Under the pieces are notes generated by a model. The model was not told where the DNA came from, did no database searches, and worked only from the letters and a program-made list of their open reading frames with translations. Shown here piece after piece: positions 1 to 54,813 of a stretch of 54,813 bases of DNA. The stretch covers positions 1-54,813 of the IMG/VR virus record IMGVR_UViG_3300002057_000001. One strand, 5' to 3'. The number at the start of each line of letters is the position of its first letter. Positions within the stretch are counted from its first letter, which is position 1. The translations under genes and the position numbers were made by a program. The stretch is from a virus.

Positions 1-49
1 CACGCCTCATTCTGAGTGAGGTCATAGGCGCTTGACATATTGTTGTTTG
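1..49. repeat. 49-bp terminal overlap, identical to 54765..54813 (circular closure or assembly overlap)
   Basis: Direct reading: cacgcctcattctgagtgaggtcataggcgcttgacatattgttgtttg occurs at both window ends. A minus-strand ORF reads through the junction in frame. Confidence 0.95.
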
Positions 50-212
50 CCCCGCGCCCGAACAGGACAACCCCGATGAATCGGCCTTGCTCCCACACCC
101 CGACTTTCACCAGCTTGCCCGCTGGCATACATCCGCTGTAGTGCCACTTCTCACAGGCGTAGCGCGCTGCATCATGCGTAGCCCAATCAATGAGCAGATC
201 ACTTTTTGACAT
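1..212 (-). CDS. Mom-family (GNAT-fold) DNA adenine modification protein, N-terminal part; continues at 54764..54344 across the circular junction
   Basis: ATG at 212..210 gives MSKSDLLIDWATHDAARYACEKWHYSGCMPAGKLVKVGVWEQGRFIGVVLFGRGANNN. This runs off the window start in frame with ORF 54344..54802. The joined length is 633 nt (210 aa). The WHYS and VSYADP..HHGGIYQAGNW motifs match my recollection of phage Mu Mom-type proteins. Confidence 0.6.
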   Translation of the reverse strand, partial: MSKSDLLIDWATHDAARYACEKWHYSGCMPAGKLVKVGVWEQGRFIGVVLFGRGANNNMSSAYDLTQNEA

Positions 213-792
213 GCTGCCTCGCGTCGAAATGCTCACCACAGCCGGGGCACGTCACAGGCTGAGGGGTGAGCGTGTCCAGTTTCCCCTGATCTGATTTCTT
301 GCCCGGTTTGAAGGCAGACGGATCAAGGGTCAGCTTGTCAAACTCATCATCAGAAAAGCCCATCAGCCCCGGCGTGAAATCCTCATCATGCAGAAACACA
401 AGTTCCGCCTTGAGCAGTTCATCATCCCAACCGGAATTCTCAGCGATCTTGTTATCAGCCAGCGTGTACGCGCGGCGCTGATCCTCTGACCATCCTGAGC
501 AGTTCATCACCGGCAACATGCCAACTGGCAGCGGCTTCCCGTTCGGCAGCTTGATCTTTTCTTTCGCGGCAAGCATCAGCTTGACCGCCATCAGACGGCC
601 ATGCCCTGCCGCGATCACACCGCCGTCATCCATGTCAGCAACTATCGGGTTCGTGAAACCGAATTGCCGGATGCTGTCAACAATCTGAGCAACCTGCTTA
701 TCATCATGCGTCCGGGCATTGCCCGCGAACGGCATCAGATCATCAACGCTCACAAGGGTCACAGAGACATCTGCTGAGGGCGCTTTGGGCAC
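199..792 (-). CDS. ParB/Srx-fold (ParB N-terminal nuclease-like) domain protein
   Basis: 197-aa ORF with the ParB N-terminal signatures NARTH, FGFTNPI and AAGHGRLMA, plus a C-terminal CPGC motif. Its stop overlaps the Mom-like start by 14 nt. Confidence 0.75.
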   Translation of the reverse strand: MPKAPSADVSVTLVSVDDLMPFAGNARTHDDKQVAQIVDSIRQFGFTNPIVADMDDGGVIAAGHGRLMAVKLMLAAKEKIKLPNGKPLPVGMLPVMNCSGWSEDQRRAYTLADNKIAENSGWDDELLKAELVFLHDEDFTPGLMGFSDDEFDKLTLDPSAFKPGKKSDQGKLDTLTPQPVTCPGCGEHFDARQHVKK

Positions 793-877
793 GGGCTATC
801 CTGACATCATGGCCCGCTGTCACGCCCCTGCACTCGCCCCTGAGGGGGCGGTTCCGGTGCAAGTAAACAGCAGATTG

Positions 878-922
878 AGAAAAACAAAAAACGCAAAACT
901 TCCGGGGGCGTCTGTCCCCGCG
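878..922 (-). terminator. candidate intrinsic terminator between the gpZ-like and ParB-like genes
   Basis: On the minus strand a 5-bp GC stem (903..907 with 916..920) is followed by gaagTTTTgcgTTTTTTgTTTTT. Confidence 0.35.
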
Positions 923-1051
923 AGACTTGGCTGCCCGGTACGGTCCCTAAAGGGGGGTGGTAGAGGGGGTCGCTCCCTCGGCCCTCCCGATGCCCCCTCT
1001 CAGCCTACCGACGCTCCACGGCGCTTACAGAGCCGCGTGTGAGGCGCTGGC

Positions 1052-1621
1052 TCAATCAGGCAGCATCCTGCTCAATTCGTGTTGAATTCTCTTGGGCAGC
1101 ATGTCTGCAACGGTGCGCTCAAACTCTTTCCGGGCCTCGGTGCGGATCATTTCAGCGGGAACAGCAGGACCGAATTGCCGTTCAATGGGGAGTGATGCGG
1201 TTGTTGTGCGCTGAAACACTTGGCCCGTCGCAACCTCTTTCCCGCTGTTGTAGCGTCCGGCATAGATGAACATGCCTGAGTAACGCTGCTGCTTTCCCCA
1301 CAGCTTGACGCGAACACCCCATGTGAATTGCTTGGGCCTGAACACCCTGAGAGGTATTGCCCCCCCGGTTCCGACAACAGCACCCTCAAGGACACCACCG
1401 CCCCCAGGCCGTACCGTTTTCCGTACCATTTGTTTCCTGACGAGCGAGACAGGAATTGATGACTGCCTTGCAACCGCACGGGCAACCTTTCCGCGTACTG
1501 TTGTGGTTACGCGGTTAATAGCGCGAGCAAAGGCGACGTGTGCTTTCTTCTGACCGATTGCACCGATCTGGTTTGCATACCGTTTCAGATCATCATCATT
1601 TTGAGTGAGTGAAATTCTCAT
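1052..1621 (-). CDS. lambda gpZ-like minor tail / tail completion protein
   Basis: 189 aa. ARAINRV near the N-terminus, a basic middle region and the C-terminal LPKRIQHEL pattern parallel lambda gpZ as I recall it. Confidence 0.55.
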   Translation of the reverse strand: MRISLTQNDDDLKRYANQIGAIGQKKAHVAFARAINRVTTTVRGKVARAVARQSSIPVSLVRKQMVRKTVRPGGGGVLEGAVVGTGGAIPLRVFRPKQFTWGVRVKLWGKQQRYSGMFIYAGRYNSGKEVATGQVFQRTTTASLPIERQFGPAVPAEMIRTEARKEFERTVADMLPKRIQHELSRMLPD

Positions 1622-1970
1622 CTTGCGATGCCCTACTCTATGGAAGGTATTTTTTGTGAGGACGGGATATAGAGTATATCAATGCGCTCCGGTCACTCAC
1701 TCCTGGGGGCTTACGCCCCCCCGTTCGTTCCCTGCGCTCAACCTGTTTAGATTACACAAGGGCTGAACCGTCTTTTCGCGATGAACACCGGATTTTGTCT
1801 CATTTCAAGCCCTAATGTGCAGGGGGTCGGCACCCCTCAGGGGCCGTCACCCGTATTTCTGCCTTTATAAATCAGGGACTTAGATAGGTGTTCGACTCCC
1901 GAAAGATTCTGGTGCCGGTTTCAGATAGGGGGTTGACAGGTTTTGAGGGTGTTTTGGGGTCAGAAACCCT

Positions 1971-2058
1971 GAAATGTCCGGCTATGTCCGGGTTTGTCGG
2001 GTTGAATGTCCGGCTATGTCCGGTTTTATGCCTCAACCGGACATGATCTGATGTCGGG
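1971..2058. repeat. iteron cluster: ATGTCCGG x4 as two 22-bp direct repeats, plus an inverted CCGGACAT/ATGTCGGG pair
   Basis: ATGTCCGG occurs at 1974, 1984, 2006 and 2016. AATGTCCGGCTATGTCCGG(G)TTT occurs twice (1973.. and 2005..). CCGGACAT is at 2037..2044, facing ATGTCGGG at 2051..2058. The cluster lies in a 943-bp noncoding region. Confidence 0.85.
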
Positions 2059-2231
2059 CAAGCCTCAGAGGTGCTGAGGAAGTGATTCGCGGCCTGTTGT
2101 GAGGGCATATCGACCGCAAGTAATGAGGGGTTTTCCTGCAAAAATCATAACTGATCTTTCAGCCGTTTACGGTCCATTTATCATGTTCATTCATTCCTGA
2201 TGATGCTCAGACAATGAAAAAGGAATGACCT

Positions 2232-2381
2232 ATGATCCGCAACATCTTCTGCCTTGTGGCCGGTGCCATTATCGCAGCAGCAACCCTGATCATCACTCAC
2301 CCGGCTCACGCCCAGCACATTCACCTGCACAGCTATCTGAACGGTCATCAGTGGTCGTGTTGGTGCGGTTTCCTTTGGTGA
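2232..2381 (+). CDS. candidate small secreted peptide (49 aa), opposite strand to its neighbours
   Basis: AGGAA lies 7 nt upstream of the ATG. Translation is MIRNIFCLVAGAIIAAATLIITHPAHA/QHIHLHSYLNGHQWSCWCGFLW, which has a signal-peptide-like N-terminus with an AHA-Q site. Third-position GC is about 67 percent. A strong plus-strand terminator lies downstream. The ORF is too short for the ORF track. Confidence 0.35.
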   Translation: MIRNIFCLVAGAIIAAATLIITHPAHAQHIHLHSYLNGHQWSCWCGFLW

Positions 2382-2515
2382 TCTGCTTGACGGCAGCCAC
2401 CGGCAGCGCGTAGCCTGAGCGGGCTTTAAAAACCTATACGGTTCCGGCCTGATGCCGGTTGAACGCTTCACAGGAGGTTGCTGTGCAACAGATCAGGGGA
2501 AAGCCCTGATGAGGA

Positions 2516-2547
2516 AAGGCCGCCCTTGAGGGGCGGCCTTTTTCTTT
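2516..2547 (+). terminator. rho-independent terminator (plus strand)
   Basis: Stem GGCCGCCC (2518..2525) pairs with GGGCGGCC (2531..2538) around a 5-nt loop, followed by TTTTTCTTT. Confidence 0.7.
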
Positions 2548-2564
2548 GTCAGGATTGCTGCTGC

Positions 2565-2768
2565 TCAGCGCGTTTCAAAAACATCATGCCATTTCCGATC
2601 TGAAATGACTGTGATGATTTCCGCCAGATCAAGGCCGCCCCTCACTGCAAGCTGCTCAAGAGTTTGACCGTGATTTGTGATGGCCTGCGCCCGGTGCGGT
2701 TCAAGCAAATCCCAGGGAACGCTTTTGATGATCTTATCCCCAAGGACGGGGAATCGCTTTTCTGTCAT
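2565..2768 (-). CDS. hypothetical protein (last gene of the leftward early block)
   Basis: 67-aa ORF with a 4-nt overlap to the upstream gene. Confidence 0.55.
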   Translation of the reverse strand: MTEKRFPVLGDKIIKSVPWDLLEPHRAQAITNHGQTLEQLAVRGGLDLAEIITVISDRKWHDVFETR

Positions 2769-3034
2769 CCCTTCACTGCCTTCTGCTTATGATCACGCTT
2801 CACGGCCTCAATCAAGTTGGCTTGCGCCTGGGCAAACTCAGAGCCGGGGGCATGAATACCGACAAGAACGCCCTCAGGGCCGTCCTCTTGACCGTCAAGA
2901 TAATGCTGCCCCTGACGGCATGGGAAATACAGCCCCTTGTCATCTCGCTGAACCGTGACTGCACCAGCAGCAGCACAGTCAAAACCGCCGTCAAGAATGA
3001 TGCTGTCACCGGCTTTGATTTCATCAAGTTTCAT
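2765..3034 (-). CDS. hypothetical protein
   Basis: Start refined to ATG 3034 (MKLDEIKAG...) with AAGGAAAAGAC upstream. The longer track ORF 2765..3169 has a non-coding-looking N-terminus. Confidence 0.55.
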   Translation of the reverse strand: MKLDEIKAGDSIILDGGFDCAAAGAVTVQRDDKGLYFPCRQGQHYLDGQEDGPEGVLVGIHAPGSEFAQAQANLIEAVKRDHKQKAVKG

Positions 3035-3165
3035 GTCTTTTCCTTTTGTTGAGGTGATGCCCCGCCCCCTCGTCTTAACAGCAGACGTTACCAGTAGGGG
3101 CGGGGTCAGATCAGTGAGCATGTTCAGAGCCGAGCCGTAGCACCCGGATGGGGGAAACTCACCAA

Positions 3166-3348
3166 TCATTCAGGCGGTGTTGCCGCCCCTTCCCTTTCTA
3201 AGAGGGAAGCTATTTGACCGATCAGGCGTTTCTCAAGGCTGCCTGCAATCGCGGCCTTTCCCTGCTCAGTCAGGTATTCAGGATGAGCGTTTATTGTGTC
3301 ACGGACAGAACCGCGAATAACTCTGCTCAGCTTGCCGTGATCAGGCAT
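3166..3348 (-). CDS. hypothetical protein
   Basis: 60-aa ORF packed in the operon. Confidence 0.45.
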   Translation of the reverse strand: MPDHGKLSRVIRGSVRDTINAHPEYLTEQGKAAIAGSLEKRLIGQIASLLEREGAATPPE

Positions 3349-3568
3349 CTTTCTTGACCGTCAGATAATGCTCAGCACAGGCGGCCTCAGCCTCAGCTAT
3401 TGAGGCGCAACTTTTAGACCAAAGCCGATTCACATCATCAGAGAATTTAACGCTGCATCCCTCGCCAGACTGATAGGGCACAAGATGATACCAGCCCTCA
3501 GGAACAACGCAACGGGCTGTGCCGCCCCAAAAATCCTCAAAAGTAAGATTGTCTTTTTCAGCGGTCAT
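3341..3568 (-). CDS. hypothetical protein
   Basis: Start refined to MTAEKDN (ATG 3568), which overlaps the upstream stop as AATGACCGCTGA. Confidence 0.5.
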   Translation of the reverse strand: MTAEKDNLTFEDFWGGTARCVVPEGWYHLVPYQSGEGCSVKFSDDVNRLWSKSCASIAEAEAACAEHYLTVKKDA

Positions 3569-3914
3569 TGCTGTTCTCTTTCGGCCATATTGTTTCACCA
3601 CCATAACCGGGATGATCATGGTTGTTGCTGATGTGATTTTCAGGCGGCCTATTCCGCCAGCGGCGCTCATCCTTTCGGGCTATTGCCCTTCGTTCCTCAG
3701 GCGTTGCGATAGAGCAAACATAGGCATGACGGCCAGCAGCGGTAAAAATGAAACCGAAACAGCTTGCCCCGTTTTTTGGCGTTGACCGCCAAACACGACC
3801 ACAATGAGGGCAGGCAACTGAATTGCGCTCAAACCGCCTGACATGCCCGTCAGCGCTGGGATTTTTCACTGAGCGGGCACTTGCTTCCTCAATCAAAGCA
3901 GAATCCTTTTTCAT
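3558..3914 (-). CDS. hypothetical protein with a CPHC motif
   Basis: Start refined to MKKDSAL (ATG 3914), with AGGAG 8 nt upstream. Confidence 0.5.
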   Translation of the reverse strand: MKKDSALIEEASARSVKNPSADGHVRRFERNSVACPHCGRVWRSTPKNGASCFGFIFTAAGRHAYVCSIATPEERRAIARKDERRWRNRPPENHISNNHDHPGYGGETIWPKENSNDR

Positions 3915-3919
3915 CTTTC

Positions 3920-4222
3920 TCACTCCTGAAATTTTGATAGCGCCTGATCTTTGATCAGTCTCCATTTTGCAATATATGAGCGGTCACTGTTGGGGTTAAA
4001 TCCGTCACGTTTAAGCTGCCGTCTCAGCGCTGCATATTCATCCCTGAGCGCCTTATCAGCGCCTCTGTAGTGCTTGCCACATAGCCACTCATAGATGACA
4101 CGGCCTGCCGTCTGTGCCTCAGCCTCAGCAGGCTCAAGCCGACAGGTGCGGCGGCAGAACGGGGCAAGGCACCTGATGCGCTTGCCCTGATCTATCTCAG
4201 CCTGTTTTTCAGCCGCGTTCAT
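3920..4222 (-). CDS. hypothetical Cys-containing protein
   Basis: 100-aa ORF in the operon. Confidence 0.55.
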   Translation of the reverse strand: MNAAEKQAEIDQGKRIRCLAPFCRRTCRLEPAEAEAQTAGRVIYEWLCGKHYRGADKALRDEYAALRRQLKRDGFNPNSDRSYIAKWRLIKDQALSKFQE

Positions 4223-4529
4223 CTGGCAACATCGGGATGCTCAAATCTACATTTTCACCAAGCTGAAAAAGCAACATTGCAACAAACTCATCAACATTGC
4301 TCTCATCAACATTAGAAAAAGAAATGCTTTCTATTTCAGGAAACTGCTCTTTAATAAAAGGCCGCAACTTGCGCGCGACATCAGGCAAAGAATGTGTCCA
4401 GACTAAACGGCCCGCCATTTCTCCCATGGCGCTTTGCATTGATGACATCCCATGTTCTTTTAAAAGAACGCCGCTATAGATAGCGGCCACATCAAGAACG
4501 CAAAAAGTCTTTACTTCTTTTGAAGTCAT
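4209..4529 (-). CDS. hypothetical protein (visibly lower-GC gene)
   Basis: Start refined to MTSKEVK, with GGAG 9 nt upstream. The stretch 4209..4560 is AT-rich. Confidence 0.55.
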   Translation of the reverse strand: MTSKEVKTFCVLDVAAIYSGVLLKEHGMSSMQSAMGEMAGRLVWTHSLPDVARKLRPFIKEQFPEIESISFSNVDESNVDEFVAMLLFQLGENVDLSIPMLPDERG

Positions 4530-4583
4530 TTTGTAGCTCTCCATTTCTTTTTAAGAAATCTGCATCTTTTCAAGCCGCGTTCA

Positions 4584-4922
4584 TCACAACCCCTGAAAGC
4601 ACCGGCCATCATGGCGGCACCTGCGTTTCATTGCGGTACGCTGCTCATATCCGCTGAACAACTGGCTGAACGCCCATGCTGCATCCCGGCCACGGGGCAC
4701 CCAGAAATCAATCACGGTTTCACCGCGCAACCCCATGATAAGATGATACTCTGTTGGCGGGTCATCAGCGCAATCAGCAGCCCTGTCACTACCCGACATC
4801 CGGCGCATCGTCAGCGGGCCGTGTGCTGTGAACCGGGGCGTTTGCATTGTGACGGTTTCCCCGTCACGCGGCCCACCGATCACAAGGCCGGTGAATGTTT
4901 GCTGATCCTCTGCATAGGTCAT
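4584..4922 (-). CDS. hypothetical protein
   Basis: 112-aa ORF. Confidence 0.55.
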   Translation of the reverse strand: MTYAEDQQTFTGLVIGGPRDGETVTMQTPRFTAHGPLTMRRMSGSDRAADCADDPPTEYHLIMGLRGETVIDFWVPRGRDAAWAFSQLFSGYEQRTAMKRRCRHDGRCFQGL

Positions 4923-5299
4923 CAGAAAGCCCCCTCAAGGCAATCCGCACAGGGCGGGTTTATATCACGGCAATCTGATGTCATTTCATGCAGACGCCAG
5001 CACGGCGGATCACCTGATTGAGCGCAAAACCCGGAACAGATTTCTTCAAGTTCATCCGTCCATCCCAGCGCCTTTGCACGCTCCGCAAGTTCTTGCCGGA
5101 TGAAAGCCCCTGCCGTTCCGGTTCCTTCAAACTCGGCAAGCCGGTGACTTGATGCGGCGCTGATCCATGCTTTCAGGAATTGGCCGGGGGTGCCGTCAAT
5201 GACGTTGAGCAGGGGCGGTGACTTGCACTCTGCACAGGGCACCCTGTTTGTCATGCGCTCACCTATCAGGCCGCTACCGTTGCAGGCTTCACAGGTCAT
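4922..5299 (-). CDS. hypothetical protein with DnaJ-type CxxCxGxG / CxxC zinc-finger-like motifs
   Basis: The N-terminus reads MTCEACNGSG...CAECK. Confidence 0.55.
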   Translation of the reverse strand: MTCEACNGSGLIGERMTNRVPCAECKSPPLLNVIDGTPGQFLKAWISAASSHRLAEFEGTGTAGAFIRQELAERAKALGWTDELEEICSGFCAQSGDPPCWRLHEMTSDCRDINPPCADCLEGAF

Positions 5300-5661
5300 C
5301 AGGCTTTCCCCTCTATAGCTGCCTCAAGGCGCTGGGCCAGGGCATACAGGCGCTCAGGCTCAGGAAGCACGACGCGCGCCCGGTCATCACGCATCTGATC
5401 TTGCAGGGCCGCAATCTCACGCAGCATGTGCAGAGCGGCGGCCCCTTCCTGTTTCAGCGCGGCCATCTGATGCCGATAGTATTTCTCGGCGCTGTCATAG
5501 ACATCACTGTCAACGTAGCGGTGAAACTCTCTATCCCGGTCAAGATCACCGGCATAGCGGGCTATAGTCGCGCCCTCAGATAGAACAGCGTTGACAACGC
5601 CCTGATCATGTTCCTCACGCTCAGCCATCCATATTTCGCGGGGCCATTCTATGTCAGGCAT
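5299..5661 (-). CDS. hypothetical protein
   Basis: Start refined to MPDIEWP (ATG 5661), which overlaps the upstream stop as ATGCCTGA. Confidence 0.55.
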   Translation of the reverse strand: MPDIEWPREIWMAEREEHDQGVVNAVLSEGATIARYAGDLDRDREFHRYVDSDVYDSAEKYYRHQMAALKQEGAAALHMLREIAALQDQMRDDRARVVLPEPERLYALAQRLEAAIEGKA

Positions 5662-6112
5662 TTTTCTCTTTCCCTTTCTGAAACTCACGGGCCTCAAACT
5701 CAGCAATGATAATCATCTCATTCTGCCAATCCTCACTGAAACCCAACTGCTCAGCCAGCATCCGCAAGGATTCCTCACGCTCACCATCAGGAAGGGCACC
5801 GGCACACATTGCGGCGAAAGTCGCCATGCGTGAGGCATCAGCGTTCTGTTTATGCTGAGCGGATTTCTTGCGCTCATCAATCATTTCACGCTTGTAGTCA
5901 CGAGCGATGATCAACATGCACAGATAAAGTAAGTACAGCAGAAAAAGAGAAATCCCATCCCAGCTAAAAACTATAGCTGCAAGGAAAATGAAAGACAGAA
6001 TTGAATGAGAATAGTCAGCAATCTTTACCGTCAAAGATGCTGACATGAACCGGCTAATTGAGCCATTGACGCGGCCAATTAGCATCAGGAGTTTTTTGAT
6101 AATAGCGCTCAT
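5654..6112 (-). CDS. membrane protein (two hydrophobic segments, soluble acidic C-terminal domain)
   Basis: Start refined to MSAIIKK, with an ATGA overlap to the ASCH stop. The hydrophobic stretch is SILSFIFLAAIVFSWDGISLFLLYLLYLCMLII. The core is AT-rich. Confidence 0.6.
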   Translation of the reverse strand: MSAIIKKLLMLIGRVNGSISRFMSASLTVKIADYSHSILSFIFLAAIVFSWDGISLFLLYLLYLCMLIIARDYKREMIDERKKSAQHKQNADASRMATFAAMCAGALPDGEREESLRMLAEQLGFSEDWQNEMIIIAEFEAREFQKGKEKNA

Positions 6113-6510
6113 CTGATAATCCTCTCTTTCCATTTGAACAGGCCAAGCATCCCCTTGACCGGGATGAACGGCACGGGCTGCACATTCTCAAGCACAAGGC
6201 CGAACGGGCCGAAAAACCAAGGATCGTCAGAGGTGCTTATGCAATCCACAATCTCAGCGGTGCCGATGATGCCGCCTCGGATGTTTGATGCTGACAGCAT
6301 GGCTGGGGGCCATGACGGCGGGGATTGATCCATGATGAAAGCCTCTGCCTCAGAGTAGGCATCCCCGTTCATGTAGGATGAGGCGTGAAGGCAGATCAGG
6401 CCGCGATAGTTGAAGCGCCTCGGCCTGTTCTCAATGCGCTTGCCTGCCCTGAGGATTGCCCAGGCCCAAGGCTGACGGATGCTCAGGGCGCGGTCAGGCA
6501 GATCATTCAT
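6109..6510 (-). CDS. ASCH (PUA-like) domain protein
   Basis: The LSIRQPWAWAILRAGKRIENR signature is typical of ASCH domains. Confidence 0.65.
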   Translation of the reverse strand: MNDLPDRALSIRQPWAWAILRAGKRIENRPRRFNYRGLICLHASSYMNGDAYSEAEAFIMDQSPPSWPPAMLSASNIRGGIIGTAEIVDCISTSDDPWFFGPFGLVLENVQPVPFIPVKGMLGLFKWKERIIR

Positions 6511-6709
6511 GTGACAATCCTTTCTTGAGCGCTTCATGCTTTTCCCAATCAGGGAAAAAGACGCTCATTTGAACAGGGCAATAAGCAGTATATTCCCAGC
6601 GCTGTTTTGTTTGCCGCCAAAAACGGCAGATGACCTGATCATCAACTATGCCTCTGACGTGATAGACCTTGCGGCCATACCGCAGCTTGATCTTGTGCAG
6701 TTCAGACAT
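6503..6709 (-). CDS. hypothetical protein
   Basis: 68-aa ORF with AGGAGG upstream. Confidence 0.55.
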   Translation of the reverse strand: MSELHKIKLRYGRKVYHVRGIVDDQVICRFWRQTKQRWEYTAYCPVQMSVFFPDWEKHEALKKGLSHE

Positions 6710-6760
6710 CCCCTCACCTCCTGACGGGCACAGGGCACCCCCTGAGGGGTGCCCCTTGCC

Positions 6761-7639
6761 TCAGCCCGCGCTCATAGGCTTGCCACGGGCAGCAGCGGCA
6801 TCTGCATCAGCCATTTCACGCTGAAAGGCGTCTGCGTTGTTCAGCCAGACGTGAGAATCAGAGGATTCATAATTCGGCTGAATTTTGCCGCCGACATGAA
6901 GGGAAAGAGCGTGATTGCTCACCCCTTCCTCATAGGCAACCCGCACAAGCCGCCTGAGCCGCTGTATCTCAGCTTTCAGTTTTTCCGCGCTTTCATGTGA
7001 GCGCTTGTTATCAGCAACACGGGCCGCAATAGCGGCGCTGACATCTGCCTCAAGATCACCGATCCGCTGAGAGGACAGGCAGGCCGTGTTCATGTAGCCC
7101 TCACCGATTTCCTGCACCTCAGTCAGTTCAGCTTGCAGGGTGTTGACGTGAGCCTGTGCATCCGCAAGGGCTGCCCTGAGCGCTTTCTTGCCCTTGGGCT
7201 TGGGCACCGGCCAGTTGCCCCGCGCGCTGCTGTATTCGGCACCAACAAAATTGAAAGGATCATTTTCAACTGCTTGTGAAACATAGGCTTCACCTAAGCC
7301 GCTTTTGATTTCCTGAATTTTCTCGGCAACAGCCTTGCCCAGATCAAACGTCTTGCCGATCTGCTGAGGGCGGATCAGCACAATCCGCTTGTTTGCATAC
7401 GGGAACGCATCAGAGGCGTGTGTGATTCCTGAATAAACATCAGCCTCAGAGCGCACTGACAGCACCTCAACGCCGCCTGCCTCAAGGCCGGAACGGTCAT
7501 CATCAAAATAGACGTGCCTGACGGCTTCCTCAACGGCCCCACGCTGCCGCTCAAGGGACCATTCAGCCGGGGCTGTATAGGTGACGCTCAGCGTTGCTGT
7601 AACGGCTTCCATCATGGGTTTTTCTTGATCTGTTGACAT
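6761..7639 (-). CDS. hypothetical protein with a central coiled coil
   Basis: 292-aa ORF. A GC hairpin at 6733..6756 follows its stop. Confidence 0.65.
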   Translation of the reverse strand: MSTDQEKPMMEAVTATLSVTYTAPAEWSLERQRGAVEEAVRHVYFDDDRSGLEAGGVEVLSVRSEADVYSGITHASDAFPYANKRIVLIRPQQIGKTFDLGKAVAEKIQEIKSGLGEAYVSQAVENDPFNFVGAEYSSARGNWPVPKPKGKKALRAALADAQAHVNTLQAELTEVQEIGEGYMNTACLSSQRIGDLEADVSAAIAARVADNKRSHESAEKLKAEIQRLRRLVRVAYEEGVSNHALSLHVGGKIQPNYESSDSHVWLNNADAFQREMADADAAAARGKPMSAG

Positions 7640-7698
7640 CTTGCTTTTTCCTTCGTGATAACCCGGCGATCTGCCGGGGATGATATAATCAGGGGTTT

Positions 7699-8205
7699 TT
7701 ATGCTCTGTGTTTTGCCGTCCTTTCACCAACCATCAGCGCAAGATGCGTGATCCGGTCATCAGGAAGGGACAGGGCCGCCCGGTGCGGCCCGTCCCTGAA
7801 CCGTTCCCAGCCCGCCTGATCATCGACATCAAGAACGCCGCCTGTAACCAGTTCATCTTGATCTAGGTTGAGCATGATGCTGAGTATCTGCCTGAGGGCG
7901 CGGCCCTCACGTTTTTCACAGCCATCTTTCATCAAAGCAGCGTGTTGCTGCTGCCTCAGTTCAACTGAGGCTGAGGGTGAGGGTGATGCAAACACCTCAT
8001 CTTTCAGCAACGGGCACCAATCTGGGGGCGGGCCATCCGTCAAGCTGGCTGTCACGCGCCCGTTTCGATGCCCGCTCAATGTATGCGGCAGATCACGGCT
8101 GCTATCCTTGCTGCAATAAGGAACATAGGCAGGGTTTCCAAAGCCCCCGCGATGATCCTTGAAAGGGCAACCCTCACACTTTGAAATAACTATTTTCCGG
8201 TTCAT
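7699..8205 (-). CDS. hypothetical protein with a Cys-rich N-terminal domain
   Basis: MNRKIVISKCEGCPF...YC...WCPL. An alternative start exists at 8220. Confidence 0.55.
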   Translation of the reverse strand: MNRKIVISKCEGCPFKDHRGGFGNPAYVPYCSKDSSRDLPHTLSGHRNGRVTASLTDGPPPDWCPLLKDEVFASPSPSASVELRQQQHAALMKDGCEKREGRALRQILSIMLNLDQDELVTGGVLDVDDQAGWERFRDGPHRAALSLPDDRITHLALMVGERTAKHRA

Positions 8206-8207
8206 TC

Positions 8208-8807
8208 TCACAATCCCCATCGTTCAGCGCATACAGGACCAACCCCGCGCGCAATGCTTTTTGAACACGTCAGTTCCCGGCCACAGCAAGCACATTCCCC
8301 GGTTCGACGGCCATGTGCTACGGCAGTATTCAGCGGATCAGCGGCAAGGCGTTTCAGCATGGGGCGCGGATCAGTGATGATGCCCTCACGCGCTGGGGTG
8401 AACCGGCCTGAATCAACCTTGCCGCAATACCGTTCCCGTTCATAGATATAGACGGCATCAGGGTTTCTGCTGCGCTGCCCTGGGGGTTTCAGAACAAACC
8501 CATCTATCTTGAGCCGGGGCCGCTTGATCCCAGATGCGCGGGCCACGTCAAACAAATCATGCAGGGGGTCAAGATCACCAACGGCATCAGCGGCCTCACG
8601 GGCCTCTGTCTTGGCAATCAGGGCTTTCACAGCGGTCATCTGCTTTTCACTGATCCTGCCGTATTTCCTGATCTGACCACCAACAGACTTTGCAAAATCA
8701 TTCCATGCAGCCAGCTTGACAAGGGCAGGGATGATGCCGGGATGCTGAGCATCAAACCGGGCAAGATTGCCAGACAGCTTGAGGGGCTTTTCAGCGGTCA
8801 TCATCAT
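8208..8807 (-). CDS. hypothetical protein with a DUF6011-like C-terminal CxxCGR...GxGPxC motif
   Basis: The C-terminus reads GECACCGRELTCSKSIARGVGPVCAERWG. Confidence 0.55.
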   Translation of the reverse strand: MMMTAEKPLKLSGNLARFDAQHPGIIPALVKLAAWNDFAKSVGGQIRKYGRISEKQMTAVKALIAKTEAREAADAVGDLDPLHDLFDVARASGIKRPRLKIDGFVLKPPGQRSRNPDAVYIYERERYCGKVDSGRFTPAREGIITDPRPMLKRLAADPLNTAVAHGRRTGECACCGRELTCSKSIARGVGPVCAERWGL

Positions 8808-9049
8808 GCCCCCTCACCTGTCTTGGGGTGAGGGGTTGCGTCACCGGGGAAAGCGTCAATCCATGACAGCCCGCTGAGAACCTGCAAGTTTGCTTTGATA
8901 GGATCAGTGCCATCAGAAAGGCTGCGCTTTGCCTCAGCAAGAGCCTCATTGTCACTCATCGCACCGATAGCGATAGGTGAGGCACCTTTGCCGGGGAAAT
9001 AGCGGTATGTGTGATAAGGCGCAGCAGCGCGGGGTTCAATCTTTGTCAT
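8804..9049 (-). CDS. hypothetical protein; start codon embedded in the CCGGACATGACATG box
   Basis: 81-aa ORF with no Shine-Dalgarno sequence. Its ATG is the last triplet of the conserved box. Confidence 0.6.
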   Translation of the reverse strand: MTKIEPRAAAPYHTYRYFPGKGASPIAIGAMSDNEALAEAKRSLSDGTDPIKANLQVLSGLSWIDAFPGDATPHPKTGEGA

Positions 9050-9112
9050 GTCATGTCCGGTCAGGTATTTAGTTTGTGAAACCGTCCTAAATCGGCTTCA
9101 CATCATTTGCAA
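9042..9112 (-). promoter_or_regulatory. conserved promoter-like module: TTGCAA-N17-TAGGACGGTTT-N16-TACCTGAC-CGGACATGACATG
   Basis: TTGCAA is at 9107..9112, TAGGACGGTTT at 9079..9089, TACCTGAC at 9060..9067 and the box at 9047..9060. A second copy of the architecture is at 12260..12334. The 19-mer at 9042..9060 is identical to 19086..19104. Confidence 0.45.
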
Positions 9113-9129
9113 CAGATAATTTACAGCAG

Positions 9130-9867
9130 TTATGTTTGATTCTGATCAGTCACAAGATCAAAGGCCGCCTGCCATCCCTCATCAGCCAGTATCTCAGCGT
9201 ATGTTTCGGGATGCTTTGCCTTGAGGTCAGGCATGTACTCAGAGGCGATCCAGCGGCCTCTGACATCACCTTTAGAGAGGTAGCCCGCTGAGGTTGCCCA
9301 TGCTGAGGGTGACAGGATGAGTGCCTTGAAATCAGCGCGGGTGACGTATCCCCGTTTCTCAAGAATGATCATCAGTTTCATCGAGCGGATAGCCCAGGAT
9401 GACAAGACTTTCGGGGATGATGCCCCGGCCTCAACGCGCGGGATATACTCAGGCAGGATCAGGCGGGATGTCGGGCACTCATCAACCCATTCATCACTGA
9501 AATACCAGCTACGGCAATTCCAAGTGCTTAGCTTTGGCAGGTTGTCATGGCAGTAAGATGCGGCCTGCCTCAGCACGGTAACGCCGAGGTGACGGCATAG
9601 GCTTTTCAGCTTGTGATTCACATCAGAGGGCACAAGTACCGCCCTGAAATCCGGCCCGGTATCAGAGCGTGAGCGCCTGTCTCTGACGGCCTGCTCAATC
9701 ACCTCTGCATTGAGGCGCAGCTTTGCCTCAACGCCTATCTGATAGCCCTGAGGACCAATAAGCAAGATGTCATAATTCTGAGTTTCAGGGTATGCCGTCC
9801 ATTCCTCAGGCAGCCAGTCAATGAATGAGCGGCACAAGGCGGTTTCAGCCTTGAATATCTTGCTCAT
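9130..9867 (-). CDS. hypothetical protein; possible PD-(D/E)XK nuclease fold plus a C-terminal winged-helix-like region
   Basis: The pattern E8...YDILLIG...IGVEAKL resembles a D...ExK nuclease core. KLMIILEKRGYVTRADF resembles a wHTH. This was read by eye only. Confidence 0.35.
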   Translation of the reverse strand: MSKIFKAETALCRSFIDWLPEEWTAYPETQNYDILLIGPQGYQIGVEAKLRLNAEVIEQAVRDRRSRSDTGPDFRAVLVPSDVNHKLKSLCRHLGVTVLRQAASYCHDNLPKLSTWNCRSWYFSDEWVDECPTSRLILPEYIPRVEAGASSPKVLSSWAIRSMKLMIILEKRGYVTRADFKALILSPSAWATSAGYLSKGDVRGRWIASEYMPDLKAKHPETYAEILADEGWQAAFDLVTDQNQT

Positions 9868-10112
9868 TGCTGATCTGCCTCAGCAGGATAATCAAGCTGA
9901 CGAACAGAGATTCCTGACTTTGTTTTTTTGACATGAAAACACTGCCCGACGCGCTTCACGATTGCATCCTTGTGAGGCATTTCATTCATTCCGTACTGCG
10001 CCGCCTGCACAGCGGCATCAAGCCGCTCAGGGGTGCATTGCAGCCGGATCACCGGGGCATCTGCAACAGGCTCCATGACAGTATCATTTTTCATCTGATT
10101 TTCCTCCATCAA
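9864..10112 (-). CDS. hypothetical protein
   Basis: 82-aa ORF; the start is ambiguous, with several Met codons. Confidence 0.45.
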   Translation of the reverse strand: MMEENQMKNDTVMEPVADAPVIRLQCTPERLDAAVQAAQYGMNEMPHKDAIVKRVGQCFHVKKTKSGISVRQLDYPAEADQQ

Positions 10113-10404
10113 GCTGATAAGACGGATGCCCTATGTTGCGCCCGCTGCGCTCACGCAGCTTGCGCCCAAGTCCCCGCATAGTGATAGGAACGGCACCGGC
10201 CTTTATGGCCTGTGCCCGCTTGCCCTTGGCGATGTCAAAATGCTCATGCGGGGTGCCCGCTTTCTGAATCCATTTCCGGGCAACGCCTATCTGATCCGCC
10301 ATTTCAAGCAGTTCATCTGTGCTGTCAGCGATCATGTGTGACATTTTCATTCGACGGAAACGGCCCATCGGGCTGTCACACATATCATCAACAAAAACTG
10401 TCAT
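10084..10404 (-). CDS. DUF4031-like protein
   Basis: The MTVFVDD...MSHMIADSTDELLEMADQIG...HFDI...AIKAGA pattern matches my recollection of DUF4031. Confidence 0.55.
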   Translation of the reverse strand: MTVFVDDMCDSPMGRFRRMKMSHMIADSTDELLEMADQIGVARKWIQKAGTPHEHFDIAKGKRAQAIKAGAVPITMRGLGRKLRERSGRNIGHPSYQLDGGKSDEK

Positions 10405-10493
10405 CTGCTAATCACCTTTTTCAATTATTCAACGCTGGCTTTCAGCGCGCGTTCCCATCCGAAATCCCACAATTCCCAATCACTTTCATCATC

Positions 10494-10826
10494 TTACCAT
10501 TCCGGGGGCTTTTCAAAGGGATTGCCGGAACGGGCAGTTCCGCGATCAAAGGCAATGCGGCCCATCTGAGAGGGGCCGCGAGCGCTCTTGCTTGCGCCTG
10601 TCTGCCACCTCTGAAAGAGCCGCCTTGCCCTCAGCCAGCGCTCAGCACCCTCCTGAGAGGCGTTGAAGGCTTTCCGGCTGTCAACACCCGCAACCTCACG
10701 CAGCGCCTCTGCTGCCTCATCCTTGCCGCATACGTCACGGCCCGTGCAATCACTCAGGAAGTGCTGAAAGACAGGATCACCGCACTTGATGGCGGCCTCA
10801 GCCGCATAGTTGGGCGCATCAGCCAT
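10494..10826 (-). CDS. hypothetical protein
   Basis: Start refined to MADAPNY, which overlaps the upstream stop. Confidence 0.5.
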   Translation of the reverse strand: MADAPNYAAEAAIKCGDPVFQHFLSDCTGRDVCGKDEAAEALREVAGVDSRKAFNASQEGAERWLRARRLFQRWQTGASKSARGPSQMGRIAFDRGTARSGNPFEKPPEW

Positions 10827-11331
10827 GCTCACACTCAAGCAGGTGCAGGCGGTCCCGTGCCGCGTTGAAGCCCTCAGGCTTGGGCAGGCGGGCATCTAGG
10901 CCGCTCATCAGGAACCGGCGCAGCATGATACGCTCACGCCGCTGAGCGGCTGCCCTGCGAGCAAGGCGCTTGCGTGTCAGCGCGACGTTCTGACGTATCT
11001 CTGTTTTCGCGTTGCGGAAAGAACGCCGTCCGAAAAGGTAGTGAACAACAGAGACACCGGCCCGCGTCCTGACTTCCTCAATCGGCTGACCAATCTGACC
11101 CATAGGCCAGCGCCAGAGACGGCAACGCCGCCCCCAGAGCATCACACGGATAAGCGCCGGGGCTGCTGCCCTCAGCGCTATCTTGAAATCATCGGTGCTA
11201 TCATGCAGGGCGGCCTGCTGCCCTCTCAGGCTTGCCGTGAACGCCTCAATAGTTTTCACCGGATCATTCCCGGCAACAGACAGCGCGAAAGCGTCTAAGG
11301 CGTGATCAAAAATTCTGGTATGTTTCATCAT
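10819..11331 (-). CDS. hypothetical protein
   Basis: 170-aa ORF. Confidence 0.55.
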   Translation of the reverse strand: MMKHTRIFDHALDAFALSVAGNDPVKTIEAFTASLRGQQAALHDSTDDFKIALRAAAPALIRVMLWGRRCRLWRWPMGQIGQPIEEVRTRAGVSVVHYLFGRRSFRNAKTEIRQNVALTRKRLARRAAAQRRERIMLRRFLMSGLDARLPKPEGFNAARDRLHLLECEHG

Positions 11332-11391
11332 CTGTCATCATCCCTGATGATGGGGTTGACGCGGGGTGACAGGCACCCCGCGCTGATCTGC

Positions 11392-11610
11392 TTAGGCATC
11401 TGCTGCCTTGTCCCTGAGTTCAGCGCCGGTCACTTCAACGCTGAATTCACGGGAAACGCCGTCATCCATGCCGTGAACGTCATAGACACGGCCCGTGATG
11501 ACAACATCAAGCGGTTCCCCGCCGTTGTCAAAATGCCGTTTCAGGGCATCACGCCCTTTCTTGACATCAAGCAAAGCAAAGCCGCTGCTGATCTGAGGGG
11601 GCTTGCTCAT
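11392..11610 (-). CDS. hypothetical protein
   Basis: 72-aa ORF. Confidence 0.5.
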   Translation of the reverse strand: MSKPPQISSGFALLDVKKGRDALKRHFDNGGEPLDVVITGRVYDVHGMDDGVSREFSVEVTGAELRDKAADA

Positions 11611-11936
11611 CAGCGGCGACGGCGCAGAGGCTCTGCCGGGGGCAGGCCGCCCTCAGCACGTCCGGGCTTGTTCAGCAACCGGGCAAACTGCCGCCGCAAC
11701 TGCCGGGAAGCACCCTCACCCGGATCAGCCATCATCATATCAGGACGGCTGAGGCTTTTGTCAGAGCGGTAAACTTTCCGCTTTCCTTTATTGTGCCGGT
11801 TGCGCGCGGCCCGCTTGCTGCCCTCATCCTGATACAGTTTCTCAGGCTCAGCAGAGCGTAACTGCTGGCCCATAAGGCCAAACCCCAGCATTGCTGTTGC
11901 GCTGCTGATCAAGCGCCCTAATCCGGTTCTCATCAT
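11610..11936 (-). CDS. hypothetical protein (N-terminal hydrophobic segment, basic C-terminus)
   Basis: Start refined to ATG 11936, with AGAGAGGA 8 nt upstream. The track start is a TTG codon. Confidence 0.5.
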   Translation of the reverse strand: MMRTGLGRLISSATAMLGFGLMGQQLRSAEPEKLYQDEGSKRAARNRHNKGKRKVYRSDKSLSRPDMMMADPGEGASRQLRRQFARLLNKPGRAEGGLPPAEPLRRRR

Positions 11937-12034
11937 GTCAGTGATCCTCTCTTGATAGAGCAAAGGCGCTCAGGAAGGGGGCGGGCATCAGGCCCGCCCC
12001 TAACCGGAAAGCCTCACGGCCCCTCAAAGGTGCG

Positions 12035-12259
12035 TCAAGCTGCAACCTTGTCAGCGCTGATGACGGGGCACATCGAATAGCTGCCCCAAGGCTTGACGGT
12101 TTCATTACCGTGAACCGGGCAGGGCTTCACGCGGAAACGCTTGCCCTCAGATGTTGTGATTGTTTTTGCAGTGCGCTTTTGAACCGTGATGCTGATGATG
12201 CAGTCATAATCACAAAGGCTGCGTGTCTGATACGTCTTGCCGGTTTCAAAAGTTTTCAT
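12035..12259 (-). CDS. hypothetical protein
   Basis: 74-aa ORF. TACCTGAC lies immediately upstream of the ATG. Confidence 0.55.
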   Translation of the reverse strand: MKTFETGKTYQTRSLCDYDCIISITVQKRTAKTITTSEGKRFRVKPCPVHGNETVKPWGSYSMCPVISADKVAA

Positions 12260-12334
12260 GTCAGGTATTTCCTTGATGTCATGTCAGGTATGTTTTGGCA
12301 AAACCGTCCTAGCTTTATGCCAGAACGGTTGCAA
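12260..12334 (-). promoter_or_regulatory. second copy of the promoter-like module TTGCAA-N17-TAGGACGGTTT-N15-TACCTGAC (TACCTGAC duplicated)
   Basis: TTGCAA is at 12329..12334, TAGGACGGTTT at 12301..12311, and TACCTGAC at 12283..12290 and 12260..12267. A degenerate box CCTGACATGACAT is at 12276..12288. Confidence 0.45.
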
Positions 12335-12354
12335 GAGTTTTTTTGCATGTGCCG

Positions 12355-12672
12355 TCAGGCTTTTTGAAACTGGCCCGTTTTCAAGCATCTGATTTTTGAC
12401 TGAGCGTTGTGCAAGCGATTGTGATCAGCCCTTGACATAACCTCTAAATTTTCAATTCGGTTGTCAGTTTTATCATCATTTTTATGATGAATGATCATGC
12501 CTGTCTTGGGTCTAAGGTTCCCTGCACTCACCCAAACCACAAGATGCTCATAGGCGTAACCATTAGGATCAGACAAAGGGTGAGATTTTTCAAGCCTTAG
12601 TTTGACATAGCCGGTAGACGCGACTGAGCCTCCCGGCTTCCACCTATGCTGACGTGATGCTCTTGCTGCCAT
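12355..12672 (-). CDS. HNH endonuclease (free-standing, homing-type)
   Basis: IIHHKNDDKTDNRIENLEVMSRADHNRLH is a classic HNH motif. The gene is lower in GC than its flanks. Confidence 0.8.
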   Translation of the reverse strand: MAARASRQHRWKPGGSVASTGYVKLRLEKSHPLSDPNGYAYEHLVVWVSAGNLRPKTGMIIHHKNDDKTDNRIENLEVMSRADHNRLHNAQSKIRCLKTGQFQKA

Positions 12673-12682
12673 TTTTGATTCC

Positions 12683-13345
12683 TTATTGAAAAAGAGATAG
12701 CTGCCCGCTGCCTTGCTGACCGTCCGGCACCCAGCCAGAACGGGCAGCGTCTCCCCATTGCTGCGCTATGGCGGCAGCTATGCCCGGAAAGGTCCGACTG
12801 CGCTCTTTCCACCGATCAGGGCCAGGGGGCATCCGGTGAACGCGCTGCTCACGGCCTGACACGATTTCCGTAGGCTCAAGCGGCGGCAGGTTTTTTAGCC
12901 AAAAACAGGTGCGTTTTGTTTCACCGTGCCCGAATTGCCAGGGCTGAACAGAGCAGGCGAAATCCTCATAATTTGTGATCAGCGCTTTCGCGTGACGGTG
13001 CATCACCGGGTTTTCTATCGCAATCCGGGGAATGTCAGCGTTCCAGAGGTCAGAGAACAGCGCTGCACCGTCCCTGAGGTCATCCCACATCTGATCAAGT
13101 GTCTTGCCCTTGGGCGGCACCTTGAGCCAGCGCACACCGCTGTTGCAGAGCCGGGTGCAGGGCGGGTGAGCAACCATCATCAAATCCCAGCCCCAGCCCA
13201 GCACATCACGGACATCACCCGTGATGTGATGATTGCTCATATCCTCAGCGGGCAGCAGATCACATGACCACGCATCATGCCCCTGAGCCGCGAACGCGCG
13301 CCGGACAACCCCAGAGAATTCACAGGCGATGAGGATACGGGCCAC
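12683..13345 (-). CDS. short DNA (cytosine-5) methyltransferase-like protein
   Basis: The motif I-like ACEFSG, motif IV HPPC and motif VI IENP occur in the canonical order. Confidence 0.55.
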   Translation of the reverse strand: MARILIACEFSGVVRRAFAAQGHDAWSCDLLPAEDMSNHHITGDVRDVLGWGWDLMMVAHPPCTRLCNSGVRWLKVPPKGKTLDQMWDDLRDGAALFSDLWNADIPRIAIENPVMHRHAKALITNYEDFACSVQPWQFGHGETKRTCFWLKNLPPLEPTEIVSGREQRVHRMPPGPDRWKERSRTFPGIAAAIAQQWGDAARSGWVPDGQQGSGQLSLFQ

Positions 13346-13349
13346 GGCC

Positions 13350-13814
13350 TCAGCTTACCTTGCCGGGTTCAGTAGGCTTGACGGTGTAGACAACGGCACC
13401 ACCGTCAGACGGATCATCATGCTTGTGAATCGACATGCCTTTCAGGCCGTCATTGATCATATCACGGGGCACCCGAATCTCACCACCTGCCGCCATGATC
13501 AGCGCGGCCATGCTCAGAGCGAGGTTGTCACCAAGAGCGGTGTTGCCAACGGTTAAACCGCGATAGCCGTTTGCCATCAGAGCAACAGCATCTTTCAAAG
13601 GAACATCAGCAAGAATGAAAAACCCGACAGCACCGTCAATCGTCGGAATCTCTGCATAGATGTATGACATCCGCTCAATACGGCTATCAATGTTCATGTG
13701 ATCCTGCACGATGAGCGGGGCATCAGGCATCAGAGCGACATCAAAGCCCCCAACGGGTGCCTGAGCAAGCTGACCGGCCAGCGGCCCGCCAATGCACATT
13801 CCTGAAAAATTCAT
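13350..13814 (-). CDS. hypothetical protein
   Basis: Start refined to MNFSGMC, with GAAGGAA 7 nt upstream and an ATGA overlap to the upstream stop. Confidence 0.55.
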   Translation of the reverse strand: MNFSGMCIGGPLAGQLAQAPVGGFDVALMPDAPLIVQDHMNIDSRIERMSYIYAEIPTIDGAVGFFILADVPLKDAVALMANGYRGLTVGNTALGDNLALSMAALIMAAGGEIRVPRDMINDGLKGMSIHKHDDPSDGGAVVYTVKPTEPGKVS

Positions 13815-13966
13815 TGTGGTGTTCCTTCTCTCCATGAAAAACAGGCGTTTTCACCCCCGGCAAGCAGGCTCTTGATGAGCCGCGCAAGCGTCGGGGATTT
13901 CTTGGGCAGGCGTTGCGCTTCCGCGATCTTTGCCGCCAATATCTGAGGGTCAATTTTTGCCATCAT
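13811..13966 (-). CDS. hypothetical small protein
   Basis: Start refined to MMAKIDPQ. TACCTGAC (13977..13984) lies 10 nt upstream. Confidence 0.4.
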   Translation of the reverse strand: MMAKIDPQILAAKIAEAQRLPKKSPTLARLIKSLLAGGENACFSWREGTPQ

Positions 13967-14009
13967 CAGGCTTTCTGTCAGGTAGATAGGTAAGGGGCTG
14001 AGGCCCGCG

Positions 14010-14204
14010 CTATTGCGCGGCCTCATCCTCAAGATAGAACATCTTGATTCCGTCAACATCAACAGATGAGACGCTGCCGCGCGCTTCCAGCTTTTCAAGA
14101 TCAGACGGGGCTGCCTTGAGTTCAGCCGGGGTCATCGGAACGGTGCCGACACGGCCAAGCGTGACTTTCTGAATCAGCGTCATTTTTCCGGGGTTCTTCG
14201 CCAT
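14010..14204 (-). CDS. hypothetical small protein
   Basis: Start refined to MAKNPGK. Confidence 0.45.
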   Translation of the reverse strand: MAKNPGKMTLIQKVTLGRVGTVPMTPAELKAAPSDLEKLEARGSVSSVDVDGIKMFYLEDEAAQ

Positions 14205-14208
14205 CTGT

Positions 14209-14478
14209 TCAGCCCTCCAACCAGCCGAGATTTTTATCATTGCTGTAAAAATACCGGCGCTGAGGGGTGAACGCCTCATACTTATACCGGCTCACCCCGC
14301 CCTCTGTGTCAGGATCAGTATGCCTGACAAGGATCATGCCGAGAAAGTCAACGGCCTGGGCATCATCACTGAGATACTTTCCGAAAAAGATATTCTCAAG
14401 CCGGGTCAGGCGGCGGGCAAACCCCTCAGCAATAGCCTCATCAATGTCCGGGGTGAAAACTGCGTGTGGTGCGCTCAT
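14209..14478 (-). CDS. hypothetical protein; proposed start inside an aCGGACATGACATG box
   Basis: The track ORF 14209..14553 starts at a TTG codon. The in-frame ATG at 14478 is the last triplet of a 13/14 copy of the box (14476..14489), as in two other genes. Confidence 0.45.
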   Translation of the reverse strand: MSAPHAVFTPDIDEAIAEGFARRLTRLENIFFGKYLSDDAQAVDFLGMILVRHTDPDTEGGVSRYKYEAFTPQRRYFYSNDKNLGWLEG

Positions 14479-14524
14479 GTCATGTCCGTTCTGTTTCCTG
14501 TAGTCCCTGAGATAAATGTCATCC

Positions 14525-14553
14525 ATTGCAGCAATGCAATAGATAATTTGCAA
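14525..14553 (-). promoter_or_regulatory. sigma70-like promoter candidate TTGCAA-N17-TGCAAT, overlapping the dyad ATTGCAttgcTGCAAT
   Basis: TTGCAA is at 14548..14553 and TGCAAT (minus sense) at 14525..14530, with a 17-nt spacer. Confidence 0.35.
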
Positions 14554-14561
14554 AGAAACTA

Positions 14562-15131
14562 TCAGCCCGCGCTTTTCAGGGCACGATAACGCGACGTGAC
14601 GGCCTCAACCGGCACATCCTCACGGGTCGCAATCAGCGCAAGTTTCCCGGTGATGCCCTTTGTCAGCAAGATTTCAGTATCAAGAGAACCTGACCACGTT
14701 GATTGAGGCAGCAGCATGTGAGCGGGAACCGTGACAATCTCACCCATGATCTGCCGCATCTGCTCAGTGAACATGGCAAAATCAGCGCGAATCGCTCTGA
14801 TGTCAGCGCCGGTATCACGCAGCAGTTCAACCGTCTCAGGGTCATCCTCAGGCGCATCACGGGCAAGCCAGCGCATCTGATAGCCGTAGCCCGGTTTCGC
14901 CTCAATGTGCCAGCCGGTGCCCTGTATGCAGCGTTTCGTTGCGTGTCCCAGGCGCAGCACCCTCACCCGGTCAAAAGGCTCAGCCTCATCAAAGATTGCC
15001 TCAAAAAGATCAGGATATTTCACGATCTTTTCTTTTGCCTTGTAAAGTTCGTGAACAAACTGCTCTTGAGCAGGGCTTAACTTGCGCTCACGTATCGCGC
15101 TGGGCAGTCTCAGCCCTCTATTCATCGTCAT
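14562..15131 (-). CDS. hypothetical protein
   Basis: 189-aa ORF. Confidence 0.6.
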   Translation of the reverse strand: MTMNRGLRLPSAIRERKLSPAQEQFVHELYKAKEKIVKYPDLFEAIFDEAEPFDRVRVLRLGHATKRCIQGTGWHIEAKPGYGYQMRWLARDAPEDDPETVELLRDTGADIRAIRADFAMFTEQMRQIMGEIVTVPAHMLLPQSTWSGSLDTEILLTKGITGKLALIATREDVPVEAVTSRYRALKSAG

Positions 15132-15342
15132 CTAACAAATCCTTTGCCCAAGAAACCGCGCGTAACGTCTGTTTGTAGAAAGCATCATCAGGCCGTTTGT
15201 TTAGCATACGTTTATAAAAGATTTCCCAGCGCTTCAATTCTTCAAAATTGTAAACACCTTTCCAACTTTTACCGGCAATAGTTGCAATGCCTGCCGCAAG
15301 ATCAACATCAGCAGAGAAACGGCCAAATGAGCGATAAGGCAT
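15118..15342 (-). CDS. hypothetical protein (AT-rich gene)
   Basis: 74-aa ORF. Confidence 0.5.
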   Translation of the reverse strand: MPYRSFGRFSADVDLAAGIATIAGKSWKGVYNFEELKRWEIFYKRMLNKRPDDAFYKQTLRAVSWAKDLLDDDE

Positions 15343-15597
15343 TTAACTTCTCAGGACCATAGGCAGGCGCTTTTCTGACGGATCACGGATAAACTCAGAA
15401 CCGGCACAAGAGCGCGTCACCATCGGCCCTGATCTGTGATTCTCAACAAAGCACAGCCCGTGATATTCAAGGCGCTTGGCAATGCCGAGAGCCGCCGTAT
15501 CCAGCCCGATACACTGATGCAGCAGATCACCTGTCAAGTTGATTGCGAGCATATCACGTAAGGCGGTTTCTGCCGTATGGCGTTGATACTGTCCCAT
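15343..15597 (-). CDS. hypothetical protein
   Basis: 84-aa ORF that overlaps the 3' end of the MT-A70 ORF. Confidence 0.45.
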   Translation of the reverse strand: MGQYQRHTAETALRDMLAINLTGDLLHQCIGLDTAALGIAKRLEYHGLCFVENHRSGPMVTRSCAGSEFIRDPSEKRLPMVLRS

Positions 15598-16166
15598 GTC
15601 AGTTCCTCAAATTCATCATATTGATTGCCGAAGGCGTCCCAACCGGGCCGCCTCTGACGGGTGAACATATCAAGGCGGTGTTCCGCCTCAGGGGCAAGGC
15701 GCTCAGCGGCCTCATACGCTTCCTCAGGCTTCCTGCTGTTCTCTCTGACCTTGCCGAGAACAACAGAGCGCACACTTGCTGAAAACTTGGGCTTGCCTAT
15801 TTTGCCGATCAGGTACGGCTCACCGGCACCTCTTAGGCAGTATCCGGTGCCGAAATGCTGCTTTCCGTTTTTCGTGAATTTTGCCCAATGCCCTGAGGTG
15901 ACAAATTCAAAACCCCATCCCTTGAGCGTCTGCATCTGGACATCAAGCATAGGATTCGTTGCCCAGAGCCAGAGGATGCAATCATCAGCCGCCATCAAAG
16001 AAACCGGCATCGCCTGAATTTCCTCAAGCGTCATGCAGTCATATTGGCTGACCGGGTTTTTCCCCTCACCCTTTTCAGAGCGGTTCTGAAACAGCCAAGC
16101 CGGGTCACACATGATCAGGCCGTAGCGCCGCCAAGGGATGTCCCTATAATCACGATAAGCGTTCAT
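15534..16166 (-). CDS. MT-A70 family DNA N6-adenine methyltransferase
   Basis: IMCDPAW is a DPPW-type catalytic motif. The remaining pattern, WLWATNP...GWGF...W.K...G.G...R...E..L, is typical of MT-A70. Confidence 0.8.
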   Translation of the reverse strand: MNAYRDYRDIPWRRYGLIMCDPAWLFQNRSEKGEGKNPVSQYDCMTLEEIQAMPVSLMAADDCILWLWATNPMLDVQMQTLKGWGFEFVTSGHWAKFTKNGKQHFGTGYCLRGAGEPYLIGKIGKPKFSASVRSVVLGKVRENSRKPEEAYEAAERLAPEAEHRLDMFTRQRRPGWDAFGNQYDEFEELTWDSINAIRQKPPYVICSQST

Positions 16167-16375
16167 GGCTTGAACGGTGATGATGCAATCTCAAGGCGGA
16201 TAGCCCTGAAACGGCGCTGAGACAGCCCCAGACGGGCACGGATGAGGCAGGGGTGCAGCCCCTTCCTCATCATACCTCTGACGGCTGCTGCCGCCCTGGG
16301 GCGCTTCTGATGCACGGGAACGCGGCGCTTGGGGCCGCCGTTCGCTGCTTTGACCAAGATCACACGAAAGATCAT
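16163..16375 (-). CDS. small basic protein, possible HTH regulator
   Basis: GLHPCLIRARLGLSQRRFRAI looks like a helix-turn-helix. Confidence 0.4.
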   Translation of the reverse strand: MIFRVILVKAANGGPKRRVPVHQKRPRAAAAVRGMMRKGLHPCLIRARLGLSQRRFRAIRLEIASSPFKP

Positions 16376-16854
16376 CAGTGCCGCCCCCGCTCAATCTGAG
16401 CCGCCGTGAGGCGCTGACCGATGATTGACAACGCTTTGTCACGCTGCCGGTATGCCGTGGCCCGTGACATGCCTGCCGCGCTGATTGCTTCCCCGTATTT
16501 CAAGCCGCGCTTGACCTTGCAGATGAGCCAGATGTTGAGCGCCTTGCACTCATCACGCCTGTCAGAGAGATATTCAGCCTGCCACATCAGAACACGTTCC
16601 ATGCGGGAAACATCAGCAGCGCTGAATGACCGGCGCATAGGCTCAGGCTCAGTATCTCTGATCAGCGGCCACTGCTCAGCAAGCCGGTCAAAATCATCCA
16701 TGATGATCTGAGGCATCCCGCTCCCAAACCCGGCAGGCCCAACACGCCCCCCGCTTTTCGCGCACCATTTCAGCGCCTCTGATAGAGCCTCACCCACACG
16801 CTGAGGCGTCCATTCATTCGCGGGGATTTCCCTGCCCTGTTGACTGCTCGACAT
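16375..16854 (-). CDS. putative DNA-binding protein with a C-terminal HTH (sigma region-4-like)
   Basis: AGMSRATAYRQRDKALSII sits at the C-terminus. The gene is translationally coupled to the primase gene. Confidence 0.5.
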   Translation of the reverse strand: MSSSQQGREIPANEWTPQRVGEALSEALKWCAKSGGRVGPAGFGSGMPQIIMDDFDRLAEQWPLIRDTEPEPMRRSFSAADVSRMERVLMWQAEYLSDRRDECKALNIWLICKVKRGLKYGEAISAAGMSRATAYRQRDKALSIIGQRLTAAQIERGRH

Positions 16855-19073
16855 CAGAAATCCCTCATATTTTCGTCATCAGTTCCCCAATAGGAATCAT
16901 CATTACGCTCAGGCGGTTCTTGATGAGCCGGGGGTGCATCCTGCGTAGCATCAGCAACGCTTGTCTGCGTCATCCGGTGCCCCTTCACTCGCCTGCCGGT
17001 CAGCCAAACAAAGGGGTTCTCTTTCCCGATGATGCCTTTTCTCAGCAGGCTTTGCCCAGCGCGTGACATGGCTTTAGCACGGGCATCAAGGCGCTTAGAT
17101 CGCTGCTCATCTGTCTCATCAGAGAGGCCGTCAGTGTCAAAGGCAAGGCTGTCATAAGCAGCCCTGACCAATTTCCACTCAACAACAGAGGTGATGCGTG
17201 AAGGCAGGCCCGCCCCTGAGGGGGGCGGCCCGCCGCTATCCTCAAGCGCTTTCTCAATCGCCCTCAGCATCAGGCTTTCACTGTCTGTGACGTTCGGGCG
17301 CTCATACGCCTCAACATCCGTCCGGGCACCGTCAGGCTGCTGCACAACGCAAGAGGTGACGGCATCACCGTCCTCATCAACACCGATAGCAACGCCTTTC
17401 AGGACAAACCGGAATGTTTGACCGGCCTCACCATCCTTGTTCTTGTCAAGCGTCACCTCACGAAGCTGACGGCGCTTTTCATCGTGCAGGTCAGGCACCT
17501 GCCGGACAAGCAAGACGTTTTCAAGGTTCGCCAGAATTGAGGTATGACCGCGAACCTTGCCGCCGTCTGCGTTCATGTGGTGCACAAGCAGCACGGCGGC
17601 CCCTGTCACCTGAGAGATACGCGCGCAACGCTCAAGCACTTGGCTGACATCCTTGCCGTCATTCTCATTCGCCCCGGCTGTTGCCGTCGAAAACGTGTCA
17701 ATCACGACAAGTTCAAGGGGAACATCAAAGCTGTCTGACCAATGCTGAATCTCATCAATCATCGCCTCAGTATGATCATCACTGCTGTAAAGATCGACGC
17801 GGGAAGGCAGCAGCACGAAAGGCAGTTCAGAGGCCGTGGTGATTCCGTGATGCTCACGATAGGCTCTGATGCGTTTCTTGATACCCTTCGCACCCTCACC
17901 TGCCTGATAGATCACGCCGCCCCTGAGCGTCTTTTTGCCGAACCACGGCAAGCCGCGCGCTATAGAAAGCACCATATCAAGCACAAGGAATGACTTGCCG
18001 GATTTAGACGGCCCCGCAACCATAGCCAGTTCATTGCGAGTAATCAGATTTTTGACAAGCCATTCGTGTTCCGGCCCCGGATCATCCATCTGCTGCCATG
18101 TGACAGCCCTGAATTTTGACTTGAACGGTTCCCGCTCGAATTTTGAGGCCGCATCAGCCAAGTCATAGAGATCATCTGCCGTCTTGCCGGATTCCAGCCA
18201 ATCAACAATGTCACCCTTGAGCGGCAGCCCCGGCAGTTCGATTAGCTTAGTTTCCTTGGTGATGCGCTCAAGATAACCGGCAACAGCCCGTGCATGATCC
18301 TGACCGGGCAGAACCGGGCTGCCGTCATCGTGAAACCTGAGTTCACCCGTTTTCTTGACAACGGCCTGAGGGTCATTGTCAGGGATAACAACAACACTGG
18401 CACCCTTGAAATAGTCATTGAGTTCCCGCTGCCAGTTCCCGGCACCGCGCGGGTTCGTGGTGGCCGGTACGCCCTCATCCCATAGCCTGTCAGCAGATTT
18501 CTCACCCTCAACAATATAGACGGTTTCACCGGCAGCTATTGCTTTCAGCAGTTCAGGCAGCCGGTAAGGGACCATTTCAAGCCCCTTGGTTGACCATTTC
18601 CAGCCATCACGCTCTGCCGGATCAGGACGGCGCTGCCTATAAGATTTTGAGGGTTTGCCCTCAGCAGTTTTTGTGCCGTCCTCAAACCTGACAACCTGAA
18701 AGATCATCTTGCCTGAGGCGTCAAGATAATCCCAATGAGCAACAGGTTTCATCCGGGGCTGATCCTGCCCGCCACCTGATGAGCCTCGCGGGGGCGGTGC
18801 CCCCCGATCCTCAATGTCATAGCCGCGCTCAATCAGCCACTCAACGGCATCCTTGCCCTTGCGGCCCGTCTGCTGATGAATAAACCAGAGGACGCCGCCC
18901 CCCTCATCAGCCCCGTGATCATAAATCGTGCCTTTTTGCAGATCGACTGAAACAGAGCCGTTCGTGCCGAATCGCAGTTCTTTGCCCTGCGTCGAAAGTG
19001 ATTTATTTTCATCACCTAATAATTCACGCGCTACCGCGCCAGCTATTGCTGAAAATTGGTCCGTCGCGGCCAT
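16854..19073 (-). CDS. bifunctional DNA primase/helicase (Toprim domain + RecA-like AAA ATPase)
   Basis: The Toprim signature is YIVEGEKSAD...VVVIPDNDPQ. The Walker A motif is GPSKSGKS and the Walker B-like motif is LVVIDT. The protein is 739 aa. Confidence 0.85.
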   Translation of the reverse strand: MAATDQFSAIAGAVARELLGDENKSLSTQGKELRFGTNGSVSVDLQKGTIYDHGADEGGGVLWFIHQQTGRKGKDAVEWLIERGYDIEDRGAPPPRGSSGGGQDQPRMKPVAHWDYLDASGKMIFQVVRFEDGTKTAEGKPSKSYRQRRPDPAERDGWKWSTKGLEMVPYRLPELLKAIAAGETVYIVEGEKSADRLWDEGVPATTNPRGAGNWQRELNDYFKGASVVVIPDNDPQAVVKKTGELRFHDDGSPVLPGQDHARAVAGYLERITKETKLIELPGLPLKGDIVDWLESGKTADDLYDLADAASKFEREPFKSKFRAVTWQQMDDPGPEHEWLVKNLITRNELAMVAGPSKSGKSFLVLDMVLSIARGLPWFGKKTLRGGVIYQAGEGAKGIKKRIRAYREHHGITTASELPFVLLPSRVDLYSSDDHTEAMIDEIQHWSDSFDVPLELVVIDTFSTATAGANENDGKDVSQVLERCARISQVTGAAVLLVHHMNADGGKVRGHTSILANLENVLLVRQVPDLHDEKRRQLREVTLDKNKDGEAGQTFRFVLKGVAIGVDEDGDAVTSCVVQQPDGARTDVEAYERPNVTDSESLMLRAIEKALEDSGGPPPSGAGLPSRITSVVEWKLVRAAYDSLAFDTDGLSDETDEQRSKRLDARAKAMSRAGQSLLRKGIIGKENPFVWLTGRRVKGHRMTQTSVADATQDAPPAHQEPPERNDDSYWGTDDENMRDF

Positions 19074-19085
19074 TCTGATCCTCGA

Positions 19086-19104
19086 TTTGTCATGTCATGT
19101 CCGG
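19086..19104 (-). promoter_or_regulatory. CCGGACATGACATGACAAA box upstream of the primase gene
   Basis: This 19-mer is identical to 9042..9060. The core box ends 17 nt upstream of the primase ATG. A 16-codon uORF starting in the box overlaps the primase start. Confidence 0.45.
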
Positions 19105-19105
19105 G

Positions 19106-19330
19106 TTATTGAGCCGCATCAAAATCTTTTTCTTTCTGCTCACGTCTCTTTCTCAGCAGTTCTTTGACATCACCGGAAATCTCACCGATTGCATCAAGTA
19201 ACTTGGCTATGTCCTCAAAAACATCAGCCCGCCTAATCTCAACAGCGCGGGGATAATCACCAAAGCCTTTTGCCCCTAGTTCCATATTCCGGCTTCTGAT
19301 CTTGTAGCTTTCATCAAACGCAACTTGCGC
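19106..19330 (-). CDS. hypothetical protein
   Basis: Start refined to MAQVAFDES. Confidence 0.5.
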   Translation of the reverse strand, partial: AQVAFDESYKIRSRNMELGAKGFGDYPRAVEIRRADVFEDIAKLLDAIGEISGDVKELLRKRREQKEKDFDAAQ

Positions 19331-19379
19331 CATTTCCTTCAACCCCGCCCGCTTGCGCCGGGGCGGTTCAGCGTTACCC

Positions 19380-19880
19380 TCAGTCAAAGCCGCTGAGATG
19401 ACAATAATGCAGCCAGATCGCGACGGCATCAGCCGCGTTGTCATCACCCTCAACATCAAAGCCGCGCTCAAGAACAGCGGCCATGACGGCAGCTTTCATC
19501 ACGTCCTTTTTGGGGCGGCAACCTAAAAGCCAATCTCTGACTTTTTGCGCGCGGATTTCCTCAATGTCAGTCACCTGGCACAGATAGAAAGCAGCCGTTG
19601 CAGCAGCAGGGATGCCGCCGAGGCGCAGGCATGTTTTGCGGGTTGTTTTCGGGCCGAGGTGCCGGGGGTCAATCGTCGCCTCATACCGGACGCGGTTGAC
19701 GTTGTGGTCACGGGCAATGTCTGCCCCGAATTTGAACGCTGCCGCATAAACCGCTGCATCAGGGGAACCTACCGGCCCCATGCGCTGTGATCCGAAAACA
19801 GGTTTCTTGCCCGGCGAACCGACACAGAAACCTGTCACGGTTGCAAAATCCATAGCAGCAATACAGGGATAATGAACCAT
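19380..19880 (-). CDS. RuvC-like Holliday junction resolvase
   Basis: An N-terminal IAAMDFATVTG (catalytic Asp), an internal E and a C-terminal DDNAADAVAIW match the RuvC-fold layout. Confidence 0.6.
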   Translation of the reverse strand: MVHYPCIAAMDFATVTGFCVGSPGKKPVFGSQRMGPVGSPDAAVYAAAFKFGADIARDHNVNRVRYEATIDPRHLGPKTTRKTCLRLGGIPAAATAAFYLCQVTDIEEIRAQKVRDWLLGCRPKKDVMKAAVMAAVLERGFDVEGDDNAADAVAIWLHYCHLSGFD

Positions 19881-20146
19881 CAGGCAGCCTCAAAATTCAG
19901 GTGAGGCAAGACAGGGGCCAAGGTGACAACGCCTGCCTGAGTGATGATCAGAGGCGTCCGGCCTACCTCAACCGTCCGATTCCCGCGCTTTTCAGTTTCA
20001 ATGCGCTCACCCACGATTGAGCCGTCATTGGCGAAAATTTCATTCAATTCCCCGAAGGAATTGAAAAGATATTCCGGCTCAAACAGGAACCACATATTCG
20101 CGTTCGTGTTGCGGGAAATCATTGTCGTTGTGACAGTGAGAATCAT
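19880..20146 (-). CDS. hypothetical protein
   Basis: Start refined to MILTVTT, with GGAG 9 nt upstream. The track start is at 20197. Confidence 0.45.
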   Translation of the reverse strand: MILTVTTTMISRNTNANMWFLFEPEYLFNSFGELNEIFANDGSIVGERIETEKRGNRTVEVGRTPLIITQAGVVTLAPVLPHLNFEAA

Positions 20147-20349
20147 CTGCTGAAGCTCCATGCGAAAACACGCGCTTGCCCTAAGGGGCCGCGACACAGT
20201 GCGTTCTGATTTTTTGAAAAGGTCATCTGTCTGCCTGTCATGTCATTTAGGTAATTTAGAGAGGTGCAGCGCGGTCAGATCACTGCACCTCTCAGGCCGA
20301 TTCGCGCAGGCTTCCTTGGGAGAACAGGAGCGCGCAGGGTCAGGCCACC

Positions 20350-20787
20350 CTATGCGGTTGCGGCATCCGCTTTCTTGCCGTCAGCAAGGCCGACCACGTT
20401 GTCAGCTTTCTTGCCGTTGCCGTCATCCTGATTGTGACGGCGGGCAAAGATTTCCTCACTGATGCCCTTGAAGCGCTCGCCCATATCATCGAAGGCGTCA
20501 ACCTCATCAAACATGCCCAGCTTGTGAGCGTATTCAATCACGCCGCGCAGGGCACCCTGCCGTTTCGTTTCTTCCATCTTTTCAAGGCCGAGGACAAACG
20601 CCAGACCTTTCTTTTCCAAGCCGTGCTTTTCGATGGCCTTTTTGATGTGCTGACCGGCGTTGCCGTTATGCTCAGAGGCTTTTGCCTTTTCACGGGCAAC
20701 ATCCTTGACCAGCTTTTTCAGAGCGGCCTGTGCGATGCCGTCATCCTTGGCGGCAGATGCGGGTGCGGTCGATTTCTTGTCAGTCAT
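20350..20787 (-). CDS. GapR/DUF2312-like DNA-binding protein with an extended tail
   Basis: IKKAIEKHGLEKKGLAFVLGLEKMEETKRQGALRGVIEYAHKLGM parallels the GapR core (GFDVKVLKKVVRIRKQD..KRQEE..ILDLY...IG) as I recall it. Confidence 0.45.
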   Translation of the reverse strand: MTDKKSTAPASAAKDDGIAQAALKKLVKDVAREKAKASEHNGNAGQHIKKAIEKHGLEKKGLAFVLGLEKMEETKRQGALRGVIEYAHKLGMFDEVDAFDDMGERFKGISEEIFARRHNQDDGNGKKADNVVGLADGKKADAATA

Positions 20788-20811
20788 GTCAGTGATCCCC
20801 TTTGGGTTTGA

Positions 20812-21177
20812 TCAAGCAGTTGCGGTTTCAGAGGACGTTTCACGTAGGCTGGCGGCCTTGCCTCTGACAGTCTCGACCGCAGCGTGTTCAATAGGCTTTT
20901 CAGCACGGCTCATAGCTGTTGCCGGATCAGGGCGAGGAACGCCCTCAGGCCACGGCAGATCAGGGGGCCAGACCGCTGAAAAGTTTTCAAGGGCGCGATC
21001 ATGCGTTGAGACGCGAAAACCGTCATTGCCCCGCACACCGTCAAGATACTGACGGGCACCACCAACAATCACGCCTATAGCAGATTTTGTCATGCCGGTA
21101 TGACGCATCAACGCTTTGAAAAGCGCCTCAGTGTCAGCACGAAAAGTCTCAAGGTAAGGGCGCGTTGTCTGTGTCAT
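20812..21177 (-). CDS. first gene of the leftward block; possible HTH regulator
   Basis: 121 aa. TGMTKSAIGVIVGGARQYLDGV looks like an HTH. The gene lies at the divergent control region. Confidence 0.5.
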   Translation of the reverse strand: MTQTTRPYLETFRADTEALFKALMRHTGMTKSAIGVIVGGARQYLDGVRGNDGFRVSTHDRALENFSAVWPPDLPWPEGVPRPDPATAMSRAEKPIEHAAVETVRGKAASLRETSSETATA

Positions 21178-21260
21178 AGCTGATCCTTAGAACGCCGTGA
21201 CTGTGATGTGCAAGGAAAATTTGCGTTGCAGCGCTGAAAGATTTTTCTCAGCTTCGCGCG

Positions 21261-21269
21261 TGGTATAAT
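21261..21269 (+). promoter_or_regulatory. extended -10 promoter element TGGTATAAT (rightward)
   Basis: A perfect TATAAT at 21264..21269 has TG at 21261..21262. No good -35 is present. It lies 230 nt upstream of the first rightward gene. Confidence 0.5.
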
Positions 21270-21319
21270 TCTACCAAGACCAATTACTAAAAGAGAGGTA
21301 AGAGGAAATGGTTGTGTTA

Positions 21320-21341
21320 GGGGGGGGCTTAAAGCCCCCCC
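21320..21341. other. G8/C7 hairpin (GGGGGGGCTT-A-AAGCCCCCCC)
   Basis: 10-nt complementary arms lie at 21321..21330 and 21332..21341 in the rightward leader, with no flanking T-tract. Confidence 0.8.
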
Positions 21342-21394
21342 TACCCCCAACCGTTATAACCAATAATACTAGATTTCTCTTTTTGTAAAGATGG

Positions 21395-21426
21395 GCAAGA
21401 AAACTTTTTTGCAAAAAAACTCTTGC
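21395..21426. promoter_or_regulatory. dyad GCAAGA-N4-TTTTTTGCAAAAAA-N2-TCTTGC
   Basis: A perfect 14-bp palindrome at 21405..21418 is flanked by the inverted pair GCAAGA/TCTTGC. Confidence 0.5.
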
Positions 21427-21488
21427 TTTCACACCGCGTCCCGAATTATCCGTCAAGGCATAGCAGAAACCTGTTCTGCAAATTCCTA

Positions 21489-21502
21489 CCGGACATGACA
21501 TG
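21489..21502 (+). promoter_or_regulatory. CCGGACATGACATG box (plus orientation) ending in the exonuclease start codon
   Basis: This is an exact 14-mer. Its orientation follows the gene direction, and there is no SD upstream of the ATG at 21500. Confidence 0.45.
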
Positions 21503-22516
21503 CAGCATCAGCCGCCCAAGCACATCAAGAAATTACAGTTCAGCAATGAGCGTGAATGGCTGGCCGCGCGTCAGTCTGACGTGACTGCATCCGTGGCCGG
21601 TGCCTTGTTCGGACTGCATCAGTTCACAACGCCCTATGCACTTTGGGCAGACAAGGCCGGTAAACTGCCCCCTGAGGATGCAGCCGGGAATGAGGCAATC
21701 CTGAGGGGCAAGCTGCTTGAGCCTGTTGCTGTTGCTCTGATGCGCCGGACGTGTCCGGCTTGGGAAATCATTCACAACACTGATGATGAAACCGTGTACT
21801 ACCGGGATGAGGTGAACCGCATAGGCGCAACACCTGACACGCTCATCATCTGCCCTGAGCGCGGCCCCGGAACCGTTCAGATCAAGAGCGTTGAGTCATC
21901 TATCTTTCGCAAGAAATGGTGCGCTGAGGGTGAACCTGAGCCGCCTTTGTGGATTGCTATTCAGGCAATCATTGAGGCTTACATGACCGGCAGTGAATGG
22001 GCTGCCGTCGCGCCTCTTGTCGTCGGGCACGGCCTTGAAATGCCCATCATTGAAATCCCGCTTGCTGACAACATTATGCCTGCGGTGATCCGCAAGGCTG
22101 CCGAGTTCTGGGCGCTTGTCAAAAGCGGTGATGAGCCGGAACCTGATTTCTCAAAAGATCAGGGGATCATTGACCGGCTTGCCGGGGCTGACGGTGATGA
22201 GGTTGATCTTGTGAGCAATCGCCGCGCCTATCAGCTTGTTGAGGACCGCGCCCGCGCCCGTGATGCCTACGTGAGCGCTGAGCAGCAGATTGCTGAGATT
22301 GACGCGGAATTGAAACACCTGATGCGCGGTGCCTCATTGGCATATCTGCCCGCTGGCCTTCGCATGACGTGGCGTGAAAGCCGTAGGGTTGCCCCTGATG
22401 GCCGGGTGACGCGGTATCGCGTTCTGAGGGTGCCACGGCCCGCTGAATTGGTGCTGCCGCCCACGGCAGCGCCAGAGGCCGCCAAGCCAGTTGATTCTGA
22501 CAAATGGAAATTCTGA
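21500..22516 (+). CDS. YqaJ-type (lambda Exo-like) recombination exonuclease
   Basis: EWLAARQSDVTASVAGALFGLHQFTTPYALW is the YqaJ N-terminal signature. The protein is 338 aa. Confidence 0.75.
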   Translation: MQHQPPKHIKKLQFSNEREWLAARQSDVTASVAGALFGLHQFTTPYALWADKAGKLPPEDAAGNEAILRGKLLEPVAVALMRRTCPAWEIIHNTDDETVYYRDEVNRIGATPDTLIICPERGPGTVQIKSVESSIFRKKWCAEGEPEPPLWIAIQAIIEAYMTGSEWAAVAPLVVGHGLEMPIIEIPLADNIMPAVIRKAAEFWALVKSGDEPEPDFSKDQGIIDRLAGADGDEVDLVSNRRAYQLVEDRARARDAYVSAEQQIAEIDAELKHLMRGASLAYLPAGLRMTWRESRRVAPDGRVTRYRVLRVPRPAELVLPPTAAPEAAKPVDSDKWKF

Positions 22517-22535
22517 ACCTGAAAGGACTGATCTG

Positions 22536-23318
22536 ATGAGTGATGATCAACTACCGCCGAAAGATCACAATGAGCCGCCGTTTGAAGAATTGATGACGGA
22601 AACTCACAAGGATTTGCTTGACCGCTTGCAGCGCCTTGCAGCGATGACAACGGATTCTGTTGCCGATCTTCGCCCCGGTGAAAAGAAACCGCCTGTGATC
22701 AACACAGATGCTCAGGTGATGACGATTGCACCACTGGCAAAGGAAGCCCGCGCCCTGTTCGGGCTGCTTGAGAAAGAGCGGGAAAAAGAGAAAGCACCTC
22801 ACCTCAAGGCGGGCAGGGAAACTGATGCTTTTTTTGGAAGTCATAAAGATCGCGCGAAGCGCATCTATGAAACCCTTGAAAATCTTGCCTCTGATTTTCA
22901 GACACGTAAGATTGCCGCTGAACGGGCAGCAGCCCAGGCTGAGGCAAAAAAGCGTGAGGATGCAGCAGAAAAGCTGCGTCAAGATGCTGAAAAAGCCAAA
23001 CGGCCTGAAACCTCTGAGCGCAAAATTCAGCAGGCTGAGCAAGAGGAACGGCTTGCTGATGCAGCTATTGCTGATGCCTCAGCCTCTAACGCCGCCCTCG
23101 GCGGGGTTCGTCAGGATGGCAAGACGGTTGCCACCGCTCGCACTCAATGGGTGGCAACGGTCACGGATTTTGACGTGATCCCGCTCGAAAAGCTGCGCCC
23201 GTATCTTGACCGGGCTGCCGTTGACAAAGCGCTGAAAGCCTATGTCAAAATTCACAAGGGTTCATCAGAAATCCCCGGCGTGACTTTCACTGAACAGGCG
23301 AAAACGCAGTTTCGTTGA
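22536..23318 (+). CDS. hypothetical Lys/Glu-rich coiled-coil protein
   Basis: Start refined to MSDDQLPP. It lies between the exonuclease and the tRNA-like element. Confidence 0.6.
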   Translation: MSDDQLPPKDHNEPPFEELMTETHKDLLDRLQRLAAMTTDSVADLRPGEKKPPVINTDAQVMTIAPLAKEARALFGLLEKEREKEKAPHLKAGRETDAFFGSHKDRAKRIYETLENLASDFQTRKIAAERAAAQAEAKKREDAAEKLRQDAEKAKRPETSERKIQQAEQEERLADAAIADASASNAALGGVRQDGKTVATARTQWVATVTDFDVIPLEKLRPYLDRAAVDKALKAYVKIHKGSSEIPGVTFTEQAKTQFR

Positions 23319-23323
23319 AAACC

Positions 23324-23427
23324 TGAGGTGCTTGGTGCCGTACTAGGTTCGATTCCTAGCCGTTTATGAGCGGTCGCATGGTGCGGATTAAGACTTATAA
23401 CAGGCGGTTCGATTCCGCCCGCCTCAA
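23324..23427 (+). ncRNA. tRNA-like element with two T-arms (non-canonical; not a standard cloverleaf)
   Basis: GGTTCGATTCC occurs at 23346..23356 and 23406..23416, each inside a 5-bp stem / 7-nt loop hairpin. TGAGGTG at 23324..23330 can pair with CGCCTCA at 23420..23426 as a 7-bp acceptor-like stem. Confidence 0.4.
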
Positions 23428-23462
23428 CAATCTCTGAACCTCTGACACAAGGAAAATGACAG

Positions 23463-24161
23463 ATGAAAATGGAATATCTTGTTCTTGACACCGAAACCAC
23501 CGGCCTTTTCAATTTCAGCCGTCCCGCTGATGAGGCGGGGCAGCCCCGGCTTGCAAACGTACACATGATCAGCGCTGACAAGAATGGTGCGCCCATTCAG
23601 GCGCATGATTTCATCATCAAGCCTGATCACACCTGGACTGATGCAGATTTTGACAATCTGGAAAGCCCCAGCAATCCGAATCCCCTTACCCGCGCTCAGC
23701 TTGAAGCTGAGGGCGTACCGATCCGGCAGGTTCTTGAGTGCTATACTGAGGCACTGATTGAACACGGCCTGATCTTGGTTGCTCACAACGCTCAGTTTGA
23801 CGCTAAGGTGATGCGCGCTGAATTGCGCCGCGCCGGTATGGATGATCTTTTTGACCGCACCCCGAACATCTGCACGATGCGCGGGATGCAGAAAGTCATC
23901 GGCGGAAAATGGCCGAAGTTGGTTGAAGCCTTGGCGCATATCGGGGAAACGCTCGAAAACGCTCACAGCGCTGATGCTGACACTGACGGTGCCCGCAAGT
24001 TGCTCACATGGATGATCAATACCGGCAACCTGCCTGATGCAGCCGTTCACAAGGCGAAAGAGGGCAGCAAATCTGCTCAGGCTCACGCTGCCCGGAAAGA
24101 CAGCAAGCCGATTCCCCCCGCCTCAGACAGCAAGCGCGGTGACATCCCCAGCGAGTTCTGA
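23463..24161 (+). CDS. DEDDh 3'-5' exonuclease (DnaQ/epsilon-like)
   Basis: The three motifs are ExoI LVLDTETTG, ExoII LVAHNAQFDAKVM and ExoIII HSADADTDG. Confidence 0.8.
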   Translation: MKMEYLVLDTETTGLFNFSRPADEAGQPRLANVHMISADKNGAPIQAHDFIIKPDHTWTDADFDNLESPSNPNPLTRAQLEAEGVPIRQVLECYTEALIEHGLILVAHNAQFDAKVMRAELRRAGMDDLFDRTPNICTMRGMQKVIGGKWPKLVEALAHIGETLENAHSADADTDGARKLLTWMINTGNLPDAAVHKAKEGSKSAQAHAARKDSKPIPPASDSKRGDIPSEF

Positions 24162-24206
24162 TTGAACCGCTGAACCGCAAACACTCTTGAAAGAGGACAT
24201 CCGAAA

Positions 24207-25361
24207 ATGAATGAGATTATTGACCAGCACAGCGGCGAGGTTCTGACCGGCTCTGATGCCATTGAAGCAACATCAATGGTGCAGGGCTTGGCAAAGGCTG
24301 AGATTGATCAGCAGATTGCCACCGCTCACAAGTTCCCGCGTAGCGTCACCCGCTCAGTGAGCAACATGGTCAGCCTTGCAACCCTCAGCCGGGATGCCGC
24401 TGCTGAGTGCAACTATGCTCTGCCACGAGGCGGCAAGAGCATCACCGGCCCGTCAATCCGCATGGCAGAATTGGTTCACTCTCAGTGGGGGAATTGCCGT
24501 GTTGGTGCCCGCGTCGTTCATGTTGACCGGGTTGAAAAATACCTTGAGGCAGAGGGCATCTTTCACGATCTGGAAAGCAACGCAGCCACTACGGCCCGCG
24601 TCCGGCAAAAGATCAGTGATCGCAACGGCAAACTTTTCAATGATGACATGATCACCATTGCAGGAAATGCCGCCTGCTCAAAAGCGAAGCGCAACGCGGT
24701 TCTTGCTGGGGTGCCCAAGGGCGTTTGGATGGCGGCCTATGAGGCAGCCCTTGCCACGGTCAAGGGTGACGCCAAGACGCTGACAGAGCGCCGTGAGGGC
24801 GCAATGCGCGCCCTCGGCGCTTTCGGGGTGACGCCTGACATGATTTTCACTGCCCTTGAGATTGAGGGCATTGAGGAAATCACCCTTGAACACATGCCCA
24901 CGCTGATTGCATGGCACACCGGCCTCAAGAATGAGGAATCAACGGTTGAACAGCTTTTCGGGAAACCGGGCAGCGGTGAAAAGGCGACGGGCAAAGGCAA
25001 AGAAAAGCCCAAGGATGAAACCCTGAAAGGCAAGCTGGCTGATGTCGGGGCTGAGGATGAGGCTGCTGATGAGGATGCAGGCAAGAGTGAGCCTGCCGCT
25101 GATGGGCAGGATCAGGGGGCCGCTGAGCAGGATCAGGGGAAAGGTGAGCCTGATGATGCTGACAGCGCCTCAGACGGTGATGAGGGCGGCCCTGATCAGG
25201 GTGCTCTTGACGAAGCCTCTGACCGTGGCTCAGCAGCGGCCCTGAAAGGCAGAGCGCGCGGGGCGCTTCCTGCCGGTATCAAAGGAAACCCGGCGCTGAC
25301 AAAGGCGTTTCAGGAAGCCTATGACGCTGAGAAAACCCGCATGAAGGAAGGGAAAACTTAA
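24207..25361 (+). CDS. candidate single-strand annealing protein with a long acidic C-terminal tail
   Basis: The context is exonuclease, this gene, helicase, SSB. The core contains GPSIRMAELVHSQWGN and CSKAKRNAVLAGVP. The tail is rich in D, E, G and A. Confidence 0.4.
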   Translation: MNEIIDQHSGEVLTGSDAIEATSMVQGLAKAEIDQQIATAHKFPRSVTRSVSNMVSLATLSRDAAAECNYALPRGGKSITGPSIRMAELVHSQWGNCRVGARVVHVDRVEKYLEAEGIFHDLESNAATTARVRQKISDRNGKLFNDDMITIAGNAACSKAKRNAVLAGVPKGVWMAAYEAALATVKGDAKTLTERREGAMRALGAFGVTPDMIFTALEIEGIEEITLEHMPTLIAWHTGLKNEESTVEQLFGKPGSGEKATGKGKEKPKDETLKGKLADVGAEDEAADEDAGKSEPAADGQDQGAAEQDQGKGEPDDADSASDGDEGGPDQGALDEASDRGSAAALKGRARGALPAGIKGNPALTKAFQEAYDAEKTRMKEGKT

Positions 25362-26479
25362 TGAAACTATCACCGCAACAGGAACAAGCGGTGAAAGCGG
25401 TGCGCGCATGGTTGCGCGCATCGGGCGGCCCTCAGACGTTTTACCTTGCGGGATTTGCCGGAACCGGCAAAACGACGCTTGCCAAGTTGCTTGCAGGCGA
25501 TATTGGAAACGTAGTTTATGCCGCGTTCACAGGCAAAGCCGCCCTTGTGCTTGAGAGCAAGGGGTGCAGCCCCTCAAGCACGATCCACAGCCTGATTTAC
25601 AAGATCAAGGATCACAACAGCCCCATTCCTGAATTCATCATTGATCGTGACAGCGAAGCGCGATTCGCTGACTTGATCATCATTGATGAGGTTTCGATGG
25701 TAGGGGATGACCTGGGCCGCGATCTTCTTTCATTCGGCACAAAGATTCTTGTTCTTGGCGACCCGGCCCAGCTTCCTCCTGTCCAATCAGAGCGGGAAAA
25801 GGAAACGGGCAAAGGGCAAGGCTTTTTCACTCGCCATGATCCTGATGTCATGCTGACTGAGGTTCACCGGCAGGCCGCTGATAACCCGATCATCAAGATG
25901 AGCATGATCATCAGAGAGGGCGGCAAGCTGGAATTGGGCACCTATGGTGAAAGCAAGGTAATCACCAAAGCTGATCTTGATGCAACTCAGGTGCTTGCTG
26001 CTGATCAAGTAATTGTCGGGCTTAATAAATCCCGTCGCCTCTACAATGGACGCATCAGAAACCTGAAAGGGTATAAAGGCCGCTTTGTTGTTGGTGAGCG
26101 AATTGTAACGCTCAAGAACAACAAAGAAAAAGGCATCTTGAATGGCGGGCTTTGGGACGTAACAAAAATAGTTCGCTCAGATGCAGACGTTACCAGCCTT
26201 CATGCCATGCCGGTTGATGTTGGCATGAGCCAAGAACACGCGGTTATTCGCACTCATCATGCTTGGCTTGATGGAAAGGAAAATAATCTCAACTGGAAAT
26301 TCAAACTCCAATTCAGCCCCGCTGATTATGGTTATGTCTTGTCATGCCATAAGGCGCAGGGGTCACAATGGAATGATACTCTGATCTTTGATGAGAGTGC
26401 CAGCTTTCGAGATAACGCGCGCCAATGGCTTTATACCGCGATCACACGCGCAGCCATCCGCACAACAGTTGTTGTTTAA
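25361..26479 (+). CDS. RecD/Dda-like SF1 DNA helicase
   Basis: Walker A is GFAGTGKTT and Walker B is IIIDEVSMV. Further motifs are LVLGDPAQLPPV, VHRQ and SCHKAQGSQW. Confidence 0.8.
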   Translation: MKLSPQQEQAVKAVRAWLRASGGPQTFYLAGFAGTGKTTLAKLLAGDIGNVVYAAFTGKAALVLESKGCSPSSTIHSLIYKIKDHNSPIPEFIIDRDSEARFADLIIIDEVSMVGDDLGRDLLSFGTKILVLGDPAQLPPVQSEREKETGKGQGFFTRHDPDVMLTEVHRQAADNPIIKMSMIIREGGKLELGTYGESKVITKADLDATQVLAADQVIVGLNKSRRLYNGRIRNLKGYKGRFVVGERIVTLKNNKEKGILNGGLWDVTKIVRSDADVTSLHAMPVDVGMSQEHAVIRTHHAWLDGKENNLNWKFKLQFSPADYGYVLSCHKAQGSQWNDTLIFDESASFRDNARQWLYTAITRAAIRTTVVV

Positions 26480-26517
26480 CCCCCGGCTCAACTGAGCCGA
26501 AATCTGAGGATACTGAA

Positions 26518-26925
26518 ATGGAACCCACCCAGATGATCTTGATGATTGCTGGCCCGGTCATTGCCGTTGGCGGCATGATCTATTTTCCGATGAGGGCCAA
26601 GCTGAATGATCAGCGCCGCGCGGTGCGGGCATCTTATGATGCCCTCACCGCCTCAAATCGCTCTATGGACAAGCTGACTGAGGCGGCAAACCGCATCAGC
26701 GGGCTTGAGGCTGAGGTTGAGGGGCTGCGAGCCAACCTCTTTGATGAGGTGAAGGCGAAAGAGAAAACGGCACAGACGCTGAGCAAGGTCACGGCCTTTG
26801 CCGCTCGCCTGCAGCGGGCCGTGGTTGAGGCCGCTGATGCCCCGACGCATGAAGAATTGCGCGAGGCGCTGAAAGGCGCTCATGAGCCGCGCGAAACCGA
26901 AATCACAACTATCAAAAAGGACTGA
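26518..26925 (+). CDS. membrane-anchored coiled-coil protein
   Basis: Start refined to MEPTQMILMIAGPVIAVGGMIYF, with GAGGA 8 nt upstream. Confidence 0.55.
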   Translation: MEPTQMILMIAGPVIAVGGMIYFPMRAKLNDQRRAVRASYDALTASNRSMDKLTEAANRISGLEAEVEGLRANLFDEVKAKEKTAQTLSKVTAFAARLQRAVVEAADAPTHEELREALKGAHEPRETEITTIKKD

Positions 26926-26930
26926 TCAAC

Positions 26931-27416
26931 ATGGCTGGATTTCAGCAGGTAATCGTATGCGGACGGCTGGGCCGTGATCCTGAGGTGAAGTCGTTTCAGA
27001 ACGGCGGAAAGATTTGCAACCTGAGCGTTGCGACATCTGAGAAATGGAAAGACAAGAACAGCGGGGAAATGAAAGAGCGGACGGAATGGCACCGCATTTC
27101 TATTCTGGCTGAGGGGGCTGCGAACGTCGCTGAGAAGTACCTGCGGAAAGGCTCAGAGGTGCATATCGTCGGCAAGCTGGAAACGCGGAAATGGCAAGAC
27201 CAGCAAGGCAACGACAAATACACCACTGAGATTGTCGTTCGCCCCTATGGGGGCGGAATCACCCTCATAGGAGGGCGCAGCAACGGTGAAGGCGGGGGCG
27301 GCTCATCTGGGGGCAGCTATTCCGGCAACAGCGGGGGCGGCCAATCCTCAGGCGGGGGATACAGCGGGGGCGGGGGTGGCGGCAGCGCTGACCTTGATGA
27401 CGAAATACCGTTCTAA
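26931..27416 (+). CDS. ssb: single-stranded DNA-binding protein
   Basis: The OB-fold N-terminus reads VIVCGRLGRDPEV...TEWHRI. A Gly-rich linker and the C-terminal DLDDEIPF tip follow. Confidence 0.9.
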   Translation: MAGFQQVIVCGRLGRDPEVKSFQNGGKICNLSVATSEKWKDKNSGEMKERTEWHRISILAEGAANVAEKYLRKGSEVHIVGKLETRKWQDQQGNDKYTTEIVVRPYGGGITLIGGRSNGEGGGGSSGGSYSGNSGGGQSSGGGYSGGGGGGSADLDDEIPF

Positions 27417-27441
27417 GCGCGAAAGCCTGAAAACGAAAAAA

Positions 27442-27479
27442 AGCCCCCCTCAGCGCCGAAACGCTGAGGGGGGCTTTTT
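27442..27479. terminator. bidirectional intrinsic terminator between convergent blocks
   Basis: A 14-bp stem AGCCCCCCTCAGCG / CGCTGAGGGGGGCT is flanked by an A-run and TTTT. Confidence 0.75.
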
Positions 27480-27506
27480 GATGCCAGATCAAGCGGGCAT
27501 GACGCC

Positions 27507-28511
27507 CTATGTAGGATAGTTCAAATCTAGCGTTGTGATGAAACCTGATCCGCGATTGTAGACGTGTTTCACAGAATTGATTTTGTAGGAACCATCAGCG
27601 CCACCACGGGCACCGATCACAAGACACTCAGCCTCAGAGGCAGCCATCACCTCACCCTCAAGGGTGACGGTTCCGGCACCTGATTTCTTTTGGCTCATTG
27701 CCTTCAATTCATTTGCCTTGTTCTCAGCGGCGGCCTTGTCCTCAGCTTCAAACCTGCCGGTTGCTGCTGCCTCTGATCCTTCAATTCCGGTATCAACCTC
27801 AACCTGATCCCATTGAGCGGTGGCCTTGTCATAGAACCGCACAATGATTTTCGCGTACCGATGCCGCCCGATATAGGGCGCGATGTCCCAATCATGCAGG
27901 TTCTCTGCATAGACGGCCTCAATTACCGGCAGAGGGGCACCCGTAGGGGTGCGCCCGCTGTTCATCAGGGCCATCACAGCAATGTTGTCACGTATCTTGA
28001 ACGTGCCCCCTATCTCACGGGCAAGACGCTCACCAAAGGCGATGAATGACTCGTTGTCCATGTGTTCATATTCACGAACAATCCCGGCAAGATCATCATC
28101 AACACGAATATCTGTGATCCCTGCCGGTTGACCGGCAGCGACAAGCATTTCTTTGATTGAGAGGTCATCAAAATTGCGGTTTTGAGGCTCTTTCAACCGG
28201 CTTGCGGTATCAATGCCCTTGGCTGTGATGTGAATGGTCCGGCCACCTCTGCCGCCTTTGCTCCGCACCTCATCAATCTTGCCCACAAACACCTGAGCGA
28301 TTCCCTTGCCCTTGAAGCCAAGAGAGATTGAGCAAAGGGCGTTCTCTTTCGGAAAGATCAGATTGCCCTCTGAATCATCAATGATGATCGACGCCTGATC
28401 TGCGCTCACCCCGGCACGATCCTGAGTGCTGATTGATTGCAAGATTTTTTCAATCCGCGCGGTGATGTCTGTGCCGTCAATTACTACGGCAAAAACGGCC
28501 TGTTGCCTCAT
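27507..28511 (-). CDS. P2 gpD / Mu gpP-like tail protein (late control D family)
   Basis: Start refined to MRQQAVF. The size, its position after gpU and gpX, and overall sequence character fit this family. Confidence 0.75.
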   Translation of the reverse strand: MRQQAVFAVVIDGTDITARIEKILQSISTQDRAGVSADQASIIIDDSEGNLIFPKENALCSISLGFKGKGIAQVFVGKIDEVRSKGGRGGRTIHITAKGIDTASRLKEPQNRNFDDLSIKEMLVAAGQPAGITDIRVDDDLAGIVREYEHMDNESFIAFGERLAREIGGTFKIRDNIAVMALMNSGRTPTGAPLPVIEAVYAENLHDWDIAPYIGRHRYAKIIVRFYDKATAQWDQVEVDTGIEGSEAAATGRFEAEDKAAAENKANELKAMSQKKSGAGTVTLEGEVMAASEAECLVIGARGGADGSYKINSVKHVYNRGSGFITTLDLNYPT

Positions 28512-28515
28512 CAGA

Positions 28516-28764
28516 TCAATCCCAGAGTGATACGGTTTCAACAACCTGTTCATCATCAGGCGTCTGCTCAACAGGAACAATCACCTCAAGGCCAGGGGGC
28601 AGGTATTCCCCCTGATCCACTATGCGCGGGTTCACATCCATGATCCGCTCAACCAACCCCGGCTTGGGCTGATGAAAGCGATTCCAGACCAACCGGGAAA
28701 GGGTCATACCCTCACCCGTGATCTTGATTTTCTCCATAGAGAATTGAGCGCTTGTTTCAGCCAT
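28516..28764 (-). CDS. P2 gpX-like tail protein (LysM-like)
   Basis: 82 aa. The pattern TLSRLVW......G.VE.I...NP.....G..LP.G..V is present, and the position is syntenic. Confidence 0.65.
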   Translation of the reverse strand: MAETSAQFSMEKIKITGEGMTLSRLVWNRFHQPKPGLVERIMDVNPRIVDQGEYLPPGLEVIVPVEQTPDDEQVVETVSLWD

Positions 28765-29183
28765 TACAGCAACCCCGATGTGATCCGAAAGAGGGCATCA
28801 GCGTTTGGTGCTTTTGCCCGCCTCAGCTTCATGCTGACGGCTGTTTTCTGTCCGACACCATCACCGGCAAGATCAGTTTCAGATGTCGTGACGTTGAGGA
28901 TGACAACCCAGCCCATCGGCTTTCCGTCACCGCGTTGCAGCCATTGCGTCTCACCTTGAGCGCGCATCCGTTGCAGCAGAGCAAGTTCATCAAGGCCGCC
29001 CAAAACCTTAGGAAAGAGGGTGCCGGAAAGGGTGAAAGTATTGGCACCCTCTCCGACATACTCAGGCGGGGATTCCGCCCCTACAATCGGCTTCCAAACG
29101 AAATCAGTGTCACCGCTTGTGATGACACGATCCACGTTGAACGGCTGCACCTTGATAGTCAAAGTTCCCAACTTGTAGAGCAT
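28764..29183 (-). CDS. P2 gpU-like tail protein
   Basis: 139 aa. MLYKLGTLTIKVQPFNVD, TFTLSGTLFP and LQRGDG match the gpU pattern, and the position is syntenic. Confidence 0.7.
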   Translation of the reverse strand: MLYKLGTLTIKVQPFNVDRVITSGDTDFVWKPIVGAESPPEYVGEGANTFTLSGTLFPKVLGGLDELALLQRMRAQGETQWLQRGDGKPMGWVVILNVTTSETDLAGDGVGQKTAVSMKLRRAKAPNADALFRITSGLL

Positions 29184-32100
29184 CAGGTTATCCCATCAAA
29201 ATGCGCGCCGCGCATCGTCTGTGAAAGCGCCTGCTCAAGTTCTCGGCGCAAGTCAGAGACGAGGCCGGGGATGTCTTGAGCAAGCCCTATTTCAATCCGC
29301 TCAATGGTGAGGTGAACGGGCCGATTCCCTTGCGCCTGTGCTGGGGCGGCAGCGCGAGGGGTGACAGGGGCAGCAGCAGCCTGCAAGGCAGTGAAGCCGT
29401 CACGGACGGCCTGAGCCACCCCTGACAGCCCCTCAGGGCGCTCAGGGGCCGTTGCGGCCCCGTCTGCGCCTGCTGACATCACTTGCTGAGTGATGCCGCC
29501 TGAGGCATCGCCCAGCGAGCGGCGGGCACCTCTGAAAGCGCCTGTCACCTGCCCAGAGATACCGCGAAGCATTGCAGCGGTTTCCCGTGCGTTGTGAACG
29601 AAACCATCTTGCCCGAATTCGACAACCTCAGGCCCGTCCTCACCCACAAGATACCGGCCACCGCGCCGGACAGGGCCGCCGCTGCGCCGCTTGCCGTCAA
29701 GAGGCACAGCAGCCTCAGTCTTGACCGGCCCGCCAGAAAGCCCCCGGATTTCCGCTGAAAGCTGCCTTGCGTGAGCAAGGGCTGTATCAATGGATTCCCG
29801 GTTGATTTCAGGGTTCACCTCAGTTTCACCCGCTGCCTGAATGGCAGCGCGCAATTCATTGGCCCGCGCCGTTGCGTATTCTTGATCCGCTGTTAATTCA
29901 GCAAGCTTTTCCTTTTCCCATTCAAGGTCATTATCTCGACTGTCAAAAGCACTGCCAAAAGTGTTTTCACTCATAGGCTTTGCAGCAAGATCAGCCTCAA
30001 GAGCGGTGATAGCCGCCATTCTGGCGGCTATGCTTGCATCAAGGTCAGCCAAGCGCTCTGCTGTAGGCAAAGCAGAATCATTATCTGCATCTTGAAGCGT
30101 CTGAACGGCTTCCTGCTGCTGCTCAGGCAGCACAGTGAAATCATCAGGGATTTTGTCTGATCCGGTCAGAACCTTCCACCAATTAGGAGGTTCCGGCCAT
30201 TTGATGATGTCGCTGAGGTTGATGCTGCCGATTGCCTCAATGATCATTGACGGGATAGAGCGCACCCATTCAAGCATAGAGGCAATGCCGGACTTTGCCC
30301 CGGCCAGCAGATCACTGAGCATTTCCTTGCCGTGCCCAAACAGCTTGGGCAGATCAAGGGCAGGCCATTCCGGCCAAGAGAACACGGGCAGGTTCGGCCA
30401 CAGGAAGGCGCTAAACGCTTTCTGTGCCCATTCCAGCAGCTTGAGCGCAGGCAGAGACGGTGACAGCAGGATAGGCCATGACGGCCAGGACAGCGCCCCC
30501 CATTCCCCGGACGCCCAACCTGAGAGGTTCAGGGAGGGCATCTGTAGCTTGGGAAAGGACGGCCATTCAAACGCAGGCAGCCCCGGCCATTCAAAACCTT
30601 CAAATGCTGAGGCAGCCCACCGGGCAAGGTTAAGAGACGGGAAAGTGATAGACAACATTGAGGGCCAAGAGGGCCATTCAAAGCTGTTCCACGCATCCCG
30701 CGCCCAAGAAACTAGACCAAGATCAGGCAGGCTCAGTTTCGGGAAATCAGGCCAAGAGAATTCAGGGATTGCAGGCCAAGAGAAAGCCCCGGTGAACGCG
30801 CTCCAATCCACCTCAGGCAGCCAGCCATCCCAAGAAAACGCGCCGACGATTGCGCCCCAATCTATCTTGGGCAAATACTCATCCCAGCCGAGGGGCTTGA
30901 TGAGGAAGTTCCACAGCAATTCACCGGCAAGAACAGCCCAGCCAATTCCGGGGATGAGGCGTGATCCCCATTTGAGAGGGGTGAGCAGCGCCCGCCATGA
31001 CAACCGGCCAGCAAGGTTCCGCCAACTGATTGACGGGATAAAGCTGAGCCAGCGCAGAGGGCTGAGAAATGACAGCCAACGCAGGCGCGGGATGTAGGCA
31101 CCCCAGCGCATAGCAGACACCGCTGATCCCCAGCCAAGGCGGGGCAGGAAGGATGCCCAGCGCAACGGGGAAAGGAACCGTGCCCAAGACAGGCGCGGCA
31201 CAAGCGCCCCCCACCTGAGCGCGCTTGTAAAGCCGCTCCATGCCATGCGCGGGATAAACTGCGCCCACCTCAGCGGGGTCAGAGCGTTCCGCCATGTGAA
31301 CCGTGAGATTGCGCCGAGCGTCCTTTCAACGCGGGCAACACCGGGAATGGCGCGGGCAATGCCGCCCATGCCGGTTGCAATCTTGCCAAGCAGCCCGATC
31401 CGCTGCCCGCTCATAGCGCCCAAGGCGGTTTGCAGGGCAATAGCGTTGCGCGCGGCGGCAATCGCCCCGATTGAGGCGCGGCCTACCGTGTTGAAGCCAA
31501 GGGACAGCATAGACAGGGCACCGCCCCGGCCAAGCAGACCAACAAATTTGAGGCCAGCCATTGCGACTTTGAAACCGATCAGCGCGGTTGCAACCTGCAC
31601 GATGCTTGAAACAAGAACAGGATTCTCAGTTGAGAATTTATCAATCCAACCGACAACCGGAATCAGCTTTTCCACAAGCGCAGTGAAACCCGGAATCAGA
31701 GCGTTGCCGACACTGATTGACAGGCTTTCCGTTGCTGAATTGAGACGCTTCAAAGCCCCTGCTGTGTTGTCGTTCATCTTCATGGCAACGCGAGAGGCGC
31801 TACCCATTTCATGCAGGCTCTTGGTGTATTCTTGAAGCGCGCCGCTTCCGGCTTGCCCCAGCAAAACAGTTGCGGCGCTTGCGGCCTCCATCCCAAATAC
31901 GTGGGCGAGAGTTTCCGTTTTCGCGGCGGTGCCCATGCCCTCCATCGCCGCGTTCATTTCGGCTAAAATAGTTGGGACATCGCGCAGGTTGCCATTTGCG
32001 TCTTTTGTCTGAATTCCAAGACTGCTAACAGCTTTTTCCGCTTCTTCTATGCCACTCATAGCCTCATTCATTTCGGCTAAAATAGTTGGCATGTCACGAA

Positions 32101-33046
32101 GATCACCATTGGCGTCTCTAATTTCAACGCCGAGGCTTCTGATAACCTTTTCTGCTTCTTCCGAACCTCCCATAGCGGAGTTTACTTCTGATAAAATGTC
32201 AGGCGTATCTCGCAAAACTCCGTTTGCATCCTGCATTTCAAGACGAAGATTTTCGATAGCTTTCGCCGCCTTCCGGGGCGGGGCAGAAAGCCGAGTGAAC
32301 ATCGCGCGCAGCGCTGTACCGGCCTGTGAGCCTTGAATACCGGCATCGCCCAGCTTGCCTGCCATCGCGGCAGTTGTCTCAATAGATGCGCCGACAGCCG
32401 CCGCAACAGGGGCGACATAGGACATAGTGTTGCCAAGCATTTCAAGGTTCGTGTTCGATGACGTGAACGTGTTTGTGAGGACATCACCAACACGGCCCAT
32501 TTCACCGGCCTCAATAGCAAAACCGCTCAGGATATTTGACGCGATGTCAGCGGTACGGCCAAGATCAGCGCCGCTTGCGCTGGCAAGGTCAAGCATTCCC
32601 GGCATTGCCGCAACAACGTCATTGACGCTGAAACCTGCCATAGACAGGAATTCCATGCCCTGAGCCGCCTGTGAGGCTGACCATGCAGTCTCAGCGCCCA
32701 GCTTGCGCGCCGTAGATGTCAGCAGGCTCAGTTGAGTGTCAGAGGCGCGTGAGACAGCACCAACCTTTGACATTGCAGCTTCAAAGCCAATAGCGGCATT
32801 GATAGGGGCACCGATTGCAGTTTTCAGCGCATAAAAACCCGCGACGGCATCAACCATGCCGCCGCGCGCTCGATCAAGTGACGCCTCATTCTGTCTGATT
32901 GCCCGGTTCAGCCCTTGACCAAAGGTCAGACGGCTGCCGTTCTCAGTGGTGCGGCGGATGCCCAGCAGGCTTTTCTGCACCGCCCGCGCGGGGCCGCTCA
33001 CGTCATTGATGAGGCGAACGATAAGTGATGACGTGAGCGTTTTCAT
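29183..33046 (-). CDS. tail tape measure protein
   Basis: 1287 aa. The N-terminal tape-measure core contains GAETAWSASQAAQGMEFLSMAGF. Internal repeats are present, and the position is syntenic. Confidence 0.9.
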   Translation of the reverse strand: MKTLTSSLIVRLINDVSGPARAVQKSLLGIRRTTENGSRLTFGQGLNRAIRQNEASLDRARGGMVDAVAGFYALKTAIGAPINAAIGFEAAMSKVGAVSRASDTQLSLLTSTARKLGAETAWSASQAAQGMEFLSMAGFSVNDVVAAMPGMLDLASASGADLGRTADIASNILSGFAIEAGEMGRVGDVLTNTFTSSNTNLEMLGNTMSYVAPVAAAVGASIETTAAMAGKLGDAGIQGSQAGTALRAMFTRLSAPPRKAAKAIENLRLEMQDANGVLRDTPDILSEVNSAMGGSEEAEKVIRSLGVEIRDANGDLRDMPTILAEMNEAMSGIEEAEKAVSSLGIQTKDANGNLRDVPTILAEMNAAMEGMGTAAKTETLAHVFGMEAASAATVLLGQAGSGALQEYTKSLHEMGSASRVAMKMNDNTAGALKRLNSATESLSISVGNALIPGFTALVEKLIPVVGWIDKFSTENPVLVSSIVQVATALIGFKVAMAGLKFVGLLGRGGALSMLSLGFNTVGRASIGAIAAARNAIALQTALGAMSGQRIGLLGKIATGMGGIARAIPGVARVERTLGAISRFTWRNALTPLRWAQFIPRMAWSGFTSALRWGALVPRLSWARFLSPLRWASFLPRLGWGSAVSAMRWGAYIPRLRWLSFLSPLRWLSFIPSISWRNLAGRLSWRALLTPLKWGSRLIPGIGWAVLAGELLWNFLIKPLGWDEYLPKIDWGAIVGAFSWDGWLPEVDWSAFTGAFSWPAIPEFSWPDFPKLSLPDLGLVSWARDAWNSFEWPSWPSMLSITFPSLNLARWAASAFEGFEWPGLPAFEWPSFPKLQMPSLNLSGWASGEWGALSWPSWPILLSPSLPALKLLEWAQKAFSAFLWPNLPVFSWPEWPALDLPKLFGHGKEMLSDLLAGAKSGIASMLEWVRSIPSMIIEAIGSINLSDIIKWPEPPNWWKVLTGSDKIPDDFTVLPEQQQEAVQTLQDADNDSALPTAERLADLDASIAARMAAITALEADLAAKPMSENTFGSAFDSRDNDLEWEKEKLAELTADQEYATARANELRAAIQAAGETEVNPEINRESIDTALAHARQLSAEIRGLSGGPVKTEAAVPLDGKRRSGGPVRRGGRYLVGEDGPEVVEFGQDGFVHNARETAAMLRGISGQVTGAFRGARRSLGDASGGITQQVMSAGADGAATAPERPEGLSGVAQAVRDGFTALQAAAAPVTPRAAAPAQAQGNRPVHLTIERIEIGLAQDIPGLVSDLRRELEQALSQTMRGAHFDGIT

Positions 33047-33051
33047 AGTCG

Positions 33052-33399
33052 CTATCCCAATCGGTAGAGTTTCATCAGGCGTAGCGCCTGCGTCTGCATC
33101 TTGAGCAGTCGCGGCCCCTCAATGAGTTCAACATCAGGCCAAGGAATGTTGAAGAAATGCGAGATATTCGCAGTTACCTCATCCTCATTCTGAGTGAACC
33201 ATTGAGCCAGCGCGATTACTGGGGCTGATCCGTCACCGTTGCTGCCGGTCCCGGTTCCGTCACGGCTGCCGTCGCCGGTTCCGCTGCTGCCGCCTCTGTC
33301 ACCGGCTCGCCCTGAGGTGCCGGTTCCGTCACCGCTTCCGGTTCCTCGACTTCCTCCGGTTCCGGCTCGGCCAGGGCGAACAGGTCCGACAACAAAGGG
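33052..33399 (-). CDS. -1 frameshift extension (E'-like) of the tail assembly chaperone
   Basis: The slippery heptamer C CCT TTG (33399..33393, zero frame) is present. The -1 frame is open from there to TAG at 33054..33052, 5 nt before the tape measure ATG. The extension ends ...IALAQWFTQNEDEV..NIPWPDVELIEGPRLLKMQTQALRLMKLYRLG. Confidence 0.5.
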   Translation of the reverse strand, partial: PFVVGPVRPGRAGTGGSRGTGSGDGTGTSGRAGDRGGSSGTGDGSRDGTGTGSNGDGSAPVIALAQWFTQNEDEVTANISHFFNIPWPDVELIEGPRLLKMQTQALRLMKLYRLG

Positions 33400-33656
33400 G
33401 CCATCTTTTCACCGGCCCCCTTAATGTCTGCCGGGTGCAGTTCATCGGCAAAGCCCTCAGGCGCATCAGGCGCGAAATGCGTGATCAAGTCCATCGTCTC
33501 AGGCAGGCCCATTTCACCGCCACCTTGGCCCAGGTTCATCGCGTCGATTGCCCGCAGCGCTTTGCCGTTCGGCATCTTGAGCGTGAGGACAGTGACTTCC
33601 TCATCACCAACAGTCACAGGATACTTGAGGGTGTAGCTTTCCGTTTCCCAATTCAT
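33216..33656 (-). CDS. tail assembly chaperone (P2 gpE-like) with a Pro/Glu-rich tail
   Basis: Start refined to MNWETES, with AAGGA 8 nt upstream. It lies between the tube and tape measure genes. Confidence 0.6.
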   Translation of the reverse strand: MNWETESYTLKYPVTVGDEEVTVLTLKMPNGKALRAIDAMNLGQGGGEMGLPETMDLITHFAPDAPEGFADELHPADIKGAGEKMAPLLSDLFALAEPEPEEVEEPEAVTEPAPQGEPVTEAAAAEPATAAVTEPGPAATVTDQPQ

Positions 33657-33688
33657 CAGGATCATCCTTTTCAGTGCTTTGCAGATAC

Positions 33689-33723
33689 AAAAAAAGCGGC
33701 CCCGGCTTCATTGCCGGGGCCGC
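33689..33723 (-). terminator. intrinsic terminator/attenuator after the tail tube gene
   Basis: The minus strand shows an 11-bp stem GCGGCCCCGGC / GCCGGGGCCGC with a 6-nt loop, followed by TTTTTTTG. Confidence 0.7.
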
Positions 33724-33754
33724 TGTGATGTCAGTTCAGGGCATCAGCCCTGCG

Positions 33755-34282
33755 TTATCCGCTGACGCGAAGAATCTGGTTCAGATCAGAGTTCTGATCA
33801 ACCCCGTCAATGCGGAAAGAGTTGGTGTAGAAATCCCAATAGAATTTCTCGACGCCATCGAAAAAGAGTTCATAGTGCATGATGCCCATGATCCCATAAT
33901 CAAAACCCTGAAATTCACCGCGCTGAAACGCATCAGAGGACGCCTTGCCCAAGCGGCCCTCCATGAAGGATTTCGTTTCGACACTGCGCCCCGTGCGCTT
34001 GTCAATCAGCGCACCATAGGCGGTGTACTGATGCGTCACCTTGCTGCCGAGGCCGAACAGGGACATGACTTGCGGGTCCCAACCTTTCAGCTTGAAAGGT
34101 GCTTCCAGCTTTGCAAAGCCGACCGGAACGTCAATAGCGACACGGGCACCACCGGCCTTGTGTTCGGCATATTCTTCCTCAAGGTCCGGCAGCTTGAGTT
34201 CATCAATCGCAAGGTGTTTTCCGTCATCCGGGCTGTCACCACAGAACAGGTTGACACCTTCCATCACATAGAGCGTTGCCAT
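33755..34282 (-). CDS. contractile tail tube protein (P2 FII-like)
   Basis: 175 aa. VNLFCGD...LKLP...GG......G......F.LKG is the FII pattern. Confidence 0.8.
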   Translation of the reverse strand: MATLYVMEGVNLFCGDSPDDGKHLAIDELKLPDLEEEYAEHKAGGARVAIDVPVGFAKLEAPFKLKGWDPQVMSLFGLGSKVTHQYTAYGALIDKRTGRSVETKSFMEGRLGKASSDAFQRGEFQGFDYGIMGIMHYELFFDGVEKFYWDFYTNSFRIDGVDQNSDLNQILRVSG

Positions 34283-34369
34283 GATTTGGCTTCCTTTCGT
34301 TTCGTGATCAGGGACGGCCCTGAGGGCCGCCCCGGCATAGATTGAAGTGATGAGGATCAGCGGACTGTG

Positions 34370-35590
34370 TTAGCCCGTCGCGGATGCAAGCAGATCATCA
34401 AGCAGGTCATCAAGAGCCGGTGCATAGGTATAGGACTCGATGTCCAGCCGACGCAGAACAGGCGGTTCCTCAGCTTTGAAATACAGCTTGAACCGGCCAA
34501 GGCGCAGGTTTGCAACGCTGTTCTTGTCACGCTCGAAACCGACGCGGAAACCGAGGATGTCACCATCCGATTCCAGATCACGCAGGGAAAGCGTCATCGT
34601 GTTCAGGATGCTTTCAACCGTCTGAGCGCGAAGATTGAAGCGGCCCAGGAAAAACCGCAAGGTGCGAAGGAACATCAGGTGGATGTAATCACGCATCCGG
34701 GTTTTGTTGTAGAACATCCACAGCGAATCCTCAGACGCCGTATCCGTACCGACATAGACAAAACCGCCATCACCAAGGGCCGTTTCAGAACCGGCCTGCC
34801 CGCCGACAATGATGCCGCCGTTCAGAGCAAGAATCTGCTGCCCCTCAGTGTTGCCGTCAGTGAGGCTGAAAGGAATGGACCGATTCGGCCCCACGATGCC
34901 CTGCATTGCCCGGTTCGCCGCGCTCTTGCTGGGCACACCGCCGTTGTCATTGTCACGGGCAATAATCATGCCGATGACACCGGCAACGCTGTCCATTTCA
35001 ACAGCCGGGAAACCGACTTTCACCCAGGTTTCCTGAGGGATGAGGCGCTTGCCGGAAATCGTCTCACGCCAATCAGTGTAGCCCTGCAAGGTGTTGTGAG
35101 GGCCGCTAACAACCGCGTGAGCGGTCAACCGCTCAAGGGTGACGCTGAGGGCTGCAACAACCGGGTTCGCCGTTGCAGAGGTTTCCTGCTGATGCGTGTA
35201 GCCGGGAACCGCGACGAGGCGCGGGGCAACGCCGAGGATCGCGCCGGATTCCTCAAGGTGCCCAAGCCCGTCAATCAGGTTCACCATCGTTGCCGCATCA
35301 TCAGCGCCCTCATCGACACGGACGATGACAACGCTTGCTGATGCCGAGAAACCGGAAAGCTGAGCGTTGAGCAGATCAAGCTGCCCGACGATAGAGCCGG
35401 TTGTACCGAGCAGGGCGGCGGTATCATCATCAGCCGAGTTCATCAGAACAGGGGTGTTCAGAGGAAAGGCCGTAGCATCAGCGCCGGGGGCCGTAACAAC
35501 GAAACCAGCAACGGACAGATCAGACGTGATTGCGGGGCGGGGTTCGTTGTTCTGTTCCTGAATAGTGAGGCCGAAAGTAGGGTCTGCCAT
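34370..35590 (-). CDS. contractile tail sheath protein (P2 FI-like)
   Basis: 406 aa, directly upstream of the tube gene, with matching size and sequence character. Confidence 0.8.
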   Translation of the reverse strand: MADPTFGLTIQEQNNEPRPAITSDLSVAGFVVTAPGADATAFPLNTPVLMNSADDDTAALLGTTGSIVGQLDLLNAQLSGFSASASVVIVRVDEGADDAATMVNLIDGLGHLEESGAILGVAPRLVAVPGYTHQQETSATANPVVAALSVTLERLTAHAVVSGPHNTLQGYTDWRETISGKRLIPQETWVKVGFPAVEMDSVAGVIGMIIARDNDNGGVPSKSAANRAMQGIVGPNRSIPFSLTDGNTEGQQILALNGGIIVGGQAGSETALGDGGFVYVGTDTASEDSLWMFYNKTRMRDYIHLMFLRTLRFFLGRFNLRAQTVESILNTMTLSLRDLESDGDILGFRVGFERDKNSVANLRLGRFKLYFKAEEPPVLRRLDIESYTYAPALDDLLDDLLASATG

Positions 35591-35652
35591 TGCAGTATCT
35601 CCGATTTCATTTGATGCCCTTTTGAGGGCCGTTGCAGTGATGAGGCGGGCCG

Positions 35653-36111
35653 CTATGCGGCGGCCCGTCCTTTCTCGAAAATCTTGCTTCGCTCAACAAT
35701 CTGACGGTGCAGATCACCCGGCGAATACGTGTGAGGTGCGCCCATGCCGAGCGCAGCAGCACAGATTTCAGAGCAGAACCACCGTTCCGGTGACTGCCGC
35801 CTGAGGTTGAAGATTTGAGAACCGATCAGCCCCGCGAAGTCATAAGGCTTCCCGACATGCTGAGCGAAGAATTCAGGCACCGTCTCAGGTGCCCAAGGAA
35901 CGCTGAGGATCAGCCAGCGCTCAGGGCGAAAATCAATCTGTTTCCACCTGACGCCGCCATCACGGCTTGAGGCGGATACCGCCTGAGCAACCCGCGCGCA
36001 AACGGGCCACTCAGGCAGGAATTCAACATGACTGATTTCAGAGCGCGTCACCGTCTGAATGATCCGGTCAGCCACCGTTCGCCCGCCTCTGTAAAAGGCG
36101 AGGTAAGGCAT
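35653..36111 (-). CDS. permuted papain-fold (YiiX / NlpC-P60-like) putative hydrolase
   Basis: His comes before Cys: ISHVEF ... WFCSEICAAAL. Confidence 0.4.
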   Translation of the reverse strand: MPYLAFYRGGRTVADRIIQTVTRSEISHVEFLPEWPVCARVAQAVSASSRDGGVRWKQIDFRPERWLILSVPWAPETVPEFFAQHVGKPYDFAGLIGSQIFNLRRQSPERWFCSEICAAALGMGAPHTYSPGDLHRQIVERSKIFEKGRAAA

Positions 36112-36119
36112 GATTGATG

Positions 36120-36653
36120 CTACCCCGCTGAGACAGTAGCCTCGGCCTCTGCAAAGGCAGCATCAGCCTGAACCTTTGCAACGGCAAGGTATTCATCACC
36201 GCCACCGGCCAACATCTGTTCATCGGTCACAGCGGACAACCCGGCCTCAGCCTCAGCCTCCATCGCCTCGATCAAGAGGCCCAGCCCCTCGAAGATGTCG
36301 GCTTTTGCGATAACGCGCTGCATCTGCCCAAGCAACGAGCGGCCACGGGCCGTTGCCTCGCGCTCGAAATGCACCTTAAACGCTGCCGGGGTAGCGTCAG
36401 GATCGTCAACGTTTTCACGAGCGATCCGCGCTTTCGCAGCCCAGATACCGATACGCTCAGGGCTGGGGGCTGAAACACCGGCCTCAACCCCGGAAAGGCG
36501 CTGGCGGTATACTTCGATTGCAGAAAGCATCATGGCTGATGTAGCAGCCCGCATCGCATCACTGATTGCAGCATCAGGATAGCCAAGTTCACGGGCTTGA
36601 TCCACATCAACCGACAGAGTTTTTCTGCCGTCATATTCAATGTTGAATTGCAT
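36120..36653 (-). CDS. hypothetical protein (tail fibre region; possible fibre assembly factor)
   Basis: 177-aa ORF immediately downstream of the fibre genes. Confidence 0.5.
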   Translation of the reverse strand: MQFNIEYDGRKTLSVDVDQARELGYPDAAISDAMRAATSAMMLSAIEVYRQRLSGVEAGVSAPSPERIGIWAAKARIARENVDDPDATPAAFKVHFEREATARGRSLLGQMQRVIAKADIFEGLGLLIEAMEAEAEAGLSAVTDEQMLAGGGDEYLAVAKVQADAAFAEAEATVSAG

Positions 36654-36664
36654 TTTTTCGCCTT

Positions 36665-37489
36665 TTACGTGGTGAGCAGGTTTGTTCCAACGGTATAGAG
36701 TGAGGAATAAAGTGAAGCCCCGTTCAAGAGCGTAGCAGAGGATACACCAACTATCGCTGATCCAAGGTTTGCAGAGTGTTTGCCGATAACGTCAAACGGA
36801 CCGTCAAACGCGCAGACATAACCGGAAAACCTCACTGATCCTCCATTAATAGGCATCATCAAGGAAAAGCCTGAAGGCGCTGTTACGTTGCAGCTTTGGA
36901 TTTGCAGACTTGCAAAAGCAGAAGTGCTTATTGCTGCGTTTCCTCCTATAACTGTGCCCAAAGAAGGATCATCAGGAGTGTCAATCTCTAAATCAACACC
37001 AAATATAGAGGTCAATGAATTGACGCCGAAAGGCAGAGGATAGCATCGGTTGAAACCAGATGCGGAAATCTCATAAGTTTTAAGCAGGATTTTGCCTTTT
37101 TCTGTGCCTGATCCAGATTCGCTAAAGCGAATGTTTCTGCCTCCCAATCCAAAAGAGTTGTTAGAGTTTATTTCAAGAGTGCGGCTTTCCAAGCCAACAA
37201 TGATATTACAGAAATTGGGCGTTGATGAAATAAATGAAACAAGCTCTGCATAATCTCTGAAATGCCCACCATCTACCAGATTTGCCGCCGCTTCATCAGG
37301 CTTGAAAAAAATCGACTGATACATAACATCAGATACAACTCCTTTCAGGTTCGCGCCAAGCGCATCATAGGCCGCCTGAGACCCCGCAACAGTTGCGTTG
37401 ATCCCCGCAATTTGACTGTGATAGGCGGCAGCCGCCGCGTCAAGGCTATCTGCCGCGCTAGTAAGCCGGGTTTCAATATCAGTAGTCAT
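36665..37489 (-). CDS. distal tail fibre / receptor-binding protein candidate (lower-GC cassette)
   Basis: 274 aa, rich in Ser, Gly and Asn. It follows the tail-collar fibre gene. The nucleotide composition drops in GC. Confidence 0.45.
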   Translation of the reverse strand: MTTDIETRLTSAADSLDAAAAAYHSQIAGINATVAGSQAAYDALGANLKGVVSDVMYQSIFFKPDEAAANLVDGGHFRDYAELVSFISSTPNFCNIIVGLESRTLEINSNNSFGLGGRNIRFSESGSGTEKGKILLKTYEISASGFNRCYPLPFGVNSLTSIFGVDLEIDTPDDPSLGTVIGGNAAISTSAFASLQIQSCNVTAPSGFSLMMPINGGSVRFSGYVCAFDGPFDVIGKHSANLGSAIVGVSSATLLNGASLYSSLYTVGTNLLTT

Positions 37490-37533
37490 TTTTCGTTTCT
37501 CCGATCACAAGATTTTAGAGGTGCAGCCTCAGG

Positions 37534-38046
37534 CTAGATTGAGCCGTGATGACGAATAATCGCCTCACTTTGCCGGAATTGCTCAAGCCGGATATTCGCG
37601 AGGGATGCCAGAACACCGGCCTGAAACTCGACAAGATAATCATCGGGGGCCGATACCGTCACCAAGCCGTCTTTCACCCGGCTAAAGTTCAAGACGTGGC
37701 GCACGAGGTATTCGATCACGCCAGTCTGACGGGGGACAACATCGGCTCCGGCCCAGATCGCGATTAGGTCGCCTTCGCTGTCAAAAAAACCCATTTCACG
37801 AACGCCGAAAGAAACGGTGTCAGTATCGAAAGCCGTCTTGACGATCCAAGTCTGCCCGCCCGTAAAAATCCGGCTTTCAATCGCCTGCCTGACACGCTCA
37901 TTTTTCAGCGCCGTCTGTGCAAACCCTGGCTCATAGTTCGCGTTATTCGCATCGCCAAGGGCGATATGCGAGATCGAAACCTGAGTGCCGCTACCAGCGG
38001 CGACAGCAAGTTTCTGTTCACCAACATCGGTGATGATGTCCGTCAT
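37534..38046 (-). CDS. tail-collar fibre protein (P2 gpH N-terminal-like)
   Basis: MTDIITDVGEQKLAVAAGSGTQVSISHIALGD...GFFD..G.LIA is the tail-collar fibre signature. Confidence 0.7.
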   Translation of the reverse strand: MTDIITDVGEQKLAVAAGSGTQVSISHIALGDANNANYEPGFAQTALKNERVRQAIESRIFTGGQTWIVKTAFDTDTVSFGVREMGFFDSEGDLIAIWAGADVVPRQTGVIEYLVRHVLNFSRVKDGLVTVSAPDDYLVEFQAGVLASLANIRLEQFRQSEAIIRHHGSI

Positions 38047-38789
38047 GCTTCCGGCCTTCCTTCAAAAACGTGTGTCTGTTTGCTCACGATCCGCGATCCG
38101 GCCAGCGTCCGGGTGTAGCCAGCGGCGGCGGCCTCTATGGGCCGCCCGTCCGGGTCATGCTCTTGGCGCGATGTCCGGGCTTGCTCGATGCCTGAGCGCC
38201 CGTAGTGGCTCGCCTCAGCCTCAGCAGGCCGCCCTTCCGGTTCGGCCTCGCGCCTGTCAATCAGCCGATCTGCAACGCCGCTGCGCCCGTGCATGTCTTG
38301 CGTGAACGTCTCACCAATTCTGAGGTGAAAGTGAGCGCGAACCGGCTTGACGTGCCCGATGATCCGGGTGAGGCGGGCAAGCAGGGCAGCATCAATGTTG
38401 TAGCCCGCTGAAAAGACATCATCAGCATAGGCGTCAATGCGAAAGGTGTAGGGCTGCCCGGTTCCGCCTGCCTCAAACCATTCAACGATGTCCGTATCAA
38501 ACCCCATAGCGCCGAGGGCGCGGCGAACCGCCCCCCGCGTTCCCTTGAGCCGGTGAATGACGTGACTTTCAAGAATGACCTTACGCTTGATTTCAACAGG
38601 CCAGTTTGAATCCCAATAATCAACGGATACCGACCACGCCAGCCACGGCAGGAACCGCTCAGGGGCCGTCTCAGCGTTCCAGATGTCCACAACCTCACTG
38701 TTGCGAATCACCCAAAGTGACGCCTGCTCAAGCGCCCGCTCAAGATCAGTAGAGTGAGGGGGCAACACCGTTGCAACGTCATCAAACAT
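38043..38789 (-). CDS. P2 gpI-like baseplate/tail protein
   Basis: Start refined to MFDDVATVLPPHSTDLERALEQ. The motif FLPWLAWSVSVDYWDSNWP is present. Confidence 0.7.
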   Translation of the reverse strand: MFDDVATVLPPHSTDLERALEQASLWVIRNSEVVDIWNAETAPERFLPWLAWSVSVDYWDSNWPVEIKRKVILESHVIHRLKGTRGAVRRALGAMGFDTDIVEWFEAGGTGQPYTFRIDAYADDVFSAGYNIDAALLARLTRIIGHVKPVRAHFHLRIGETFTQDMHGRSGVADRLIDRREAEPEGRPAEAEASHYGRSGIEQARTSRQEHDPDGRPIEAAAAGYTRTLAGSRIVSKQTHVFEGRPEA

Positions 38790-39717
38790 CAATACCCCCA
38801 AAGCTGATGTTGATTGCAGAGCAGTTTCCGGCCTGCGTGTCTCCCATGACAATATCAGCAGCCGGGGAAGTCAGAACCACGTTCTGAACACCCGGCTGAT
38901 GCAACGCCCGGAACAACCCTGAGCGGGTCACGTCAAAGCCGAGGCGCTTGACCGCATCAACATAGGTTTCAACAGCGGCCTGAGCCGCTGCTGTGACAAC
39001 GCCATCATCATTCCCACCGTACAGGTAAAGAACAGCAGTGACGGTGTAGTCAGTGACGGTGCCAGCCTGCACCGTCACCTGATCTGTCAGAGGCCGGATG
39101 TCCTCATCATTCAGAACCGCTGCAACAGCGGTCAGCACCTCTGCTGAGGGCACCCCGTCAGAGGCGTAGCCCAAGACGGTGACAAGCACTTCACCCGGAT
39201 TAGGGCTGTCAACTGAGACATCTTTGACACCCTGAACCGTAGTTGCCCAATACTTGTAGGCACCAACCGGCCCCGCCGTTGAAAACCCGTCAACTGCCGG
39301 GATGATTCTGATGCGGAAATCCTCATCATCCTCATAGGCGGCCTCAACAGGCGGCACCGCTGTAAGATCAGCAGGAACAGTGATGTTCCGCTGAACGCCA
39401 TAGAACGCCGCGAGGTTGTCAAGATCAGTGCCGGTTGCCTCAGTCAGCATCGTTGCCTTCGCGGCATCATTGACGCGCTGACGAAGCTGCAAGGCGTGAT
39501 AGGCATAAGCCTCAAGGGCTTTCAGGATCAGGTTGCCCTCAAGCGTGAGGGTGAGCGTGATTTCAGTCTGCGTAGGAACGCCACGGCTTGCCGCAATAAC
39601 GGCATCAGTCGGGAACCGGGCAATGAATTCAGCTTTTACCTCAGCAAGAATTTCCTCATAGCTGATGTCCTCAAGCACTGCCGGTGACGGATACTGTGAA
39701 AGATCAATCTGCGTCAT
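38782..39717 (-). CDS. baseplate J-like protein
   Basis: 311 aa, syntenic between gpW and gpI, with a Baseplate_J-like N-terminus. Confidence 0.8.
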   Translation of the reverse strand: MTQIDLSQYPSPAVLEDISYEEILAEVKAEFIARFPTDAVIAASRGVPTQTEITLTLTLEGNLILKALEAYAYHALQLRQRVNDAAKATMLTEATGTDLDNLAAFYGVQRNITVPADLTAVPPVEAAYEDDEDFRIRIIPAVDGFSTAGPVGAYKYWATTVQGVKDVSVDSPNPGEVLVTVLGYASDGVPSAEVLTAVAAVLNDEDIRPLTDQVTVQAGTVTDYTVTAVLYLYGGNDDGVVTAAAQAAVETYVDAVKRLGFDVTRSGLFRALHQPGVQNVVLTSPAADIVMGDTQAGNCSAINISFGGIDV

Positions 39718-40124
39718 CCGATTACCTCAGTGAGTTGCCCGCTTTGGGTGGCAACGGTAATTGTCACCTTTTTCAGCCCTGCGCTTGATGTGTCACCAAG
39801 CAGCGCGCGGGGGCGGTATTCCCCCTCAATCTGCAAGGCAAGGTATCCGTTTCGCGTCACATCAGCGGGGATGATGCTTGTGATGTAAAACCGTGGCTCA
39901 AAACGGTCGATAGAGGTTGCAATGCTCGATGTCAGAGCAAGCAGCAGTTCAGGCGTGATGTTGCGGCCCAGCGCGCGGGGCACGAATGAGCCGAACCATT
40001 CCCGCATGATCCGCAACCCATAATCAGTCACGAAGATTTCACGCAGGCTTTGCTGAACAGCGGGCCAGCCGGTCAGGCTGAGGCCGGTCAGCCGGTCAAT
40101 ATCTGTGTTGACGGCCTCTGACAT
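39714..40124 (-). CDS. baseplate wedge protein (GPW/gp25 family)
   Basis: SLREIFVTDYGLRIMREWFGS is the gp25-like signature. Confidence 0.75.
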   Translation of the reverse strand: MSEAVNTDIDRLTGLSLTGWPAVQQSLREIFVTDYGLRIMREWFGSFVPRALGRNITPELLLALTSSIATSIDRFEPRFYITSIIPADVTRNGYLALQIEGEYRPRALLGDTSSAGLKKVTITVATQSGQLTEVIG

Positions 40125-40156
40125 TCCTCAGCCTTTCCGTTCAGGTTGATGCTGGC

Positions 40157-40654
40157 TTACGCCTTCACTGCATCTTTCTTGTCATCCGCAGGGGCGGCCC
40201 CAGCCTTCACTGAGGGCTTTTCAGCCTTTTCAGCAGGGTCAGTGCCCTTTTCTGGCTTGCTGCCCTCAGCGGGCTTTTCAGCGCCGTCCGGCGCATCCTC
40301 AGCCGTCACCTCATCAGCGTCCTCAGCCGTTTTGGGTTCAGTCCCACCAGAAATGCGGGTGTTTCCCGGCTGATCCTTGGGGTCAGGCACGGCCTTTTCA
40401 GCCGGGGCTGCATCAGCAGTATCCGGCTCAGCCTCATCTGCCTCAACGCGAGGATCATCAGCGATGCTGAGGTCATCACCGTCAACCGCGATGGAAAGGC
40501 GGCGGTTCTGACCGACAGCGCCGAACGTCAGCATCAGTTTCCCGCCGTTGAGCGTGATGGTTCCCCGCATCGCGCGGGGGTCAGCCGTTCGCGCCATCAG
40601 CGCTTGCTCAAGCGTGTTCTTGCTCATCATTCCGTTCCTTTTTTGAAAAATCAT
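40157..40654 (-). CDS. hypothetical baseplate-region protein with a low-complexity Ala/Glu/Lys/Pro tail
   Basis: 165 aa, with an ATGA overlap to the PAAR gene stop. Confidence 0.55.
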   Translation of the reverse strand: MIFQKRNGMMSKNTLEQALMARTADPRAMRGTITLNGGKLMLTFGAVGQNRRLSIAVDGDDLSIADDPRVEADEAEPDTADAAPAEKAVPDPKDQPGNTRISGGTEPKTAEDADEVTAEDAPDGAEKPAEGSKPEKGTDPAEKAEKPSVKAGAAPADDKKDAVKA

Positions 40655-40941
40655 CCGCCCGCGTAAACGTCAGGCGATCCTTGTGCGACAGATGATCCGC
40701 ATGAAACCGGATCACCGATCCTGCCCAGCGGCAGGCCGTTGACGAACACCGTTGCACTACCTGCCGCCAGTGATCCGCCGTGAGGGGTGCAATCCCCGCA
40801 CCCGTGAGCGGCCCAGGCATCAGAGACACGATGAGCCGCAATCCCGTTGATGAACACATCAGGGCTGCCCTGTGTGTTCGGACGTGGCGGAAAGCAGCCG
40901 TGCCCTGTGCAGATGTCACCTTTACGCGCTACGGCGGGCAT
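40651..40941 (-). CDS. PAAR-domain spike-tip protein
   Basis: GDICTGHGCFPP...INGIAAHRVSDAW..H.C....H.G.LA.GS.TVFVNG are PAAR-repeat signatures. Confidence 0.75.
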   Translation of the reverse strand: MPAVARKGDICTGHGCFPPRPNTQGSPDVFINGIAAHRVSDAWAAHGCGDCTPHGGSLAAGSATVFVNGLPLGRIGDPVSCGSSVAQGSPDVYAGG

Positions 40942-41428
40942 TGATGGCCTCTCTCAGCAGTTGCTCACCTGCTGTCCAATCTGCATTAACGCGGAATGTC
41001 CACGCTTTGCTGTGACTTGATGAATCGGATAGCTGCACTGTTGCCGTGACCACGTAGTCAATCAGAACAAGCGTGTTTGCATAGAAAGCAAATATGTCAG
41101 GTGACAGCGCCGGGGCAGGCAGTTGCGGCCAATCCGCAATGTCCTGAATGACATAGTTCTGATCACGGTATTTCAGCCCTTGAGGGCTGAAAACCCCGAC
41201 TAGATGAGGGGCAACAACAGAACCGGCCACGGTATCAGGCCCAGAAACGGCAAGGGACGCGCTCAGGGTGCCACTGACCGGCACCGGGGCTATTGATACA
41301 GCAGCAGATGTGACAGTCAGCAGGCCGTTCTGATCATCCGTTACGATGCCGCCTATTGGAAATGATAGGTCAGTATCAATCTCAGAAACGCTGGCAAGCA
41401 GAGCATCAGCCGGGGTCCATGTGATCAC
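40922..41428 (-). CDS. hypothetical baseplate-region protein
   Basis: 168-aa ORF between the gpV-like and PAAR genes. Confidence 0.55.
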   Translation of the reverse strand: MITWTPADALLASVSEIDTDLSFPIGGIVTDDQNGLLTVTSAAVSIAPVPVSGTLSASLAVSGPDTVAGSVVAPHLVGVFSPQGLKYRDQNYVIQDIADWPQLPAPALSPDIFAFYANTLVLIDYVVTATVQLSDSSSHSKAWTFRVNADWTAGEQLLREAINARRSA

Positions 41429-41433
41429 AGTGC

Positions 41434-41892
41434 CTATCCCTTGTTCAGATCAATCCGCCCGCTGTCCATCTTGATGTTTGAAGTATCAAGCCTGATGCTT
41501 GTTCCCCCAAGGGTCAGGTGAACAACATCACCTGTGTTGCTGACACGCAGAGGGCCGAAAGTTAGAACGTGGTCATCAGGCTCAGCGCCCGGTGATGTGT
41601 TCTGATCTGACCACGTATAGGGCAGAGCAACGCCTTGCCGCATATCCCCGCCCGGTGAAACAAGCATCATCTGCTGCCCCACACTAGGCGGGTTGTGATA
41701 CTTCATTGCGCCTGCCGTCTGAGCGTAGGGAACACGCTTGCTGAACACCGGGCCTGCAACACCGCTGCCCAGGTTCAGGCGAACCGTTCCGGCATCAGGC
41801 TGAACGCTGTCAACGGTGCCATAGCGGATTATTCCGGCCACGCGATGCTCAAGGGCCGCTACCCTTGCAGCAAGCTGCTCAAATTCACTCAT
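41434..41892 (-). CDS. baseplate spike/assembly protein V-like
   Basis: Start refined to MSEFEQLAARV, with an ATGAGTGA overlap. IRYGTVDSV...VRL is the OB-fold gpV pattern. Confidence 0.75.
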   Translation of the reverse strand: MSEFEQLAARVAALEHRVAGIIRYGTVDSVQPDAGTVRLNLGSGVAGPVFSKRVPYAQTAGAMKYHNPPSVGQQMMLVSPGGDMRQGVALPYTWSDQNTSPGAEPDDHVLTFGPLRVSNTGDVVHLTLGGTSIRLDTSNIKMDSGRIDLNKG

Positions 41893-42706
41893 CTGACGTT
41901 GCCTCTGCCGGTTCCTCAAACGTAACCACATCAAGCACCGGGGTTGCCTCATCAAGAGGCGCAGCAGGTGCCTCTGAGGCACCCTGCACAGCCGCAAAGC
42001 CCATGTGCCCGGCAGCGGCATCAGAGAGGCCGGTTGCACTGCGCTCACGGTCCCATTCAGCGATGGGCGTTCCTTCAATCGTCGCGCGGATCAGCGGGGC
42101 AAGAGCAGAGAATTCTGAATCAGCTTCAATCAGCGTGATGAAATTTCCCCACGCATCAGGCCGCCCTTTCTGATCAACCCCGAAAGGCGGATCATCCAGC
42201 GTGTCACAGGTCAGGATGATCTGACGGGCAGCGAACCGGGCACCCTCTTTGTTGCCGACACCGCGACGGCTTGTCACCTGCTTGACGTTCGGAATCATCA
42301 CCTTGAAAAACTCACCCCATCCCCCGCGCGTTTCAAACAGGCTGTGCATCATCTGCCGCGCTATCAGCGCGATTGAAATCTCAAGCCCTGCATCAGTTGC
42401 CGGAATGACAATTTCAGGAGCGGCTGCCCCTTCCTCACCCGGCTTTCCAGTTCCCTCAAGGCGGGCAGCAATCGCGATTTCAAAGACAAGATCAATCTGC
42501 CGGGTGCCGGATAGGACATCACGGCCAGTGGTATCAGCAACCTCATCCTCACTTGAAATCACGATGAACGGGGCCGTTTCACCTTCCCCGACCATGTTGT
42601 CAATCGGGGCGATTGCGCTGTCATATATTGCCGTCCCGGCAAGCGTCGTGTTGTCGAGCAACCGGCGCGCGGCCATCCGCAGCGCCATTGATGCAATACT
42701 GCTCAT
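41885..42706 (-). CDS. hypothetical virion protein (head-tail / tail completion region)
   Basis: 273-aa ORF between the head and baseplate modules. Confidence 0.55.
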   Translation of the reverse strand: MSSIASMALRMAARRLLDNTTLAGTAIYDSAIAPIDNMVGEGETAPFIVISSEDEVADTTGRDVLSGTRQIDLVFEIAIAARLEGTGKPGEEGAAAPEIVIPATDAGLEISIALIARQMMHSLFETRGGWGEFFKVMIPNVKQVTSRRGVGNKEGARFAARQIILTCDTLDDPPFGVDQKGRPDAWGNFITLIEADSEFSALAPLIRATIEGTPIAEWDRERSATGLSDAAAGHMGFAAVQGASEAPAAPLDEATPVLDVVTFEEPAEATSDE

Positions 42707-42712
42707 CTAGGT

Positions 42713-43114
42713 TCACCCTCTGCGACTCGCCAACACCTGATAATCACCGTTATCAATCGGATTGACTGCCGAAATTACCAGCCGCTTAGCCTCAGTTTCA
42801 GGGTTGATGACAACCTCATCATTCCGCTGAGGTATCCATGCCATTGCGGCAGCGGTTGCCGCGCTGATCCAGAGTTCATCATTGCTGTGTGAGCGCGTAG
42901 CGGCTGACTGGCTTTTGCCTTTCACGCCCTCACTCACGCGGCCTGCGCCGGGTGAGGCAGAATAGATTGCTTTCACCTCTTGCGGTTCCCGGTCAGGGTC
43001 AGCCGCCTCAGCATAGTCAGAGGATTTCATGCCGTAAAAAATCACGGCCTCACCAAGATGATCATTTATTGCCGCCTGTCCGGCAGCATCAATTTCATCA
43101 AAGATAGAGGCCAT
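42713..43114 (-). CDS. putative head-tail joining protein
   Basis: 133 aa, immediately downstream of the major capsid gene. Confidence 0.4.
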   Translation of the reverse strand: MASIFDEIDAAGQAAINDHLGEAVIFYGMKSSDYAEAADPDREPQEVKAIYSASPGAGRVSEGVKGKSQSAATRSHSNDELWISAATAAAMAWIPQRNDEVVINPETEAKRLVISAVNPIDNGDYQVLASRRG

Positions 43115-43151
43115 GATTTCTCTCTTTCAGTTCAGCAGATCAGGCCGCTGA

Positions 43152-44171
43152 TTAACTGGTGACAAGAGCGCCTTTCATCAGCGTCTTGGGTCGCAGGCAA
43201 AGCTGCAAGGCGTTCATTTGAGTTTCCCCGTCAATCGCCTTGCCGTTGTCACGGCTCCACTGTTTCGAGTACAGGCGGCGGCCACGGGTGTTCACCGTCT
43301 CGATGTAGTCACCCGGCGCATAGTATGTGCGGAAAAGGTTCGGGACACCGAGCGGGAAGAAATGAGCGCCGTCAGTTGCAACGCCGATGCCTTCACCGTC
43401 AATCTCACCGTAGTTTTCAAACACGATGCCACCGAATTCAAACATCGGGTTGTCACTGCGATTCTTGCCGATGTAGCTTTCACGCAAAATCTGCGCCTCA
43501 TTCCAGCCCTTGTACGTTTCCCGCACCTCGGCGCTTTTCAGAAGCGCGTCAAAGAAATTGTCTCCGACAAATGCGTGAACAGAACCGAAGCTGATGCCGC
43601 CCAGCGCCTTTTTCTGAGCGCGGATAATGCCGGTGCAGGCTTCCCGCAACTTCCCGTCAATCAACGTGCCAAAGTTGAAACTGACCGTGGCTGCCTGAGC
43701 AACACCAAACTCAGTGAACAGGTTCATCGTGGTGCCGTCAGCATAGGTGATGATGCCGGTCACAGCACCAAGGCGGGCAGCTTCCTCAGTGATGGCGAGG
43801 TCAGCAACATTCGCGGCCAGCTTGTCAGCCACGACGCCTTGAACGGTACGCAGCGCCGTTTCAGAGCCGAAGGCGCGGACGCCCTGCACCTCATCAGCCA
43901 GAACCGCCCAATCACGCTGAAAGTGCGGCACCTGGAAGCTGCGAAGAGTCCGTTTCGGCATGTCACGGGTTTCACCCGGCCCGCCGCGCGGGGTAGGCTT
44001 GACCAGTTGCAGGATGTCACCAACCCGCTCAATCCCGACAGCCGTTGTAGTCACGCCCGAAGTCGTGAACAGGCCAAGCCCCTGAATACGATTCGGACGG
44101 TATTGCAGATCATTCACCGCATCCGTGAGCGGGATGACACCAAAGGCGTCATTGTTGAAGATGTCCAGCAT
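43152..44171 (-). CDS. major capsid protein (lambda gpE family)
   Basis: Start refined to MLDIFNNDAFG, with AGGAG 8 nt upstream. The gpE-like N-terminus is followed by the decoration gene arrangement. Confidence 0.8.
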   Translation of the reverse strand: MLDIFNNDAFGVIPLTDAVNDLQYRPNRIQGLGLFTTSGVTTTAVGIERVGDILQLVKPTPRGGPGETRDMPKRTLRSFQVPHFQRDWAVLADEVQGVRAFGSETALRTVQGVVADKLAANVADLAITEEAARLGAVTGIITYADGTTMNLFTEFGVAQAATVSFNFGTLIDGKLREACTGIIRAQKKALGGISFGSVHAFVGDNFFDALLKSAEVRETYKGWNEAQILRESYIGKNRSDNPMFEFGGIVFENYGEIDGEGIGVATDGAHFFPLGVPNLFRTYYAPGDYIETVNTRGRRLYSKQWSRDNGKAIDGETQMNALQLCLRPKTLMKGALVTS

Positions 44172-44236
44172 CTTGCGTTCTCCTGTATTCCCGCTCAAGG
44201 CGGGTGCATCGTTGAAATCGCGATCTTGCCCCGCGA

Positions 44237-44596
44237 TTAGCGGACGATCACACCTTTTGCGGCGAGGTCAGCAACCTTGGCTGCTTTCTCTGCATCCGTA
44301 TCAACGGACGCCTCAAAGACGAGGCAGGCACCGTTCATTTCAGCATCCCGCGCGATCACAGCAGCGGGCACCGCTACCGTGCTGGCATCGACACCGGCAA
44401 TGATGACAGCGATGCCGGTATCAGCGGCACCTGCCGGTTTCATTTCACCGGCAGCAGCCCCGGCTGCAAGGACGGTGCCCGCCTCAACAACACCGCTGCC
44501 CGATTCGATCACCGTATTGTCACGCGACCGGCTCTTGTTTGCCTCAGAAAGAATGGCCTCGCCCGGATGACGGCCCTCTGAAAATTCCTGCCCCAT
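44237..44596 (-). CDS. head decoration protein (lambda gpD-like)
   Basis: 119 aa, between the protease and capsid genes, with a gpD-like C-terminal pattern. Confidence 0.65.
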   Translation of the reverse strand: MGQEFSEGRHPGEAILSEANKSRSRDNTVIESGSGVVEAGTVLAAGAAAGEMKPAGAADTGIAVIIAGVDASTVAVPAAVIARDAEMNGACLVFEASVDTDAEKAAKVADLAAKGVIVR

Positions 44597-44651
44597 CGGG
44601 ACTCTCCTTTGAAATCGTGGTTTTGTTTTAGGTTGACGTGATCAGGCGCGG

Positions 44652-45965
44652 TTAAACGCGCTGATTTGCCTCTGCGATGGCGGCACCCCAACCGGCCTTG
44701 GCCTCGGCAGGGGGCGTTGCGGTATCACCGCCGCCCATTTCAGCTTCACCCTTGGCCCGTTCCTCAACGGTCAGCGGGGCGGCCTTTTCAGTGCCGCCCT
44801 CAAGAGCGGTTTCAGCGAGGACGGCAGCAGCCGATTCCGCGCTCATGTCGCTGTTCAGCGCCATTGCCATTGCAGCTTTCGGGCGACCCTTGGCCGCGTC
44901 ACTGCTCATAATGCTGCTGATGCGGGCACGTTCCTGAGTTGCGCCCTCTTTCACGCCATCAGCTTTCGCCTGCGTGACGGCGGCATCATGTGCCGCCTGC
45001 GTCACTGCGTTCACCTCAGCCGTAGGCTGTGCTTTGTCAGTTGCCATCGTGATTGTGTCCTGTGTTTTGAAGCCGGAAACGGCCCCTTGCTGCAATTCGG
45101 CAAGCACCGTCTCGAACGTGCCGATTCGATCCGCTAGATTGCGGTCAATCGCCTGCTGCCCGATAAAGACGTTTGCCTCAGTTTGACGGGCCGCGCTTGC
45201 GTTCATACGCGCGCCCCTGCCGTTCTCAACCGTCTCAAGGAAACGGTCATAGAGAGTGTTGACGCGAGATTGCAGGTTGTCTTTCACGCCCGCTGACAGC
45301 GGGCCGAACGGGTGCCCGTCAACCTTGTTCGCCCCGGCGTGAATGATCGTCGCTTTCACGCCTTTTTTCTCAAGTTCGCCGCTGTGATCCATGTGAACCA
45401 AAACAACGCCGATGCTACCAATCATGCTAGTTGGTGAGCAGACGATTTCATGCGCCCCGGATGCGATGCCGTAGGCGGCAGATGCGGCCAGATCATCGAC
45501 AACAGCGATGACCGGCTTGACCGCGTTTGCAGCCCTGACCTTTTCAGCAAGGCCAAACATCCCGGTTGCCTCACCCCCAGGGCTGTCAATATCAAGGATG
45601 ATTGCCGTCACCTCATCATCCTGCATAGCAGCAGCAATCTGAGCGCCGATCCCCTCATAGGATGTCAGGCCGCTGTCAGCACCGATCCATGCGCCACGGT
45701 TGACCAATGATCCATGAATCTCAACAATCGCGACAGTCCCGGCCCGCCGAGCAAGGCTATAGCTGCCGTCTGAGCGCCGCCTGCGCCCTGTGAAGGCGCT
45801 GGCCTCAGTCTCAGGATCATCTTGGGGCTGATCCCCGATGTCATCAGAGCCGCCCCGCGTGATGCGGGCCTGCAATACCTGAAAGAGCGTCTGAGCCTTT
45901 CCCGGTTCCAACAGGAGCGGGGTGCCGATCATCCTATCAGCAATCAGGGGCAGATAGTTTGCCAT
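44652..45965 (-). CDS. S49 (SppA/ClpP-fold) head maturation protease with a scaffold-like C-terminal half (lambda gpC/Nu3-like)
   Basis: Start refined to MANYLPL. ILDIDSPGGEA...AASAAYGIASGA...GSIGV is the S49 core. Confidence 0.8.
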   Translation of the reverse strand: MANYLPLIADRMIGTPLLLEPGKAQTLFQVLQARITRGGSDDIGDQPQDDPETEASAFTGRRRRSDGSYSLARRAGTVAIVEIHGSLVNRGAWIGADSGLTSYEGIGAQIAAAMQDDEVTAIILDIDSPGGEATGMFGLAEKVRAANAVKPVIAVVDDLAASAAYGIASGAHEIVCSPTSMIGSIGVVLVHMDHSGELEKKGVKATIIHAGANKVDGHPFGPLSAGVKDNLQSRVNTLYDRFLETVENGRGARMNASAARQTEANVFIGQQAIDRNLADRIGTFETVLAELQQGAVSGFKTQDTITMATDKAQPTAEVNAVTQAAHDAAVTQAKADGVKEGATQERARISSIMSSDAAKGRPKAAMAMALNSDMSAESAAAVLAETALEGGTEKAAPLTVEERAKGEAEMGGGDTATPPAEAKAGWGAAIAEANQRV

Positions 45966-45966
45966 T

Positions 45967-46245
45967 TTAACACCCTCTCCGGCCACGCAGCGGGCCAACA
46001 GCAAATTTCCGGGCACGTTTACCCTTTGAAATGAGGCAGGCGTTTTCTGCCTCAGTGATTGCGGCATCAAGGCGGGGCAGGCTGGCCGTTGTGTATTTCA
46101 CGCGCCGCCTCACCCCGTTGCCGCTTTCAAAGTCATATTCAGCGACGGCCTCACCCGTTATCAGCTTGTCACGTTTCAGCCTCAGGCGGGCCGCCCTGAG
46201 GCATGGGTTTTCCTCATCAGGCGGGTCAACTACGCTTTCCGTCAT
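45967..46245 (-). CDS. lambda gpW-like head-tail joining protein
   Basis: LRAARLRLKRDKLITGEAV...RRRVKYT...L..LDAAITEAE parallels lambda gpW. Confidence 0.55.
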   Translation of the reverse strand: MTESVVDPPDEENPCLRAARLRLKRDKLITGEAVAEYDFESGNGVRRRVKYTTASLPRLDAAITEAENACLISKGKRARKFAVGPLRGRRGC

Positions 46246-47857
46246 CCTTGTCCTCGCCTTTCTCATCATCAGGGCCGCCGTTATGGCCTATATTGCTGAC
46301 AGGCTCAGGCAGTCCGTATTGCTCACGCAGCTTTTTCTCACGCGCTCGTTCCGCGTAGACATCCTCAATATCGGTGCCCAGATCATTCGCAATCTGAGCA
46401 TCAGTGATGACGCCCATGTCACGATAAGTCTGATGAGCCTTTGCCGTCTTGAGGTTGTCAGCCTGTGCCTTAGGAGCGCCGAGCCACAGCGCACGGCAGG
46501 CCGCCGTGCGATTGTTCAGAAATCCGCTGATACCGCCCGGAAAGCTGATCAGGCCAAGTTCAATCTGTTCCTCAAGCCAAGCCTCATAGATGGCCTGACA
46601 GAATGGCGCGACAATGAAGTCACGCCGCCCTTTCGTGATGGGAAAGATTTCCTCAACCGCCATGCGAACAGATGAGTAGGTTGCCCCGGTATAATCCCCG
46701 GTAGCGCTCTCATAAGTCATGCCGAGGCATCGCGCGATTTCACGCAGCAGGTGCGTTGCGAATTCCTTGTATGACGTGTTCGGATGTTCCGGTGACAGAA
46801 ACTCAAGTTTCTGGCCGGGGAACGTGCTGACAACCCGGCCATTCATGCCGACATCAATCACGTTGCCGTCATACCAGCCCTGTTGCAGTTCAGCCCATAC
46901 CTCAATGGGTGAAACGCCCTCAGCAACCAATTTCTGATATTCCTGAGGCGTGAGCAGCCCTTGAATAGCATCCTCAGTCGGCGCATCAGATTGAATGTTC
47001 GCCGCGAACACCGTCTGAATGAGCGCCGCAACCAAAGTGCTATCTGCAAGCTGATCAAACTGCTTGGCGACTTTCATCACCGGCACAAGAGGCGTGATCC
47101 CTCGCACCTGCCCAGGAAGCCCCTGAAAGATGAATATGACACGGGGCCGCCCGTAGGCGTCCCGTGCCCGCACCATCACGTCATAGTCACCGATGAGCGG
47201 GTCACGCCGCGTTGCAAGGTAGCCCGTAGGCATCCCGTCACGGTCAAGCCGGACACCGTTTGTGATGCGCTGCAACGGGTCAGTGCGCCGAGACAGGCGA
47301 CTTGATGACATCAGCCGAACCTTGGTGCCGATCCGGCTGCCGTACCGGCGACGATACCCGATTTCACCGAGGATTTCCCCGGTGACAAGCCATGACCGAA
47401 ACGCCGCGCTCTGCATTTCTGCAACGGTGCGCCGCCCCTCAAGATCACATTCCAGCGGGTTGCGTGAATAGAGTTCCCAGCGCCGCTCAACATCGTTGCG
47501 CCACGCCTGAGCATCCTTTTCAGACATCCCGAAAAGATCATTCTCAGGCGATGCCCTCAGGCGCAGGCCGCTGCCTACCGTGTTTGCTACGGCCTGATCA
47601 AACATGCCGCTAATCCAGCCGGAATTCTGCACAAGGTCAGTTGCCCGCGCCGTCGCCGCCTCCCATGATGCCCCGATGTCGTCAGAGACTTCCCGAAGCG
47701 CTGGCCGCCACATGCCGCCCGCTGCATTACCAGCACCCCGCATGAATTCAGAGCGGCCACGCAAGTTGCTGCCGCCCGCATCATGCGGGGAAAGCGGGGC
47801 AGATTTTTCAGGGCTGATCAACCCTTTCACCCTGCTGATCAATCCTGCCATTTTCAC
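46226..47857 (-). CDS. portal protein (lambda gpB family)
   Basis: 543 aa, syntenic after terminase A/W. Confidence 0.8.
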   Translation of the reverse strand: MKMAGLISRVKGLISPEKSAPLSPHDAGGSNLRGRSEFMRGAGNAAGGMWRPALREVSDDIGASWEAATARATDLVQNSGWISGMFDQAVANTVGSGLRLRASPENDLFGMSEKDAQAWRNDVERRWELYSRNPLECDLEGRRTVAEMQSAAFRSWLVTGEILGEIGYRRRYGSRIGTKVRLMSSSRLSRRTDPLQRITNGVRLDRDGMPTGYLATRRDPLIGDYDVMVRARDAYGRPRVIFIFQGLPGQVRGITPLVPVMKVAKQFDQLADSTLVAALIQTVFAANIQSDAPTEDAIQGLLTPQEYQKLVAEGVSPIEVWAELQQGWYDGNVIDVGMNGRVVSTFPGQKLEFLSPEHPNTSYKEFATHLLREIARCLGMTYESATGDYTGATYSSVRMAVEEIFPITKGRRDFIVAPFCQAIYEAWLEEQIELGLISFPGGISGFLNNRTAACRALWLGAPKAQADNLKTAKAHQTYRDMGVITDAQIANDLGTDIEDVYAERAREKKLREQYGLPEPVSNIGHNGGPDDEKGEDKDDGKRS

Positions 47858-49902
47858 TACCTCGCACGGCCACGGTGCCCTAAGCGCCCGAACCTTTTTC
47901 TCAGATCAGCAACGGCATCAACCGCCGGTGCCGGGGGTTCATCATCAGCGTCATCAGTCTCAGGATCATTCACAGCCTCATCATCTGGGATGACAGATAC
48001 GTCATCACCATATGAGCGGGATGTGCCCTCAGGAATCGTCTGCACGTTCAGAATAAAGCCCATCGCGGCGGCAATCGCCTCTGCATCAAGAAAGTGGTTG
48101 TCTTTCCTGATGGGCTTCCATTCCGGCTTGGGTTTACCCGGCGCGACGATGCGAACCTCAGAAAGCACCTGCCGCGCATAATCCTCATCTGCCTCACTGT
48201 GCAAATAGAAATATCCAGCCCCGTCAGACGGGGCTTTAATCCTGCTATGCACAAGGCTTTTGAAGAAATCAGGGCAAAGCATAGCCAGTTTCACTGAGTA
48301 AGCGCGGCGCTTTCCGTCCGGCTTGACTTCAATTTCACTGATTGAATAAGGCTTGCCCCCTGTTGTGCTGCGCCCCTTTGTAGGAACGCAGATGTGAGAA
48401 TACTGACGACAGAACGCATAAACGCGGTGAATACTGCCTGCATCTTTTTTGTCCGGCCTAAAACCGGAATCAATGCCGACTTTCTCGATGTAAACCCCGC
48501 TGATGGGTTCCTGCATGACATCAGCAAGCTGATCCCACACATCATCCTTTTCAGTATCCCCGATCAGGAAGCCGTTGAGGATGAGCCAAGAGCGGCCCCG
48601 CGCGCCGTATCCGCGAACAACATAGTAGATGCCGCTTTTCTGAACATCGACGCCCATCACAAGCCGGATCACACCGGGGTTCAACACCCCTGGCGGAAAG
48701 TGCGTCTTGTGCTTGAGCAGCGCTTTCCAATCTGGCATGTCACCGGAAACACCCGGCGCATACACCTCACCGAAATTTGCGTTCACGGCAGTCTGTTTCT
48801 TGTCCTCCTCACCTGACATTTCGGCTTTCACAAGCCGCTCAGCGCGCCGCCCCCATGACACGAAGGGTGAGGCCAGCCCGGACGCCCACTGTGAATAGGT
48901 CGTGTTGTCAGGCGGGTTCTGATCTGCCTTGGCATCCTCAACGGATTGCCCAGGTGCAATCATAAAGCCGCCCGCGTTCATTGCCGCCTTGGTTTCGCTG
49001 TCCTCACCCTCAGTGATTTCACAGCCGCATGACGGGCACTCAATGAAGGCTGAGCGCAGAGCAACAGCCGGGGTTGCCCCCGTCTTCCATTTCAGGTGCT
49101 TCCTCATCGGAATGAAAGGATCATTGCAGTGAGGGCAGTGCCAAGCCCAGTGATGCCGGGTGCCCTCCTGAAAGAGCCGCCAGATAGGGCTGGCAATTTC
49201 CTCAACATCACCGATGGCCCAAAACTCAAGGCCGTTGATTTCACACTCGACGGTTTCAACAACACCCTGAGAGGGCGTTGAGGCAATGACGGTGACAAAA
49301 TCCGCGTAGGTTTCCCCGCGCGCTTCAATCAGCCCCAGAGCATCACCTTGACCGCGAATGTTGCCAACCATTTCATCATACTCATCCACCAGAGCCAGCG
49401 CTGCCGGGTCAGATTTAAGCTGTGATGATGACGCGGCAGATGCGAACCGCACCTTTACCCCGGCAACATATTTGAGGGTTTTTTTCTCACGCCGCCCCCG
49501 GATCAGCTTATCAGTAAGGGATTCACATTGGTTGATCATCCCGACGAAACGCGGTTCAAAAATATCCCGGTTGAAGTCACCGGACGGCCCGACATACAGG
49601 ATAGGCGCAGGGCGCTCATCTAAGCGCTGCCCCATGATGTCAAGCTGCGTGTCAGTCTTGCCCATCTGAGCCGCTGTGACGGCCACCACGCGCTGATACC
49701 GCCCGGACACCGCAGCCCTGCCGAAAGGCACAAGAGATGGGGATAAGTGCGGATTACGCGGGCCAGGAACACCGGCCTCAGCCGGATATTCCCGGTTTTT
49801 AGCAGCCCAATCCTCAGGAAGTGACTGAACAGGAACACGCAGCAAATCAGAGAACCTGCGATGCAGAGACGCGGATTGCGAAAAGTCAGATTTAATAGTC
49901 AC
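47857..49902 (-). CDS. terminase large subunit (lambda gpA family)
   Basis: 681 aa. A Walker-A-like QMGKTD is present, and CPHC...CPSC is a zinc-finger-like motif typical of gpA. Confidence 0.85.
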   Translation of the reverse strand: MTIKSDFSQSASLHRRFSDLLRVPVQSLPEDWAAKNREYPAEAGVPGPRNPHLSPSLVPFGRAAVSGRYQRVVAVTAAQMGKTDTQLDIMGQRLDERPAPILYVGPSGDFNRDIFEPRFVGMINQCESLTDKLIRGRREKKTLKYVAGVKVRFASAASSSQLKSDPAALALVDEYDEMVGNIRGQGDALGLIEARGETYADFVTVIASTPSQGVVETVECEINGLEFWAIGDVEEIASPIWRLFQEGTRHHWAWHCPHCNDPFIPMRKHLKWKTGATPAVALRSAFIECPSCGCEITEGEDSETKAAMNAGGFMIAPGQSVEDAKADQNPPDNTTYSQWASGLASPFVSWGRRAERLVKAEMSGEEDKKQTAVNANFGEVYAPGVSGDMPDWKALLKHKTHFPPGVLNPGVIRLVMGVDVQKSGIYYVVRGYGARGRSWLILNGFLIGDTEKDDVWDQLADVMQEPISGVYIEKVGIDSGFRPDKKDAGSIHRVYAFCRQYSHICVPTKGRSTTGGKPYSISEIEVKPDGKRRAYSVKLAMLCPDFFKSLVHSRIKAPSDGAGYFYLHSEADEDYARQVLSEVRIVAPGKPKPEWKPIRKDNHFLDAEAIAAAMGFILNVQTIPEGTSRSYGDDVSVIPDDEAVNDPETDDADDEPPAPAVDAVADLRKRFGRLGHRGRAR

Positions 49903-49930
49903 CCTTTCGCCTTTCCTCTATCCCCCTGAA

Positions 49931-50416
49931 TCAGTCAACATCCTCACCTGTCTGAATCGCGGCGGCCTTTTCATCCATTCCATCCGCGACCTTGTTCATC
50001 GCCGTTGCGATGATACCGTCAAGCCTTTTGCGGTCAGCAACATCACGGGTGAACCGCGCCGGAACAGCCATCATTTCTGAGCGCATCAGACCGGCTGCGC
50101 TGTCAAGAACAACGCGGACATCCTCAACCGGAACAAGCTGCCTGCGTTTCTCGGCCATTTCCATTTCAAGCCGATCACCCCGGATGCTTTGAATTCGGGA
50201 TGCCCCGGCGCTCTTTGATGAGCGCCTTTCCTCATCTTTCAGAAATTTGATGTAGCCCTGAACAACCGCTGCAAGGTTCCAGCGGTTCTTGGCTATTTTC
50301 TGAAAGTATTCCATTTTCTCAAGCTGCCCGATTCGGGCCTTGCTTACCATCAGCAGGCGGGCAGCCATATCCGTTGTAATGGTGCCGCGCTGTTCATCAG
50401 TCTCCGATGTACTCAT
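49931..50416 (-). CDS. terminase small subunit (lambda Nu1-like)
   Basis: The N-terminal HTH reads ITTDMAARLLMVSKARIGQLEK. The gene is directly upstream of gpA. An alternative start exists at 50470. Confidence 0.6.
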   Translation of the reverse strand: MSTSETDEQRGTITTDMAARLLMVSKARIGQLEKMEYFQKIAKNRWNLAAVVQGYIKFLKDEERRSSKSAGASRIQSIRGDRLEMEMAEKRRQLVPVEDVRVVLDSAAGLMRSEMMAVPARFTRDVADRKRLDGIIATAMNKVADGMDEKAAAIQTGEDVD

Positions 50417-50873
50417 CAGGTATCCATTCACTGACCTTGAACACATTAGAAGTGTTTCTGATGATGACACCGGCTGTTGTGATCCATCTTGTCTTGATCA
50501 CATAGTTACCGACATTCAAACCGCACTCACGCTCAAGATACCAAGCGTAAAGAGGAACCTGACCTAGTTTTTCCTCAGGGTCATAGTGAGAAAAACCGTC
50601 ACCAGTACATAACAGAATAATTTCCTCACCCTCAACGGAATAGACATCAGCAATCCATTGAGCGTCGAATTCTTGAAATACCGTCCGATCATAAACAATC
50701 ATCGGGTCGTCACCGATACGGTGATCAGGAACGCTGACAGCAGAAACAATCATCCAATTTGCAGGATGATTTGCCTCACGGTTTGTGAATTTAACAGCGG
50801 CAATGAAAGAAAGAACAATCACAACCAAGGCTATAAAGTCAACTGTGTAGCTTGCTGCTTTTGTTTTTCTCAT
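50397..50873 (-). CDS. membrane-anchored protein (AT-rich moron-like gene)
   Basis: The N-terminal transmembrane segment reads YTVDFIALVVIVLSFIAAV. GC is visibly lower than in the flanks. Confidence 0.55.
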   Translation of the reverse strand: MRKTKAASYTVDFIALVVIVLSFIAAVKFTNREANHPANWMIVSAVSVPDHRIGDDPMIVYDRTVFQEFDAQWIADVYSVEGEEIILLCTGDGFSHYDPEEKLGQVPLYAWYLERECGLNVGNYVIKTRWITTAGVIIRNTSNVFKVSEWIPDEYIGD

Positions 50874-51094
50874 AGCCCAAGAAATCCTTTGATCAGCGTT
50901 CTGATGCGCCCAAGATCAGTGACAATAGCCATTGCTGCTGCTGATGACCAGAACACGCCACGGCCCCACGCTTCCGCGTTGCTCATCTTGCGTTCATGCT
51001 CACCCGTCAATTCCTCAAGACGGGAAAGGCGCTCAATCAGTTGACTATTGCTTGATTTAAGCAACTCAATTTCAGTTTCAGGGGAAAGGCTCAT
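50870..51094 (-). CDS. small coiled-coil protein with a C-terminal hydrophobic segment
   Basis: 74-aa ORF. Confidence 0.45.
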   Translation of the reverse strand: MSLSPETEIELLKSSNSQLIERLSRLEELTGEHERKMSNAEAWGRGVFWSSAAAMAIVTDLGRIRTLIKGFLGL

Positions 51095-51141
51095 ACTTTT
51101 TCATCTCTCATCTAACAATCCCCCAAATCAAGTGAAGGGCA

Positions 51142-51163
51142 GGGCCGCCCTCAGGGGCGGCCC
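51142..51163 (-). terminator. GC hairpin after the protease gene (terminator candidate; alternatively part of cos)
   Basis: A 9-bp stem GGGCCGCCC / GGGCGGCCC with a 4-nt loop is followed on the minus strand by a moderately T-rich tail. Confidence 0.45.
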
Positions 51164-51169
51164 CCGTCA

Positions 51170-52174
51170 TCAGTTCAGCCCAACAGCCAGCCGGATCAAA
51201 GGCGCGGCTGTGAACGTCTGCTGAAAGCCACGCGCGAGGCAGACCCCCCCGCCCTCACGAATGACATAGGACAGCACTGAGATAGCGACACGCGGGTCAC
51301 TGGCAAGGCGGGCAGAGCCGCCGCTGTCACCCTGACAGGCACCCTCAACCAACCCGGTGGGTGACTGCACCGTGATCTTGATCAACCCGGCCCGCGTGGC
51401 GTTCATGTTCGCCATTTTGAGAACAGGTGACGCCATGCGCCCGGACACCGGATCACCCTTGGTTGATCCCCAGCCCGCGACGATGATGTCAGTGTCAGAC
51501 TTGATTGCCTGATACTCAGCCCGCGTTGCAAGCCGCGCCATCTGATGCGGGGCAAGGTCAACCGGCTCAACCAACTCGATCAGCGCGACATCCTCACCAT
51601 AGGTGACGCCGACATCAGGGTCATAGCCTGGGGAAACAAGAGCGCGGAAACCGTATGAGCGCTTCATCGTTTCACGGCTGGCCGTGCCGTCACCGGCACC
51701 GTACCAAATATCAAAACGGTCGTATTGCCCTTCCTGCTCAAGAACACAGTGAGCCGCCGTCACGACATAGCGCGGGCCGAGTTCAGCATAGATTGCGCCG
51801 GTACACTGCCCGAATCCTTGCTGAACAACACGGCCCTGATCATCCCGGTCAGCAAAGGCCATCTGAATCAGGACAGCCCCCGGCACATCAAGCAGGGTTG
51901 CCTCACGGCCCCCGACGATTGCCGCGACAGGCTGCCCCCGGCGCAGGCTGAGGCTTGCGGGCACCTGAGAACCGACAGCATAGTCAGGTTTCACGCGCCC
52001 GGTTTCAACAACACGCAGCGCTGACAGATCAGCCTCACCTGCTGCCGCGAGGATCACAGGTGCCTGAACGGCCCCGGCCTCATCAGTGAATTGCGCCGTG
52101 ATCAGTCCGGCTGAGGCCGTCAGCATCACCGCGCCGACAAGGCCAAGGGCAAAGGGTTTCAGCTTTCCCAACAT
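51170..52174 (-). CDS. secreted trypsin-like (S1 family) serine protease
   Basis: The signal peptide reads MLGKLKPFALGLVGAVMLTASAGLITAQ. The catalytic triad motifs VVTAAHCV, DVALIEL and CQGDSGGS occur in the canonical order. Confidence 0.8.
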   Translation of the reverse strand: MLGKLKPFALGLVGAVMLTASAGLITAQFTDEAGAVQAPVILAAAGEADLSALRVVETGRVKPDYAVGSQVPASLSLRRGQPVAAIVGGREATLLDVPGAVLIQMAFADRDDQGRVVQQGFGQCTGAIYAELGPRYVVTAAHCVLEQEGQYDRFDIWYGAGDGTASRETMKRSYGFRALVSPGYDPDVGVTYGEDVALIELVEPVDLAPHQMARLATRAEYQAIKSDTDIIVAGWGSTKGDPVSGRMASPVLKMANMNATRAGLIKITVQSPTGLVEGACQGDSGGSARLASDPRVAISVLSYVIREGGGVCLARGFQQTFTAAPLIRLAVGLN

Positions 52175-52380
52175 CCGTTTTTCTCCCCGTTGGCTTCATG
52201 GCTATCAAGCCAATCAGACAACTCCTGTGAAATGACTTCGATGTCCTCAGCAGTGAATTCCGCTGAGGTCCACCCCGCGCACTTGTCAACCGGGGCTGTT
52301 TGAGGTGCCTGTTCCCCGATGAGGAAGGCACACCCGCTCAGCATCAGTGACAGGATCACGGCAAGGCCGAGGCGCTTCAT
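52159..52380 (-). CDS. lipoprotein, o-spanin candidate
   Basis: The lipobox is LMLSG-C. The mature part is about 55 aa with two further Cys residues. The gene overlaps the protease start by 16 nt. Confidence 0.6.
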   Translation of the reverse strand: MKRLGLAVILSLMLSGCAFLIGEQAPQTAPVDKCAGWTSAEFTAEDIEVISQELSDWLDSHEANGEKNGCWES

Positions 52381-52661
52381 TGCAGCGCCTCAACGTGTTC
52401 ATAGACGCGCCCGGTTTCCCCGCCGTGAGCGCTGTCAAAAACACTGACACCCTCAAGAGCGCGCTCAACCGCGTACAGCGCTTCACGCTGCTTGTCTGGG
52501 CACACCTGCCCATCAGGGCCGCTCAGCGTTTCTTTTGCTGCTTTCAGAGCAAGAGTGCTGCTGTGCATACCGCGCATGATTTCAGCGAGGGTATCCGGTG
52601 CTTTTAGCACCTGCTCAACTGAATCTTTCAGCCGCATAGCCTTATCAAGATCAGTCATCAT
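52377..52661 (-). CDS. hypothetical soluble protein in the lysis cassette
   Basis: 94 aa, with an ATGA overlap to the lipoprotein gene. Confidence 0.5.
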   Translation of the reverse strand: MMTDLDKAMRLKDSVEQVLKAPDTLAEIMRGMHSSTLALKAAKETLSGPDGQVCPDKQREALYAVERALEGVSVFDSAHGGETGRVYEHVEALQ

Positions 52662-52667
52662 GTTCCC

Positions 52668-52937
52668 CTATTGCTTACGCCGTGCAAAGCGGTCGCGAAG
52701 GCGCTGGCGTGAGCCGCCGTCACGAGATTGCCGGTCAATCTCTTGTCGGGTTTGCAGCCGGTCAATCACGTCATCAGCCTGCTGCTTTGCAGCAGTAGTT
52801 TCCGCGATCACCCGGCCACGGGTTTCAGATTGACGGTTCGTCAACCAAAAAAGGCCGATGAGGCCCAGCGCGGCGAACATCCACCCCTTGAGGCGGCCCG
52901 CCACTGTCAGCGCCGCGCTGATGACTGCCTGCATCAT
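52668..52937 (-). CDS. small membrane protein: i-spanin or holin candidate
   Basis: Hydrophobic stretches AVISAALTVAG and WMFAALGLIGLFWL are followed by a charged coiled-coil tail ending RDRFARRKQ. Confidence 0.5.
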   Translation of the reverse strand: MMQAVISAALTVAGRLKGWMFAALGLIGLFWLTNRQSETRGRVIAETTAAKQQADDVIDRLQTRQEIDRQSRDGGSRQRLRDRFARRKQ

Positions 52938-53254
52938 GCCGGATCAGCGGCCACGGCCACTGCCTTTGCAGGCTCAGGTGCATCAGCCGCGCCCAAAGAG
53001 GGCGAGGGCGCGGGCTGCGCTGCCGTCGCTGGGGCTTCCTGCTGCACCCGCGCCGGGGCTTTCTTGCTGATCGTCAGCGTGAGGGATGCGGCCTGCATCA
53101 CTTCCTGCCCATCCTGTGATGTCGCGGTCGGCATCCCCGGCGTGACCACTTCCGCCGCCAGACCGCCAGAGCCATTCGGCTTCACTGTGATCTGTTCCCC
53201 GCTCTGCCCGGTGATGATCAGGCTTGATGCGTTCGGCTCGATATAGATTCCCAT
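52934..53254 (-). CDS. hypothetical protein encoded out of frame inside the 3' end of the endolysin ORF
   Basis: The ATG at 53254 has GAGAGGAA 8 nt upstream. Third positions are strongly GC-rich in this frame. An ATGA overlap links it to the next gene. Confidence 0.5.
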   Translation of the reverse strand: MGIYIEPNASSLIITGQSGEQITVKPNGSGGLAAEVVTPGMPTATSQDGQEVMQAASLTLTISKKAPARVQQEAPATAAQPAPSPSLGAADAPEPAKAVAVAADPA

Positions 53255-54272
53255 TTTCAGGGTTCCTCTCAGGTTGAAGCGATGCCGCAACGGCCCGCTG
53301 ATCACGATAAATTTTAACTGCCGTCCAGATGATCCAAAGACCGATAGCGGCAACGGCAGCGGCGATCAGCCAGGGCAGAAACTCAAGCAGGGTGCTGCCC
53401 GCTGCGCCCCAATCACCGATTGCCAGCGAATCGAAAAACCGGGCAACGCCTGAAAGGCCCATGTTCCCGGCGATGGTGCTGGCCGTGGTGAATATCGTCA
53501 GGCTGCGCCCCGGACGCTGCCTGACAAAATCCTCAGCCTTTTCCATCAGGGAACGCTTGGGCTGAACGGCAAACTCAGAGCCGCGCGCCTTCATGGCTTC
53601 CCACGTCTTGCGCCCGACGATGCCGTCAACAGTCAGGCCGAGACGGCCTTGCAGCGCTCGCACGGCCTGCTCAGTGCTGTCACCGAACCAGCTATCAACT
53701 TTCAGATCAGCGAAACCATGCTCATTCCGCAGCAGCATTTGCAGGCGGGCAACAGCATCCCCGGTTGATCCGAGCCGGATAACCTCAGTGACTTCCCCGC
53801 CCGCCTTCCGAACGGCAGCGCGCAGCTTGCCATCATAGCCGCGCTCAATCGCTTTCGGCCCGTTGTAAAGGATAGCGAACCGGCTCAGATCACCGGCACG
53901 AAGCGCTGAACCGGCCTGAGGCTCAACCGTCATGCAGTAGCCAACGAATGAGGCCGCCTGAGCGGCATCATTCTCAGGGTTCATCAGAGCGCGCATCATT
54001 GCCTGAGCGGTCGGATAACCAAGCTGCTGATGCCAGCGGCCCAACACCTGAAACACGCCGATTGAGCAGCAGCGCGCTGCCGCCTCATCATTGATCTTGA
54101 CAGCCTCAGCATAAGAGCCAGCCCGCGCGCCGGTTTCCCGTCTGAACAGGTGCGGTTCAAAGCGGCGCAGATGACGGCCCAAAGAGGACTCGACATAGGC
54201 GACGGCCCACGCCGCGTCCTGATCACAGTCAACGCCGCGCGCCGCGCCCGCAACAATGTTTTGGATGCTCAC
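52983..54272 (-). CDS. endolysin: N-acetylmuramidase-like domain + PG_binding_1 domain + C-terminal hydrophobic segments
   Basis: The GTG start has AGAGAGG upstream. RFEPHLF...SIGVFQVLG...FAILYNGP...YDGKL matches a muramidase family. GSTGDAVARLQMLL...DGIVGRKTW is a peptidoglycan-binding repeat. LLEFLPWLIAAAVAAIGLWIIWTAV is a transmembrane segment. Confidence 0.75.
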   Translation of the reverse strand: MSIQNIVAGAARGVDCDQDAAWAVAYVESSLGRHLRRFEPHLFRRETGARAGSYAEAVKINDEAAARCCSIGVFQVLGRWHQQLGYPTAQAMMRALMNPENDAAQAASFVGYCMTVEPQAGSALRAGDLSRFAILYNGPKAIERGYDGKLRAAVRKAGGEVTEVIRLGSTGDAVARLQMLLRNEHGFADLKVDSWFGDSTEQAVRALQGRLGLTVDGIVGRKTWEAMKARGSEFAVQPKRSLMEKAEDFVRQRPGRSLTIFTTASTIAGNMGLSGVARFFDSLAIGDWGAAGSTLLEFLPWLIAAAVAAIGLWIIWTAVKIYRDQRAVAASLQPERNPENGNLYRAERIKPDHHRAERGTDHSEAEWLWRSGGGSGHAGDADRDITGWAGSDAGRIPHADDQQESPGAGAAGSPSDGSAARALALFGRG

Positions 54273-54343
54273 AACAGCCTCTCTTTCGGTTTGAATTTTG
54301 GAGCGTGACGGTCGGTGCTACCCCGCCGCTGTGCCTGAGGGTT

Positions 54344-54813
54344 TCAGGCCATCGCTTGCTTGTCACGCTTAGGATAGGGCTTTGCCAGCCCTGCAACCCT
54401 CTCTCTGATTTCCGCTGTCAGCGGCATCAGGTAGATGTGTTTCCAACTGACCGGGCCGTATTCAACATCTGTCTTGCCGGTCAGTTCTTTTATCTTGTCA
54501 GGTGATGCCGTTCCATACCGCGCTGTTGCGCTGCGCTTGTGAACGAATTTGCCATCAATCAGCAGTTCCCGCTGAGCCTGAGACGGCCCTGAATAAATCC
54601 AGTTTCCGGCCTGGTAGATGCCGCCGTGATGATCCTGCTCAGGATCAGCATAGCTGACAATCAGCTTGAGGCCGGGGCTTTGCTGCCTCAGGAACACCAC
54701 GGCAAGCCGGACAATCCTTGAGACATAGGCGGCATGATCTGTCAGCGCGATCCTGACCAGTTCACACGCCTCATTCTGAGTGAGGTCATAGGCGCTTGAC
54801 ATATTGTTGTTTG
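54344..54813 (-). CDS. Mom-family DNA modification protein, C-terminal part (N-terminal part at 212..1; 54765..54813 duplicates 1..49)
   Basis: The track ORF 54344..54802 begins at an internal Met. The frame stays open to the window end and continues from 212..50. Confidence 0.6.
   Translation of the reverse strand, partial: NNNMSSAYDLTQNEACELVRIALTDHAAYVSRIVRLAVVFLRQQSPGLKLIVSYADPEQDHHGGIYQAGNWIYSGPSQAQRELLIDGKFVHKRSATARYGTASPDKIKELTGKTDVEYGPVSWKHIYLMPLTAEIRERVAGLAKPYPKRDKQAMA
54765..54813. repeat. 49-bp terminal overlap, identical to 1..49
   Basis: Direct reading of both ends. Confidence 0.95.

Follow-up and report, generated by a model that had tools for sequence, protein, structure and literature searches.

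What is the role of a short, asymmetric word that recurs, in the orientation of the genes, at the starts of several genes of one phage? This question is raised by the 14-mer CCGGACATGACATG, here called the box, in the viral DNA of IMG/VR record IMGVR_UViG_3300002057_000001. This stretch of 54,813 nucleotides was analysed over its whole length and is referred to as the window. The original prediction for the box family offered two possibilities: a phage-specific promoter/initial transcribed region producing leaderless or very short-leader mRNAs, or an operator for a phage regulator. The results presented below lead us to favor, tentatively, a third possibility in which the box would act at the start of translation.

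The window ends with a 49-bp direct repeat of its start, which indicates that it corresponds to a complete, circularly assembled genome of ~54.76 kb. Its G+C content is 55%; tRNA genes were not found within the 54.8 kb, nor were Rfam families at threshold anywhere in the window. The genes identified include a primase-helicase gene (16854..19073, with its ATG at 19073) and a RecE/YqaJ-like exonuclease gene (21500..22516), the latter being part of a plus-strand operon along with helicase and SSB genes. Further genes encode an MT-A70 methylase, an HNH endonuclease, a Mom-like protein, a muramidase, a ParB-like protein, the large terminase and the portal. Megablast against GenBank phages gave no DNA-level match to the window. 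Judged by the primase, the nearest isolate is Microcystis phage Mae-JY30 (44%), and the primase-based relatives are prophages of Brucella/Ochrobactrum, Rhizobium, Amorphus, Mesorhizobium and Aminobacter, so that the host is probably a member of the Hyphomicrobiales (Rhizobiales-type). Closer relatives were reached via homologues of two window proteins. Among them, L113 has proteins that are 58-78% identical to those of the window, with 77% for both primase and exonuclease.

The box in the window and in related phages

A word scan of the window produced three exact copies of CCGGACATGACATG, one copy matching at 13 of the 14 positions and two matching at 12. These six matches with at most two mismatches compare with 0.50 expected, and none of 100 shuffles reached six. 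The exact copies at 9047..9060 (minus strand; copy 1), 19091..19104 (minus strand; copy 4) and 21489..21502 (plus strand; copy 5), as well as the 13/14 copy ACGGACATGACATG at 14476..14489 (minus strand; copy 3), were found where the original prediction had placed them. The degenerate copies that it reported near 12276 and 20236 correspond to CCTGACATGACATC (12275..12288, minus strand, 12/14; copy 2) and to ATGACATGACAGGC (20233..20246, minus strand), which lies 6 nt upstream of a small leader ORF with its ATG at 20226. The sixth match (2037..2050, plus strand, 12/14) is part of the late-operon array described below. Copies 1 and 4 are indeed identical over 19 nt, CCGGACATGACATGACAAA (9042..9060 and 19086..19104), and in this 19-nt version a second GACA follows exactly 10 bp after the first.

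All non-array copies are located between 9 and 21.5 kb, that is, in the early region. Five out of five are in the sense of the gene behind them and are positioned 0-17 nt from its start codon, which agrees with the earlier statement that box orientation tracks gene direction. The genes concerned are those for the exonuclease and the primase and three small ORFs. As had also been stated, the last ATG of the box is itself a start codon in three cases: copy 1 provides the start of ORF 8804..9049, copy 3 the proposed start of ORF 14209..14478, and copy 5 that of the exonuclease gene, whose start position is backed by N-terminal conservation in L113 and L115. Directly upstream of copy 3 is gene 14562..15131, which encodes a winged-helix protein. 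Copy 2 is located upstream of ORF 12035..12259 and is followed by AAGGA and then by a second, partial copy, TACCTGACATG (12257..12267), which contains the start of this ORF and equals the box head TACCGGACATG with one base changed. Copy 4 lies in the 32-nt gap between the stop codon of ORF 19106..19471 and the primase ATG at 19073. The shorter word GACATGA is present at no fewer than nine start regions, each of them in the early region of the window. The 8-mer TACCTGAC, which directly precedes copy 1 (9060..9067), had been described as lying always upstream of start codons. It is enriched in the window (five copies versus 0.37 expected), but the fifth copy (3269..3276, minus strand) is inside a gene. 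This 8-mer seems best seen as belonging to a longer consensus, TACC(G/T)GACATGACATG.

The box is also conserved in related phages. At the exonuclease start, CCGGACATGACATG of the window corresponds to CCGGACACGACATG in L115, CCGGACCGAACATG in L114 and CCGGATATGATATG in L113, and it constitutes the best conserved non-coding block in these four phages, having been kept although the proteins are only 59-77% identical and the flanks have diverged. In addition, CAGGACATGACATGACAGAC is found at the start of an unrelated, non-homologous gene in L115. L113 has GATATGA instead of GACATGA at three separate intergenic start sites, and this concerted change of one base suggests either a sequence-specific reader or homogenisation. 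When six sequences were considered together, GGACA was present at most 18 nt upstream of the start codons of 16 genes, versus ~2.6 expected. Phage Mae-JY30, whose gene order is as in the window, has an analogous word of its own, GATTGATTG. Its TGATTGATTG occurs in seven copies (1.3 expected). All of them are in gene sense, with a Shine-Dalgarno site immediately downstream and 9-22 nt between word and start codon, and one is upstream of the primase gene. The spelling of the box is kept within a genome and varies by lineage (GACATGA in the window, GATATGA in L113, GATTGATTG in Mae-JY30), from which we infer a phage-encoded, sequence-specific reader. The exact 14-mer was not found in more distant relatives, and an exact scan of IMG/VR returned 66 contigs with one copy each, which is chance level.

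Position of the box relative to promoter-like cassettes and translation starts

To place the boxes in their context, every intergenic gap of the early region was listed. Only four of these gaps contain a TTGCAA-type cassette, and all four end in a box. The cassette upstream of copy 1 has the architecture TTGCAA-N17-TAGGACGGTTT (9079..9112, minus strand), which is present again upstream of copy 2 (12301..12334). Upstream of copy 3, the cassette consists of TTGCAA/TTGCAT and the palindrome ATTGCATTGCTGCAAT (14519..14553, minus strand), and it has AAATTATCT in common with the cassette of copy 1 (9114..9122). The cassette of copy 5 (21409..21450, plus strand) is made up of an A-tract, CTTGC (-35-like) and AATTAT (-10-like) and is common to the window and L113; its 16-mer GCAAAAAAACTCTTGC is also present in the copy 2 cassette (12331..12346, minus strand). 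A sigma-54 reading of TTGCAA was dropped by eye, there being no GG element at -24.

In front of the exonuclease gene, ~40 nt separate the box from the end of the A-tract/CTTGC/AATTA pair that the window has in common with L113; this intervening leader has diverged whereas the box itself is conserved. The distance between TTGCAA and box varies from 40 to 63 nt, whereas that between box and AUG or Shine-Dalgarno sequence is fixed or short. This indicates that the box is placed relative to the translation start and not relative to the promoter-like hexamer. The fifth box, that of the primase gene, is abutted by the stop codon of the upstream ORF, which leaves no intergenic room for a promoter. 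The view that boxes mark the heads of transcription units is thus largely right, four of the five copies being located at the head of transcription-unit-like gaps, with the primase copy as the exception. A promoter scan gave no site at any box.

The genes starting in boxes had been reported to have no Shine-Dalgarno sequence. Indeed, the box contains no contiguous match of 4 nt or more to the 3' end of 16S rRNA. It can pair with this end, however, via a split GGA..UGA, with a GGA-to-AUG spacing of 6 nt and a predicted duplex of -5.3 kcal/mol versus a genome median of -5.8, and the predicted pairing suggests that these genes may not be truly without a Shine-Dalgarno sequence. Behind the copies at 12275 and 19091 there are AGGA-type sites of the usual kind, that of the primase gene being GAGGA. 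An 8-codon uORF begins at the first ATG of copy 2, and its UGA stop overlaps the start of ORF 12035..12259. Copy 4 opens a 2-codon uORF and a 16-codon uORF, and the latter crosses the primase start, as was correctly seen before. The copy at 21489 is without a mini-ORF stop, so that termination-reinitiation is not general. Small ORFs of 22-30 codons were found in L113, L114 and L120 at the place matching the leader ORF behind the 20233 copy, and each of them is preceded by its own box-like word. In most of the folds predicted around the five copies, the box has an unpaired 3' part; no RNA fold is shared among the five, and four of the five z-scores are unremarkable.

The late-operon array and its candidate binders

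The first eight bases of the box, CCGGACAT, are present in ten copies in the window, versus 1.6 expected. Five of these copies are located at 1974..2044, within the 943-bp non-coding gap before the late operon, and outside this array and the boxes only two copies occur in the 54.8 kb. The array as a whole (1974..2058, minus strand) contains seven CCGGACAT-like units, two of them with one mismatch. It is made up of CCGGACAT units starting at 1974, 1984, 2006 and 2016 (all minus strand), a unit CCCGACAA at 1994..2001 (minus strand), and an inverted pair formed by CCGGACAT at 2037..2044 (plus strand) and CCCGACAT at 2051..2058 (minus strand). The five direct units are spaced 10, 10, 12 and 10 bp, and the identity between box and array extends to 11 nt, ACCGGACATGA. 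That the 2037 copy is a member of this seven-unit array was missing from the original prediction.

A conserved late-operon element, TTGAAATGAGACAAAAT (1792..1808, minus strand; TTGACGAGTGAGACAAAAT in relatives), is followed by a long leader and by the first late gene (1052..1621), and a conserved GTCAACCCCC block (1928..1937, minus strand) lies between array and element. In the relatives, an array is present at the same place, followed by GTCAACCCC, TGAGACAAAAT, a long leader and the homologue of 1052..1621. Repeat array, conserved TGAGACAAAAT element and long leader are likely to form a late-operon regulatory region in a widespread group of Rhizobiales prophages. The array unit is CCGGACA(T/A) in the window, the Brucella-type prophages and L099, CGTGACA(T) in L084, L086, L116, L117 and Mae-JY30, and CGTTACAT in L119. 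In some relatives the orientation of the array is inverted, which indicates that it is read as DNA, and its features are those of a DNA site for a phage-encoded protein of changeable specificity. For L115/L117, L114/L116, L119/L120 and Mae-JY30, no copy of the array unit (CGTGACAT or CGTTACAT) was detected at the starts of early genes, and box-like words in these phages are spelled differently from it. The absence of the unit from their early starts indicates that the box family there is independent of the reader of the array.

The candidate array binder is a 189-aa protein with an N-terminal OmpR/PhoB-type winged helix, encoded at 14562..15131 (minus strand). Its L115 orthologue matches Pfam Trans_reg_C with 28.8 bits (cut-off 26.2), and the same domain was detected in four further homologues. 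When the AlphaFold model of the window protein (pLDDT 82) was compared with the PDB by Foldseek, all 50 matches listed belonged to the OmpR/PhoB/ToxR/SARP group and included DNA complexes of PhoB, PhoP and ToxR; at domain level the rmsd was 1.5-5.3 Å, mostly ~2-3 Å, over ~70-90 columns. Proteins of the OmpR/PhoB type bind direct repeats that are one helical turn apart. The recognition helix reads RLGHATKRCIQ in the window, where the array unit is CCGGACAT; RLVHETRRTIQ in L114 and L115, with the unit CGTGAC(AT); and RLVFETRRIIQ in L120, with the unit CGTTACAT. The link between winged helix and array unit that these four genomes suggest is moderate, not strong, as the changes follow their phylogeny. 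The same protein may also bind the boxes. No winged-helix homologue was detected in L084, L086, L099 or the Brucella-type prophages, even by relaxed HMM/Pfam searches; the 19-kb contig of L084, which has the array, reaches from the recombination operon as far as the first late gene.

Another possible regulator is the 159-aa protein encoded at 16375..16854 (minus strand), which has a C-terminal HTH motif (SRATAYRxRDRAL). The helix of this motif is invariant in 24 homologues and therefore cannot explain the lineage-specific spellings of the box, which leaves this protein as a candidate for reading a site that is conserved instead of lineage-specific. A role as Q21-like antiterminator or sigma factor was rejected, since its model (pLDDT 81) had no PDB fold match better than E = 2 (sigma-28). 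The ParB-like protein (199..792) was considered as array binder and rejected as well: it has a PHROG ParB-like match, but no Pfam match, no recognisable HTH and only a weak match to the Spo0J N-domain, and a search for related loci found none. Neither did the primase qualify as the determinant of array specificity (iteron model), because 2 alignment columns track the array-unit classes versus 13 for the phylogenetic split. The divergent small gene beside the array was rejected as a conserved binder because it shows no homology across relatives; the window ORF at this place, 2225..2413, looks non-coding. No RNA-binding candidate protein was identified in the window.

Possible readers of the box and comparison with known systems

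The box is a repeated and conserved word, oriented with its genes, linked to their start codons and varying by lineage. We consider it most probable, though still tentatively, that it is a portable translation-start/5'-UTR module which a co-evolving phage factor reads on the mRNA. Several results lead to this reading, namely the enrichment of the box, its gene sense and its proximity to start codons, its place at the end of the four TTGCAA gaps, its variable distance to TTGCAA beside a fixed or short one to AUG or Shine-Dalgarno sequence, the contrast between conserved box and unconserved leader, the box-like words of relatives (Mae-JY30 included) at homologous and non-homologous starts, the enrichment of GGACA and the early GACATGA starts. 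To these are added a duplex energy near the genome median, an unpaired 3' part of the box and the precedent of the start-associated sequences (SAS) of mycobacteriophages (PMC3203893). Reading at the RNA level and the trans-acting factor are what we infer beyond these observations.

Under this proposal the box would close an early-gene cassette composed of a host-type promoter-like region (with TTGCAA/CTTGC as -35), a short unconserved leader and the box itself. It would offer an unstructured, A/C-rich ribosome landing site with a split Shine-Dalgarno sequence (GGA..UGA) and two AUGs at a distance of 5 nt. The second of these would serve as gene start in three copies; in copies 2 and 4 the AUGs of the box would open short uORFs that end on or cross the real start, for which a separate AGGA site is present. 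A phage-encoded, sequence-specific reader would then set or shut off translation of the early gene group, a mode of working as proposed for the Cluster K start-associated sequences and as shown for RegA of T4. Against a translation-start module it must be said that a purely translational role leaves the identity of the 8-11-nt box head with the array unexplained, that lineage-specific spellings could arise from differing hosts or gene conversion without any phage factor, and that a fixed orientation relative to transcription is known from asymmetric DNA operators as well (PMC9283540).

The main rival explanation, which is viable but which we hold to be rather unlikely, retains the operator alternative of the original prediction. 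According to it, the boxes are stoperator-type DNA operators for the winged-helix protein 14562..15131, which is the best candidate regulator and lies outside the three ORFs named earlier for this role. This protein would activate the late operon at the array and block RNA polymerase at the single box units, of which four are at most ~35 nt downstream of the predicted start site of an early promoter and the fifth is immediately in front of the primase gene; one protein would thereby flip expression from early to late. Such a scheme makes sense of the fact that the 8-11-nt head of the box equals the array unit and is otherwise rare in the genome. It is also in line with the 10-bp phasing of direct-repeat pairs in the array, which is typical of OmpR/PhoB-type proteins, with the assignment of 14562..15131 to such winged helices by Pfam (L115 orthologue) and fold matches, and with the joint change of array unit and recognition helix in four genomes. 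The flipping orientation of the array, indicating that it is read as DNA, the second GACA 10 bp after the first in the 19-nt version of the box, and the existence of orientation-locked asymmetric operators in Cluster A mycobacteriophages (PMC9283540) point in the same direction. However, the array unit is missing from the early gene starts of L115/L117, L114/L116, L119/L120 and Mae-JY30, and L084 has the array but no winged-helix homologue on its 19-kb contig. Moreover, the boxes contain single units and not 10-bp pairs, their tie to start codons is given no role, and the covariation comes from four genomes and follows phylogeny. Less probable than an operator role, in our judgement, is that one word has two readers, the CCGGACAT array being read as DNA by the winged helix for the late operon while the same word stands on five early starts, with one protein or a co-evolving RNA-level factor coupling late activation to early shut-off. 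If this were true, the respelling between lineages (GACAT, GATAT, GATTG) would act like immunity specificity. For L113, the P0050 helix suggests CGTGACAT as the array unit, which would speak against a shared reader of box and array.

It seems improbable that the box has no dedicated reader and is a weak, ordinary ribosome-binding site that was copied with mobile promoter cassettes, its copies being kept alike by RecE/RecT-type gene conversion. Blocks common to pairs of cassettes (TAGGACGGTTT for copies 1 and 2, AAATTATCT for copies 1 and 3, the 16-mer for copies 2 and 5) would fit such a history, as would the HNH endonuclease gene (12355..12672) that adjoins one cassette, the RecE-like exonuclease and partner genes of the phage, and a box pairing energy equal to that of the average gene. 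Yet the box was kept at the exonuclease start at 59-77% protein identity while its flanks diverged, it recurs at a non-homologous gene in L115, and the same base was changed at three separate sites in L113; besides, 14-19 nt is very short for gene conversion. The lowest probability, a slight one, is assigned to the box as a phage-specific promoter core/initial transcribed region giving leaderless or very short-leader mRNAs. Four copies end intergenic gaps of promoter size, box orientation tracks the gene, A/T-richer hexamers are present 6-8 nt upstream of the box, and the 9-22 nt between word and start codon in Mae-JY30 is a plausible leader length. Nevertheless, there is no -35/-10 pair at a fixed distance and the promoter scan is empty at the boxes; the hexamers, earlier taken to be -10-like, are without the TAnnnT pattern; and the promoter-like pair shared with L113 is positioned ~40 nt upstream of the exonuclease box, while at the primase gene the box comes immediately after the stop codon of the preceding ORF. 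Nor was a phage RNA polymerase or clear sigma factor present among the ORFs scanned in the window, the 16375..16854 protein reaching E = 2 with sigma-28. With the TTGCAA distance of 40-63 nt added, these results lend no support to the promoter/leaderless-mRNA reading; the pair shared with L113 argues against a leaderless start for the exonuclease unit and, as far as can be judged from sequence, the box is not a promoter core.

By its anatomy, the box is best filed with the start-associated sequences of Cluster K mycobacteriophages, asymmetric 13-nt words with consensus GGGATAGGAGCCC for which a role in translation has been proposed (PMC3203893). Both SAS and box (14-17 nt) recur many times in a single orientation, either directly at a start codon or within a few nt of one. 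They are restricted to non-structural genes, which are unrelated to one another, and are conserved across related phages, and both combine some Shine-Dalgarno complementarity with conserved positions that are unable to pair with rRNA. The likeness is one of anatomy and not of descent: the words GGGATAGGAGCCC and CCGGACATGACATG are unrelated by inspection, and the host phylum differs. In contrast to SAS, the box has fewer strict copies (5-6, plus at least nine GACATGA starts), contains the start codon within the word, has a weak, split Shine-Dalgarno core, and its head doubles as the unit of a late-operon DNA repeat.

The stoperators of Cluster A mycobacteriophages are bound in lysogens by a monomeric immunity repressor (L5 gp71-type) with an HTH and a stoperator domain, a system in which one protein acts at the promoter and at many other sites (PMC9283540). 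Stoperators and boxes have in common that they are asymmetric 13-14-nt sites in short intergenic spaces with an orientation tied to the direction of transcription. The boxes differ in being tied to start codons, not to gene ends, and in having an OmpR/PhoB-type winged helix as candidate binder; a stoperator-type immunity repressor was not found in the window.

In phage T4, a single protein, RegA, shuts off translation of a group of early mRNAs via words that overlap the AUG. RegA operators and boxes are alike in being sequence words over the AUG of early mRNAs, but the RegA sites are A/U-rich and loosely conserved, unlike the boxes, and no RegA homologue was identified in the window.

The array at 1974..2058, for its part, resembles the site arrays of the OmpR/PhoB family (pho boxes, SARP heptad repeats, ToxR sites) in its direct repeats with 10-11-bp phasing upstream of an operon, and a winged-helix protein of that fold is encoded by the same genome. 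This phasing is a property of the array, the boxes having only a weak second GACA in copies 1 and 4. Differences from the family are that the 14562..15131 protein has no receiver domain, its N-terminal winged helix being followed by a helical domain, and that the array is located 170-250 bp from the late element and flips orientation among relatives. The late region further resembles that of Bartonella BaGTA, which uses Q21-like antitermination (bioRxiv 10.1101/2024.11.20.624540): in both, the late operon of a Rhizobiales phage-type element is preceded by a conserved promoter-proximal element together with a long structured leader. The window differs in that no Q21-like fold was found for 16375..16854, and the likeness concerns the late region, not the boxes.

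Start-associated sequences have been known since 2011, mainly in actinobacteriophages, and the box would represent a second, unrelated system of this kind, in alphaproteobacterial phages. New in the box family are the start codon inside the word, the host group, and the head that doubles as the late-operon array unit. Strict copies number just five to six, and close relatives provide natural single-base variants; with a candidate DNA-binding partner in addition, the box offers a small and tractable case for deciding whether such words, SAS included, act on translation or on transcription.

Early start regions of the phage

Two further start regions, 11925..11940 and 20776..20791 (-), have the 15-nt word GGATCACTGACATGA in common, and belong to ORF 11610..11963 and ORF 20350..20787. 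The probable true start of ORF 11610..11963 is the ATG at 11936. A small leader ORF of 27 codons (20226..20143, minus strand) was found upstream of the MILTVTTTM gene, and ORFs of similar size (22-30 codons) are present at the matching place in the related phages L113, L114 and L120. The GTG start annotated at 20197 is probably a misannotation. The divergent early control region contains the extended -10 TGGTATAAT (21261..21269), which points right and is followed by the G8/C8 hairpin GGGGGGGGCTTAAAGCCCCCCC (21320..21341). This hairpin is kept in L113, L114 and L115.

Genome completeness and other genes

An exact direct repeat of 49 bp is present at both ends of the window (1..49 and 54765..54813). 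This repeat is a circular-assembly overlap, and the window therefore corresponds to a complete genome of ~54,764 bp. Phage genes located at 199..792, 15534..16166 and 54344..54802 encode three proteins: a ParB/sulfiredoxin-like protein, which carries CPGCGEHF as a C-terminal motif, a methylase of the MT-A70 type and a Mom-like protein; the presence of these three proteins suggests that the phage has DNA modification functions. The gene for a 1287-aa protein, probably the tape measure gene, contains a 114-nt tandem duplication with 73% identity (31935..32162). The intergenic gap 23319..23462 contains two copies of the tRNA T-arm-like motif GGTTCGATTCC, and ARAGORN called no tRNA in this gap.

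Repeats in Mae-JY30 and distant relatives

The published Microcystis phage Mae-JY30 (L121, PP438422.1), the nearest isolate by primase, contains seven copies of TGATTGATTG between positions 1642 and 28508, all of which are gene-sense and located just 5′ of early-gene Shine-Dalgarno sites. In addition, a CGTGACAT array is located ahead of its late operon, at about 24050..24150. Neither the TGATTGATTG copies nor this array are annotated in record PP438422.1. In six distant relatives (L009, L010, L015, L017, L092 and L110), CGGACAAA / CCGGGACATTT is repeated in tandem with a period of 11 bp. These arrays are located immediately 3′ of the primase gene and recur a few kb farther downstream, adjoining TTGTCAAG. 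Two other distant relatives encode CtrA-like response regulators, whose recognition helix is KIVDVLICKLRQK in L013 and KVIDVFVCKLRKK in L112.

Winged-helix protein and region ahead of the late operon

The gene at 14562..15131 (-) encodes a 189-aa protein that has an N-terminal winged helix of the OmpR/PhoB type and a helical C-terminal half, and that lacks a receiver domain. Its family is small, and all known members come from metagenomic phage contigs.

The late operon is preceded by a non-coding region of 943 bp (1622..2564), which contains the CCGGACAT array, the conserved blocks GTCAACCCCC and TGAGACAAAAT, as well as a long leader that forms hairpins rich in G+C. This layout is reminiscent of Q-type antitermination regions, of which the one reported for Bartonella BaGTA is an example.

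Follow-up and report, generated by a model that had tools for sequence, protein, structure and literature searches.

Background

The lysis of diderm bacteria by phages is explained by three functions, those of the holin, the endolysin and the spanin. The closest described gene arrangements are the canonical cassettes of phages of diderm hosts (holin, endolysin, i- and o-spanin), of which S-R-Rz-Rz1 of lambda is an example. The block of genes analysed here lies in a window of 54,813 nucleotides (positions 1 to 54,813 of the IMG/VR virus record IMGVR_UViG_3300002057_000001), and it shares with such cassettes its co-oriented overlapping genes, a small transmembrane (TM) protein and an outer-membrane lipoprotein. 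As in those cassettes, the endolysin is a muramidase; the location of the block, immediately upstream of terS, recalls lambdoid phages. It differs from the canonical cassette by a fourth gene, which codes for a predicted exported protease and is coupled to the lipoprotein gene, and by holin-like segments that are joined in frame with the endolysin; the spanins are here candidates.

A precedent for an extra lysis enzyme is found in LysB of mycobacteriophages, a mycolyl-arabinogalactan esterase and serine hydrolase of the lysis cassette that is needed for efficient but not absolute lysis and cuts the tether linking the wall to the outer layer (PMC5707550). LysB thus resembles the role proposed below for the protease, but it has an alpha/beta-hydrolase fold of the cutinase type, cleaves an ester bond to mycolic acid and acts on another host envelope. 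In the alphaproteobacterium Caulobacter, the CARD-NLR-like LypABC hub lyses the cell for GTA release, and the trypsin-fold serine peptidase activity of its LypA and LypC is needed for phage-like particles to be released (PMC13236601). Unlike the protease of the present phage, which is single-domain, phage-encoded and predicted to be exported, these two are immune-type proteins encoded by the host, with several domains (CARD/ATPase, endonuclease) and a cytoplasmic location. A CARD-NLR/LypA-type reading of the protease was rejected on this difference in architecture and location.

Regarding the enzyme itself, fold and catalytic triad are like those of VesB and VesC from Vibrio cholerae, of the Streptomyces and Saccharopolyspora trypsins and of elastase and PR3. 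The pre-pro layout, the Ile16-type N-terminus and the 42-58 and 191-220 disulfides are also those of secreted S1A enzymes. The protease departs from these enzymes by an identity of only 20-27%, by Gly189 in place of Asp189, by the lack of a 168-182 disulfide, by a pro-segment that is long (about 57 aa) and conserved, and by the absence of a GlyGly-CTERM or other C-terminal domain. It is moreover encoded by a phage within a lysis module, whereas VesB-type enzymes come from the bacterial secretome. A literature search of incomplete coverage retrieved no account of phage lysis cassettes that include a secreted S1 protease.

Identification of an S1A serine protease

The protease is encoded by an intact ORF of 334 aa located on the minus strand (51170..52174) and was characterized by its Pfam Trypsin match, by family alignments and by an AF2 model. 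The initial annotation had read all three S1-family catalytic motifs in the sequence and proposed a Pfam search. The motifs are present in the expected order, TAAHC (139-143), DVALIEL (195-201) and GDSGG (282-286), and the search matched PF00089 with 63.4 bits for a cut-off of 20.6 (E 3.6e-17), far beyond chance. In the family alignments, the catalytic residues His142, Asp195 and Ser284, which follow the order His57, Asp102, Ser195, are invariant in the five members. Four cysteines forming the pairs C124-C143 and C280-C312, equal to the 42-58 and 191-220 disulfides of S1A enzymes, are likewise invariant in all homologs. The best PDB profile match was VesB (4lk4, E 1.5e-14), followed by trypsins.

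The AF2 model (pLDDT 83, pTM 0.81) was compared with known structures using Foldseek and VIA. The top matches were crab and Hypoderma collagenases, elastase, Streptomyces and Fusarium trypsins and PR3, with VIA Z-scores of 23.5-24.8 and rmsd values of 2.2-2.8 Å over 204-219 aligned residues. The modelled protein has the double beta-barrel chymotrypsin fold. All the top sequence and structure matches listed were S1A enzymes, and relatives in the alpha-lytic-type S1E/SGPB group could still exist outside of these. By its profile, triad, fold and zymogen-type N-terminus, the protein is a member of the S1A (chymotrypsin/trypsin) family. A head-maturation role was rejected, as that position is filled by a separate S49 prohead protease gene at 44652-46070, between the portal and capsid genes.

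The polypeptide can be divided into an export segment (residues ~7-28), a pro-segment or N-terminal extension (~29-85) and the catalytic domain (86-334). The pro-segment, conserved over about 57 aa, ends at Ala85. It is followed by Ile86-Val-Gly-Gly (codons 51908..51919, minus strand), the putative mature N-terminus equivalent to Ile16, with a putative activation cleavage after Ala85. In the VIA structural alignment residue 86 is aligned with residue 16 of elastase and trypsin. This residue is Ile or Val in all five family members, V87, G88 and G89 are invariant in them, and D283, the equivalent of Asp194 and predicted partner of the Ile16-type N-terminus, is conserved in the family.

To describe the S1 pocket, residues 189 and 190 were numbered using the C191-Q-G-D-S195 motif and the alignment with VesB. 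The pocket contains Gly189 (Gly278, invariant across the family), Ala190 (Ala279) and Val216. Having Gly and not Asp at position 189, the enzyme is not a trypsin sensu stricto with Arg/Lys specificity; the label "trypsin-like" given by the initial annotation is right for the fold and wrong for the specificity. The predicted specificity is probably elastase-like, for small aliphatic residues.

The signal peptide also noted in that annotation could be retained as an N-terminal hydrophobic export segment, whose n-region carries two Lys and whose residues 7-30 are hydrophobic (Kyte-Doolittle 1.93), and not as a defined cleavage site, the possible site A20-S-A22 not being kept in homologs. The predicted export of the protease is well supported by this segment together with the conserved disulfide cysteines, and the segment would be either a cleaved signal or a signal anchor.

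Neighbouring lysis genes

The endolysin gene (52983..54272, minus strand) encodes an N-acetylmuramidase with a PG_binding_1 domain and in-frame membrane segments, including a strong TM segment at about 290-322. It was detected by PF11860 (E 5e-21) and PF01471 (E 1e-15) as well as by PHROG endolysin families, and these matches identify it as a bona fide endolysin.

An 89-aa protein (52668..52937, minus strand) combines an N-terminal hydrophobic segment with a charged C-terminal part and is a candidate i-spanin, or a holin. A 73-aa lipoprotein (52159..52380, minus strand), with the lipobox LSGC (Cys17), is a candidate o-spanin; KCAG[WF], VIS-EL and a C-terminal Cys are conserved, Cys34 and Cys70 being the conserved cysteines. 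The spanin identity of both proteins is weakly indicated, by a match of the 89-aa protein to phrog_1026 'Rz-like spanin' (E 1.3e-3) and by Atlas, where the named clusters nearest to the lipoprotein are RzoQ, LysC and Rz1 at 0.77-0.79. In the same resource the lipoprotein is found at 0.95 among phage lipoproteins of about 70 aa, and the 89-aa protein at 0.93 among unnamed phage proteins of about 90 aa. Pfam and NCBIfam gave no spanin match for either protein. Between them lies a 94-aa ORF (52377..52661, minus strand) that lacks TM segments and matches no family.

Cargo genes are classically met in the slot that separates lysis genes from terS, an observation that goes against an accessory role of the protease in lysis.

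Coupling to the lipoprotein gene and expression

The lipoprotein ORF (52380..52159) overlaps the ATG of the protease gene (52174) by exactly 16 nt, as the initial annotation had it, and a GGGGAG ribosome-binding site is found about 8 nt upstream of this ATG. From this arrangement, translation of the protease gene is taken to be coupled to that of the lipoprotein gene. The GC hairpin announced after the protease stop was also recovered. It starts 5 nt downstream of the stop (51141..51164, minus strand) and has a 10-bp G/C stem made of the arms 51164-51155 and 51150-51141. The 91-nt region has an MFE of -33.4 kcal/mol and a z-score of -2.2, with a weak U-tail, and the hairpin could act as a terminator or serve to stabilise the RNA. 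The protease had further been described as the terminal gene of the unit. It is indeed the 3'-most gene of a packed co-oriented block, but it need not mark a transcript end: same-strand genes continue downstream, and no equivalent hairpin is found behind the protease gene in the second genomic context described below. Its 3' border is better read as a module boundary only.

A scan for sigma70-type consensus sites detected no minus-strand promoter within the block. The GC3 of the protease gene (0.645) is close to those of the endolysin (0.633) and major capsid protein (0.665) genes, and its composition is native to the phage. No integrase was found in the complete phage genome, which makes expression at a prophage stage unlikely. 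No PADLOC model matched the protease, two of its homologs or the neighbouring genes at E <= 0.01, and a PADLOC-type defence protease such as PDC-S45 was rejected on this basis. By these tests (integrase, PADLOC), the protease would be neither a lysogen-expressed nor a defence gene. We consider it probable that an active S1A protease is exported and co-expressed with the lysis module.

A second genomic context and the distribution of the protease

The protease was found in a second, unrelated context, L003, a metagenome contig of 5.5 kb; the linkage claims made here are based on two contexts in all, the phage and this contig. The gene order is the same in both: the gene of a membrane-tailed muramidase comes first, followed by those of a small TM protein, a lipoprotein and the protease. 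In L003 the lipoprotein and protease genes overlap by 19 nt, with a GGGAAGG ribosome-binding site. Only these four genes are common to the two contexts and the flanks differ, L003 having a C1q/DUF2793 tail fibre upstream. Between the phage and L003 the protease is the best conserved gene of the module: its product shows 53% identity, whereas the endolysin reaches 42%, the lipoprotein 33-36% and the TM protein 26%. The endolysin is kept up to about residue 323.

The unit of the initial annotation also comprised an ORF overlapping the endolysin gene and the 94-aa ORF. Neither is present in L003, which also lacks counterparts of orf74 and orf158, and it is the four shared genes that recur. The survey of relatives suggested there gave a divided answer: an S1 protease does stand beside the spanin candidates in L003, but phages with TerL and portal proteins 47-66% identical to those of our phage lack the protease and the whole module with it. 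The four-gene lysis module appears portable. The protease is missing from isolated phages of Alphaproteobacteria whose endolysins are related, which shows that it is dispensable for lysis in general. Portal relatives were found in Pararhizobium, Aquibium, Roseovarius and Loktanella, those of the endolysin in phages of Paracoccus, Rhizobium and Agrobacterium; the host is therefore probably an alphaproteobacterium.

The protease family counts about 5 members among 1.84 billion representatives. No match to the protease was obtained by tblastn against 50,697 GenBank phages or against the PLSDB plasmids, in PHROGs even at E 10, or in NCBIfam. A single-sequence scan of IMG/VR and an alignment pattern scan of GTDB genomes also yielded none. 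The endolysin was likewise without match in pattern scans of IMG/VR (single sequence and alignment) and of GTDB genomes (alignment), which are pattern-limited and hence weak negatives. The alignment scan of IMG/VR with the protease retrieved only distant S1 proteins of 23-30% identity. No recognisable lysis genes were found next to them, and no general rule placing S1 proteases beside lysis genes could be drawn from them.

Proposed function and alternative explanations

We tentatively favour, as the leading one among several readings, a late zymogen that would serve in the periplasm as an accessory protease for lysis or exit, for which the linkage in two contexts is the support. The protease would be synthesised late, along with the lysis proteins, reach the periplasm through Sec in zymogen form and be activated by cleavage after Ala85. 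This activation could be autocatalytic, since the Ala85 site fits the predicted small-aliphatic, elastase-like specificity. The mature enzyme would then attack proteins of the envelope, as an accessory factor in lysis or exit. Against this reading, canonical models predict that the outer membrane is no longer held by tethers after degradation of the wall. Candidate substrates would include protein tethers between outer membrane and peptidoglycan, such as the beta-barrel outer-membrane proteins covalently linked to the wall in Rhizobiales (PMC10787603). Receptor or surface proteins on cell debris could be other substrates.

It is rather unlikely, though the most probable of the alternatives, that the protease, alone or with the lipoprotein, is a cargo gene at the end of the lysis operon, in the variable slot before the terminase, and unrelated to release. 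It could then serve superinfection exclusion by cutting receptors or pili from the periplasm, act against competitors or remodel the host envelope. The hairpin after the gene and the extreme rarity of the family would fit such a gene. So would the ParB-to-TerS interval, which varies from 0.2 to 3.7 kb among relatives, all without protease, and PF00089 is absent from 5 related records. Absence from relatives is a moron trait, yet the whole lysis module is absent from them too. Translational coupling to the preceding lipoprotein gene, the lack of an own promoter in the sigma70-like scan and the native composition speak against cargo, as do the absence of a PADLOC match and of an integrase. Moreover, in L003 the protease travels with the endolysin module, located by a tail fibre and not by the terminase.

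Another reading, which we hold to be improbable, makes the lipoprotein and the protease a functional pair, the 73-aa lipoprotein being an anchor, an inhibitor or a substrate of the protease and not an o-spanin. The two genes overlap in both contexts, both families are tiny (3 lipoproteins and about 5 proteases found), and a spanin match for the lipoprotein was obtained in none of Pfam, NCBIfam and PHROG. The mature part of the lipoprotein also has few prolines and a conserved acidic helix-like motif. The rarity is however soft evidence, the lipoprotein search being word-limited, and one of the lipoproteins (P0165) lies on a 5227-bp contig where no protease-family member is recorded. In addition, all the named Atlas clusters nearest to the lipoprotein are o-spanin families, and the L003 lipoprotein gene shares at least 80 nt, in another frame, with the TM-protein gene before it, the typical architecture of overlapped spanins.

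Finally, a 'releasin'-like trigger, in which the periplasmic protease would set or sharpen lysis timing by cutting the exposed part of membrane-tethered endolysin or spanin subunits, is hardly to be expected, this purely inferential idea being opposed by the lack of a signal sequence on the large N-terminal endolysin domain, even though the protease co-occurs with exactly the endolysin type that uniquely extends into membrane segments, both these and the Gly/Ala-rich loop that joins them being conserved, and non-canonical accessory proteins of phage Mu can control endolysin release (PMC9239132).

Implications for phage lysis

Even as mere cargo, the protease would represent a very rare S1A lineage, limited to phage lysis modules as far as visible. 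The protein is small, self-contained and easily expressed, which makes the question of its role directly testable. A more general proposal, which we put forward as a long shot, is that phages of some Alphaproteobacteria have a fourth enzymatic lysis step. An exported protease of elastase-like type, controlled as a zymogen, would sever either the proteins that tether the outer membrane to peptidoglycan, in Rhizobiales the wall-linked beta-barrel proteins, or the membrane tether of the endolysin. It would be a Gram-negative counterpart of LysB and would extend the scheme of holin, endolysin and spanin by proteolysis. If an accessory role in lysis or exit is true, an exported protease hard-wired to spanin genes would be a function beyond holin, endolysin and spanin. 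It would point to a feature of the host envelope that these phages must cut, possibly the protein links between outer membrane and wall of Alphaproteobacteria, or alternatively to a proteolytic control of lysis or of the loss of progeny on debris.

Protease gene, fold and specificity

The protease is encoded on the minus strand at 52174..51170 as a 334-aa ORF, in a record of 54,813 bp that is complete and bounded by direct terminal repeats. The three S1 motifs reported in the initial annotation were recovered in order, TAAHC at residues 139-143, DVALIEL at 195-201 and GDSGG at 282-286, and the Pfam search that it had proposed matched Trypsin (PF00089) with an E-value of 3.6e-17, scoring 63.4 bits where the cut-off is 20.6. 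The GC3 of the gene (0.645) is in line with that of the endolysin (0.633), portal (0.619) and major capsid protein (0.665) genes.

A PDB search with a profile of the 4 closest homologs retrieved Vibrio VesB (4lk4, E 1.5e-14), then trypsins and factor D. The AlphaFold2 model (29-sequence alignment, mean pLDDT 83, pTM 0.81) sits among classic S1A enzymes: its neighbours by Foldseek and VIA-align were crab and Hypoderma collagenases, pancreatic elastase, Fusarium and Saccharopolyspora trypsins, chymase and PR3, and VIA-align against S1A enzymes gave Z scores of 23.5-24.8 and rmsd of 2.2-2.8 Å over 204-219 aligned residues. The Ile16 N-terminus is the product of S1A zymogen activation. Model residue 86 aligned to target residue 16 in essentially every structural-alignment row, so that Ile86-Val-Gly-Gly is the counterpart of this N-terminus. 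All five family members keep [IV]-V-G-G, Asp283 (residue 194), the catalytic triad and the pairs Cys124/Cys143 (42/58) and Cys280/Cys312 (191/220); the protease has four cysteines in total. Ala or Gly precedes the Ile86 position in every member, which makes self-activation plausible.

The S1 pocket was assigned from the motif register and the VesB alignment. From the C191-Q-G-D-S195 register, Gly278 corresponds to residue 189 and is invariant in the family; Ala occupies position 190, and position 216 has a beta-branched side chain, Val or Thr. The pocket is thus predicted to be elastase/PR3-like, Gly at 189 speaking against tryptic specificity, and the earlier designation "trypsin-like" applies to the fold and not to the specificity.

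At the N-terminus, a hydrophobic stretch (residues 7-30, Kyte-Doolittle 1.93) follows two Lys. A20-S-A22, which is not kept in homologs, could be a signal-peptidase site, and the stretch may serve as a cleaved signal or as a signal anchor. The 29-85 segment is more than a linker, because its residues 50-70 are well modelled (pLDDT >90) and conserved.

Gene neighbourhood

ParB-like and Mom-like genes precede the endolysin gene (54272..52983; Muramidase PF11860, E 5e-21; PG_binding_1, E 1e-15), all on the minus strand like the genes that follow: an 89-aa protein with a hydrophobic N-terminal segment (phrog_1026, "Rz-like spanin", E 1.3e-3), a 94-aa ORF (52377-52661) with no match in Pfam, PHROGs, NCBIfam or PADLOC, and a 73-aa lipoprotein (52380..52159) just before the protease. 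The protease ATG (52174) lies inside the lipoprotein ORF, confirming the 16-nt overlap noticed initially, and a GGGGAG ribosome-binding site stands about 8 nt 5' of it. The hairpin noticed at the same stage is a 10-bp G/C stem (arms 51164-51155 and 51150-51141) beginning 5 nt past the protease stop, with a weak U-tail. No sigma70-like promoter was found on the minus strand of 51170-54300. Read directly from the sequence, the S1A enzyme is intact, has export features and a zymogen-type architecture, and is coupled to the lysis genes.

The endolysin ORF extends, still in frame, through membrane segments that include a strong TM at about residues 290-322; this tail may reflect a fusion of endolysin and holin, or else an internal start site. 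In the isolated phages Paracoccus Pben1 and Aurantimonas AmM-1, whose endolysins are related, the endolysin is shorter, small holin-like genes come next, and there is no protease. The lipoprotein family, with a third homolog (P0165) at 62% identity, keeps the lipobox Cys, KCAG[WF], VIS-EL and a C-terminal Cys. By Atlas features the lipoprotein falls at 0.95 among phage lipoproteins of about 70 aa, its nearest named clusters being RzoQ, LysC and Rz1 at 0.77-0.79, lead level only; the 89-aa protein falls at 0.92-0.93 among unnamed phage proteins of about 90 aa. The two fit, without proof, a candidate spanin pair, and the 89-aa protein might alternatively be a holin.

Between the hairpin and TerS lie two small low-GC ORFs (50397-51094), of 74 aa (coiled coil and hydrophobic end) and 158 aa (N-terminal TM). 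Their GC3 values are 0.48 and 0.40 against 0.55-0.67 in neighbouring genes, they were not found in any relative examined nor in the second context described below, and they are the real compositional insert of this region. TerS, TerL, portal, S49 prohead protease and major capsid protein genes follow. As the genome has its own S49 prohead protease, a head-maturation role was rejected for the S1 enzyme.

A second genomic context

The 5,527-bp metagenome contig L003 carries endolysin, TM protein, lipoprotein and protease genes in the same order. Its endolysin homolog (874-2109, 42% identity) has a membrane tail as in the window, shared up to about residue 323 and not conserved past that point. 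Its TM protein (91 aa) is 26% identical to the 89-aa protein and its lipoprotein 33-36% identical to ours, the protease being the best conserved of the four (53%). The TM-protein and lipoprotein genes overlap by at least 80 nt out of frame, apparently an "overlapped" spanin layout, whereas in the window the 94-aa ORF separates these candidate i-spanin and o-spanin genes. The lipoprotein and protease genes of L003 share 19 nt, from the protease ATG to the lipoprotein stop, with a GGGAAGG ribosome-binding site ahead of the ATG.

Nothing else is common to both contexts: L003 has a C1q/DUF2793 tail fibre gene upstream, and an unrelated TM protein gene, then opposite-strand genes, downstream. With four genes shared and the flanks different, the set behaves, in these two contexts, as a portable module ending in the protease. 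The initial proposal that the protease closes a lysis unit is thus supported, by these two contexts, for these four genes; the "overlapping ORF", the 94-aa ORF and the hairpin that it also included have no counterpart in L003.

Relatives, lysis slot and host

The relatives sharing the packaging and head genes (11 IMG/VR loci, TerL relatives at 47-66% identity, and Microcystis phage Mae-JY30) have neither the endolysin, the small proteins nor the protease, which suggests that the whole lysis block is a mosaic unit. Both PF00089 and PF11860 were absent from 5 related records, 43 to 97% complete. A survey of whether related phages keep an S1 protease beside the spanins, suggested initially, was thus negative among TerL relatives, where the whole module is missing. 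The ParB-like to TerS interval spans about 0.2-3.7 kb in relatives (L005-L015, L002) and is a variable slot, filled in the window by Mom and the whole lysis module.

The complete genome yielded no tyrosine or serine integrase, yet IMG/VR classes two TerL relatives as proviruses; the telomere phages VP882 and phiHAP-1 are among the TerL relatives that lie further away. The portal has its named relatives in prophages of Pararhizobium (66%), Aquibium, Roseovarius and Loktanella, and the endolysin relatives belong to phages of Paracoccus, Rhizobium, Agrobacterium and Ochrobactrum, so the host is probably an alphaproteobacterium.

Proposed function and rarity of the family

The best-supported functional reading, held tentatively, is that of an accessory lysis or exit factor, as initially proposed. 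Its main support is the module shared with L003, together with the lysis-gene coupling; the base is two contexts, in which the neighbours are candidate spanins. The protease would be made late together with the lysis proteins, exported via Sec, activated by cleavage after Ala85, and would cut envelope proteins with small-aliphatic specificity. Candidate substrates are outer membrane-wall protein tethers or, on debris, receptor and surface proteins. Such tethers consist, in Rhizobiales, of beta-barrel OMPs attached by way of an N-terminal Ala-Asp motif (PMC10787603). As a functional analogy we propose mycobacteriophage LysB, an extra cassette hydrolase that severs the connection between wall and outer layer and on which efficient lysis depends (PMC5707550). 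Trypsin-fold peptidase activity can also be essential for GTA release, as with LypABC of Caulobacter (PMC13236601), but LypABC is cytoplasmic, multidomain and host-encoded, whereas our protease is phage-encoded with export features.

Set against the same coupling and recurrence, a cargo gene without part in release appears rather unlikely. That lipoprotein and protease, overlapping in both contexts, form a dedicated pair is improbable. Processing of the phage's own lysis proteins is less probable still, even with phage Mu releasin as a precedent for non-canonical accessory lysis proteins (PMC9239132).

Only 3 relatives at 45-53% identity were found among 5.8 billion clustered proteins, and a profile search run exhaustively over 1.84 billion representatives added one member, P0019 (E 8.5e-47), below which scores fall to generic or multidomain S1A proteins. 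No match was obtained among 50,697 GenBank phages or in PLSDB plasmids, PHROGs (even at E 10), NCBIfam or PADLOC, including PDC-S45, and a PDC-S45-type defence protease was set aside accordingly. S1 proteins from IMG/VR are only 23-30% identical, and no recognisable lysis genes were seen beside them. One viral contig (IMGVR_UViG_3300003860_000243, 75.7 kb; loci L041, L044 and L051) carries at least 3 such distant genes, two of them in L041 (7662-8663 and 9223-10296) with a thioredoxin gene (8810-9202) in between. About 25 further IMG/VR contigs (L017-L040, L045), which measure about 36-117 kb and mostly 61-73 kb, have a distant match of identical score in common (24% identity, residues 135-290), a recurrent S1-domain gene of one widespread viral lineage. 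By sequence comparison, the protease of the window thus appears to represent a new, very rare S1A lineage within a variant phage lysis module.
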